The notes under the pieces: model-generated
The model's database searches: none
Seen by the model: the letters and a program-made list of their open reading frames with translations, nothing else
What the model was told of the DNA's origin: nothing
Part shown: one piece after another, positions 1 to 64,000 of the stretch
How the letters are laid out: the number at the start of each line of letters is the position of its first letter
How positions within the stretch are numbered: the stretch's first letter is position 1
Origin: the human T2T-CHM13v2.0 reference genome, Homo sapiens
Length of the DNA stretch: 64,000 nt
Assembly: GCF_009914755.1 (NCBI RefSeq)
Contig: NC_060941.1
Direction: 5' to 3' (one strand)
Position numbers and translations under genes: made by a program

Positions 1-1080
1 CTCTCACCACGTCCACTGCTATTTGCAGTTCTGTGTGTGTGGAAATACTTCCACAAATTTGGAATGAACAGGTCACAGCTGTGCCTGGAGGGAATGGCCA
101 GGGAAATGTGCCCTCGCCTTGCTGTTCTATCCAGGCCCACCCAGCTGAGGATGGGGGACCTGCCACCACTCTCCTGGCAGTTCCGGACTCCTGGGAACCG
201 GCAGGTGAGGACCCAAGAGTGTTTTCAGTGACCCGGCTGACCTGGTCATCCGTCAGTCCCACCTTGGCCTAGGCCTCTATACAGCACAGATCACAGCTCA
301 TTCCATCCTGGCATTACACTGGCCTGTGCCCTGTCCTCAGGGTCACATCCGTCTCCCAGAAGCCGTGCAACCCTGGAAAACCCAGGTCTAACAGTCAGGT
401 TCCTCCTCCGTGCATTAACAATGGCGTTGACGCCTGCTTTGCGGGACGCTGGGAGGGGAGAGGGAGGTGTATGCTGGAGAGCTCCCCAGGGGCAAGGCCT
501 GGCTCTGCGTCACCCACTGTCAGATCCTGAGAGCCTGGGGCTGGCCCAGCACGTGGCCACCGTTCCCTAAGAGTTGGATTTCATCCCTCAGTGCTGAAGG
601 CAGGGGATAGAGCTTAGACAGACCCCCTGCGTCCTGTCTTCTTTATCTACAGCTTTCTCATCCTTGCCCCTTTCACGTGCACCCGGCAGAGCAGGTGTTC
701 ACTGAGCTTGAGCAAAATTCAAGCTAGAGCAGCTGATGGATCTTGAGGCCTAGATTCACTGTCAAAGTGTTTCTCAAACGGTGCTCTCCAGAACACCAAG
801 GAAAACTCATTGACTGTGTAAGTCTGAAAATCCCTGCCCACCGGTCTACCTTTGTGTATGAGCAATCAGCTCTACCATTCAGCCCAGGTGTGTGTTTGCT
901 GGACCATGTGGAGGAAGCTGAAGAGACGTGAGCTGAAGGCAGAGGGTGAGTCCAAGGTGGGATCTTGGGACAGGTACGAGAAGTTAGGCAAAAATGGGAT
1001 AATTCTAGCCTTCATAACCTTAGATAATAGTTCACATTATTATTTAGTTAATAGAACTGTACCCACATTAAATTTCTTAA

Positions 1081-1380
<300 letters not shown>

Positions 1381-1510
1381 TAAATTTCTTATGTGCCATG
1401 GGACTGCAAAACATCATTATTAGGGGCAGCTGGATGGAAGGTATAGGAGGATACTATAGTGCCTTTTCAATATTTCTGTCTAAAATCTAAAATCATTTCA
1501 ACAGGAAACA

Positions 1511-1516
1511 TTTATT
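1511..1516 (-). terminator. TBC1D3 polyadenylation signal AATAAA
   Basis: tttatt on plus strand about 290 nt past the stop codon. Confidence 0.7.
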
Positions 1517-1807
1517 TCAAAACATGAAGGTGGTTATCCTTCCATGAGTTTGAAGTACAAAGGCAGGCTCACGGTGTCGTCAGAATTCAGAACGATGGTC
1601 GTGGGGCTGGGGGTGCTGGGAGGGGCTGGGCATGGTTGGCTTTGTGATCTGGGGTCTGGTGTGTTCCATCTCTGAATCTCTCTCGAGCTGCACTCTTTCT
1701 TAATACATTTTCATAAGTTTAACCAAAAATAAAACGAGGATGCGAAGCTTGCTTGGGTTGTTAAGCCTAGGGAAATTATCCAGCCATGAGCCCTGGCCCA
1801 GATGCTT

Positions 1808-10861
<9,054 letters not shown>

Positions 10862-12290
10862 CCTGTGAGACAAAATTGTCTAAAGGTCACACTGTACGCG
10901 GCGGCTTCGGAGAACACCTGAACCGCTCTCGCCGGGCTCCCAGATGCTGGCTGGCTGCGTAACCCCCATTCCACCGCCGCCCCCAGGGAAAAAGGGGCCA
11001 GACCCAGTGGCCCACAGCTGCTCCAGTCTCTGGAGTCTCAAGTCCCAAGCAGGGGTGGGCATCTTCCCAAGGACTTGAGTACAGTGGGACCTAGACAGAG
11101 AATCCTGTTGTCCCCCAATGCCATGAAATGGGGACACACCGGCCCCAGCAGGTTGAATGGTTTCCACCTGCCAAGGGTGAAGGGCCCATGATGGGCTATT
11201 CCAGGGATGTGGAGGCAGACTGGGGTCAGCGACCAGAGGTCTCTGTGCAATCGGCCTCCTGGGATGCTCAGGGCCTCAGAGATGCCCAGTTTCCTACAGG
11301 GAACAAGATCTCTCCCGACTGCTCGGTTCTACTCCGCTCATCACTTTGGCTACCGTGGCTCTTCAGTCTGAACAGTGAAGCCACTTTAGGAATAACGCCT
11401 GTTGAGCAGGAGGGTGTTGGGTTTGGGGGATGAGGAAGATCTATTGTACGCATGGAAACCACGTCTCTCGCGGAGGGACTGTGGAGTCCACCATTCTGAG
11501 CCGTCCCAACAGGAGGAGGCTTCATTTTCCTGGGTCACTGAGGAAGAACAGTGGGTCCTTGGTCCTGGAGAACAGCTGGATGGACCGTCCCTCCTGGGAA
11601 TACTCGAGGCAAAAGGAGGGCGAGGCCTCAAGAGGACCACGCAGAGCAAGAAATACCTGGGGAGAACCCTAGTGCCCGGACCCCTTTGAACACAAGGGAA
11701 GATAGTCTCCCCTCAGCCAGCCCTCCAGGGCTCCTTCATTTTCCACAGCTGCCCAAGGGCAGCAGGCTCCCCCGGACAAGGGACCATGTGTGTTCAGTGG
11801 GGCCCACAGCGACCATCAGGACCCAGCTTAGGGCACAGAGGTGTTCTGAGGACCGTCAGTGGATCTGTACCAGTGGCTCTATACCAGTGGCTCTGCCAGG
11901 ACCAGGCTCTGCCCCATCGGGATGGGAAACCTGGGCAGATTTGGGATCTAGGGCAGGGAGGTCACAGGGTTCAGGCCTGAATTCCAGCACAGCACACGGC
12001 AGGGCTGAGAGCAAAACTCAGGGTCATGTCCGGATTCCCAGGCCGGTTACTGCCTCTCTGACCCCAGACGTCTCATCTGTCGAATGGGGACATTTGGGAA
12101 CAGCACCCACTCTACGAAGCCACCATGGAGACGAAAGAGCCAATCGTCTACACGGGCAGTGTAGAACGGGCGCCTGGTGAGTGCTCAGGGATGACCCTCC
12201 TCGGTAGCTGCCCCACAGAGGCCAACACCGCCCGCACCGTAGCCACTGTCCCCAAGTCCGCCTGGAGGGAAGAGAGCAGGTCACGCTCAC

Positions 12291-12440
12291 CTGATTCTGA
12301 TGAATCAGCTGGCCTGGGTCATGCCTCTCAGGGAGAAAACCTTTGAGTCCACAGAGCTGCTCACAGATACCACTGCCTGTGTGTAACTGCTGTAGACCAC
12401 TGAGGCAGGCCAGAGAGCAGATAGGTGCTAAGCAGCAGTG
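12291..12440 (-). other. TBC1D3: TBC1D3 non-coding 5'UTR exon
   Basis: Ends ...CAGAATCAG|gtgag (donor 12289-12290) and joins the acceptor at 10863-10864 to give CAG-G-ATG. Matches the TBC1D3 mRNA leader as I recall it. The 5' end is approximate. Confidence 0.8.
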
Positions 12441-13225
12441 ACATTCTGAGGTCATGGCACGAATCACAGTGGGGCCTTGCCCGGGTCAGCAGCACCCAGA
12501 GTCAGGGTCCTCCGCTGCCTGAGGCGTCAACATGCCTGCCTGCAACGTGTTTGTGCACGTGCGTGCACACGTGTATGTGGGTAAACATGTCTGTGCACAT
12601 GTGTGTTGCTTCTCTGGCCAGGCCCGGCTGCCCCACTCATGTGTGCACCCAGTTCCTCATCACTGTCACCCCCGAGGCCCAGGGCCAGCATCAGAGCATC
12701 CATGGCTGCTCCCTAACCTCAGCCCTCCCCGCCCAGGGTGGTCCTGGGATACACATAGGGGTGGAGGGAAGTGACTGCTGCTGTTGGATCTCAGAATACA
12801 AAAGCTAATACTATTACCTAATGGTCTTTTTAGTGTCTCTAATGGTATCGCTTTTTCATTTCTGATATTTTAACTGGGTATTTCTCTCCATGACCCTTGG
12901 ATATTCTAGCTAGAGGATCCTGTGGGGAAAGTGCCGAGCACACAGTAGGGGCTCACTCTTCTAGACATGTTATCTAAAACCTGGTTCATCTGTCCTTCCA
13001 CGCAGGGCCTAGGGGATGCCAAATTCCAGGGTCCAGAAAGAGCTTGGGATAAAATGAAACTTCAAGGGGACGGCTTTGACCTGGGCTGAGTCTGTCTGTG
13101 CCATCCAACTGGAGTCTCAAGTCCTGAGGCAGGACGTCCAGATGCCCCAGTGCAGGGCCCTCCTGATCAACACCTGCTCCCCTGTACTCATTAGCAACCT
13201 CACCCACCCTACTCTCAAAGCACAC

Positions 13226-13560
13226 TTGGCTCTCGTATCCAGGAGCTCTGCATCTATAGATTCAGCAACAGCAGATGGAAAATATTCAGAAAATAAATTG
13301 GATGGTTATGTTTCTATTGAACATGTGCAGACTTTGTTCTTGTCATCATTCCCTAAAGAATACAGTATCACGACCATTTATGTAGCATCTGCATTGTATT
13401 ACACATCATAATCTAGTAACGGTCTAACGTATACGGGAGGATGCGCATAGCTTATACGTAAATACTAGGCCATGTTCTATCAGAGACTTGAGCATCCATG
13501 GATTTTGGCATTCCCGGGGACCCTAGAACTAATCCTCCATGGATACCAAGGGATGACTGT
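13226..13560 (-). mobile_element. MER2-like (TcMar-Tigger) DNA transposon fossil
   Basis: gacttgagcatccatggattttgg...ggataccaagggatgactg is the reverse complement of the MER2 5' end. Confidence 0.7.
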
Positions 13561-14022
13561 ATATACTCACTCAGGAAGGCTTCTCATTGGAGGAAGGGCC
13601 CGGTTCAGGACAGACAGGGACATCATCCCTGGACTACTGTCCATCCATCCATTCATCCATTGGCACCACCCTCTAGGACTGTCCCAATGACAGCCCTAGC
13701 AAGTGGAGATAAGAAAAAAGACTGGCTCAAATGGTACAGCTTTGAGGTCTTGGAAGATGTTGCACCAGTATGAGAATAGGGGGTCAGTTTCCTCCAGGAT
13801 CCAGAAAGCATATCAGGCAGGCTCGGGGAGAGGAAAGGAACACGGCCTCTCCAGCAGCCACACAGGCCTGCAGTAGGATGGGGCTGGGGCTGGGGCTGGG
13901 GCTGGGACTGGGGCTGGCCCCGTTTATCACTTGGGCCTCATGAGGGGAAAAGAAAGGACAGGGGGCAGAGGAGGAGCATGGGGGCAGCGGGTTGCCTAAG
14001 GAGAAGGCGCCTCAGGGAAGGG

Positions 14023-14365
14023 GTATTAGTTTGTTTTCACACTGCTATAAAGAAATACTTGAGCCTAGGTAATTTATAAAGGAAAGAGGTTTAATCGACT
14101 CCCAGTTCAGGGAACTTACAGTCATGGCAGAAGGCGAAGGGGAAGCAGGCACCTTCTCCACAAGGCGGCAGGAGGGAGTGAGCGGAGAAGCAGGAAGTGC
14201 CACACTTTCAAACCATCAGCTCTCCTGAGAACTCCCTCACTATCAGGGGAGCAGCAGGGGGGAAACTGTCCCCAGATCCCATCCCCTCCCACCAGGTTTC
14301 TCCCTTGACACAGGAGGATTACAATTCCAGATGAGATTTCGGTGGGGACACAGAGCCCAACCTGT
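14023..14365 (-). mobile_element. MaLR LTR (MST/THE1 type)
   Basis: gtattagtttgttttcacactgctataaagaaatac...gattacaattccagatgagatttcggtggggacacag. Confidence 0.8.
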
Positions 14366-16204
14366 GAGGGTCTCAGTCTATCTTGCAGCTCCCCTGGGGC
14401 TGAGGCTGAGTACAGTTCTGCTGGCCCTGCTCTACAGCACGTGGGGACTCTGCCTGTGTGCCCCCATCTGCTCTTCCTGGGGATGGTGGCTGCTTCCTCA
14501 AGAGGAGGGTGGATCTGCTCTCCTGCCCACCCCTCTCCAGGGCCTTTTGGAGCCCTGGCCACGTCCTCCCCGGGTAAGGGCAGGAAACCGGGCTCCTTGC
14601 CCTTCTTGCTGCTTGGGTGACAATCCTGGGGTCATCCATAGGCCCCATCACTGTTCCCGCTTCTAAATGGAGGGTATTTTGGCACATCTTCCTGGCGGGG
14701 TCCGGGGCCTCATCCCTGTTATTTATTCTATCTTGGTAAAGCCAGGTTAAGACATCTGGGCAAGGAGATAGTAGAGTGGCCCCCAGGAAGGGTGGGTGGA
14801 GGGCCTGGCCTTTGGGCTTGCCTGGAGCAGGGTGGGAGGGGGCAAGGTTACCAGGAAGCAGGGCTGTCAGGGCCAAAATCAGGAGGCGGTGATAATGCTG
14901 GTGGGGGGACAGGGCTGTGTGCTTGGCTTGGGGTGGGGCATGAGAGCCAAGGTTTGTCAGCACGCAGAGGGGTGGCTGACTCATGGACTAGGGGCTATGG
15001 AACCCAGAGGCTGCCCTTAGTTCCTGGATCCTGGGAGACTTCTGGAGCCTGGGTGTGGGGCAGCCTAGGGGTGGAGGTGGGGCAGACAGGGGTAGGGGTA
15101 GGGGTAGGAGAGGAGGACTTGCATGGCAGGGTGCAGGGTAGGAAACCAGCCAGGGGCCAGTTTGCATTGGCGGCTCCCATCCCCATCCCCACCCCCAAGC
15201 CCACCCCTACCCCCACCCTGCTGCAGAGATGGGCCTGGGCTGCTGTCCTCTGCTTTGGCCTCAGCAGATCACACGATGGAAGCTGGCAGCCCCGTGGGCA
15301 CCACTCGAGCCAGCTGTGACCTGCAGTTTCTGCTTCCTGGAGTGTGGGGCGCCCACTCAGGAGAGCACGGCACACCCCACACCCCTCATTTTGAGGATGC
15401 TGGGAGGTGGGGACCAAGGTCCTGCAGCCCTCTGCTTGCGCTATGAAAGGTAGCCTAGGAGTCCTGTGTCCGCCCATCCACGTGGGGCCCCAGGAGCCTG
15501 AACAGTGGCAGGCAGAGAGATGAGGAGGGTGAGAGAAGTGGAAAAGAAGGAGAGAGAAAGAGAGATGGGGAGAAGGGAGTGAGATAGAGAGAGGATGAGA
15601 GATAAGGAGAGAGACAGAGGAGGCTGAGAGGAAAAGGAGCGAGAGAGACAGGCAGAGAGACACAAAAGGCAAAGAGAGAGACAGGGAGAGACGAGCATGA
15701 GTAGGAGGTCGGGTCACTCTCGATCCCAGTCCCCAGTGAAAACCGTAGGTCGCCATCACCTAACTACGCGTGCAATAAAGTCTTCTGCCTGCTGCTTACA
15801 GCCCGAGAGCCCTTTTCCGAGAGAACAAAATCTTTGACCGTTGCCCTTTCTCGCCGGAGTTTGCTCGTGTCTTCTGATGAACTGTGATGTCTCACCTATC
15901 GCCTTCCTGGGCTCAAGGATCCATGAAAAGCCGACGACTCTTTTGGGGAGGCTCTGCAGTGCCTTCATCTCACTAGGCTCCCCAGGAAGCTTGCGAACTT
16001 GGCTTGAGCCCTAAGCAGCCGAGTATGTGCCGGGCCTCTGCTTCTCTCTTTCAGTAAGAGGGAGAACCAAGAAAGAGGCTGAAGCATGGTCTGCAGAGAA
16101 GGCACTTGTGCAAACACCAGGAGAATGAGGGGCCTGAGTTGTCTTCATTTCTCCTAAAAACACGCATTTCCTCCCAGGCCACCCTAGTGAGGGCATGAAG
16201 CACA

Positions 16205-16420
16205 GCGTGTGTGTGTGTGTGTGTGTGTCTGTGTGTGTTTGCAGGAATATGCATGTGTGTGTGCATGTGTGTGTGTGCAGGTATATACATGTGAATGTAT
16301 TTATGTATGTGCATCTGTGTGCATGTGTGTGCATGTGTGTGTGCAAGTATATGCATGTGTATGTATCTGCATGTGTGCGTGTGTGTGTGTGTGTGTGTGC
16401 GCGTGTATGTGTGTGTTGCA
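16205..16420. repeat. Degenerate (TG)n/(TGCA)n simple repeat
   Basis: About 200 bp of alternating purine-pyrimidine sequence. Confidence 0.95.
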
Positions 16421-16614
16421 GGGCTTTACAGTGGACAGGATGTGGGAGGGCAGCTGCAGCTCCAAGCTGCAAGTCTTTCTGATAGAATGGTTAAGATTCC
16501 CTGGACCACAGAAAGAGTGTTTTCATTTGCACCTATTTTTATTAGCATTTAAAGCTGTATTCTTCGTAGCACGTGAAGCTTAAGTTGCTTAACTATTCTT
16601 AGAAACATTTACAC

Positions 16615-17112
16615 CAGCGGTCCCCAAACTTTTTGGCACCAGAGAGCAGTTTTCTTGAAGACAACTCTTCCACGGACCTGGGAGAAGGGGAAGGGATGGT
16701 GCAGAGATCATTCGAGCCCATTACATTTATTGTGTGCTTTATTTCTATGATTATTTCACTGTAATATATAATGAAATAATTACACAACTCACCATAACAT
16801 AGAATCAGTGGGAGCCCTGAGCTTGTTTTCCTGTAATTACGTGGTCCCACTTGGGGGTGATGGGAGACAGTCAGAGATCATCAGGCATTAGGTTCTCATT
16901 AGGAGCACGCAATCTAGATCCCTGGCATGCGCAGTTCACAGTAGGGTTCATGCTCCTATGAGAATCTAATGGCACCACTCATCTGACAGGTGTCAGGGCT
17001 CATGCAGTAATGTGAGGGATGGGAAGTGGCTGTTTCTACAGATGAAGCTTTGCTCACTGGCTGGCTGCTCACCTCCTGCTGTGTTGCCTGGTTCCTAACA
17101 GGTGGGGATCCG
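16615..17112 (-). mobile_element. MER1A-like (hAT-Charlie) DNA transposon fossil
   Basis: cagcggtccccaaactttttggcacc terminus; agaatcagtgggagccctgagcttgttttcc; ctatgagaatctaatg. Confidence 0.75.
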
Positions 17113-17294
17113 ATTTACCCAGCAAGATAAATATATTATTATGTCAATTTAAATTATTCACCTTGAACCACCCAAAATTACCTTGCATACCTCACCCACC
17201 CAAGGGTCCCGTAGCACACTTTGGGAGCTGCAGACAGTAAACCTGGAGCTCCATAGAGCATTCCATCTCTCCACCATCTGTGGGCTAACAGGCT

Positions 17295-17500
17295 GTGTTA
17301 GTTTCCTAGGGCTGTTTTACAGTACCACAGACTGGGCACCTTCAACAACAGAATGTTACTGTCTCGCAGTACTGGAGGCCATGAGTCCAAGATCAAGGTG
17401 TCAGCAGGGTGGGTCCCTTCTGAGGCTGTGCAGGAAGGCTCTGTTCCAGGCCTGTCTCCTCATGCGTGGGTGGACATCTTCTCCCTGTGACTCTTCATTA
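17295..17500 (-). mobile_element. MLT1-type MaLR LTR fragment
   Basis: tgtgttagtttcctagggctg...gagtccaagatcaaggtgtcagcaggg. Confidence 0.65.
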
Positions 17501-18439
17501 AGGGTGATTCTGGTGAGGGCTCCAAAGAGGAGACTTGGACAGAATGTTGGTAGATAAATGTGTCAGTGGAAACCAGAGGGTAGACAGGACTCCATCCATG
17601 CCCAGGGCTTTCTGGGGACAGACCTGTCCAAGCAGCAACCATTCCCAACCGAGTTCTGTTTCTGGAAAGCCAGGCAACAGGTGGGGCTGGGCCCTCTGGG
17701 ATTTGTTTAGTGACCCGATTATGTGGGAGGCCTGCAGTGGGTGGTTGGGTGGGGGGTGGTACCAATGCCATCATGCCCAACCTCATTGCATCACTCACTT
17801 CCCAGGCCCTGCCCTCAACCCCTCCTGACCAGGCCCTGTCCTGGTTCTCAGCCACCTTGTCCCAGTGGGTGCTTCAGCCCACTCACTGACCAAGTGAGGG
17901 ACTGACTCCAGGTTACAAAGTGCTGTGTTTATGTGACCTGAGAATACGTGTGCGCAGAGTGTTCCCACAGTGTCCTTGTAAAGTTGAGCATGTACATGTC
18001 CTGCCAGTGTGTAGGCAGCCTGTCCACACATGCCTAGGAGTGTGACTCCATGTCCTGGTAGATGGGGAAGGAGAGAGGGAGTTGTGCCCAGGGTCCCCCG
18101 ATTACTTCTATGGGTGCATGTTTGTGCTTCTTGTTAGGGGTGCTTGGGGAAGATTCTGCCCTGGGTGCCCTGGATCACCTGTGTGTGTGTGTGTGTGTGC
18201 ACGCGGGGACGCGCACGTGCATTAGGGGGTGTACTGTGTTACAGCATCCTCAACCAACTCTGTATGTGTGCATATGTTTGTGTGTGTGTGTCCTACAGGT
18301 GTGAGCGAGTGGATGCTTCCACTACGTGTCTGCACATGTGTGTGTGCACTTGCATTGTCCTTGCACACCTGCGTGTGTCCCGTGAGAGCGGAGCCCAGCA
18401 TGTGCTGGCACCTGCAGGAACATGTGAGTGTGCGTTCTG

Positions 18440-19560
18440 TGGGTCCCTGTCCTGATGGCTCTCCACTTGTCCCGAGTGTCACGACGACGAGGATGGGGAC
18501 CATATCTTCGGAGCCTGAGGATCCAACACAGGTCCAGCCCTGTGCAGCCGCCCGCCAAGCCGCCAGAGGACGAGCCGGACGCCGAAGGCTACGAGTGGAC
18601 GATTGCAGTTAGTTTCCAACTCGCCGACTTCGCGCCCCTCCACTGGCTCCGGCTTGATGATCCCGGCTTCGGGGTGCTCTCGGTCCCTCCCCATCGCGTC
18701 GTCGCTTTCTCCCTTGGCATAACCCCCAGCCGCGGGGCCGCAGACCCTAAGAGCTCCATGAGCTCTCCGCGCCCTGCCCACCGGCCCCGGCCCCGACCCC
18801 TCCCCAGACCGGACCAGAGAGGTGGGAAGTTTGGGGGCACCCGCTGTGGGTGTCCCGTTTCCGGGGCTGGGCTCCGGGGAGCCGGCGCGGCGCCCGCTCC
18901 CTGCCCGCCAGCCCTTTGGGAGCTCAGGCGCGGGCAGCCGCTTGTGTTCCTGGGAAGGGCGGAGCTGCGTCCCGGGGAGACACGCCTTGCAGCCGGCAGC
19001 CTAGTCGCTCCCCGCTGGCCGGCCGCTCCGTGAGGGCCCCGCAGCGGAGGGTCGGGGCTGGGGCGGGCTGGAGAGGGGGCCCCGGGCTGGGGCCGGTTCG
19101 GCCTCCCGGGTGGCGCGCGGGCCGAAGAACTAGGAGGACCGCCGGGCCGGGCCGCTTGTCCTTTGGAAAAACCTTGGCGGTTCCTCCTCTGGTGTCCGTG
19201 GACCCCGCCGTGGCGTTCTCCAGGGCCGCGGACCTTTGCCCACCGGTCGCGCCAGCTGTCCTGGAGCAGAAAGGACCCCCCTCCTCCCGGACCGAGCCCC
19301 GAGCCCCGAGCCCCATGGAGCAGGCAAGCGCCGGAGTCCCGAGGCTAAGGCCCGGCCGGCGGGCGCTCTGGCACCTTTTCCCGCCCCCGAGGGTGCCTGT
19401 CCGGCCCGGCCGGGACTGGCTGGGAAACCGAGGCCGGAAGAGGTCGCAGTCCAGCAAGGAATCGGTTTGTGTGGGGTGGGGGTGGGATGGGAGACCCCTC
19501 CCCAACCCCACCAGCCCCAGCCCAGCTGTGGCCCCCGCCGTGTCACTCAGAAAACCAGCG
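18440..19560. promoter_or_regulatory. CpG island about 6-7 kb upstream of the TBC1D3 5'UTR exon
   Basis: Very GC-rich with dense CpG, and GC boxes (gggcgg). Boundaries approximate. Confidence 0.8.
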
Positions 19561-20221
19561 TCAAACCCCAGCCCTGCCTGGGATGTGGACCTTGCCTGGG
19601 GAGAGTCCCGTTCAGGCTTTTCCAGGGCCTCTCCCCTGAGCAACAGGGGTGTCTGCGCTGGGCCTGGGCACTCACCAGGGCCTGCAGGCTGCCAGTCTGG
19701 AGTTTCCCTAGCATCAAATGTGCCACCGGAAGCTGAAGGTGGGGATGACCAGTGCCCCCCGGAGCGAAGACCCCCCCATCTCTCCAGGATTGGGGGTCTG
19801 CTTAGGGGTCCACTTAGGGGTGTATCCCTCAGGCATTGGAAGTGCAGATGGGAGGCCCTGAGCCATGGTGGCTCCCCCAGTCCCCAGTTCTTTCTCTGTG
19901 TAAATCCAGCTTTGCAGGGACGGGGATGTGGTGCATTTCCCGGAAGAGCCGGGGTCCTGGGGCGTGGGGAGCTGGGGCTGGGTCGTGGGGAGCTGGGACT
20001 GGGGTGTGGGGAGGGGCCCAGGGTGAGCAAGCTGAAGCAGGACTGGCACAGGCCTCTGGAGGGCCTGGGGGAGGCTGGACGCCCCGGGGTGCACCCTTGC
20101 TTGTGCACTCTTCTAAGGGTCAGTCTCAGTTTGCCCATCTGTAAATAGGGTTGATTGTCCCTGCCCTACGTGGCTGTTGTGAGCATTCAATGAGCACTAC
20201 CAGTCCTGGGAGACTCTTGGT

Positions 20222-20480
20222 GTTTTTTATTGTGCTAAAATACACAAATATAAATTTCCCATTTCAACCATTTCTTTTTGCTCCTTCACTCCCCACCCAC
20301 CCACCCATTTTTACCGTATAGTTCAGTCGTGCTCAGTACCTTCTACCTTCACGCTGTGTGCAACCCATCTCCAGAAGCCTCTTCATCCTGCAAAATTGAA
20401 ACTGGACCCATTAAACAACACCTCCCCATTCCTCCTCCCCCGGCCCCTGGCAACTGCCATTCTGCTTCTTTCTCCACATA
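20222..20480 (-). mobile_element. L1M 3'-end fragment (duplicate at about 33760-34020)
   Basis: ttattgtgctaaaatacac...cccattaaacaacacctccccattcc...cccctggcaactgccattctg. Confidence 0.65.
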
Positions 20481-20622
20481 TGGAATATATTCTATATACC
20501 TAGTTTTACATTAAGATCATAGATAGCTTTGTTTTCAGTATGTATATCTACTTTATTCTTTTCAGTAATTTCATGTTTATTATGTGGCTGTACCATCATG
20601 GTTTAAACTATCCATATTTTAA

Positions 20623-21044
<422 letters not shown>

Positions 21045-21329
21045 TGAAATAGATTCCTAGAAATAAGATAGACTGAAGAGTATGTAAATTTTAAATTTTT
21101 TTACAGACTGTGTCATTGCTTTTTAAAAATGCTGATTACCAAAATGTCACTTTTTGATACTAAAAAATAGATTGTTTTAAACACACAAAGTAAGTAGGGC
21201 TTATCAAAAAGTTAATATATTTTGCATTTCTCACAAGTGTGTTGAATTTCTCCCCCTTGCATTGTACAGCAGGAATCCTGACTCAGTCTAACTTTCTTAT
21301 ACTTAAAAAAGTATATACTAAAACATAGG

Positions 21330-21550
21330 CCAGGAGTTAGCAAATGTTTTCTATAAAAGACCAGATAGTAAATATTGTTCTTTGTGGGCTATATAATCTC
21401 TGTTGCAACAATGTGACTCCACCTTTGTCTTGGAAAGCTGGGATAGATAATATATAAAAGAGTGGGAGTGGCTGTGTTTCAACAAAACTTTGTTTACAAA
21501 ACAGGGGTCATACTAGATTTGTTCTGAGGACCATAGTTTCTTAACCTCAG
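21330..21550 (+). mobile_element. MER58A-like hAT fossil (duplicate at about 34870-35090)
   Basis: caggagttagcaaatgttttctataaaagaccagatagtaaatatt...aaactttgtttacaaaaacagg. Confidence 0.65.
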
Positions 21551-21737
21551 TCTAGGCAATCCATCAAGTAATTCTGCATTCACGATAGAAGTCTTATTGT
21601 ATATATTGGCTGACTGTCTTTCCTTTCTCTAATGTTAACCACTGATTTTGTGGAGCATGGATTCTAGGGAAATAATACCCAGGTAAGATGTCTATTACCA
21701 TGTGTGTCTTATTTTTGAAAGAGTGGTTAAATTCTTA

Positions 21738-22529
<792 letters not shown>

Positions 22530-22859
22530 TTAACTCTCTGAGCCAACATTTCCTCTTCTGTTAAATGGGAATATTAATAATACTTAGCCCTTGGAGACAC
22601 TGTTAGAATTTGAAGCACAATGAATAATTTTTAAGAGAGCTTGACTCATGAGAAAAATAAGCTTAAATGCATGAATATATATATCAAGCATGAATTTACC
22701 TAGTGCATATGCATTATACACTGGGTGCATAATACTTTATAAAATAATCATTGTTTTAAAAAATAGAGTTTCATTATTTGGGGAGAGGCATTACCGTCAT
22801 TTCCTTTCTGCTGACTTCCCCTCTTCAGAGTTTTCTGCTCTTCCCCTCCCATCCCACCA

Positions 22860-23964
22860 CCTTGCTTTGTCACAAAACAAAGCCAATAGGATCACCAACA
22901 GTTTAAGACTGGTTTACTCAAAACGAATTCATTGTTTTACATAGCTGAACACAGAAATGATAAATAATGTTCTATAAATATTTGTTGGTTGACAGCTTTG
23001 GAACAATGTCCTCTAGAAAAAGCTGAACGTAGCCACCCACCTTGTACGAGAGCCGCAAAGAATAGCCATGTGCCTGAATATGTGTCAGCCGCTGTGTGAC
23101 TGGAGGGGCTGAGGAAGGGGCGTAGAGGGTGTTGTGAGGTCCCTTCCGACAAGCAGTCAAGAACGCATAGAAATACATTACAAAAATTAAATAGATAAGT
23201 TGAAATGCATGTTAAGAAGAGCCCCAGAGTGTGGTTGCTTGGGTAGGGGTAGGTTCAGGAATTGAAGGGACGTCCCTAGGGCCTGGGTCCCTGCCTCCTA
23301 ATTTGCCACAAATGTAACAGTGTCTTGTTGCTTCCAGGTCACTCAGGGATTCGACTCTGAGGTCAGTGATGCACTTGGCACCAGAACTCGATGGGGTTGG
23401 CACAGACCTGCCAGCCTCAGCCACTTTCATTCTGGAAGCTGTTAAAAGAGACAGTTATAAAAATTGAGGAATCAGCAAGAGAATTCCTGGTTCCGTGCTA
23501 CCTTCTTCTCTCTGTCTTGGCAAGTGTAGGGCCTGTCCACTTGCTCAGGACTCTTTGTCCAACCTCAGCTCCCTAGACCTTTCATCAGTGGCTCAGGGGG
23601 TCTCTTCAGGCAGCCTCTTCCGGCTAACACTTCCTCCTGTCTTCCCTCTGTCAGGGGCAGCTCTTCCGTGGTTCCTTGCAGACCCCAGGTCAGGCCAGAA
23701 AACACCTCTATGGCCCTTCCCTGTGTCCCACCACCAGATAGGACCTCAAAGGCCTGGGGTCCCCAGGATGGCCCTCAAACCGACTGGTGCCCTTGCAGGC
23801 TGCCACCCTCCAAGTCCTGCTTCTCTCTAGAGATGGGCAGGAGCACCAGCCCTCACCTGGCACCAGCAGTGAGTCTCATAATTGCCATCTACCATTTTGC
23901 TAGGGGGCTTCTGGGGATCCTAGGAAAAGCAGCAGATGCCTGGGTGCTTGGGGACCTGGGCATT
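22860..23964 (-). pseudogene. Decayed CCL3/MIP-1alpha-like CC-chemokine gene relic, copy 1 (exon 2 at 23857-23964, exon 3 at 23343-23438, 3'UTR to about 22860)
   Basis: Exon 2 reads ...HPGICCFS*DPQKPPSKMVDGNYETHCWCQ|gtgag, with the CC-x22-C spacing of CCL3L. The intron is 418 nt (CCL3L 421 nt) and alignable. Exon 3 reads acag|C FQNESG*GWQVCANPIEFW... ITDL...AATCCCTGA. The 3'UTR aligns to the CCL3L AU-rich element. Confidence 0.85.
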
Positions 23965-26900
23965 CTGAGGGAAGGAGCAGCGTGACCCTGAGTCATTTTT
24001 CACTGGGGACAAATGAGCCAACTCCTTCTACCCAGTGATAAAATCAGAAGGAAGCAGATGGAGACAGCACTGTTCAGGGGATGATTTGGGGATGAGAAGA
24101 ACTGGCAGGAAGTTGGGGATGTGGGGGTGAGAAGAACCAGCAGGAAGTTGGGGATTTCTTGTTTCCCCACTTTTCCCTTCCATTTCTGTTTGAGCCTTAG
24201 GTTTGGCCTCCGTCTCCCTCTGTAGGAATTGCAGCTAATTAAATATTCTGCCTCTTATTCCAGCTTTACTGGGGGAACATAATATGGTCTAAGAAGAGAT
24301 TTTTCCAGCAAGAGGCCATCTCTGCAAATCACCTGTGAGGCAGACCTGTGGCAATTTTATGACTCAGCTGGCCACCGGGATTGTAGCTGGGTTCTGCCGC
24401 TTGTTGAAACCTACTCAATGTTCTCCTTCCCTAAGTAGGACAAGACCGTATCCTGCCTTTAAGGTTTATAGAATAAAAACTGAAAACTCTTTGGGGAAGA
24501 AAATCTTCCTGAACAGATAGCCCAGGGCATTTTGAAAATCCCTTAGGAAGTTCTCTGTTTCACTTGGGTACCTTTGTCCTTGGACTTTGGTGATGTGGTT
24601 TGACCCCAGCTAGAGAGTGAGGGGAACAACAGCAAAAGGCAGGACAAAGACTGACTCGTGAGAGGAGGCCCAGGAACAGGGGGCCATTGTGAATGAGGAG
24701 GACGTGGGGGCCCAAGAAAGTGAGCAAAAGAGGACAGGGCTTGCGCACTCAGTCACCAGCCCCCTTCTGGGGTCCAAGCTGTGTCCCCTTCTCTAAAGAG
24801 GTAAGCCCTGAGTCATGGGAAGATGGAAACCGGGGCTCATGAGACAGGATGTTTTTTAAGCACCGTGGTGTCTTGTTGACTTGCACATGCACGGGGGTCT
24901 TGGGTAACCACAGGGCTCAGGGTATTTGCAGGAACAGTTCAAGTGCTCACTTGTCTTGGGGCTGTTTATGGGGAAGTGGTTTCCACAGTGAGAGGAGGTG
25001 AGATATTGTTGTCACCCCGGACGACACTTAGCTAGTTCCTTCTCACTAAAGCTCTGTAGTCATATTTTCCCTGGCAGAGCAGAAACTTCTATGTTATCCC
25101 ACAGCTGTTCTAACGGTGTAGACTTGACTTATGCAATGATGCCAGGAGTCCTGAGCAGCACAGCCCAACTTCAATCACACACAGATGGACAGAGCTGTAT
25201 TAGCAAAGCCTGAGCTACTGAGCGATGAGAGTACAGCCAGGCTTTCAGACATCTGTTCATTCAAGAGAGATATGCGCTAAGCCAAGGACCTAAAGATGTG
25301 TTTAATATGGGTGCTAATATGCATAAGGAACCTTGAAATAAATGTTCTTAGCCTTTGGCCAAGAGGGTCCATGTCTAGGAATCTATTCTCCATAGAAATA
25401 AATTCAAATATGGAAAAAATGAACAATGCATAAGTGTATTTGGTCCCCAGCATATTTATAGCAACTTAAAATTGGACCCAATTTAAATGCCTATGATATG
25501 GAAATGGCTAAGAAAATTATGGGATCTTCCCTTGATTGGCTATTAGGCAGCCTTTACAAACAATGCAGTGACATGAGAAATGCTTATGTTATGGTAAGCT
25601 TAAAAAACTCAAGATGCAAATCAGCTTATTTTAATCAGGAGCCACCTAGCATTTGGGATGTGGTCAATCCCACATAATGTATTTTTGTGGGTGCAGTTCC
25701 CAGGAAAGAGGAGGAATAAAAACGGCAAGTATGAAGTGTCTCCTTCGCTTGCAGTCTCCTTGTCTACCCCTTTGTCCATCCACTATGAAAGGACTCCCTT
25801 CTGTTCCTTAATATGGACAATTTCTATTGAGGACTCATTGTTCTAAGAATTGTCTCATCTCCTCCTGCATCCTCAGTGCCCGATCTTTGGCTTCTATGAA
25901 GGAAGGTGGGTAGTGCGTATGGCAGGTCCAGTTCTACCTTTCTTAGTATGTTCTGGCGTGGGTATGTAGCCCCATTTTCTAGTGGTTACCTTGACATCAT
26001 GAAGAGTTTATGTCTCTTTTGCCCTAGGTTTGGGCAATAGTCATTCACTGTGCAACAGGAAATACACGAGTCAGCATCTTATTAAAAATAAAGTCATTCA
26101 GGAAAGTGGACGACTAATAGTTTCTAATCTAGAGAGCATAGGAGAAGAAATGTTTACCACACACAAAGTATTAGTGCCTTTTATATCACGAAAACAAAAA
26201 TAACAGGAAAAAGACAAACACATTATAGTGAAAACTTGTTTTTCCTAACCAGCATCTATTCTGCATGTTTCCTGATGCCCGAAACTCACATTTCCTCAGG
26301 AAAATCTCCCTTCTGCACCATTCTCAGGCTTTAAGTTTATGTAAAATTCAGTAAACCCAAAGATTCAAGTTATGTGCCTTGATTAACTTAAGCAAATCAA
26401 TGAAACCCATCCCCATAACCACAGCGACAGGTTAGGAAATTCGGTTCCTAAGTCAGTCACATCCGAAAGGGCCTAGTGATGTTTTTTTCCAGTGGGATCA
26501 CAGACTCACTCTTCCTTGCAGAAAATGAACAAAGGATTCATGTAACACTGGCAGGTACTGGCAGCCACCCAGGGCCTCTCACAGGAAAGGGAGATCAGAA
26601 AGAGAAGCAAAGAGGACTCATGAGATACCATAGGGCTGCTGCGTCCAGCCTTGCCTGGAGCTAGGGCCACCTCGATGCCCTATAGTCTTGGAGCCACAAC
26701 GTGCATTTACTCAAAGCCTCTTTGAGTTTGGTTTGCTTGTTTGCTTTCTGCCTGGAAACTGCCAGCATCCTGAGAGATACGAGATCTGCATCTGTGCAGA
26801 GACACAGGGTTTGTTAAAAGTCACAGGCCCTGACTGAAGTGTGGAACTGGCTGAAATGAGAAAGTGGTAATTTGGGGAGGACCTTGTGAAATGGAAGGAG

Positions 26901-27186
26901 TTTTAAACCTTACATGCATCAGAATTACCTGGAGCCTTGTGAAAACACAGGTTGCTGGGCCCTAGTCCATTAAGAAAGGAAGTGGGGCTTAGAATGTTCA
27001 TTTCTCCCATGTTCCCAGGTGATATTCACCATGCTGTCCTGTCTGGACACTACCTTTTGCCATACCCATTACAAGGTATTGCACGTGCTGGTTGAACTAT
27101 GGTCTGTCTTATTTTGGTGCTAAAAGCCTGTGCCAAATACCAACGCTGCAGCATTAAGGAATGTGATAGAAAAGATTCTGAATATA

Positions 27187-27517
<331 letters not shown>

Positions 27518-27865
27518 CTATGTATTACATCAGTAAGGTCCTTTAAGAAAGAGTTTAGGCTGCTTTGAAATGGGCTCATCTGAAATTGAAAAAGGAAGAA
27601 ATTGAACTTGCTAAAAAAGGCCCTTCCAACTTATTGACTGAGAACCCAGTAATCTGGAGACTTGAAGGGCTGTAATGGCAGAATTTTCTACTCTAAGATA
27701 AAGTTAGCATGAGCAGAGACAGGAAGATGAGAGACCTAATGAGGCCAAGGGTCAAATATTCATCACCTCCACATGGGCCAAGATGCAGGCAGAGGTCTCT
27801 CACCAGGGACTTGGTGGTAGAGGTGACACTGGTAGTGAGGTCTGTGCTAGAAAGTGCACATCCCT

Positions 27866-28382
<517 letters not shown>

Positions 28383-28758
28383 TCAGGCTAACTCACACAG
28401 ACAGGAAGTCAGCAGCCTCCAGAAAGCAGATCCTCCACATTGCACATCTCAGATTGTCCGTGGAGGACATTCCCCCAGGGAGGAGAGCTAGGGACTGCCA
28501 GATCAGCTGAACTGCTTAAAAATGCAATTCCCATTCTCCAGTTCCCTAACAGGAGTCTGTGTTTAACTTACTCTGTTTGTTCATAACGCTTGTATTTAGG
28601 GAATATTGGGCATGATTAAACTTTGTTTAGCTTTGGGTTTCTGGACCTTGTGAAACAATTCAGTGCAGGCAAATATTGTATGCCCCTATATTTTTTTCCT
28701 GAAAGTCAATAAAGAAGGAATGATGACACCTTCACTGCATCTATGGGGACAAAAGCTG

Positions 28759-28761
<3 letters not shown>

Positions 28762-28800
<39 letters not shown>
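28762..28800. repeat. (GT)n microsatellite, 6 nt shorter in copy 2 (about 42306-42338)
   Basis: Direct reading. Confidence 0.95.
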
Positions 28801-28805
<5 letters not shown>

Positions 28806-31142
28806 GAGAGACAGAGAACAGCCTTGTCAAAAGGATGTGTTTGTTGCTGTACCCTCATTATACGAAAGCCATCATGGCATCAAAATGCTGTAAGCCAGGC
28901 TGAGCTCTATTCTCTCTGCATCAACTCAGAATCCCTACCAGAAAGTGGTTGTGATGGATGGAATATCACCCATCAAAGAACAGGGTAAGATGAGACCAGA
29001 GAGGTAAGCTATGCAAGCTAATCAGAAAATAACTCAAAGTTTTAAAAGTGCAGAATATAAAAAGGAAAAACCCTCATTCCTAAAAAAATTTAAAAAAAGC
29101 CTCATTTCCTCAAAGAAACGACAGTTAGCTATTTGATGTGTGTCTTTCCAAATATTTGCCTATGTAAATATATGTGTGTATATGGCTTTTAAAAATAAAA
29201 ACAAAATAATATCCTTTACAGACAGTTTTGTAGCATATGTAGAGAATATATATGCATATACTGAATGTAAATAGATATGCATTTTACCTAGAATATTACG
29301 GACACTTTCCACAGTTATAGATGTGTGCTGCTTTTGTTTACTGACTGCAGAATATTCCATTGATGGACATCTTAATCCTCTACTTATTAATCCCCTACTG
29401 ATGACTGTTTGCATTTCTTTGCTCTTTACCAACCATACTTGAAAGAATATCCTCATGTCTACATATTCTTATCTTTTGGCAGTGTTTCTATGAAGCAGAT
29501 TCCTAGAAATGGGATCAGGTCAAATGGGATGTAGGTCACATAGTATGTGCATTTTAATATCTGCTAAGTAGTAGTGTTTAATTATGCTTTAAAGAGTTTG
29601 AGCCCTACAATTCTAAACATGTTTGGACACAGAAATTAGATTATTTTAAACAAAATGAAATAAGCATAGCTCATAAAAATTAACACGTTTGGTTTTCACA
29701 CAAATATTTTGAATTTCCCTTTCTTCTGCAAAAAGGACCCTAGCTTAGTATGCATTTCTTGTACATATAATGCAAGCAATCCATCTATTAAATAACTTAC
29801 CTTTCAAACCTATAGACAGCATCCTGCTCCACACAGAAGCTGGTTGTCTTTTCATTCTCTAACATTAGCTATTTATTTTGTAGAGTGTAGATTCTAGAGA
29901 AATAATGTATAATACACCTGTTGCCATATGCAGAGACTTACCACATTTAGAAAACAGTGGTGAATTCTATTGACAGTGGCTCTCAGTCATTAACATGCTA
30001 TGGAACACCTCATGAGCTTGATAAAAATATCAGTTCCCAGGTCTACACCTAAAGATCCTGATGTAATTGGCTTAAATAATCACTGCTGAAACACTCTATG
30101 TCAACTCAGAATCCTGACAGGAAGTGGTTGCAATGGATAAAGTATCATCTGTTAAAGAATGGGGTAAGATTTGAGTATAGGCGGGTCATACTTTGGGAAA
30201 TAACTTGGTCAATGGTTAACAGCATAGTCTGTAGTTCAATAAAAGTCCAGTTTTGGAACACAATTGACCTTTTACATGCTGTGTAACCTCAGCCAAGTTG
30301 TCTAACCTTTCTGAGCCCTGGGTTACTTTTCTGTCAAGTGGAGGTATTAATAGTACCTAAGCTGTACTATTGCATTGGTAAGATTAAATGAACAATGTAT
30401 AAAAAGCACTCAGTAGGAGTAAGCCTCAACAATGTAAGTAATTGCTATTAAGAGCTTGATTCATCATGAATATGCCCTACAGAATACTCTGCTTAATGGT
30501 GTCCATTCAAGTAGTTAATTCTCCTAGAGCGTGCATATTACGATTTGAGTTATAACATATTCGTAGTTTCAATGTTCCAGAACTTTGTGAAGTGGATAAC
30601 TCTGTCGTAGCGCTCCCCATCTCTCCCAATTTCCCTCCATTTCACCTCTTCCTAATCTTTGCCTATGATTCCTCTTAACCAGTGATTTTGATTTGCCAGA
30701 AAAACAAAACCAAACTCAATACTGGTTTACCGTTTAAAAGAACATCTTTATTATTTCCCCAGGCCGATCACAGCCCTGAACAAAAGCATCTGATACACAT
30801 TTGTCAGTCTGGTGGCTTTGGTGCCATGACTGCCTACACAGGCCGATGACAGCCACTCGGTTGTCACCAGACACACTGTGAGGGAAGGTGGAGGGGACAG
30901 GGGGAACTCTCAGAGCAAACAATCACAAACACACTGTGAAATCAAAAATAAATTATAAAAACTAAATAGTATAAATAAATTAAAATTTAAGTTAAGAAGA
31001 GTCCCACAGTGTGGCTGTTTGGCAATAACCAGTCCATAGAAGAGGTAGCTGTGGAGGTCACACGCATGTTCCCAAGGCTCAGGCTCCTGCTCCTCCCCAC
31101 TGGGCCCACTGAGGTCGCTGGGCCTCGAAGCTTCTGGACCCC

Positions 31143-31769
31143 TCAGGCACTCGGCTCCAGGTCACTGACGTATTTCTGGACCCACTCCTCACTGGGGTCA
31201 GCACAGACCTGCCGGCCTCTCTTGGTTAGGAGGCTGTGGAGAAGGGAGGAAGAGTTAAGCACTGGGGAATCCAGCCGGGGAATCCTGGGCCCACCATGGC
31301 CCTGACATCCTGCTCTCTGTCCTGGGCAGCTCAAGGCCTGCTCCTCTCTCAGGGGCCCCCTGCCTATCTCCGTCTAGAGAGCTTCTCTCAGTGACTCCAG
31401 GCAAGGGGGCCCTCAGAGTGTCCTGCTGCCTCCTTCTTCCTGTTCCTTTCCTCTGGCCTGGGGCAGCCCTTCCTGACTCTGTAACACCCACCTCACTCCA
31501 GCCCCAAGTCAGGTCACACCTCAGTGCCCTGCGTCCTGTATCCCCGATAGGCTCCTGAAGGCTGGGCCTTTCCAGGATGGCCTTCTGGCCTGTTTCTGCC
31601 CCCACCCTGACACTCCCTACCTCCCTAGAGGTGAGCAGGAAGACTGGCACTTACATGACACTGGGCTTGGAGCACTGGCTGCTCGTCTCAAAGTAGTCAG
31701 CTATGAAATTCTGTGGAATCTGCCGGGAGGTGTAGCTGAAGCAGCAGGCGGTCGGCGTGTCAGCAGCAA
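31143..31769 (-). pseudogene. CCL3P1: 5'-truncated CCL3L copy (CCL3L2 / LD78gamma), exons 2-3 only
   Basis: Exon 2 at 31655-31769 ([12 protein letters not shown]...KPSV) and exon 3 at 31143-31233 ([29 protein letters not shown]). Poly-A signal at 30747-30752. Exon 1 and the promoter are absent because the duplication junction lies 26 nt upstream of exon 2, inside intron 1. Confidence 0.92.
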
Positions 31770-31979
31770 CTGCGGAGAAAGGAGAGAATAAGCCCAACTC
31801 TGTATGTGTGCATATGTTTGTGTGTGTGTGTCCTACAGGTGTGAGCGAGTGGATGCTTCCACTACGTGTCTGCACATGTGTGTGTGCACTTGCATTGTCC
31901 TTGCACACCTGCGTGTGTCCCGTGAGAGCGGAGCCCAGCATGTGCTGGCACCTGCAGGAACATGTGAGTGTGCGTTCTG

Positions 31980-33100
31980 TGGGTCCCTGTCCTGATGGCT
32001 CTCCACTTGTCCCGAGTGTCACGACGACGAGGATGGGGACCATATCTTCGGAGCCTGAGGATCCAACACAGGTCCAGCCCTGTGCAGCCGCCCGCCAAGC
32101 CGCCAGAGGACGAGCCGGACGCCGAAGGCTACGAGTGGACGATTGCAGTTAGTTTCCAACTCGCCGACTTCGCGCCCCTCCACTGGCTCCGGCTTGATGA
32201 TCCCGGCTTCGGGGTGCTCTCGGTCCCTCCCCATCGCGTCGTCGCTTTCTCCCTTGGCATAACCCCCAGCCGCGGGGCCGCAGACCCTAAGAGCTCCATG
32301 AGCTCTCCGCGCCCTGCCCACCGGCCCCGGCCCCGACCCCTCCCCAGACCGGACCAGAGAGGTGGGAAGTTTGGGGGCACCCGCTGTGGGTGTCCCGTTT
32401 CCGGGGCTGGGCTCCGGGGAGCCGGCGCGGCGCCCGCTCCCTGCCCGCCAGCCCTTTGGGAGCTCAGGCGCGGGCAGCCGCTTGTGTTCCTGGGAAGGGC
32501 GGAGCTGCGTCCCGGGGAGACACGCCTTGCAGCCGGCAGCCTAGTCGCTCCCCGCTGGCCGGCCGCTCCGTGAGGGCCCCGCAGCGGAGGGTCGGGGCTG
32601 GGGCGGGCTGGAGAGGGGGCCCCGGGCTGGGGCCGGTTCGGCCTCCCGGGTGGCGCGCGGGCCGAAGAACTAGGAGGACCGCCGGGCCGGGCCGCTTGTC
32701 CTTTGGAAAAACCTTGGCGGTTCCTCCTCTGGTGTCCGTGGACCCCGCCGTGGCGTTCTCCAGGGCCGCGGACCTTTGCCCACCGGTCGCGCCAGCTGTC
32801 CTGGAGCAGAAAGGACCCCCCTCCTCCCGGACCGAGCCCCGAGCCCCGAGCCCCATGGAGCAGGCAAGCGCCGGAGTCCCGAGGCTAAGGCCCGGCCGGC
32901 GGGCGCTCTGGCACCTTTTCCCGCCCCCGAGGGTGCCTGTCCGGCCCGGCCGGGACTGGCTGGGAAACCGAGGCCGGAAGAGGTCGCAGTCCAGCAAGGA
33001 ATCGGTTTGTGTGGGGTGGGGGTGGGATGGGAGACCCCTCCCCAACCCCACCAGCCCCAGCCCAGCTGTGGCCCCCGCCGTGTCACTCAGAAAACCAGCG
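31980..33100. promoter_or_regulatory. Duplicated CpG island, now directly upstream of the truncated CCL3L copy
   Basis: Copy of 18440-19560 starting about 200 bp from the exon 2 acceptor at 31770. Confidence 0.8.
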
Positions 33101-34161
33101 TCAAACCCCAGCCCTGCCTGGGATGTGGACCTTGCCTGGGGAGAGTCCCGTTCAGGCTTTTCCAGGGCCTCTCCCCTGAGCAACAGGGGTGTCTGCGCTG
33201 GGCCTGGGCACTCACCAGGGCCTGCAGGCTGCCAGTCTGGAGTTTCCCTAGCATCAAATGTGCCACCGGAAGCTGAAGGTGGGGATGACCAGTGCCCCCC
33301 GGAGCGAAGACCCCCCATCTCTCCAGGATTGGGGGTCTGCTTAGGGGTCCACTTAGGGGTGTATCCCTCAGGCATTGGAAGTGCAGATGGGAGGCCCTGA
33401 GCCATGGTGGCTCCCCCAGTCCCCAGTTCTTTCTCTGTGTAAATCCAGCTTTGCAGGGACGGGGATGTGGTGCATTTCCCGGAAGAGCCGGGGTCCTGGG
33501 GCGTGGGGAGCTGGGGCTGGGTCGTGGGGAGCTGGGACTGGGGTGTGGGGAGGGGCCCAGGGTGAGCAAGCTGAAGCAGGACTGGCACAGGCCTCTGGAG
33601 GGCCTGGGGGAGGCTGGACGCCCCGGGGTGCACCCTTGCTTGTGCACTCTTCTAAGGGTCAGTCTCAGTTTGCCCATCTGTAAATAGGGTTGATTGTCCC
33701 TGCCCTACGTGGCTGTTGTGAGCATTCAATGAGCACTACCAGTCCTGGGAGACTCTTGGTGTTTTTTATTGTGCTAAAATACACAAATATAAATTTCCCA
33801 TTTCAACCATTTCTTTTTGCTCCTTCACTCCCCACCCACCCACCCATTTTTACCGTATAGTTCAGTCGTGCTCAGTACCTTCTACCTTCACGCTGTGTGC
33901 AACCCATCTCCAGAAGCCTCTTCATCCTGCAAAATTGAAACTGGACCCATTAAACAACACCTCCCCATTCCTCCTCCCCCGGCCCCTGGCAACTGCCATT
34001 CTGCTTCTTTCTCCACATATGGAATATATTCTATATACCTAGTTTTACATTAAGATCATAGATAGCTTTGTTTTCAGTATGTATATCTACTTTATTCTTT
34101 TCAGTAATTTCATGTTTATTATGTGGCTGTACCATCATGGTTTAAACTATCCATATTTTAA

Positions 34162-34583
<422 letters not shown>

Positions 34584-35276
34584 TGAAATAGATTCCTAGA
34601 AATAAGATAGACTGAAGAGTATGTAAATTTTAAATTTTTTTACAGACTGTGTCATTGCTTTTTAAAAATGCTGATTACCAAAATGTCACTTTTTGATACT
34701 AAAAAATAGATTGTTTTAAACACACAAAGTAAGTAGGGCTTATCAAAAAGTTAATATATTTTGCATTTCTCACAAGTGTGTTGAATTTCTCCCCCTTGCA
34801 TTGTACAGCAGGAATCCTGACTCAGTCTAACTTTCTTATACTTAAAAAAGTATATACTAAAACATAGGCCAGGAGTTAGCAAACGTTTTCTATAAAAGAC
34901 CAGATAGTAAATATTGTTCTTTGTGGGCTATATAATCTCTGTTGCAACAATGTGACTCCACCTTTGTCTTGGAAAGCTGGGATAGATAATATATAAAAGA
35001 GTGGGAGTGGCTGTGTTTCAACAAAACTTTGTTTACAAAACAGGGGTCATACTAGATTTGTTCTGAGGACCATAGTTTCTTAACCTCAGTCTAGGCAATC
35101 CATCAAGTAATTCTGCATTCACGATAGAAGTCTTATTGTATATATTGGCTGACTGTCTTTCCTTTCTCTAATGTTAACCACTGATTTTGTGGAGCATGGA
35201 TTCTAGGGAAATAATACCCAGGTAAGATGTCTATTACCATGTGTGTCTTATTTTTGAAAGAGTGGTTAAATTCTTA

Positions 35277-35570
<294 letters not shown>

Positions 35571-35625
35571 TCAAAACAAAACAAAACAAACACACAAACA
35601 AAAAACTGGGAGACCGAGGTGGTCA

Positions 35626-35900
<275 letters not shown>

Positions 35901-36399
35901 TTAGTCTGCATGTGTATCACTTGGGGGTTTGGTAAAAATCTAGATTCCCGCATCCAAACCCAGTTCTCTTGTGAGCATTTTAAATGACCATCCCAGGTGG
36001 TTCTGGAATGCTCATAGGATTGCATATTAGTTACACTATTTATTCGCTGCATGGCCATGGACAAGTTGTTTTAACTCTCTGAGCCAACATTTCCTCTTCT
36101 GTTAAATGGGAATATTAATAATACTTAGCCCTTGGAGACACTGTTAGAATTTGAAGCACAATGAATAATTTTTAAGAGAGCTTGACTCATGAGAAAAATA
36201 AGCTTAAATGCATGAATATATATATCAAGCATGAATTTACCTAGTGCATATGCATTATACACTGGGTGCATAATACTTTATAAAATAATCATTGTTTTAA
36301 AAAATAGAGTTTCATTATTTGGGGAGAGGCATTACCGTCATTTCCTTTCTGCTGACTTCCCCTCTTCAGAGTTTTCTGCTCTTCCCCTCCCATCCCACC

Positions 36400-37505
36400 A
36401 CCTTGCTTTGTCACAAAACAAAGCCAATAGGATCACCAACAGTTTAAGACTGGTTTACTCAAAACGAATTCATTGTTTTACATAGCTGAACACAGAAATG
36501 ATAAATAATGTTCTATAAATATTTGTTGGTTGACAGCTTTGGAACAATGTCCTCTAGAAAAAGCTGAACGTAGCCACCCACCTTGTACGAGAGCCGCAAA
36601 GAATAGCCATGTGCCTGAATATGTGTCAGCCGCTGTGTGACTGGAGGGGCTGAGGAAGGGGCGTAGAGGGTGTTGTGAGGTCCCTTCCGACAAGCAGTCA
36701 AGAACGCATAGAAATACATTACAAAAATTAAATAGATAAGTTGAAATGCATGTTAAGAAGAGCCCCAGAGTGTGGTTGCTTGGGTAGGGGTAGGTTCAGG
36801 AATTGAAGGGACGTCCCTAGGGCCTGGGTCCCTGCCTCCTAATTTGCCACAAATGTAACAGTGTCTTGTTGCTTCCAGGTCACTCAGGGATTCGACTCTG
36901 AGGTCAGTGATGCACTTGGCACCAGAACTCGATGGGGTTGGCACAGACCTGCCAGCCTCAGCCACTTTCATTCTGGAAGCTGTTAAAAGAGACAGTTATA
37001 AAAATTGAGGAATCAGCAAGAGAATTCCTGGTTCCGTGCTACCTTCTTCTCTCTGTCTTGGCAAGTGTCGGGCCTGTCCACTTGCTCAGGACTCTTTGTC
37101 CAACCTCAGCTCCCTAGACCTTTCATCAGTGGCTCAGGGGGTCTCTTCAGGCAGCCTCTTCCGGCTAACACTTCCTCCTGTCTTCCCTCTGTCAGGGGCA
37201 GCTCTTCCGTGGTTCCTTGCAGACCCCAGGTCAGGCCAGAAAACACCTCTATGGCCCTTCCCTGTGTCCCACCACCAGATAGGACCTCAAAGGCCTGGGG
37301 TCCCCAGGATGGCCCTCAAACCGACTGGTGCCCTTGCAGGCTGCCACCCTCCAAGTCCTGCTTCTCTCTAGAGATGGGCAGGAGCACCAGCCCTCACCTG
37401 GCACCAGCAGTGAGTCTCATAATTGCCATCTACCATTTTGCTAGGGGGCTTCTGGGGATCCTAGGAAAAGCAGCAGATGCCTGGGTGCTTGGGGACCTGG
37501 GCATT
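36400..37505 (-). pseudogene. Decayed CCL3-like CC-chemokine relic, copy 2 (exon 2 at 37398-37505, exon 3 at 36884-36979)
   Basis: Duplicate of 22860-23964 at offset 13541. Confidence 0.85.
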
Positions 37506-40500
37506 CTGAGGGAAGGAGCAGCGTGACCCTGAGTCATTTTTCACTGGGGACAAGTGAGCCAACTCCTTCTACCCAGTGATAAAATCAGAAGGAAGCAGAT
37601 GGAGACAGCACTGTTCAGGGGATGATTTGGGGATGAGAAGAACTGGCAGGAAGTTGGGGATGTGGGGGTGAGAAGAACCAGCAGGAAGTTGGGGATTTCT
37701 TGTTTCCCCACTTTTCCCTTCCATTTCTGTTTGAGCCTTAGGTTTGGCCTCCGTCTCCCTCTGTAGGAATTGCAGCTAATTAAATATTCTGCCTCTTATT
37801 CCAGCTTTACTGGTGGAACATAATATGGTCTAAGAAGAGATTTTTCCAGCAAGAGGCCATCTCTGCAAATCACCTGTGAGGCAGACCTGTGGCAATTTTA
37901 TGACTCAGCTGGCCACCGGGATTGTAGCTGGGTTCTGCCGCTTGTTGAAACCTACTCAGTGTTCTCCTTCCCTAAGTAGGACAAGACCGTATCCTGCCTT
38001 TAAGGTTTATAGAATAAAAACTGAAAACTCTTTGGGGAAGAAAATCTTCCTGAACAGATAGCCCAGGGCATTTTGAAAATCCCTTAGGAAGTTCTCTGTT
38101 TCACTTGGGTACCTTTGTCCTTGGACTTTGGTGATGTGGTTTGACCCCAGCTAGAGAGTGAGGGGAACAACAGCAAAAGGCAGGACAAAGACTGACTCGT
38201 GAGAGGAGGCCCGGGAACAGGGGGCCATTGTGAATGAGGAGGACGTGGGGGCCCAAGAAAGTGAGCAAAAGAGGACAGGGCTTGCGCACTCAGTCACCAG
38301 CCCCCTTCTGGGGTCCAAGCTGTGTCCCCTTCTCTAAAGAGGTAAGCCCTGAGTCATGGGAAGATGGAAACCGGGGCTGATGAGACAGGATGTTTTTTAA
38401 GCACCGTGGTGTCTTGTTGACTTGCACATGCACGGGGGTCTTGGGTAACCACAGGGCTCAGGGTATTTGCAGGAACAGTTCAAGTGCTCACTTGTCTTGG
38501 GGCTGTTTATGGGGAAGTGGTTTCCACAGTGAGAGGACGTAAGATATTGTTGTCACCCCGGACCACACTTAGCTAGTTCCTTCTCACTAAAGCTCTGTAG
38601 TCATATTTTCCCTGGCAGAGCAGAAACTTCTATGTTATCCCACAGCTGTTCTAACGGTGTAGACTTGACTTATGCAATGATGCCAGGAGTCCTGAGCAGC
38701 ACAGCCCAACTTCAATCACACACAGATGGACAGAGCTGTATTAGCAAAGCCTGAGCTACTGAGCGATGAGAGTACAGCCAGGCTTTCAGACATCTGTTCA
38801 TTCAAGAGAGATATGCGCTAAGCCAAGGACCTAAAGATGTGTTTAATGTGGGTGCTAATATGCATAAGGAACCTTGAAATAAATGTTCTTAGCCTTTGGC
38901 CAAGAGGGTCCATGTCTAGGAATCTATTCTCCATAGAAATAAATTCAAATATGGAAAAAATGAACAATGCATAAGTGTATTTGGTCCCCAGCATATTTAT
39001 AGCAACTTAAAATTGGACCCAATTTAAATGCCTATGATATGGAAATTGCTGAGAAAATTATGGGCTCTTCCCTTAATTGGCTATTAGGCAGCCTTTACAA
39101 ACAATGCAGTGACATGAGAAATGCTTATGTTATGGTAAGTTTAAAAAACTCAAGATGCAAATCAGCTTATTTTAATCAGGAGCCACCTAGCATTTGGGAT
39201 GTGGTCAATCCCACATAATGTATTTTTGTGGATGCAGTTCCCAGGAAAGAAGAGGAATAAAAACGGCAAGTATGAAGTGTCTCCTTCGCTTGCAGTCTCC
39301 TTGTCTACCCCTTTGTCCATCCACTATGAAAGGACTCCCTTCTGTTCCTTAATATGGACAATTTCTATTGAGGACTCATTGTTCTAAGAATTGTCTCATC
39401 TCCTCCTGCATCCTCAGTGCCCGATCTTTGGCTTCTATGAAGGAAGGTGGGTAGTGCTTATGGCAGGGCCAGTTCTACCTTTCTCAGTATGTTCTGGCCT
39501 GGGTATGTAGCCCCATTTTCTAGTGGTTACCTTGACATCATGAAGAGTTTATGTCTCTTTTGCCCTAGATTTGGGCAATAGTCATTCATTGGGCAACAGG
39601 AAATAACACAAGTCAGCATCTCATTAAAAATAAAGTCATTCAGGAAAGTGGACGACTAATAGTTTCTAATCTAGAGAGCATAGGAGAAGAAATGTTTACC
39701 ACACACAAAGTATTAGTGCCTTTTATATCACGAAGACAAAAATAACAGGAAAAAGACAAACACATTATAGTGAAAACTTGTTTTTCCTAACCAGCATCTA
39801 TTCTGCATGTTTCCTGATGCCCGAAACTCACATTTCCTCAGGAAAATCTCCCTTCTGCACCATTCTCAGGCTTTAAGTTTATGTAAAATTCAGTAAACCC
39901 AAAGATTCAAGTTATGTGCCTTGATTAACTTAAGCAAATCAATGAAACCCATCCCCATAACCACAGCGACAGGTTAGGAAATTCGGTTCCTAAGTCAGTC
40001 ACATCCGAAAGGGCCTAGTGATGTTTTTTTCCAGTGGGATCACAGACTCACTCTTCCTTGCAGAAAATGAACAAAGGATTCATGTAACACTGGCAGGTAC
40101 TGGCAGCCACCCAGGGCCTCTCACAGGAAAGGGAGATCAGAAAGAGAAGCAAAGAGGACTCATGAGATACCATAGGGCTGCTGCGTCCAGCCTTGCCTGG
40201 AGCTAGGGCCACCTCGATGCCCTATAGTCTTGGAGCCACAACGTGCATTTACTCAAAGCCTCTTTGAGTTTGGTTTGCTTGTTTGCTTTCTGCCTGGAAA
40301 CTGCCAGCATCCTGAGAGATACGAGATCTGCATCTGTGCAGAGACACAGGGTTTGTTAAAAGTCACAGGCCCTGACTGAAGTGTGGAACTGGCTGAAATG
40401 AGAAAGTGGTAATTTGGGGAGGACCTTGTGAAATGGAAGGAGTTTTAAACCTTACATGCATCAGAATTACCTGGAGCCTTGTGAAAACACAGGTTGCTGG

Positions 40501-40822
40501 GCCCTAGTCCATTAAGAAAGGAAGTGGGGCTTAGAATGTTCATTTCTCCCATGTTCCCAGGTGATATTCACCATGCTGTCCTGTCTGGGCACTACCTTTT
40601 GCCATACCCATTACAAGGTATTGCACGTGCTGGTTGAACTATGGTCTGTCTTATTTTGGTGCTAAAAGCCTGTGCCAAATACCAACGCTGCAGCATTAAG
40701 GAATGTGATAGAAAAGATTCTGAATATAGGCCAGGCGCAGTGGCTCACGCCTGTAATCCCAGCACTTTGGGAGGCCGAGGCAGGCAGATCACGAGGTCAG
40801 GAGATCAAGACCATCCTGGCTA

Positions 40823-41053
<231 letters not shown>

Positions 41054-41487
41054 TTAGTAGCTATGTATTACATCAGTAAGGTCCTTTAAGAAAGAGTTTA
41101 GGCTGCTTTGAAATGGGCTCATCTGAAATTGAAAAAGGAAGAAATTGAACTTGCTAAAAAAGGCCCTTCCAACTTATTGACTGAGAACCCAGTAATCTGG
41201 AGACTTGAAGGGCTGTAATGGCAGAATTTTCTACTCTAAGATAAAGTTAGCATGAGCAGAGACAGGAAGATGAGAGACCTAATGAGGCCAAGGGTCAAAT
41301 ATTCATCACCTCCACATGGGCCAAGATGCAGGCAGAGGTCTCTCACCAGGGACTTGGTGGTAGAGGTGACACTGGTAGTGAGGTCTGTGCTAGAAAGTGC
41401 ACATCCCTGGCTGGGCGCGGTGGCTCACACCTGTAATCCCAGCACTTTGGGAGGCTGAGGCAGGTGGATCACGAGGTCATGAGTTCA

Positions 41488-41751
<264 letters not shown>

Positions 41752-42302
41752 TTAAAATGCAAATTCGAGCTTTGTAACTGAAAACATCTCTGCTTCTGGC
41801 TACCTGGCCCATGGAATTGATCAGAAGCAAATAGTAGCCTATGGACATTAGAAGGGAGTCACATTGCCAAAGAAACCACAAGACTGGTTCCAAACAGTCG
41901 CTGATTACACAATACCTAAGGCAACCTCAGGCTAACTCACACAGACAGGAAGTCAGCAGCCTCCAGAAAGCAGATCCTCCACATTGCACATCTCAGATTG
42001 TCCGTGGAGGACATTCCCCCAGGGAGGAGAGCTAGGGACTGCCAGATCAGCTGAACTGCTTAAAAATGCAATTCCCATTCTCCAGTTCCCTAACAGGAGT
42101 CTGTGTTTAACTTACTCTGTTTGTTCATAACACTTGTATTTAGGGAATATTGGGCATGATTAAACTTTGTTTAGCTTTGGGTTTCTGGACCTTGTGAAAC
42201 AATTCAGTGCAGGCAAATATTGTATGCCCCTATATTTTTTTCCTGAAAGTCAATAAAGAAGGAATGATGACACCTTCACTGCATCTATGGGGACAAAAGC
42301 TG

Positions 42303-42343
<41 letters not shown>

Positions 42344-44287
42344 GAGAGACAGAGAACAGCCTTGTCAAAAGGATGTGTTTGTTGCTGTACCCTCATTATA
42401 CGAAAGCCATCATGGCATCAAAATGCTGTAAGCCAGGCTGAGCTCTATTCTCTCTGCATCAACTCAGAATCCCTACCAGAAAGTGGTTGTGATGGATGGA
42501 ATATCACCCATCAAAGAACAGGGTAAGATGAGACCAGAGAGGTAAGCTATGCAAGCTAATCAGAAAATAACTCAAAGTTTTAAAAGTGCAGAATATAAAA
42601 AGGAAAAACCCTCATTCCTAAAAAAATTTAAAAAAAGCCTCATTTCCTCAAAGAAACGACAGTTAGCTATTTGATGTGTGTCTTTCCAAATATTTGCCTA
42701 TGTAAATATATGTGTGTATATGGCTTTTAAAAATAAAAACAAAATAATATCCTTTACAGACAGTTTTGTAGCATATGTAGAGAATATATATGCATATACT
42801 GAATGTAAATAGATATGCATTTTACCTAGAATATTGCGGACACTTTCCACAGTTATAGATGTGTGCTGCTTTTGTTTACTGACTGCAGAATATTCCATTG
42901 ATGGACATCTTAATCCTCTACTTATTAATCCCCTACTGATGACTGTTTGCATTTCTTTGCTCTTTACCAACCATACTTGAAAGAATATCCTCATGTCTAC
43001 ATATTCTTATCTTTTGGCAGTGTTTCTATGAAGCAGATTCCTAGAAATGGGATCAGGTCAAATGGGATGTAGGTCACATAGTATGTGCATTTTAATATCT
43101 GCTAAGTAGTAGTGTTTAATTATGCTTTAAAGAGTTTGAGCCCTACAATTCTAAACATGTTTGGACACAGAAATTAGATTATTTTAAACAAAATGAAATA
43201 AGCATAGCTCATAAAAATTAACACGTTTGGTTTTCACACAAATATTTTGAATTTCCCTTTCTTCTGCAAAAAGGACCCTAGCTTAGTATGCATTTCTTGT
43301 ACATATAATGCAAGCAATCCATCTATTAAATAACTTACCTTTCAAACCTATAGACAGCATCCTGCTCCACACAGAAGCTGGTTGTCTTTTCATTCTCTAA
43401 CATTAGCTATTTATTTTGTAGAGTGTAGATTCTAGAGAAATAATGTATAATACACCTGTTGCCATATGCAGAGACTTACCACATTTAGAAAACAGTGGTG
43501 AATTCTATTGACAGTGGCTCTCAGTCATTAACATGCTATGGAACACCTCATGAGCTTGATAAAAATATCAGTTCCCAGGTCTACACCTAAAGATCCTGAT
43601 GTAATTGGCTTAAATAATCACTGCTGAAACACTCTATGTCAACTCAGAATCCTGACAGGAAGTGGTTGCAATGGATAAAGTATCATCTGTTAAAGAATGG
43701 GGTAAGATTTGAGTATAGGCGGGTCATACTTTGGGAAATAACTTGGTCAATGGTTAACAGCATAGTCTGTAGTTCAATAAAAGTCCAGTTTTGGAACACA
43801 ATTGACCGTTTACGTGCTGTGTAACCTCAGCCAAGTTGTCTAACCTTTCTGAGCCCTGGGTTACTTTTCTGTCAAGTGGAGGTATTAATAGTACCTAAGC
43901 TGTACTATTGCATTGGTAAGATTAAATGAACAATGTATAAAAAGCACTCAGTAGGAGGAGTAAGCCTCAACAATGTAAATAATTGCTATTAAGAGCTTGA
44001 TTCATCATGAATATGCCCTACAGAATACTCTGCTTAATGGTGGCCATTCAAGTAGTTAATTCTCCTAGAGCGTGCATATTACGATTTGAGTTATAACATA
44101 TTCGTAGTTTCAATGTTCCAGAACTTTGTGAAGTGGATAACTCTGTCGTAGCGCTCCCCATCTCTCCCAATTTCCCTCCATTTCACCTCTTCCTAATCTT
44201 TGCCTATGATTCCTCTTAACCAGTGATTTTGATTTGCCAGAAAAACAAAACCAAACTCAATACTGGTTTACCGTTTAAAAGAACATC

Positions 44288-44293
44288 TTTATT
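44288..44293 (-). terminator. CCL3L1 polyadenylation signal AATAAA
   Basis: tttatt on plus strand about 390 nt after the stop. Confidence 0.8.
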
Positions 44294-44484
44294 ATTTCCC
44301 CAGGCCGATCACAGCCCTGAACAAAAGCATCTGATACACATTTGTCAGTCTGGTGGCTTTGGTGCCATGACTGCCTACACAGGCCGATGACAGCCACTCG
44401 GTTGTCACCAGACACACTGTGAGGGAAGGTGGAGGGGACAGGGGGAACTCTCAGAGCAAACAATCACAAACACACTGTGAAATC

Positions 44485-44540
44485 AAAAATAAATTATAAA
44501 AACTAAATAGTATAAATAAATTAAAATTTAAGTTAAGAAG
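44485..44540 (-). promoter_or_regulatory. AU-rich element in the CCL3L1 3'UTR
   Basis: Minus strand ttaaattttaatttatttatactatttagtttttataatttattttt has overlapping ATTTA pentamers. Confidence 0.75.
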
Positions 44541-44683
44541 AGTCCCACAGTGTGGCTGTTTGGCAATAACCAGTCCATAGAAGAGGTAGCTGTGGAGGTC
44601 ACACGCATGTTCCCAAGGCTCAGGCTCCTGCTCCTCCCCACTGGGCCCACTGAGGTCGCTGGGCCTCGAAGCTTCTGGACCCC

Positions 44684-46071
44684 TCAGGCACTCGGCTCCA
44701 GGTCACTGACGTATTTCTGGACCCACTCCTCACTGGGGTCAGCACAGACCTGCCGGCCTCTCTTGGTTAGGAAGCTGTGGAGAAGGGAGGAAGAGTTAAG
44801 CACTGGGGAATCCAGCCGGGGAATCCTGGGCCCACCATGGCCCTGACATCCTGCTCTCTGTCCTGGGCAGCTCAAGGCCTGCTCCTCTCTCAGGGGCCCC
44901 CTGCCTATCTCCGTCTAGAGAGCTTCTCTCAGTGACTCCAGGCAAGGGGGCCCTCAGAGTGTCCTGCTGCCTCCTTCTTCCTGTTCCTTTCCTCTGGCCT
45001 GGGGCAGCCCTTCCTGACTCTGTAACACCCACCTCACTCCAGCCCCAAGTCAGGTCACACCTCAGTGCCCTGCGTCCTGTATCCCCGATAGGCTCCTGAA
45101 GGCTGGGCCTTTCCAGGATGGCCTTCTGGCCTGTTTCTGCCCCCACCCTGACACTCCCTACCTCCCTAGAGGTGAGCAGGAAGACTGGCACTTACATGAC
45201 ACTGGGCTTGGAGCACTGGCTGCTCGTCTCAAAGTAGTCAGCTATGAAATTCTGTGGAATCTGCCGGGAGGTGTAGCTGAAGCAGCAGGCGGTCGGCGTG
45301 TCAGCAGCAACTGCGGAGAAAGGAGAGAATAAGCCCGAGTCACAGCTCAGAAGAAAAGGCCAGGCAGCTTCTGATCCCTGAGTGGTTGAGGAGGGCAGGC
45401 TTGCTCAGACCAAGTGACTGCAAGGCATTTGGGGGGTTTTGCAGAGAAATGTCTCTTTGTTTCTGTCTATATTCCTCTTTCCCCTTGACTCTTCATAGTG
45501 GGTTCTCTGTTTCTCTATGTGATCCAGATACCTGAATGGACTGTTCTCTTAGCTCTCTTCATGGAATTTTGTCGGTTCAAGAAGTCATACCCCAGCCCAA
45601 GAGAAGCCCTGGACATCTCTCATAAGACATCCAAGGGACAGGGCTCCTGGGAGACCTAGGGTGAGCTGGAGAGTGAACAACAGACCCCACTGGGAAGTAA
45701 GCAGCCCTGGATTCTGCCTCTTGCAAACTGATTCGTTTTGAACCCTGTTTTTCTATCTGTACAAGGGACTGTAACTCCCCTGCCCCTGCCTAGATTCTCA
45801 TACCTGGAGACTAGGAGGGCTAAGACCCCTTCTAGAGATAAAAATAAAAGTTGTGAAGAAAAAGACCAAGGTGTTTGGCAGCGCTTTAAGAACTTCCTTC
45901 TTTTCTCTTCGGGGCTCTCAGGCCGCAAAAAAAGACTGATGTGGTCTAACCATGGCCAGAGAGTGGTGATACCCACAACAACAACATGGACTCACGTGGT
46001 GCAGAGAGGACCTGGTTGCAGAGAGCCATGGTGCAGAGGAGGACGGCAAGGGCAGCAGTGGAGACCTGCAT
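44684..46071 (-). CDS. CCL3L1: C-C motif chemokine 3-like (LD78beta / MIP-1alphaP), 93 aa precursor
   Basis: Exons 45996-46071, 45196-45310 and 44684-44774 total 282 nt: [102 protein letters not shown] and KRG mark it as CCL3L rather than CCL3. Adjacency to the truncated copy favours CCL3L1 over CCL3L3. Confidence 0.95.
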
Positions 46072-46179
46072 GATTGGGAGCAGGTGATGGAATGTGGGCT
46101 CGAGTGTCAGCAGAGCCAAGAAGGGACTGACTACTCTTTGCTGCCTGCGTCCTTCTGATGTCTGAAGCCATCTCTCCTC

Positions 46180-46280
46180 TTTATAGGCAGCCCTGGCGGA
46201 TGGGGAAATGGAATCTGGGGGTGAGGAGGGAAATTTTTAAGTGTAGTGATGCTGTCATGCTGAGTGTTGCACAACTCAGG
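46180..46280 (-). promoter_or_regulatory. CCL3L1 core promoter: TATAAA at 46180-46185, with NF-kB-like (gggaaatttt) and C/EBP-like (ttgcacaa) sites
   Basis: Motifs read directly upstream of exon 1. Confidence 0.7.
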
Positions 46281-46465
46281 GTCCCTGGTGACCACAGGGG
46301 CTCAGGATATCCAAGAATAGCATCTCTGAGCTACTCTCTAACTCTCAGCTCTCAACTCATGACTGGTTCTAGCTTCATGGGGTTTCTCCTGTGAGTGTGA
46401 AGAGGGGTGTGTGTCAACCCAAGGCTATTCTTAGTTGATCCCTTCTCATAAGAACTGGTCTATGC

Positions 46466-46764
46466 AGCCAGGCATGGTCGCTCACACCTGTAATCCCAAC
46501 ACTTTGGGAGGCCGAGGCTGCGGATCACCTGAGGTCAGGAGTTTGAGACCAACCTGACCAAGAAAGAGAAACTCCATCTCTACTAAAAATACAAAAGTAG
46601 TCAGGCGTGGTGGCACATGCCTGTAATCCCAGCTACTCGGGAGGCTGAGGGCAGGAGAATCGCTTGAACCCAGGAGGTGGGGGCTGTGGTGAGCTGAGAT
46701 CATGCCATTGCACTCCAGCCTGGGCAACAAAAGTGAAACTCCATCTCAAAAAAAAAAAAAAAAA
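46466..46764 (+). mobile_element. Alu in the CCL3L1 proximal promoter, TSD aagaa(c/t)tggtctatgca
   Basis: Full Alu flanked by a 17-bp direct repeat with one mismatch. Confidence 0.93.
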
Positions 46765-49700
46765 GAATTGGTCTATGCATGAACTCTCCAGCCCCATTCC
46801 TTCCCACAGAGCTGTAATTCTGCTTCCTCAGCTGCTATAACCACAAGGATAGGGTCAATGGGCTGATGCTGTGGAGGGCTAGACAACCCCCAGTCCTCCC
46901 AGAGGAAAGGAACTCAATGAAAGCTGGAGGAATAGAAAGCATGAGGTCACGTTTCAGTCATTTGTCTATTTATTAGTCTCGGAGTGACTGGGGCGCTGTG
47001 TTAAACGCTAGTTGTGGATCATAAAAATACTTTAGAGGTGGGTGTCAGTATGTCAGGTGCCTAGAAATATGTGTAGCCATTAACCTAGAAAAAGCATTTC
47101 TGGGAAAGAGTTCTGTGGAAACAACCCAAATATGGAGCCATCTTCAAACATAAAGATACCTGACCCAGCATCATTTATAACTCTAAAATAAGCAAAGCTA
47201 AATTTTTCTCTATCAGGGAATGATAAATTATCCACAAGATCCTTTATTATTAAGTCTCTAACGTGAATGAAGTGGCATAAATATGCTTATAACATCAGTG
47301 GTTAAAAAAAAAGCAAGATAAAACATTATACAAATTCTATAAAATTTGAAGAATTGTATAAAGATATATATATGCCATGCCAACTCTAGGCATGGAAAAA
47401 ATTAAAAGGCTTGGAAATACATGCCTTAAAGAATGAATAGTGCTTAGATCCATGGGTGATTTATTTTCTTATTTTTTTCTTTTTCTGAATTTTCCTCATT
47501 TTATTTAGTGAGACTTTATTACCTTCTTGGTCAACCCACAAATTTATGAACTAATTTTGTTTTAAAACATTTCCAACATCACTGGTTGAAAAGTGGGTTG
47601 TTGTCAGTTGTTTAATCTGAAAGAAATTACTGATAAATATGCTACAGTTTCTGTTCAATGGGCTTTGCCAAAATGAAGTCTTGATTTCCCATTTCTTTGA
47701 ACCATTTTAAGGATCCTATACTATACTTACATAAATAATGCCAAACTGAAGCAGTTTTTTCCTTATTCTTTTCAACACATAATTTCAGTGGTGTGGAAGG
47801 GTCTCTACCTTCTCAGCCAGATTATATGCTTTTTTTTTTCTTTTCCATACTTTGTTATTTTATTATTTTGCAATCAATCAGCATATCTCATTTTATAATG
47901 AGAAATAGATTTAGTTGGTTTTAATGATCTTTGTTTCTGAGATGCCCCTGGTCTCATGGGGGCAGGTAGAGTGTATGAACAGGTAATTGTAAAACTCTTA
48001 GTAGAAAAAGAAATGAAAGCTCAGAACCCCATGAGGAAGAAGTGACCTTCCACCAGAGGGTTGGGGAAGGCTTCATGGAAGGGATGGAACTTTAGTTGTG
48101 TCTGGATAACTGCCCGGGATTTAGGCATCTATAGATGGGTGGGCAGTGGAGGCCCAGCTGAGGCAGAGTCCTGGGTGTGACATTGTGGCTCAGAGGAAAG
48201 AGGGGGTGCTTCAGTGGAGCTGCAGAGCAGTGGGGGTGAATATGGATGATAAAGGTAAATTGGGACCAAACCAGGACAGGCCTTGAATTCCCCCCAAAGG
48301 GGTTAGAGTTGACACACTTGATGCTGGAGAACAACGGAGGACAGAAGCCAAGTGGGACCACGCCTTTGAAATTCTGTCCTTCCTGAGTGTCTTTAGAGTT
48401 AGGTCTTTTAATACACATGAGCTCTGTTTCCATTCCACCCCAGTGATGGCTAGTGCCAGTCTTGAGGGAGGAGAAGCAGAGGCAAGATCAGGGGCCGTGG
48501 TAGGTTTCATCAGAACTTTGGCATCCACGTATCTTCCCCTATTGCTACCAATTCCAAATAAAGGTATCTCTGCCACTTGTCTCATTAGAAACCTACATCA
48601 CAGGCAATGACTCCTTCTCACCCCACCCTCTGCCTCTCAGCTCTCGTTGATACCCTGAATTGCGTTCCCTCACTCACTTCTTAGGGGAACCCCCTCCATA
48701 CTCGTGATTCCTTTTCTGGGAGCTGGCTTCTGTGAGTTGTGGAGAGTGAGAAAAGGAAATGGAAACTGCTGAATCAGTCAGTGTTCTGATAAGGGACATC
48801 CTCTATCTCTGTGATTACAGTACAGTGTGTTATAATTAGTTACCTATGTAATTTGCTCTTCAAAAACCTAGACCATGTCCTGTTGATTTTATTTTAGTTT
48901 CTTTTTCTCAAGAAATTTATAGTTTAATAAAGGCAATGTGGGAGTTTGGAAACAAACTTTGATTTTGTACTAATGATAGATTAGCAACTACACAAATTTT
49001 AGTTCACAATAAGTAATATTTATCGAGTGATCACCATGTGCTGATTTCCATAATATGGATTTACATGTTTGAACTGTCTTCAAAACAACCCTATGATTTA
49101 GTTACCAGTATACTTTCTTAGTTGAACAGGTGAAGAAACCAAAGTAAATAGAGGTTAAGCAATTTTCCGAAGGCCGTAAAGCTGATGACTAGCAGAGCAG
49201 GGATTCACATCCAGGTAGTCTGACTCTAGGTACCACACGCTACACATCCTGTACCACAACTTATTATATTTGATCCTCATACCAATCCTATAATGGTAGA
49301 TTTTTTAGAGTGTCTTCTCAGATTGTAAACCAACTCCAGACCATGTCTCGTTGGTTGATTTAAACCAAATCCTAGTACATGATGATTATAACATGATGAA
49401 CCTCCTGACCTAGTCTCTATCTCTTATTATTGTGTTCTTTATAATAAAGATGATTTATTGAATATATAATTCTATCTCAGTGTTTATATATTTGTAAGAC
49501 TTTCTCTATCAATCCCCAAACCAGGAAATAGCCCTTTGCCATGTGTTTTGGCTTGGAGTAAAATATAGTTGCACGCATAGCATTTGCTTAATTTATATAC
49601 GTTGAATGAATAATGTAAGGGAGATGTAGGACGGGGTTGAGTTGGGAGGGTCTTAGACATTTCCTAGGTGGTAAATTGATGTTCCCAGTTGAAATGACGT

Positions 49701-49939
49701 ACCCAGGGTCATGCAGGTGGAATTGGTCAGTTTTATATTCCACTGTCTGTGTTAGTTACCAGTGTATCTCCAGTGATAACCACAATGCCTGACATATAGT
49801 GAAGCTTAATATCTATTTGATGAATAAATAAATCACTGATTTGACTAACAATATGTGTTATGCCTGAACTCTCACTATGGAGTTGAAATACTAATGGGAA
49901 AGGTAGGATAAGAAAGGCCATGGTGAGTGGGAACGGGGA

Positions 49940-50538
<599 letters not shown>

Positions 50539-50579
50539 TCAGTAACTTGGATCTAAAAGTTTATGATTTGCTTTAAAGA

Positions 50580-50710
50580 TAAAGGAAAGAAAGAAAGAAG
50601 AAAAAGAAGAAAGAGAAAGAAGAAAGAAAAAAGAAAGAAAGACGAAAGAAAGAAAGAAGCAAAGAGGGAAGGAGAGAGAGAAAGAAAAGAAAAGAAAAGA
50701 GAAAAAGGCC
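50580..50710. repeat. GA-rich (GAAA)n low-complexity tract
   Basis: Direct reading. Confidence 0.9.
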
Positions 50711-51669
50711 ATGGTGTCACAGTTTTGATCTTTGGGAAACTGACCACCCAAGATTCCTTAGGTGGTGGTGACAGAAAGTAGCCAGCAGTCAACACCGTGG
50801 ACCCTTCAGCATGGAGGGATTTGATTTGTGTCCCAGCGTTCTGGCTCATTTCAGCCTCTGCGAGGCCCCACCTCAGTCCAGCAGAGCGTCCCAGTCCACA
50901 GTGCGGGGAATCATGGCTGGGCAGTTTGTCCTCTGCGGCGTCTTTGCCTTGCGCTGCTCAGCTTGCCTCCCCACTGTGTGCTGCTGCCTGTGCTCTCCAG
51001 TGCGGAGCATTGCTTTCCTTCCAGATTCTGGCCCCGAGGCTCCACTTCCCCAAGTGTCACCCTCCTCTATCTCCTTTGGCAGCAGGCGCCCCAGGGATGG
51101 GTTCACTGATGATGACATCCTGTTTGGCCCAGCTTTGGCCTCCTTTTCTCATATGTGGTCTGCGTGGTCAGGTTGCAGCAGGTGTGGGCCCCACTTTTCA
51201 TGCAGGCAGAAGCAGCAGCCTGGAGTCCCCTGTCTAGTATCTTAGACAGACAATGTCTCATTGACACAGCCCCTTCTTTCTGCAGCCAGCCCCTTGTTTC
51301 CCGTCCTGAGTCCTTGTTATTTTCTCTAGCCATTTCTTGCATGTGTGCAGTAGGTCAGGGCGTATGTCTTGGTACTGGATCCGATCCCTCTCCTGGTCCC
51401 TTGCCCCTTCTTCCATATTCTCTACCCAATAAAAAGTGCCTCTTCCTATCAGTCTTCCAGTCCAGAAAGCTGAGAGTCACCCTTGTCTCCTCTTTCTCTG
51501 TCATCTCCTACAGCTATTCAATCACCAACTCTAGTCTACATTCAATTTTACGTGCATCTGCCTCTCACCATTCCCACTGCCTCTGTCTTAGGTCAGGTTC
51601 TTATGGATTCTCACCATGACAACTAGAAGAGGGTCCTAGCAACTGCTTTTTCTTCCACTTTTGTCTCTA

Positions 51670-51972
51670 ATTTATTTATTTATTTTGAGACAAGGTCTCA
51701 CTCTGTGGCCCAGGCTGGAGTGCAATGGCTCGATCTTGGCTCACTGCAACCTTGGTCTCCCAGGTCAAGCAATTCTTGTGTCTCAGCCTCCCAAGTAGCT
51801 GGGATTACAGGCATGTGGCACCACACCCAGCTAATGTTTTGTATTTTTCGTGGAGACGGAGTTTCACCATGTTGGCCAGGCTGGTCTTGAACTCCTGGCC
51901 TCAAGTGATCTGCCTGCTTCGGCCTCCCAAAGTGCTGCGATTGATTACAGGAGTGAGTCACCACGCCCGGCC
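51670..51972 (-). mobile_element. Alu
   Basis: (TTTA)n tail and reverse Alu body. Confidence 0.9.
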
Positions 51973-52331
51973 TAGTTTTGTCTCTTTTTAATCTATCTCA
52001 CCATACAGCATCCAATATACTTTTGCTAAAGCTCAAATCAGTCTCTGTTTCTCTCCTTTTAAAATCTTGCAAACATTCTGCATCGTTTCTGACATGAAAT
52101 GGAAGCTTCTCTGTAACCTGACCCCTGTCTACCTCTCTGGCCTCGTGACTTGCCTGCTGAGACTTCCTGAAAACCAAGACCCAGCCTTTTTGCACTACTT
52201 GTGGTTCCTTAAATGTGCAGCTCTCTACCTTGCTTTTAATGAAGGAGGTGCCCACTTGGTAAAGCACAATTTCACCTTCTTGTAAACCACAGGGCAGAGT
52301 GAAATGCTATGAATGTGGGCACATCCCGTGA

Positions 52332-52739
<408 letters not shown>

Positions 52740-53610
52740 TAAGAAAAAGAGAGAAATCCATGGATCTTGCTGTTCAAAGACATGCAAAATGCACAACAGA
52801 AAAGACATTTTACACCAGAATAACAGAAACTTTGGTTGTTATGCTTTTAACATAAATTTATAATACAGCACACTTCCCTTTTCTGATTTATTCATGCTCT
52901 AGAGCCAGACTTCTTGGCTTCAGTTTCAAATCTGCTGTGTGTCAGCTGTGTGTTTTTCCATAAGTTACGTACCTCTCTGTGCTTCAGTTTCTTCGTGTGT
53001 GAAAGGGGATAGTTACAGCACTTAACTCAGAGGGCCACTGTGAGGATTAAATGCATTAATACCTATGAAAGGCCGAGAACATTACTGGTTCATAGTAAGT
53101 GCTATCTACTATTATTACTATTACCATTTTATTATTATTGAAATATTTCAATACCTCCATTTTATATCCGAAACAAGTGCAGGTCTCTTGTTCTTTGCCT
53201 GGATACCCCTATCCCTGTCTTTGCCTGGCTAATTTCAGTTTAACCTATAATAGAGAAAAGTTAGAGCAATGTAAATGGACTGATGTGAATGATTAAATAC
53301 AACTTTTGGTATATCTATGCAATAAAATATCATGTGTATATTCATGCCATTTTTGAGTAATATTTAAGTTTGTAATGGCACAGAAGAAGACTAAGTAGCA
53401 ATAATAAGATATACTAGGTCATGAAAGAATATTAAGTACCAATAGTAAAATATAAAGCTAGGTACAGAATGATAGGGCAATTTTAAGTTTCTTATATATG
53501 CTTCCCTATATTTTTTCAGTTTTGCAAACGACCATGTATACTTTCTATAAAAGAAAAACAAACTGATATATATGTTAGTTATAAATATATAGATATAATA
53601 CATATATTAG

Positions 53611-53925
<315 letters not shown>

Positions 53926-54377
53926 TAAATTTTTTTTCAAAAAAAAAACAAAAACAGATCTCAAATTTTTTGGAAGCCCTCCATAACACTTCACTACCAC
54001 CATCTAAAGTGCTTACCCTCGCCCTCGGACACAATGCCTGTCACACAGTAGGTACTCAATACAGCTTTACTGAATTATGTTCATCTCTTGCTGGAGTATT
54101 CCCTATCGCCTGCATGGAAAAAGGCCAGAAACAATTTGAAGGAAGATGCTTCACAAGGAATACTGAAAGTTTTCTTGACCTCATGAATGCTGGTGAGGCT
54201 TTACCCCTCTCTCAGGAATTTAACATCTCCTGAAGTTCCTGACCTCTGCCTTTCACAACTAAGAGCAGGCTGTGGCGGTGACCAAGGTCCATTTCCATGG
54301 TAAGAAGAGTGGGGCTGGCCAGCTCTGTAGTCAGAGTGTGGCAGTCACCGATGAGCTGCTCCAACCGCTCACTGTCC

Positions 54378-54870
54378 TATGGAGGCAGAAATTTAAAAAA
54401 TAAATATGCACTCATTCATTCCAAGAAAATAACAGGCAATAAAGGAGAAGTTTTCCTCTGCCTAGCAAGCTCGCTTCAAGGACAGTTATAAGATAACGTT
54501 GTTTGAGAAGTCGAAGCCAAAGGAATGGGCTCCAGACACCCCACCTCCATAACAAGTCTGAAGAAAAAAAAAAGGGACAAATGTCTGTATTTAGCCAGTT
54601 CTGTTTTTCTTTCAGTGCAGCTGTAAGGCCACCAGCTAAGCAAGGCCACAAGTTATGCTATGCTATAGACTATGGGACCTATCATTATATGATTAACTGC
54701 TTTAGTTTTGCTTCTGCAAGCCTGCTTGTAAAACCCCACTCTGTCTTTGTTGAAATGCTCCAAATGCTCAGCTTTTTGGATATGAATTCACTGAGCCAGT
54801 GCACACCTTAAAATAAATATCCTCCTGTTCTCCCATATTGGTCTCTTCATTCCTCAGTTTACTACAGCAT
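54378..54870 (+). mobile_element. Probable solitary ERV LTR (family not assigned)
   Basis: About 490 bp with LTR-like 3' architecture (ttgcttctgcaagcctgcttgtaaaacccc...aaataaatatcctcctg...ca). Confidence 0.55.
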
Positions 54871-57195
54871 TACAGATTTCATCCTGAAGAATGCTGCACT
54901 CTGGATAATTGTGTACTTGTTTCTTCAATCCACAATTCAGCTTCTGCTCCCATTTCCCCCAAAGTGACTTGGATACCATACTGGCAAAACCACAGGATTT
55001 GCCTCGTCTTGGTTTCTTACCTTGGCAAAATGACCCTATGTTCCAGCTCCCCTTGGGTTTCCAGTCTCCACATTTGCCCTCCAGGAGTTCTCTAGTTCTA
55101 GGCATCCACCTCCTGGAGGCCACCTCTTGGCCCCAACACTCAGAGGTCTCCCCAACACTCTAGGAGAGGCCAGGATGTCCAGATTGACTGCCTCTCTACC
55201 CTGCTCCTCAGCACTTTGGTAACCTCTTCTGAGAGTCTGTTATTAACAGAGATTGCCTATATGTGTAATCTCAGAAGGTCATACCTGTAGAGGGACTCTG
55301 GTCATCTCTGAACTGGGAATTGTAGGCCTTGGGTCTTGACATGCATCCTGTGTGACCTTGATCAGGTCTTTTCACTTCTCTAGGTTTTGCTTTCCTAATC
55401 TGTACCGTGGCAAAACAGATCAGGGTCAGGTAAAACCACAGGCCACGGATATGCTGAGGAAAATGAAAAATACCAGGGCATTTTCAAGGTCATGTTACTG
55501 CTGTGGCTGCTGGGCCTGTCTGCAGCCTGGGAGGTTGAGGACAACATGACAAGACAAATGTAAAAATGCCCAGAATGGAGTTATGAATATAGTGGTGGTC
55601 AAGGATGTGGGGGGGGGAACCTCTAAATGACCACAAGTGAGGGGGAAAGAAGGGCTTCCCTGCTCAGGGGTGAGAGGGTGGCCCTCTGAATGGAGCTCCC
55701 TGGAACCATGGATGACCCTTGCTGTCACTTCTTGCAACCCTGAGCTACAAAGAGTTGAGTCCAAGAATAGTATCCATTATGATAAAACTACTGGATGCGT
55801 GGGTTGAGGGTGGGGGAGAAGGGGAAGTACCACACTATCAGGGCTGAGGAATCACCTTTTGGGTGGAATGTCAGAACACCCAGTTCATTCATACTTGGTT
55901 TACTCATTTGGCTATATAGGGGTCCACATCTTGAGTCCATATTACTCATCACATCCCCTCCATGGAGATAAGCATAACATAGTTTCTGCATCAAGGAGCT
56001 CACTTTCTAGTCGGGGAGGAAACCACATGAATAGATAAATATGTGATAGGTGGTAAGAAGGAAGTAGTTCAGGAGACTGTAGGAGCACAGTGAAGGATAC
56101 AGAGTTTACTTGGGAAAGAGATCAGGGAAGTTTCTCTAGAGAAGATGAACATCTTTTTTGTCATGTATTTGAGAATCATTTGTTTATTGGCTCTTCTTGG
56201 CTTTCCGGTCTCCACGTTTGCCCTCCAGGAGTTCTAAATGGCACCAGTGTCTAAATCTTGTTGGGGGTGGGAGGTAAGTTAATATTGCTGAACAAAATGA
56301 TACAAGTCCTTTTTACTCTCAGTGTGGACTTCCACTGGTGCAGACATAGTATTGTTGTTAGGATCTTCATGAAGATCCATCAAAACGTTTTACCCCCATG
56401 AGCCAAAGATCAGATCAAGGCGAGGAAACAAAAGTCAACAGACAAACTCATTGTATGGCTCAGTGATGGCTAATCACCCATTTTATCAATCATTATTCTC
56501 CTGAAGCCCCAGAACAGGCTTCCTCCTAACCCCTCCACCCTGCTCATTCAGACAGCTACTCTAGTGGGAATTGAGACTTAACTTGAAACTACTCATCTAC
56601 AGCTGATAGACAGCCTTCTCCATCCTTCAGGCTTCCTGACACTTTGTTTCTTCCTCTGACATGACACTTAGCTTATTCCACCTCTTGGGATAGTTATTTC
56701 TGTCACTGTCAATGCCATCACTAGACATGGAACTCTTCAAAGGCAGGGATGGGGCTTCATTCAGCTCTGTCTGCCCTGGCAAAGAGCAGATGGTTAGTAC
56801 ATTGGGCTGAACAAAAATGTCATAGATAACGAAGTCTGCGTGAATCCAGAGAACATGAAACACATACTGCTTCCCTTAAAGTGAGGTCCTCGATGCATGA
56901 AGATGAAACTGCACCAACTAGGAAAGGTCAGGAGAGGTACTAACATATCTGCTATCAGGCAACACGGAACATTACAGCTGGGGGCGAGGGTCTTGGAGAA
57001 GATCAGAACATTTGAAGCAAGAGCTGTACAAAGAAAAGGGGGAGAGAACAGATGAGAGAAGTGCAGCTTGTGTGTGCGGGTGGGGAGTGAGGGAGAGTGC
57101 TGAGGCAGGATGACCTTGTACTTTATTTAATGACCCTGAAGTACCCCAGGATGCTGCTCCAACCTCTCCTGTGGCTCCCAGATGCTGTGGGTCCC

Positions 57196-58658
57196 TTTTT
57201 TTCTTAACTTGTATTTTAGGTTCAGGGGTACATGTGCAGGTTTGTTATATAGGTAAGTTGTGTGTTGCGGGGGGTTTGGTGTACAGATTATTTCATCACC
57301 CAGGTAATAAGCATAGTACCCAATAGGTAGTTTTTTTTATCCTCACCCTCCTCCCACCCTTCACCCTTAAGTAGGCCCTGGTGCCTGCTGTTCCCTTCTT
57401 TGTGTCCATGTGTACTCAATGTTTAGCTTCCACTTATAAGTGAGAACATGCAGTATTTGGTTTTCTGTTCCTGTGTTAGTTCGCTTAAGATAATGGCCTC
57501 CAGCTCCATCCATGTTGCTGCAAAGGGCATGATCTTGTTCTTTTTTTTATGACTGAGAAGTATTCCATTATATATATATATAAATATATATACCAAATTT
57601 TTTTTATCCAGTCTACCATCAGTGGGCATTTAGGTTGATTCCATGTCTTTGCTATTGTGAATACTGTTGCGATGAACATACATGTGCACATGTCTTTATG
57701 GTAGAATGATTTATATTCCTTTGGGTATATACCCAATAATGGGATTGCTGGGTTGAATGGTAATTCTGTTTTAAGTTCTTTGAGAAATCGCCAAACTGCT
57801 TCCCACAATGGCTGAACTAATTTACATTCCCACCAGCAGTGTATAAGTGTTCCTTTTCTCCACAGCCTCACCAACATCTGTTATTTTTTGACTTTTTAAA
57901 AATAGCCATCCTGACTGGTTTGAGATGGTATCTCATTGTGGTTTTAATTTGCATTTCTCTAATGATTAGTGGTGCTGAGCATTTTTTGTATGTTTCTTGG
58001 CCGCGTGTACGTCTTCTTTTGAAATGTGTCTGTTTATGTTCAATGCCCACGTTTTAACGGAGTTGTTTGTTTTTTGCTTGTACATGTGTTTAAATTCCCT
58101 ATAGATTCTGGATATTAGACCTTTGTGAGATACATAGTTTGTAAATATTTTCTCCCATTCTGTAGGTTATCTCTTTACTCTGCTGATAATTTCTTTTGCT
58201 GTGCAGAAGCTCTTTAGTTTAATTAGATCCCATTTGTCAGTTTTTGGTTTTGTTGTGATTTGTTTTTGGCATCTTCATCATGAAATATCTGCCAGATCCT
58301 ATGCCCAGAATCATATTGTCTAGGTTATCTTACAGGTATCATATTTTTATAGTTTTATATTTTAGGTTTTACATTTAAGTCTTCAACCCATTGTGAGTTG
58401 ATTTTTACAGATGGTGTAAGGAAGGGGTCCAGTTTCAATCTTTTGCATACAGCTAGCCAGTTATCCCAGTACCATTTATTGACTGGGAAGTCCTTTCCCT
58501 GTTGCTTGTTTTTGTTAACTTTGTCAAAGTTCGGATGGTTGCAGGTATGCAGCATTATTTCTGAGCTCTCTATTTTGTTCTATTGGTCTATGAGTCTGTT
58601 TTTGTACCAAAGCCATGCTGTTTTGGTTACTGCAGCCCTGTGGTATAGTTTGAAGTCA
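57196..58658 (-). mobile_element. 5'-truncated L1 (L1PA/PB-type), ORF2 C-terminus and 3'UTR, TSD tgg(g/c)tcccttttttt
   Basis: ORF 57485-57877 [13 protein letters not shown]...PAIPLLGIYP is the L1 ORF2p C-terminus. Direct repeats at about 57188 and 58659; the right one ends TTTT/A, the L1 endonuclease consensus. Confidence 0.93.
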
Positions 58659-58997
58659 TGGCTCCCTTTTTTTACTCTTCTTTTTTCTTTCTCAGAGAAG
58701 AGCAGGTAACAATGTGGGGTTAAAGGTGAGCAGGTGGGTTAGAGTAGTGGAGCCAAAGGCAGATAGAGGTCTTGATCCAATTGTCTTCATTCCCTTCATT
58801 TGTCCAACCTTGCACACTCCTGTATGCAGGGCCTTTGTAAGCTTCACCTTCTGTACAGGTGCCCAGCAACTGTCAAACCAGCCAGGGCTTAACATGAGCA
58901 TGGGCATTCCCTATGGACTGGCTGGGACACACCCACATCCTTAGATTACACATTTTGCCTGTAACATAGATAAACTCATTACTAGGTATATAATTCT

Positions 58998-59348
58998 GTT
59001 TTGTTTTGTTTTGGTTTGTTTTGCTTTGTTTTGTTTTGCTTTGCTTTGTTTTTGGGACAGGGTCTCATTCTGTCAAACAAGCTGGAGTGCAGTGGCACAA
59101 TCACCACTCACTGCAGCCTGGACTTTCCTGGGCTCAGGTGATCTTCCCACCTGAGCCTACTGAGCAGCTGGGACTACAGGTGTGTATCACCACTCCCAGT
59201 CAAGTTTTTTTTTTGTATGTGTGTTTTTTATAGAGACAGTGTTTCACCATGTTCCCCAGGCTGGTCTCAAACTTCTGGGCTCAAGCAATCTGCCTGCCTT
59301 GACCTCCCAAAGTGCTGGGATTTCAGGTGTGAGGCCCTGTACCCAGCT
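58998..59348 (-). mobile_element. Old Alu (AluJ-like) with (TTTTG)n tail
   Basis: Reverse Alu body. Confidence 0.85.
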
Positions 59349-60324
59349 CAATTCTGTTTTTATACTAGAAGAACATTCTCTATCTGGGTCTTCCAGACTT
59401 GATTCTTACTGGTTAATTTGTCCTGGTCTTTTGCTGGTCCAAGAAAATATCTTGAAATCTTTATTTCTTCTCCGTTCCCTCCTTGTCCTAGGACAGACTA
59501 GCCCTATCCCTTCCCTGAATTAAGTCTGAGTATAATCGGTCTTTGAGTGTGGAATAGCTCCTAGCAGTCTATCAGTCAATGGTTTCTCTTTGTGGTCACA
59601 CTCTATGTTTATTCTGGAGACTACAGCATGGAAAGAAAATGGACTTTGGAGTCAGATGAATCTTGATTCGAATCTTGATTCAAATCTTGGCAGTGCCATT
59701 CATCAGCTCTGTGGCATTGAGCGCCATCAGTGGACCACTCTCTGATCCCCAATTGCCTTATCTGTAAAATGAGATTAGACACCCCTGCTCAAGATTATGG
59801 TAGGATTATATATAATATGTGTAACACAGCTTTCCCAGTGCCTGGTATAAGGTAAGTGTCCAATAAGAACTTACAAATGTTCCTGAGCCACCCTACTGGG
59901 TCCCTCCGCACATCCAATGCTGGACTCTTCATGCCCAAGGAAACATATAGGGCACAAAAGTCAGTGGCACTGAGCTCAGCAGAAGAAGGCACAGGAAGGG
60001 GATGGGGGAGTCCTGGTTCCCGCTTTGTTCTTGGGGCCAGGACTGTGGCCAGCCTGGAAAGACTGGCATGAACACTCCAGCATCTGGGGGTGCCAACCAC
60101 CAAGAGCAGCACAGTTCTTGTCTACAAGCCACTTGTAGCAGGTGTGAACATTTCATCTTTTCCTCTGGGGTTTGCAACTCTCTCCCCAGTCTCGGTCACT
60201 GCTTTTGGCTGTACCACTTCCCTTTTCTTCTCGCCTGCACCTCCCTCATCTTTCCTCTATGATGACATCGCCCTGGGGAAGAGAAGCTGAGAGGAACTCC
60301 TCACTCAGCTAGCTTCAGGAGCCA

Positions 60325-60403
60325 TGACATCATCTCTACCATGGAAATTCCACTCACTCTCCTGTGCCCCCACATTTGTCCTAGGCCTCAGAGTCCCTAT
60401 AAA
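60325..60403 (+). promoter_or_regulatory. CCL4L core promoter: CRE/ATF-like TGACATCA (60325), NF-kB-like GGAAATTCC (60343), TATAAA (60398)
   Basis: Motifs read directly. Confidence 0.75.
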
Positions 60404-60504
60404 GAGAGATTCCCAACTCAGTATCAGCACAGGACACAGCTAGGTTCTGAAGCTTCTGAGTTCTGCAGACTCACCTCTGAGAAAACCTCTTTGCCACCAA
60501 TACC

Positions 60505-61932
60505 ATGAAGCTCTGCGTGACTGTCCTGTCTCTCCTCGTGCTAGTAGCTGCCTTCTGCTCTCTAGCACTCTCAGCACCAAGTAAGTCTACTTTTGCAGCT
60601 GCTATTTCGAGTCAAGGTGTAGGCAGAGTCCTTTTTTCTAGTCATGGCTGGCAAACAGTGGGATCTGGGGATGGGACAAAAGGCAGCTAGGAAGATTGCC
60701 ATGTAGTCTGCTGCTAAATGTAGAGTCTAGTAGATATTCAGTAACATTCAAGTTCCTATTTTCTTAAGAATTAGCAACCAGCAGAGGAAAACGATGGGCT
60801 GGAAGTCAGACTGTTGAATTGGCTCTGCCTTTAATTATTTGTTCAAGCAAGCCCCTGTCCCTCTCTGTGCCTTGGTTTCCCCATCTGTCATATGAAGGGA
60901 GTGCGATGTGTTCTGAGACTGAATCCAGTTCCAATCTTCTAGATTTCTTTCTCGTTCTTCTCTGAAGATCCACTATTCAGAATAAGACTCCTGCTCATGT
61001 TAGGTGGGAATGGATACAAGGGACCATATTTGGGGTTCTGGTAGCTCCACAGGGATGCTCAATGAAGATGCAAAATTAGAAGTCAAACTAAACAGCTCCC
61101 ATGGGCAGTGTTGATCTCACCCTGGCCTTTCCTTTCAGTGGGCTCAGACCCTCCCACCGCCTGCTGCTTTTCTTACACCGCGAGGAAGCTTCCTCACAAC
61201 TTTGTGGTAGATTACTATGAGACCAGCAGCCTCTGCTCCCAGCCAGCTGTGGTGTGAGTATCAACCCCTGGCTGCCCTGGGAGGCAAGGGTGAGGGCTGG
61301 ATTTTTAAAGGGGGCCTGTTTTGGGGAGGGGGTGATGAGCGTTGGGGAGGCAGCTCTCAGGGCTGAAGCCTTCCCTGACAGCAGTGAGGTCACAGGTCAT
61401 GAACTCACTTTTCAAGTGCTGAAGGCGGCTGAGTGGCAGCCGAGACAGAAGGGGGTTCCTGGGGAGGAAGTTATTCAGAGGACAGGGAAGCAGGGGAAGG
61501 CAGACAGGTCCCGTGAGATATGGACCAATTCCTTAAACCATGCTAGAAAAACATGTGGAAAAGTCACTACCAGGCTGGCAGGGAATGGGGCAATCTATTC
61601 ATACTGATTGCAATGCCCACTGGTTCCTAATCTGGGCAACCCCTGGGGCCCACAGCTAAATCCAGTGAGTGGAAGTTACAGGGAGTCTGCTTCCAGTGCT
61701 GCTCCAGGAAGGATCCCATCCACCAGAGCTGCCCCACATGGACCATGGTCAGGCAGAGGAAGATGCCTACCACAGGCAAGGGATAAAGCCAGATGACCTC
61801 AAAGGTCCCATGGGATTCTAATCTGTCTGCTCCTTGTTCTACAGATTCCAAACCAAAAGAGGCAAGCAAGTCTGCGCTGACCCCAGTGAGTCCTGGGTCC
61901 AGGAGTACGTGTATGACCTGGAACTGAACTGA
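60505..61932 (+). CDS. CCL4L1: C-C motif chemokine 4-like (MIP-1beta-like, LAG-1), 92 aa precursor
   Basis: Exons 60505-60580, 61139-61253 and 61845-61932 total 279 nt: [97 protein letters not shown] marks CCL4L, and the intact AG acceptor at 61843-61844 marks the CCL4L1-type allele. Confidence 0.95.
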
Positions 61933-62210
61933 GCTGCTCAGAGACAGGAAGTCTTCAGGGAAGGTCACCTGAGCCTGGATGCTTCTCCATGAGCCGCATC
62001 TCCTCCATACTCAGGACTCCTCTCCGCAGTTCCTGTCTCTTCTCTTAATGTAATCTCTTTTATGTGCTGTATTATTGTATTAGGTGTTATTTCCATTATT
62101 TATATTAGTTTAGCCAAAGGATAAGTGTCCCCTATGGGGATGGTCCACTCTCACTCTTTCTCTGCTGTTGCAAATACATGGATAACACCGTTAATTCCAT
62201 GTGTTTTCAT

Positions 62211-62216
62211 AATAAA
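62211..62216 (+). terminator. CCL4L polyadenylation signal AATAAA
   Basis: About 280 nt after the stop, downstream of an ATTTA-containing UTR. Confidence 0.8.
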
Positions 62217-63664
62217 ACTTTAAAATAAAATGCAAACAGTTTCTTTGTGATTTTAATTTGATTTGGGGGTAAAAGGAATTGCCTGGTACCATTGGGCGGT
62301 GGGGCAAGCTACAGTTTCCAAAAGCAGTAAGAATGCGCAATTGCTGAGTCCTTAATATGAGCTCTGGGCTGAACACTCTTAATACATGATCTCACTGCGT
62401 ACTTTCAACAAGGGTTTTAACACCCTTATGAAGTAGGGACTGTTGCCCCCAGTTTCACAGTTAAGGAAAGAGAGGCACAGAGAGGTGAAGTGACTTGCTG
62501 AGGCTAGTAGGTCTGCTTGGGGAGTGTCATGAAAAAATGCCTTTAAAAAGGAGGTTATCATTTCAACATCTTGTGGGGGGAGTTGTAAAGAGGGGAAGCA
62601 GCACAGCAAAGGCGGAAGAAGAGTGAGAAAAGTGACTTCATCATATTATTATCAGCATAACATTGGGAAAGTCATCTTGCTTTATTAGACCTCAGTGTTC
62701 ACAAGTGTGAAATGTAGATAATATTAACATTTATCTACATAAATGTTACGTAGATTTATGTAGATAAAGGGCTGTTTATCTACATATGAAGGGCTGTTAC
62801 GAGGTGATGTGTAAAGCACCCATCATGGGACTGGGCACCTGGAAGATTCTCTCCTTCCGCCTCTGAGCCTCAGCCTTTTCACTTAAAATGGACCTAACAA
62901 TTGTCAGGATCATCATGAGGATTAGATTAGTTAGTTGACAGATCAGCACTCTAAAGCCCAAGTTACTGTGAAGTGTTGTCATGATGATAGAAGGATGGAG
63001 GTCTGGTTTTGTTTGGAAGTGTTGCAGGAGTAACCTAAAGCCACTTCTACTTAATTATCCTTCAATCAGTACTCCCATTCCATGGGTCAGAGACTACATG
63101 GCTCTGAAATTGAATTACATGCACAATAAAGCCTGATCCACGGGACATAGACTCATGGTCTACTAAAGCTAAAAGGAAACTTTAGACCATCTGGTCCAAC
63201 CCTCTCATTTTATGGAAACTGAGGGAGAAGGCCTGGGAAGTAACTTGCCACGTGCCACTCAACGAGTACATAGCAGAGCAGGAGCCTGGCCAGTGCCAGC
63301 TCCCAAGCTCAGGCCCTTTCCTGCACACATTCCCTAGTGACACACCTCTGTGGTCCTCAAAAGGGAGACCGGTTGAGTAAGGACAAGGCAGAGACTACCT
63401 TGAAAATCATTTGAGTGTTGTTAGTCCTGTGCAAAAGCAGAACTGGGGCCCTGTACTTCTCTGGGGTCAACAGACACAATTCCTTTCTTTGTCCTGCCCT
63501 TAGTCACCTCCGTCATTCCAGAGCCCCAGTGGAAACTTACTTCAGATTCTGCGGGCACTGAGAGAAGGAGGTTAGGGGGCAGAGCTGATCCAAAACAGGT
63601 GTGGGAAGAGGCTAGCAGCAAAGAATGTGCCTGGCCATAGTTTCTGCTTTCATTTGCCTAGATC

Positions 63665-63881
63665 CGAGCTATCTAATATGTTAGCCACTGGCCAAAGCGG
63701 CTATTTACATTTTCATTACATTTAATTAAAATGAAATAAAATTTAAAATTTAGTTCCTGAGTCACACTAGTCACATTTCAAGTGCTCAGTAGACCTTGGT
63801 AACATGGCTAGTTACCAGGTTAGACAGCATGCATTATGGACTTTCTGTCCATCATTGCAGAAAGTTCTGTTGGAGAGCAGT
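63665..63881 (+). mobile_element. MER3-like hAT fossil
   Basis: aatatgttagccact...aaaatttagttcctgagtcacactagtcacatttcaagtgctc...gcagaaagttctgttgga. Confidence 0.65.
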
Positions 63882-64000
63882 CTCCTAGAATGTTCTCAGA
63901 GCCTAAAGAGAGTGAAGGGAGGAGCAGTTGGGATGGTCTGTAAGATTAGGGTGCAGATTTGGAGAAAGATACACAATTCTATTCTGAGGGGACGGGATGG

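What the first reader, a model, noticed from the sequence alone, without database searches (positions are those of the whole stretch)
22860..23990. Hidden fossil CC-chemokine gene (MIP-1alpha-like) downstream of CCL3L
Seen in sequence, minus strand. An exon at 23857-23964 (ccctcag| ... |gtgag) encodes HPGI-CC-FS*DPQKPPSKMVDGNYETHCW-C. Against CCL3L ([25 protein letters not shown]), the Pro at +9, Glu-Thr at +18/19 and Cys at +23 fall in identical register, and the Tyr codon has become TAG (23920-23922). The 418-nt intron (CCL3L: 421) is alignable: ctctctagagatgggcaggagcaccagccctcac vs ctccctagaggtgagcaggaagactggcacttac. Exon 3 (23343-23438) gives FQNESG*GWQVCANPIEFW..ITDL..AATCCCTGA vs [21 protein letters not shown]. 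The 3'UTR keeps gttaagaagagccccagagtgtgg (CCL3L gttaagaagagtcccacagtgtgg) next to a decayed AU-rich element. Inference: an ancient tandem CCL3 paralogue, long dead (stops, indels, loss of the SKPSVI segment), carried along with the CCL3L duplicon. It is far more diverged than CCL3L2 and absent from the ORF track. I do not know of an annotation for it but cannot exclude one. It fits the established origin of CCL18 from fused CCL3-like genes.
Basis: partly seen in the sequence, partly recalled or inferred. Interest (0 to 1): 0.85.

Follow-up and report, generated by a model that had tools for sequence, protein, structure and literature searches.

The report
Old dead CCL3-like chemokine gene copy
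This stretch is the decayed remains of an ancient duplicate of the chemokine gene CCL3, copied along with the CCL3L gene block; it is real, but a pseudogene at this position was already reported in print.

Summary
Window 22860-23990 (minus strand) holds exon 2, a 418-nt intron, exon 3 and the 3'UTR of a CC-chemokine gene. They are collinear with CCL3L1 (61.8% over 748 columns, E 3e-40; best of 30 shuffles 32.6 bits against 156).

The relic is larger than reported. A decayed exon 1 and promoter lie at 24510-24925, and matching downstream flank reaches 21027.

It occurs twice in the window. The second copy is at 34566-38466, because 18254-31795 and 31794-45336 are a 99.6% tandem duplication.

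It is dead:
- the start codon region is deleted;
- there is a TAG in exon 2 and a TGA in exon 3;
- there are frameshifts;
- the TATA box and poly(A) signal are lost.

The genome holds four copies. The parental one (94% identical, same lesions) lies between CCL18 and CCL3. A 2013 paper places a "CCL3-ps" on each side of CCL18, citing Nomiyama et al. 2003. I could not read the 2003 paper.

The relic is about equally distant (about 60-62%) from CCL3, the CCL18 3' unit and the other CCL3-ps. It therefore belongs to the same old CCL3-like burst.

Interest is low.

The parts
24756..24925 (-). Copy 1: promoter relic. It matches the CCL3L1 promoter 46144-46310 at 66.5%. The TATA box has decayed; a conserved CCTGAGCCC..TGTGGT box is kept.
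24510..24704 (-). Copy 1: relic of exon 1 and the start of intron 1. It matches CCL3L1 45854-46045 at 63.4%. A gap of about 44 nt in the alignment removes the position of the start codon.
23965..24509 (-). Copy 1: remainder of the intron 1 equivalent. It aligns poorly with CCL3L1. In the parental copy this stretch aligns with an inverted CCL3-like fragment inside CCL18 intron 1.
23857..23964 (-). Copy 1: exon 2 relic. It has the CC motif and the third Cys in register, a TAG at 23920-23922, and a 14-nt deletion at its 3' end.
23439..23856 (-). Copy 1: intron 2 equivalent, 418 nt. Aligned columns are 69% identical to CCL3L1 intron 2 (421 nt).
23343..23438 (-). Copy 1: relic of the coding part of exon 3. 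It has a 6-nt insertion with an in-frame TGA (23417-23419), the VCANP fourth Cys, and a 2-nt deletion. Its terminal TGA aligns with the CCL3L1 stop.
22880..23342 (-). Copy 1: 3'UTR equivalent. It has 3 ATTTA motifs against 4 in CCL3L1, and no AATAAA at the aligned poly(A) position.
21027..21741 (-). Copy 1: homologous downstream flank. 21027-21308 matches 43010-43308 and 21556-21741 matches 43314-43511. In the 204 kb searched these two segments matched only the CCL3 and CCL3L downstream flanks. An Alu-rich masked block (21735-22337) and a repeat-like segment (22498-22627) lie between this flank and the UTR.
34566..38466 (-). Copy 2 of the whole relic, offset +13541: exon 3 at 36884-36979 and exon 2 at 37398-37505. 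It has 6 differences from copy 1 in 2101 nt. This is the copy that lies downstream of CCL3L1.
37196..37409 (+). Exon 2 of lncRNA LOC124905374 (NR_185320.1), antisense to intron 2 and the exon 2 end of relic copy 2, with canonical ag/gt splice sites. The same acceptor (23655) is used by the predicted LOC124905373 in copy 1.
   Evidence: hub annotation table
37805..38030 (+). Exon 3 of lncRNA LOC124905374, antisense inside the intron 1 equivalent of relic copy 2.
   Evidence: hub annotation table

Best explanation
This is an old, unprocessed (DNA-duplicated) pseudogene of the CCL3-like (MIP-1alpha-like) chemokine lineage. It is a complete gene relic: promoter, exon 1, intron 1, exon 2, intron 2, exon 3, 3'UTR and about 1.3 kb of downstream flank.

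Proposed history:
1. It arose by tandem duplication of a CCL3-like gene. This belongs to the same old burst that produced the two progenitors of CCL18 and the other CCL3 pseudogene (inferred from similar distances and the trees).
2. It lost function through deletion of the start codon region, stop codons, frameshifts and loss of the TATA and poly(A) signals (shown).
3. It lay about 6-10 kb downstream of CCL3, between CCL18 and CCL3 (shown for the parental copy).
4. It was later copied passively when the CCL3-CCL4 block was segmentally duplicated to give the CCL3L-CCL4L units (shown: 94% identity to the parental copy, with shared lesions).
5. It was copied once more by the 13.55-kb tandem duplication that also made the truncated CCL3P1 (shown).

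It encodes no chemokine. Its only visible present use is that its antisense strand supplies two spliced exons of an annotated lncRNA (annotation; function not shown).
For: Collinear DNA homology to CCL3L1:
- The main match is 61.8% over 748 columns, E 2.6e-40. Separate matches cover exon 1, the promoter and two flank segments.
- Controls: best of 30 shuffles 32.6 bits against 156; reversed subject no better than E 1.4.

Protein level:
- tblastn with the window's own CCL3L1 and CCL4L1 proteins gives the two relic exons as the best hits after the true genes (E 0.009-0.085 each, in the right order and on the right strand).
- 11 of 11 PDB sequences matched by the exon 2 translation at E up to 10 are CC chemokines: CCL14, CCL4, CCL3 and CCL23.

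CCL3 lineage:
- CCL3L1 and CCL4L1 align only in exons 2 and 3 under the same settings.
- The relic has no non-coding match to CCL16, CCL14, CCL15 or CCL23.
- Its exon 3 stop aligns with that of CCL3L1.

Age: K2P distance is 0.41 over 981 aligned non-coding sites. ML path length to CCL3 is 0.76, against 0.05 between the parental and duplicon copies.

Genome copies: 4 of 4 matches lie in the CCL3 and CCL3L loci of chr17. The parental copy lies at C17:37028236-37030756, between CCL18 (exon 3 at 37018858-37018941) and CCL3 (exon 3 at 37036561-37036647).

Shared lesions: exon 2 differs from the parental copy by 1 substitution and exon 3 by 6, with no indels.

Against: - Pfam IL8 (PF00048) matched neither relic exon translation at E up to 10. 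The CCL3L1 exon controls scored E about 1e-8.
- The exon 3 translation found no chemokine in the PDB: 4 hits, none a chemokine.
- At protein level exon 2 scores best against CCL14 and CCL4, not CCL3. In its ungapped core it is as far from CCL3L1 (43 of 75) as from CCL4L1 (45 of 75). The CCL3 assignment therefore rests on non-coding DNA and exon 3.
- One flank match (22498-22627) is repeat-like. It also hits six unrelated places and looks like a MIR element by my recall, so it does not count as collinear evidence.
- The trees are nearly star-like. The 3' half places the relic only weakly (70/76), and the 5' half gives 92/91 with an inverted fragment in CCL18 intron 1.
- The link to the published CCL3-ps rests on position only. 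I could not read the 2003 paper or see Figure 4.
Confidence: 0.92

Rival explanations
1. Chance resemblance: short cysteine-containing motifs and AT-rich strings that only look like a chemokine gene.
For: The single-exon protein matches are weak (tblastn E 0.009-0.085). Pfam IL8 found nothing. The exon 3 translation found no chemokine in the PDB.
Against: blastn E is 2.6e-40 over 748 columns, with three further collinear matches. Thirty shuffles reached at most 32.6 bits against 156. Four other CCL3-like units elsewhere on chr17 also match.
Confidence: 0.01
2. A processed (retrotransposed) pseudogene or a transposon-derived segment.
For: None found. One flank segment (22498-22627) is repeat-like.
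Against: Both introns are kept at the same places, and intron 2 is 418 nt against 421 nt. Promoter and downstream flank are homologous too. Only 4 matches exist in the 3.1-Gb genome, all in the CCL3 and CCL3L loci. The hub's table lists no masked stretch of 100 nt or more between 22338 and 27178.
Confidence: 0.01
3. A relic of another chemokine lineage of the cluster, rather than a CCL3-like duplicate: either the CCL14/CCL15/CCL23 group or a partial copy of CCL18 itself.
For: The best PDB match of the exon 2 translation is CCL14 (E 0.005), with a shared HP just before the CC pair. Distances to the CCL18 3' unit (61.9% over 641) and to CCL3 (61.9% over 750) are equal.
Against: The relic has no DNA match to the CCL16, CCL14, CCL15 or CCL23 genes in the 70 kb that holds them. 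CCL18 did not appear among the 11 PDB hits. In the 3' tree the CCL18 3' unit joins CCL3 (84/85) and the relic stays outside. The relic is oriented opposite to CCL18 and is a whole gene, not a piece of it.
Confidence: 0.04
4. The relic is not merely junk. It is kept because its DNA now serves as exons of an antisense lncRNA (a CCL3-AS1-like transcript) or as a regulatory element for CCL3 or CCL3L.
For: The curated lncRNA NR_185320.1 has two exons with canonical splice sites inside copy 2, on the opposite strand (hub table). A promoter box is kept at about 19 of 21 positions within a 66% identical surrounding.
Against: No test of function or constraint was possible. The duplicon-to-parental divergence across the relic is about 94% identity, close to the published 92.9% identity of the whole CCL3 and CCL3L1 genes, so I see no sign of extra conservation. 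RefSeq lists no functional element here (hub table).
Confidence: 0.12

Closest known systems
Human 'CCL3-ps' between CCL18 and CCL3 (Nomiyama, Egami, Tanase et al. 2003, J Interferon Cytokine Res 23:37, as cited in the Figure 4 legend of Shibata et al. 2013, PMC3749542)
   Same: The parental copy of this relic is the only CCL3-like sequence I find between CCL18 and CCL3. The window copies are 94% identical to it and carry the same lesions.
   Different: The window holds duplicon copies, two of the three in this genome, not the parental locus. I could not see whether the papers mark those copies. RefSeq annotates none of them here (hub table). The 2003 paper was not readable.
CCL3P1 (formerly CCL3L2, LD78gamma), window 30726-31788
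   Same: It is also a non-functional CCL3-family member inside the CCL3L duplicon, and also unprocessed.
   Different: CCL3P1 is young. It is part of the 99.6% tandem duplicate of CCL3L1 and is truncated at a breakpoint 26 nt upstream of exon 2. The relic is about 62% identical to CCL3L1 and is a complete but decayed gene.
[quoted passage not shown] 1999, known to me from citations in PMC3749542 and PMC7663205)
   Same: Its two units (5': C17:37012025-37013050; 3': 37017253-37019614) are CCL3-like duplicates about as far from CCL3 as the relic is, at roughly 60-62%.
   Different: CCL18 is on the opposite strand, fused and functional. In the 3' tree its 3' unit is nearer to CCL3 than the relic is (84/85).
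CCL3L1 / CCL3
   Same: The gene plan, intron positions and lengths, promoter box, stop position and 3'UTR motif are the same.
   Different: The relic has no start codon, two in-frame stops, two frameshifts, loss of the SKPSV strand codons, and no TATA box or poly(A) signal.

Membership tests
CC chemokine gene (Pfam IL8, PF00048) | An adjacent CC pair, plus the third and fourth cysteines in register | tested here: met
   The CC pair and the Cys at +23 are in ungapped register with CCL3L1 and CCL4L1. The VCANP cysteine in exon 3 aligns with VCADP.
CC chemokine gene (Pfam IL8, PF00048) | A match to the Pfam IL8 profile | tested here: not met
   0 families for either relic exon translation at E up to 10. 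The CCL3L1 exons 2 and 3, used as controls, scored E 9.8e-09 and 6.6e-09. The exons were tested singly, not joined.
CC chemokine gene (Pfam IL8, PF00048) | Sequence similarity to solved chemokines | tested here: inconclusive
   Exon 2: 11 of 11 hits are CC chemokines, best E 0.005. Exon 3: 0 of 4 hits are chemokines.
CC chemokine gene (Pfam IL8, PF00048) | An open reading frame with a start codon and signal peptide | tested here: not met
   TAG in exon 2 and TGA in exon 3. The ATG region is deleted. There is a 14-nt and a 2-nt frameshift.
CCL3-like unprocessed duplicates of the CCL18-CCL3 neighbourhood | Collinear homology to CCL3/CCL3L1 through introns, UTR, promoter and flank | tested here: met
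   CCL3L1 against CCL4L1 aligns in exons only.
CCL3-like unprocessed duplicates of the CCL18-CCL3 neighbourhood | The parental copy lies between CCL18 and CCL3, the position of the published CCL3-ps | tested here: met
   C17:37028236-37030756, between CCL18 exon 3 (37018858-37018941) and CCL3 exon 3 (37036561-37036647).
CCL3-like unprocessed duplicates of the CCL18-CCL3 neighbourhood | Sequence identity with the CCL3-ps described in 2003 | not testable with these tools
   The paper is not held, and figures are not held.
Processed pseudogene | Introns absent, poly(A) tail present, no promoter homology | tested here: not met
   Both introns and the promoter are retained.
Interspersed repeat | Many dispersed copies in the genome | tested here: not met
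   4 candidates, 4 scored, all in the CCL3 and CCL3L loci. The tool says its counts are lower bounds.

The most novel reading that the evidence does not exclude
The relic was not dead on arrival. It may be the remains of a separate, once-functional MIP-1-type chemokine born in the same burst as the CCL18 progenitors.

Its receptor-facing exon 2 has drifted as far from CCL3 as CCL4 has: 43 of 75 positions match CCL3L1, against 69% identity in intron 2. An orthologue may still be intact in some non-primate mammals. In primates its antisense strand has been taken over as lncRNA exons.
Probability: 0.15. Interest if true: 0.35.

Novelty: already known. Interest (0 to 1): 0.15.

Why it matters
The practical importance is small.

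- Locus history. Together with the other units seen here, the relic shows that the CCL18-CCL3 neighbourhood holds at least seven CCL3-like units. That helps reconstruct how CCL18 arose.
- Extent of the duplicon. The relic shows that the CCL3L duplicon reaches at least 10 kb downstream of CCL3.
- Assay design. CCL3L copy-number assays and read mapping should take account of three near-identical copies and one 94% copy of this relic on chr17.
- Annotation. RefSeq on T2T-CHM13 leaves the relic unmarked and instead places a predicted protein-coding model (LOC124905373) across it on the other strand. That model looks doubtful.

Tried and rejected
- Pfam IL8 on single relic exons found nothing. The first attempt failed on a frame error in a control, which I corrected.
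- A PDB sequence search with the exon 3 translation found no chemokine.
- Papers not held: Nomiyama 2003, Zlotnik 2006, Colobran 2010 and Schutyser 2005. Searches were term-format errors.
- Nothing on this relic was found in: the 2013 classification paper, the CCL3L alignment paper, the 2023 review, the gene-cluster paper, or a phrase search for CCL3 pseudogene terms (32 papers, 25 listed).
- anchored CCL3L1 on the wrong TGCTGC, so its numbers are void. One search replaces them.
- One search's ungapped mismatch count for 21027-24925 (885) is an artefact of an indel between the copies. One search gives 6 differences in 2101 nt.
- The flank match 22498-22627 was first counted as collinear. I then set it aside as repeat-like.
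- Exon 2 being more diverged than intron 2 (binomial p 0.02) is not used as evidence of selection. The intron identity comes from a local alignment and is biased upward.
- Dating gave 94-206 My from K2P 0.41. The ML path of 0.76 would give more. I treat this only as 'well before the CCL3L duplication, probably before the primate radiation'.
Full report
**1. Observation**

On the minus strand, window 23857-23964 translates to a CC-chemokine exon 2 with an in-frame TAG at 23920-23922. After the CC pair it runs in ungapped register with CCL3L1 and CCL4L1 as far as the third cysteine.

The intron that follows is 418 nt, against 421 nt in CCL3L1. Exon 3, read from 23437, holds an in-frame TGA, the VCANP cysteine and a 2-nt deletion. 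Its last TGA aligns with the CCL3L1 stop.

With blastn (match 1, mismatch -1), 23171-23863 aligns with CCL3L1 44487-45202 at 61.8% over 748 columns, E 2.6e-40. Thirty local-composition shuffles of the CCL3L1 locus gave at most 32.6 bits, against real scores of 156, 56.8, 51.1 and 48.3. A reversed subject gave nothing better than E 1.4.

**2. Extent and copy number**

- 24510-24704 aligns with the CCL3L1 exon 1 and intron 1 junction (E 1e-7).
- 24756-24925 aligns with the CCL3L1 promoter (E 3e-10).
- In that alignment a gap of about 44 nt removes the place of the start codon, and the TATA box is decayed. A promoter box (CCTGAGCCC..TGTGGT) is nearly intact.

Downstream:
- 21556-21741 and 21027-21308 align with 43314-43511 and 43010-43308. 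In the 204 kb I searched they match nothing but the CCL3 and CCL3L flanks.
- A third flank match (22498-22627) also hits six unrelated places and looks like a MIR element by my recall. I do not count it.

The window holds a 13.55-kb tandem duplication, 18254-31795 and 31794-45336, at 99.6% identity. The whole relic therefore occurs twice. Copy 2 is at 34566-38466, with exon 3 at 36884-36979 and exon 2 at 37398-37505. It differs from copy 1 at 6 of 2101 positions. Copy 1 lies downstream of CCL3P1 and copy 2 downstream of CCL3L1.

**3. What it is**

Both introns, the promoter and the flank are retained, so this is a DNA-level duplicate and not a retrocopy.

It is not a repeat family. The 3.1-Gb genome gives 4 matches (4 candidates, 4 scored), all on chr17 in the CCL3 and CCL3L loci.

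The evidence for the CCL3 lineage:
- Under identical settings CCL3L1 and CCL4L1 align only in exon 2 (169 nt) and exon 3 (98 nt), whereas the relic aligns with CCL3L1 through non-coding DNA.
- In the 70 kb that holds CCL16, CCL14, CCL15 and CCL23, the relic has no match to those genes.

The evidence that weakens a simple CCL3 label:
- At protein level the exon 2 translation scores best with CCL14 (E 0.005), then CCL4, then CCL3. All 11 of 11 PDB matches are CC chemokines.
- In the 75-nt exon 2 core the relic matches CCL3L1 at 43 positions and CCL4L1 at 45, while those two genes match each other at 53.
- Pfam IL8 finds neither exon, although the controls are positive.
- The exon 3 translation finds no chemokine in the PDB: 0 of 4 hits.

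**4. Parental copy and relatives**

The fourth genomic match, 95% identical, is at C17:37028909-37029733. I fetched C17:36995001-37065000 and located genes with the window's own CCL3L1 and CCL4L1 proteins. The order along the chromosome is:

| Unit | Strand | Place on C17 |
|---|---|---|
| CCL3-like pseudogene | - | 37005358-37005956 |
| CCL18, with pseudo-exons in its first intron | + | exon 1 at 37012247, exon 3 to 37018941 |
| The relic (same TAG) | - | exon 2 at 37029603-37029686 |
| CCL3 | - | 37036561-37037944 |
| CCL4 | + | 37051821-37053224 |

Window 22096-25300 is 93.9% identical to C17:37027813-37031043. For comparison, PMC2851716 gives 92.9% identity for the whole CCL3 and CCL3L1 genes.

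The parental exon 2 differs from the window copy by 1 substitution and exon 3 by 6, with no indels. The gene was therefore dead before the CCL3L duplicon formed.

The relic aligns at about 60-62% with four other units:
- CCL3;
- the CCL18 3' unit;
- the left pseudogene;
- an inverted 5' fragment inside CCL18 intron 1 (37013691-37014573).

The trees (7 and 8 rows, GTR+F+G4) are close to a star:
- In the 3' half, rooted on CCL4, the CCL18 3' unit joins CCL3 (84/85). The relic stays outside, weakly joined to the left pseudogene (70/76).
- In the 5' half the relic joins the inverted fragment (92/91).

Non-coding K2P distance to CCL3L1 is 0.41 over 981 sites. The ML path is 0.76, against 0.05 between parental and duplicon copies. 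The duplication is thus many times older than the CCL3L duplicon. I give no firmer date.

**5. What is in print**

Shibata et al. 2013 (PMC3749542; passages and figure legends seen, figure not seen) write that CCL3 has been duplicated repeatedly, and that most species, including human, carry functional or inactivated CCL3 copies. They state that CCL18 may come from the fusion of two such copies. [quoted passage not shown] 2003.

My map gives exactly one CCL3-like element on each side of CCL18 within about 12 kb. The one on the CCL3 side is the parent of this relic. The 2003 paper is not held, so the match rests on position.

I found no mention of the relic in these searches and papers:
- a phrase search for CCL3 pseudogene terms;
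- a search on CCL3L1, CCL3L2, segmental duplication, CCL18 and TBC1D3;
- the papers read.

RefSeq on this assembly annotates no pseudogene here (hub table).

**6. How it works**

It does not work as a chemokine gene. The lesions are:
- the start codon region is deleted;
- TAG in exon 2;
- a 14-nt deletion of the SKPSV codons;
- a 6-nt insertion carrying a TGA;
- a 2-nt frameshift in exon 3;
- a decayed TATA box;
- no AATAAA at the aligned site.

On the opposite strand, the curated lncRNA NR_185320.1 uses two exons with canonical splice sites inside copy 2 (37196-37409 and 37805-38030). The predicted coding model LOC124905373 uses the same acceptor in copy 1. Whether that transcript has a function is unknown.

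**7. Verdict**

It is an already described kind of object, and its parental member appears to be in print since 2003. Interest is low.

Noticed in passing
window 18254-31795 and 31794-45336: A 13.55-kb tandem duplication at 99.6% identity. Its proximal breakpoint (45336) lies 26 nt upstream of CCL3L1 exon 2, which explains why CCL3P1 lacks exon 1.
   Followed up: partly
window 18455-19464 and 23655-23741 (+), LOC124905373: The predicted 323-aa protein is rich in Arg, Pro, Gly and Ala (46 R, 45 P, 38 G, 34 A). It reads through a CpG-island-like stretch (18254-19500: GC 0.63-0.74, CpG observed/expected about 0.75). Its last coding exon is antisense inside the relic's intron 2. It shares an exon boundary and an acceptor with the lncRNA LOC124905374 of the other duplicate. 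It looks like a doubtful coding model.
   Followed up: partly
own genome C17:37013691-37014573 (-), locus L006: An inverted CCL3-like 5' fragment (promoter, exon 1, intron 1) lies inside CCL18 intron 1. It is 60.2% identical over 923 columns to the relic's 5' half (E 2e-31), and 60.9% over 512 columns to CCL3. It groups with the relic at 92/91. I do not know whether it is described.
   Followed up: partly
own genome C17:36988400-36989604 (-), locus L018: A further, more decayed CCL3-like 3' relic (intron 2, exon 3, UTR) lies between CCL23 and the left CCL3 pseudogene. It matches the CCL18 3' unit (59.5% over 560 columns, E 6e-20), the relic (E 2e-13) and CCL3 (E 5e-10). tblastn did not detect it at E 0.01.
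   Followed up: partly
own genome C17:37036546-37037202 against 36931693-36932375: CCL3 aligns with CCL14 through intron 2 (58.6% over 707 columns, E 5e-16). CCL3L1 and CCL4L1 align only in exons under the same settings. This is odd for genes usually regarded as a close pair.
   Followed up: no
window 24880-24900 (-) and CCL3L1 46270-46290 (-): The best-kept promoter stretch contains TGTGGT. By my recall this is a RUNX-type site reported for the CCL3 promoter. The name comes from memory and was not tested here.
   Followed up: no
window 22498-22627 and 43809-43940: Both the relic and CCL3L1 have a MIR-like element (my recall of the MIR core) at the same relative place downstream of the gene and in the same orientation. 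It may predate the duplication or be a coincidence.
   Followed up: partly

What the first reader, a model, noticed from the sequence alone, without database searches (positions are those of the whole stretch)
31143..32043. Duplication junction creates an in-frame chimeric chemokine ORF
Seen: an ATG at 32043 (minus strand, gatATGG, purine at -3 and G at +4) in the duplicated CpG island reads without a stop through the CA-rich tract, across the breakpoint and the 26-nt intron-1 remnant, into CCL3L exon 2 in the correct frame (...[22 protein letters not shown]...). Normal exon 2-3 splicing would give a 159-aa protein with a new Cys/His-rich N-terminus, a short hydrophobic start ([10 protein letters not shown]) and all four chemokine cysteines. 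In copy 1 the same ATG (18503) gives only a 93-aa non-chemokine ORF. Inference: the 'pseudogene' could encode a chimeric, probably non-classical or intracellular chemokine-domain protein. I recall reports of alternative 5' exons for CCL3L2, so transcription may be known while this ORF may not be.
Basis: partly seen in the sequence, partly recalled or inferred. Interest (0 to 1): 0.7.

Follow-up and report, generated by a model that had tools for sequence, protein, structure and literature searches.

The report
Chance open frame at CCL3P1 junction
A recent tandem duplication in the human chemokine cluster cut a CCL3-like gene and joined it to a CpG island so that a start codon reads in frame into the chemokine exons, but the frame looks like a chance by-product and the idea was already published in 2009.

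Summary
An ATG at 32043 (minus strand) is open for 130 codons across the duplication junction (31794/31795) into CCL3P1 exon 2. With the intact exon 2-3 splice it gives 159 aa carrying all four chemokine cysteines. The same ATG in copy 1 gives 93 aa.

It is not more than chance. The required frame stays open in 16% of dinucleotide shuffles, and an ATG-led frame of this length reaches the junction in phase in 8%.

The 83 new codons were not coding before. In four older paralogs of this TBC1D3-duplicon CpG island, a 0.5-kb block separates the ATG from the CA-rich tract. In three of them I checked the frame, and it differs.

Upstream ATGs (32299, 32260, 32234) would precede 32043 unless transcription starts within about 190 nt of it. 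Two other in-phase routes into exon 2 exist. One is a consensus donor at 33216 behind a strong-context ATG at 33405.

A 2009 paper already describes CCL3L2 (now CCL3P1) as having upstream exons 1A and 1B spliced to exons 2-3, with open frames containing chemokine-like domains. I could not read the primary paper, so I cannot say whether this exact frame is one of them.

Verdict: a real sequence feature and a known locus, with translation unproven. Low interest.

The parts
18254..31795 (.). Copy 1 of the 13.55-kb tandem duplication. It ends in the truncated CCL3-like gene (CCL3P1).
   Evidence: Self-BLAST: 99.601% over 13,550 columns. 39 substitutions and 15 indel columns.
31794..45336 (.). Copy 2 of the duplication. 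It begins with the CA-rich tract and CpG island and ends in CCL3L1 intron 1.
31794..31795 (.). Duplication junction; two G's are shared by both parental sequences.
   Evidence: The two BLAST segments overlap by 2 nt. Parental and junction sequences are shown.
31770..31795 (-). 26-nt remnant of CCL3L intron 1: pyrimidine tract, AG acceptor and a CTTAT branch-like motif 20 nt upstream of the acceptor.
   Evidence: acceptor contexts of CCL3P1 and CCL3L1. The motif is read.
31796..32043 (-). New N-terminal part of the ORF (codons 1-83, whose last base is 31795), from ATG 32043 through the CA-rich tract. It has five cysteines and one NAS sequon.
   Evidence: Identical in copy 1. At the 37.13-Mb copy, 100% over the 307 nt ending at the junction.
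31655..31769 (-). CCL3P1 exon 2, identical to CCL3L1 exon 2 and read in the chemokine phase.
   Evidence: Pfam IL8, 32.4 bits, ORF residues 99-129. PDB CCL3 match, E 6.8e-20.
31143..31233 (-). Coding part of CCL3P1 exon 3 with the stop codon. One change from CCL3L1, at 31232 (C for T, Phe to Leu).
   Evidence: Pfam IL8, 34.2 bits.
30726..31142 (-). 3' untranslated part of exon 3, identical to CCL3L1.
   Evidence: No difference in the 1196-nt alignment other than 31232. Span from the hub annotation.
31950..33000 (.). CpG island (GC 0.62-0.80, CpG observed/expected 0.53-1.05). ATG 32043 sits at its edge.
32019..32234 (-). Upstream ORF of 71 aa from ATG 32234, in another frame, overlapping ATG 32043.
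32129..32299 (-). Upstream ORF of 56 aa from ATG 32299, with an internal ATG at 32260.
33216..33405 (-). Candidate upstream exon: ATG 33405 in the context GCCACCATGG, and donor CTG|GTGAGT at 33216, in phase with exon 2 (131-aa product if spliced).
   Evidence: The frame is open only in copy 2 because of a one-base-shorter G run.
31909..31963 (-). Cryptic donor CAG|GTGTGC at 31909 with an in-phase ATG at 31963 (86-aa product if spliced). Used with ATG 32043 it is out of phase.

Best explanation
This is the 5' junction of CCL3P1, formerly called CCL3L2. A young head-to-tail duplication of 13.55 kb broke a CCL3L gene 26 nt before exon 2. It joined exons 2-3 to the CA-rich tail of a CpG island that belongs to the TBC1D3 duplicon.

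That island had already lost a 0.5-kb block holding a conserved splice donor. Any minus-strand transcript leaving it therefore has no strong donor before the junction and can run into exon 2.

The frame from ATG 32043 into exon 2 is open because the tract is poor in stops and the phase happened to fit. Most likely it is not a functional coding sequence: it is either not translated or gives an unstable product.

Shown here: the duplication, the junction, the frame, the lack of coding ancestry and the chance level. Inferred: the direction and start of transcription, and the absence of function.
For: - Duplication and junction.
- Chance level: the required frame is open in 796 of 5000 shuffles. 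An ATG-led frame of 83 or more codons is in phase in 164 of 2000.
- One of three minus-strand frames is open at the junction, so the phase fit is one in three.
- A plus-strand frame of the same 249 nt is also stop-free, and plus-strand ORFs of 63-192 aa overlap it.
- No coding ancestry. In the three roughly 90% paralogs (L004-L006), the homologous ATG opens ORFs of 77, 134 and 134 aa that stop inside a 0.5-kb block missing here. The ATG-to-tract distance differs by 512 or 496 nt, which are not multiples of three. Further indels of 4, 4 and 2 nt lie in the tract.
- The block is ancestral. It is also present in the most distant paralog, L019.
- The block carries the donor AGG|GTGAGT, score 10.1, in L004 and L019. 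In L005 and L006 nothing scores 7 or more.
- The island is part of the TBC1D3 duplicon. chr17:5.016-5.030 Mb is collinear with window 19176 to 4994.
- Upstream ATGs at 32299, 32260 and 32234.
- The N-terminal 92 residues match no Pfam family.
- RefSeq lists the locus as a pseudogene with no transcript (hub annotation). Reviews of 2012-2023 call it a pseudogene.
Against: - The ATG has G at -3 and G at +4.
- The exon 2 donor and exon 3 acceptor match CCL3L1's, and exon 2 and the whole 3' UTR are identical to CCL3L1, so a spliced, polyadenylated mRNA with the stop in the last exon is possible.
- The only coding change is a conservative Phe to Leu.
- A 2009 paper reports CCL3L2 transcripts from upstream exons with ORFs containing chemokine-like domains. 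The locus is therefore transcribed, and a chimeric frame was taken seriously by specialists.
- The loss of the ancestral donor makes unspliced read-through more likely, not less.
- A shuffle probability of 8-16% does not exclude function.
- No expression or ribosome data could be examined here.
Confidence: 0.7

Rival explanations
1. The read-through frame is translated. A transcript starting in the last 190 nt or so of the CpG island (between 32233 and 32044) reads unspliced across the junction and splices exon 2 to exon 3. It yields the 159-aa chimera. The product is either targeted to the secretory pathway by its short hydrophobic start, or stays in the cytosol, where the chemokine disulfides would not form.
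For: - Open frame with a good start context.
- No strong donor between the island and exon 2, because the ancestral one is deleted.
- The stop codon is in the last exon.
- Residues 2-10 have a mean hydropathy of 2.96. The true signal cores of CCL3L1 and CCL4L1 score 2.62 and 3.20.
- By offset from coordinates printed in PMC2851716, the GRCh37 CCL3L2 gene span seems to reach about 85 nt upstream of the junction. This is my inference and assumes the two assemblies are collinear.
Against: - Chance level of 8-16%.
- No coding ancestry.
- The upstream ATG at 32234 opens an ORF that overlaps ATG 32043.
- The longest strictly hydrophobic run is 5 residues, against 8 and 9 in the true signal peptides.
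- Five extra cysteines sit beside the four chemokine cysteines.
- A 92-residue extension lies before the region that ends in the CC motif. From recalled work on N-terminally modified chemokines, that region is needed for receptor activation.
- A cryptic donor at 31909 (score 8.2) would put ATG 32043 out of phase.
Confidence: 0.12
2. The chimeric frame that matters is a spliced one, not the read-through. An upstream exon ending at the consensus donor 33216 (ATG 33405, context GCCACCATGG) splices to the retained exon 2 acceptor. This gives a 131-aa protein without any signal-like start. It may be one of the published 1A/1B transcripts.
For: - Donor CTG|GTGAGT scores 10.4, the best between 31800 and 36000, and is in phase with exon 2. 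ATGs at 33405, 33375 and 33318 are in phase.
- Spliced product of 131 aa.
- The donor is kept in copy 1, the 37.13-Mb copy and the distant paralog L015.
- The exon 2 acceptor and a branch-like motif are retained.
- The published model has upstream exons linked to exon 2 and ORFs with chemokine-like domains.
Against: - The exon lies outside the CpG island, where CpG observed/expected is 0.15-0.28 at 33100-33500.
- I have no transcript evidence for it.
- In L012 and L013 the donor reads GTGAAT.
- The frame from ATG 33405 is open only in copy 2 because a G run is one base shorter. With the longer run in copy 1 and the 37.13-Mb copy it stops early, so it is not conserved.
- The donor weights are recalled approximations.
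- The positions of the published exons 1A and 1B could not be checked, because the primary paper is not held.
Confidence: 0.25
3. The locus makes only non-coding or aberrant RNA. Minus-strand transcripts from the bidirectional island are by-products of the plus-strand lncRNA promoter (NR_185320.1 starts at 32620) and have no protein product.
For: - The annotation lists only plus-strand transcripts from this island, and CCL3P1 only as a curated pseudogene (hub annotation).
- Upstream ATGs are present.
- Mentions of CCL3L2 or CCL3P1 in expression lists are not copy-specific. One paper states that cross-reactivity with CCL3, CCL3L1 and CCL3L3 is unresolved.
Against: A 2009 paper reports spliced mRNAs that include exons 2 and 3. 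Frames in phase with the chemokine exons exist by three routes.
Confidence: 0.55

Closest known systems
CCL3L2, now CCL3P1 (gene ID 390788), as described by the Ahuja laboratory in 2009
   Same: It is the same locus: a truncated CCL3-like copy lacking exon 1, next to CCL3L1. The Figure 1 legend of PMC2628739 states a four-exon structure, upstream exons 1A and 1B linked to exons 2 and 3, and ORFs with chemokine-like domains. It also states that chimpanzee contigs lack it (passages read).
   Different: The published model has upstream exons spliced to exon 2. I could not see the primary paper (PMC2929972 not held) or the review PMC2990928. I therefore cannot say whether the 159-aa frame is one of the published ORFs.
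CCL3L1, the parent gene at 44267-46156 in this window
   Same: Exon 2, intron 2 and the 3' UTR are identical, and exon 3 differs at one base. Same splice sites. Same Pfam IL8 domain.
   Different: CCL3L1 has exon 1 with the start codon and signal peptide. CCL3P1 has instead 26 nt of intron 1 joined to unrelated CA-rich and CpG-island DNA.
CCL4L1 in the same copy-variable unit
   Same: Another member of this duplicated cluster whose transcripts depart from the classical three-exon chemokine pattern, as described in the legend of PMC2628739.
   Different: There the cause is a point change in the intron 2 acceptor, not a duplication breakpoint. The signal-peptide exon is kept.
USP6, a chimeric gene built from a TBC1D3-type segment (recalled, not tested by name)
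   Same: chr17:5.016-5.030 Mb carries a paralog of the same CpG island followed by TBC1D3-type sequence, collinear with window 19176-4994. From memory this is the USP6 region, an example of segmental duplication in this duplicon family creating a fusion gene.
   Different: USP6 is an established protein-coding fusion of two coding genes. Here one partner is non-coding DNA and no protein is shown. That the 5.0-Mb locus is USP6 is recalled and comes from no call.

Membership tests
CC chemokine (Pfam PF00048, IL8-like small cytokines) | Sequence match to the chemokine domain above the curated cut-off | tested here: met
   ORF residues 99-129 score 32.4 bits and exon 3 scores 34.2 bits, against a cut-off of 21.3. 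Together they cover profile positions 2-34 and 37-60 of 60. PDB CCL3 matches at E 6.8e-20 and 6.2e-13.
CC chemokine (Pfam PF00048, IL8-like small cytokines) | Four conserved cysteines, including the adjacent CC pair | tested here: met
   All four are present in the spliced 159-aa translation. Five further cysteines lie in the new N-terminal part.
CC chemokine (Pfam PF00048, IL8-like small cytokines) | A cleavable signal peptide encoded by exon 1, leaving a short free N-terminus before the CC motif | tested here: not met
   Exon 1 and all but 26 nt of intron 1 are absent. 99 residues precede the CC pair, and 92 of them are new. The substitute hydrophobic start gives an inconclusive result with a crude hydropathy measure. 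No signal-peptide predictor was available.
CC chemokine (Pfam PF00048, IL8-like small cytokines) | Secretion and binding to CCR1 or CCR5 | not testable with these tools
   Needs expression and receptor assays.
Duplicated (unprocessed) truncated pseudogene | Derived from a parent gene by genomic duplication, keeping an intron, and lacking the parent's promoter and start codon | tested here: met
   Intron 2 is retained and identical to the parent. The copy ends 26 nt into intron 1.
Functional protein-coding gene | Reading frame preserved among related copies | tested here: not met
   The 83 new codons are identical in copy 1 and in the 37.13-Mb copy (100% over 307 nt), so those copies carry no information. 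In the three roughly 90% paralogs the frame is broken by a block of 512 or 496 nt and by indels of 4, 4 and 2 nt.
Functional protein-coding gene | Evidence of transcription across the ORF and of translation | not testable with these tools
   No RNA, ribosome or peptide data are available here. The literature gives transcripts from upstream exons only.

The most novel reading that the evidence does not exclude
In carriers of this duplication, a human-specific chimeric protein is made from ATG 32043. A de novo 92-residue Cys/His-rich extension, led by a short signal-like segment, is fused to an almost intact CCL3L1 chemokine domain. If secreted, such an N-terminally extended ligand could occupy CCR5 or CCR1 without activating them. 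The copy-variable cluster would then carry an antagonist-like gene alongside the agonist genes. That would bear on the inconsistent CCL3L copy-number associations with HIV.
Probability: 0.05. Interest if true: 0.6.

Novelty: already known. Interest (0 to 1): 0.2.

Why it matters
If the chimera were made, the CCL3L copy-number unit would encode products of different kinds. Assays that count CCL3L1, CCL3L2 and CCL3L3 together would then mix them. This concern was already raised in print: PMC2628739, and PMC2898815, which says its assay captures all three genes.

As it stands, the finding is a clear worked example of how a duplication breakpoint plus a stop-poor tract gives an in-frame fusion by chance. 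It adds a few anatomical details to a known pseudogene: the two-base microhomology, the loss of the ancestral donor in the island, and three in-phase routes into exon 2.

Tried and rejected
- Primary source. The paper for exons 1A and 1B (PMC2929972, PubMed 19279442) and the review PMC2990928 are not held. I could not place the published exons on the window. Their figures or supplements may already show this ORF.
- Literature searches. 'CCL3L2' found 12 papers and 'CCL3P1' found 8. 'CCL3Lb/CCL3La/CCL3L-2/chemokine-like domains' found 4, of which only PMC2628739 is relevant. 'LD78gamma' found 2, neither relevant by listing. 'TBC1D3 + CCL3L1' found 25, of which 15 were listed. PMC5883389 does not contain the word 'pseudogene'. 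None of the passages I read mentions translation of CCL3P1.
- Expression mentions are gene-list entries and cannot separate 99.6%-identical copies.
- Structure. A single-sequence AlphaFold2 fold of the 130-aa unspliced ORF had mean pLDDT 31.6 and pTM 0.17. It was low even over the chemokine half, so it says nothing about disorder of the new part. The spliced 159-aa product was not folded.
- translated the paralogs one base out of register. One search repeats the translation correctly. The indel list is unaffected.
- Rejected idea: that the 0.5-kb difference is an insertion in the paralogs. The most distant paralog also has the block.
- The donor scores use recalled approximate base frequencies. 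Against 11 annotated donors in the window they gave 3.7-11.2. They are a guide only.

Full report
**What is there**

On the minus strand, an ATG at 32043 opens a frame of 130 codons that ends at 31651. It runs through a CA-rich tract and crosses the point where two copies of a 13.55-kb tandem duplication meet. It then reads 26 nt of what was CCL3L intron 1 and enters CCL3P1 exon 2 in the chemokine phase.

The exon 2 donor matches CCL3L1's over all 16 nt shown. The exon 3 acceptor matches in its 12 intron bases; the only mismatch in the 18 nt shown is the exon base 31232. Joining the annotated exons gives 159 aa, with the stop at 31145-31143 and all four chemokine cysteines.

The same ATG in copy 1 (18503) gives 93 aa. 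The two copies are identical from the junction up to at least 32320.

**The duplication**

Window 18254-31795 matches 31794-45336 at 99.601% over 13,550 columns. There are 39 substitutions and 15 indel columns. Of the substitutions, 26 cluster at copy-1 positions 24013-26193.

The two parental sequences share only two G's at the join. This points to end joining or a replication-based event rather than homologous recombination; that is my inference.

The junction is unique in this genome. Only one of the 16 matches to a 401-nt junction probe covers its whole length.

Over the 1196 nt compared, CCL3P1 differs from CCL3L1 at one base: 31232, C for T. This changes Phe to Leu at the second base of exon 3. 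The base lies in the forward primers of published CCL3L1 copy-number assays (Table 1 of PMC2851716).

A published figure legend states that chimpanzee contigs lack CCL3L2 (PMC2628739). The duplication is therefore young.

**Where the new N-terminus comes from**

The non-chemokine side of the junction is the edge of a CpG island spanning about 31950-33000. The island is part of the TBC1D3 duplicon. chr17:5.016-5.030 Mb is collinear with window 19176 down to 4994. That stretch covers the island, the CA tract and the TBC1D3H gene body, all in the same orientation.

Besides copy 1 and a 100% identical copy at 37.13 Mb, the tract has paralogs of about 91% identity at 5.017, 60.89 and 60.99 Mb, and one of 77% at 85 kb.

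In the three paralogs of about 90% identity, a GC-rich block of about 0.5 kb lies between the ATG (plus its first eight codons) and the CA tract. The three 17q12 copies lack it. The most distant paralog also has the block, so the 17q12 copies carry a deletion.

In the three roughly 90% paralogs:
- The homologous ATG opens frames of 77, 134 and 134 aa that stop inside the block.
- The distance from the ATG to the end of the tract differs by 512 or 496 nt, neither a multiple of three.
- Further indels of 4, 4 and 2 nt lie in the tract.

The 83 new codons are therefore a composite of two non-coding pieces with no coding ancestry.

The deleted block carries a donor AGG|GTGAGT, score 10.1, in both L004 and the most distant paralog. 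In the other two paralogs nothing scores 7 or more. I infer that the block held the donor of an ancestral first exon. Its loss leaves minus-strand transcripts from the island without a strong donor before the junction.

**Is the frame more than chance?**

Upstream of the junction the in-phase frame is open for 356 nt. The other two frames close after 40 and 69 nt. One frame of three is open, and it happens to be the right one.

| Shuffle test | Result |
|---|---|
| Required frame fully open, 249 nt | 796 of 5000 |
| Any of the three frames open, 249 nt | 2176 of 5000 |
| ATG-led frame of 83+ codons reaching the junction in phase, 606 nt | 164 of 2000 |

One plus-strand frame of the same 249 nt is also stop-free. 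Plus-strand ORFs of 63, 112 and 192 aa overlap the region. The 192-aa ORF starts at 31995, which is the copy-2 equivalent of the start of the predicted plus-strand gene LOC124905373 at 18455 (hub annotation). The DNA is simply poor in stop codons.

**Obstacles and alternatives to the proposed protein**

Minus-strand ATGs at 32299, 32260 and 32234 precede 32043. The ORF from 32234 overlaps it. ATG 32043 is therefore the first start codon only if transcription starts within about 190 nt of it.

The 26-nt remnant keeps the acceptor and a branch-like CTTAT motif, so upstream exons can splice to exon 2, as the literature reports. A rough donor scan finds three routes into the chemokine phase:

| Route | Start | Donor | Product |
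|---|---|---|---|
| Read-through | ATG 32043 | none | 159 aa |
| Upstream exon | ATG 33405 (context GCCACCATGG) | 33216, CTG\|GTGAGT, score 10.4 | 131 aa, no hydrophobic start |
| Cryptic donor | ATG 31963 | 31909, score 8.2 | 86 aa |

If ATG 32043 were used with the 31909 donor, the frame would be out of phase.

The 33405 frame is open only in copy 2. A G run there is one base shorter than in copy 1 and in the 37.13-Mb copy.

**The product, if made**

Pfam finds the chemokine domain in residues 99-129 and in exon 3. It finds nothing in the first 92 residues. Solved CCL3 structures match residues 91-129.

The new part has five cysteines and one NAS sequon.

Residues 2-10 have a mean hydropathy of 2.96. 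The true signal cores of CCL3L1 and CCL4L1 score 2.62 and 3.20. The longest purely hydrophobic run is 5 residues, against 8 and 9. Whether the start acts as a signal peptide is open.

From recalled knowledge of chemokines, the residues before the CC motif are needed for receptor activation. A long extension would at best give a non-activating ligand.

A single-sequence structure prediction was uninformative, with mean pLDDT 31.6.

**What is known**

The Figure 1 legend of PMC2628739 (passages and section read) says several things. CCL3L2 was previously considered a pseudogene. [quoted passage not shown] The predicted ORFs contain chemokine-like domains. The source it cites is Shostakovich-Koretskaya et al. 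2009.

That primary paper and a 2010 review are not held. I cannot place 1A and 1B on the window or say whether the 159-aa frame is among the published ORFs.

Later papers call the locus the pseudogene CCL3P1. RefSeq lists it as a curated pseudogene without a transcript (hub annotation).

By offset from GRCh37 coordinates printed in PMC2851716, the old CCL3L2 gene span would reach about window 31880, some 85 nt past the junction. This is a weak inference that assumes the assemblies are collinear.

**Verdict**

The sequence feature is real and accurately described. The locus and the idea of a chimeric chemokine-like frame are already in print. The specific read-through frame is compatible with chance and has no coding ancestry. 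Its translation remains untested.

Noticed in passing
window 33216-33405 (minus); copy 1 equivalent about 19676-19866: A strong-context ATG (GCCACCATGG) and a consensus donor are in phase with CCL3P1 exon 2. The frame between them is open only in copy 2, because a G run near 33316 is one base shorter than in copy 1 and the 37.13-Mb copy.
   Followed up: partly
window 31152-31154 and 44693-44695 (minus-strand codon; positions worked out by hand); locus L008: CCL3P1 and the CCL3L1 copy in this window both end ...LEPSA. The CCL3-like copy at chr17:37.14 Mb and solved CCL3 structures end ...LELSA. The Pro variant is shared by the two tandem partners.
   Followed up: partly
window 31232: This is the only difference between CCL3P1 and CCL3L1 in 1196 nt (C for T, Phe to Leu). 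It falls inside the forward primers of published CCL3L1 copy-number assays, which explains why those assays skip CCL3L2.
   Followed up: partly
window 24013-26193 versus 37553-39733 (approximate): 26 of the 39 substitutions between the two duplication copies cluster in 2.2 kb. This suggests gene conversion from a third paralog or a fast-changing stretch.
   Followed up: no
window about 32016-32021, and copy 1 about 18476-18481; loci L004-L006 and L019: The three 17q12 copies of the TBC1D3-duplicon CpG island lack a block of about 0.5 kb that is present in four older paralogs. In two of them the block carries a conserved donor AGG|GTGAGT.
   Followed up: yes
window 31995-32573 (plus) and 32464-33405 (minus): Long ORFs lie on both strands of the CpG island: 192 aa on plus and 313 aa on minus. 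The plus one starts at the copy-2 equivalent of the start of the predicted gene LOC124905373. The 313-aa one has no Pfam match. This is typical of GC-rich, stop-poor DNA.
   Followed up: partly
locus L019 (chr17:82,500-86,500 of the same genome): This is the most divergent paralog (76-87% identity) of the island and CA tract, near the short-arm end of chromosome 17. It may be close to the ancestral single-copy source of this part of the TBC1D3 duplicon.
   Followed up: no
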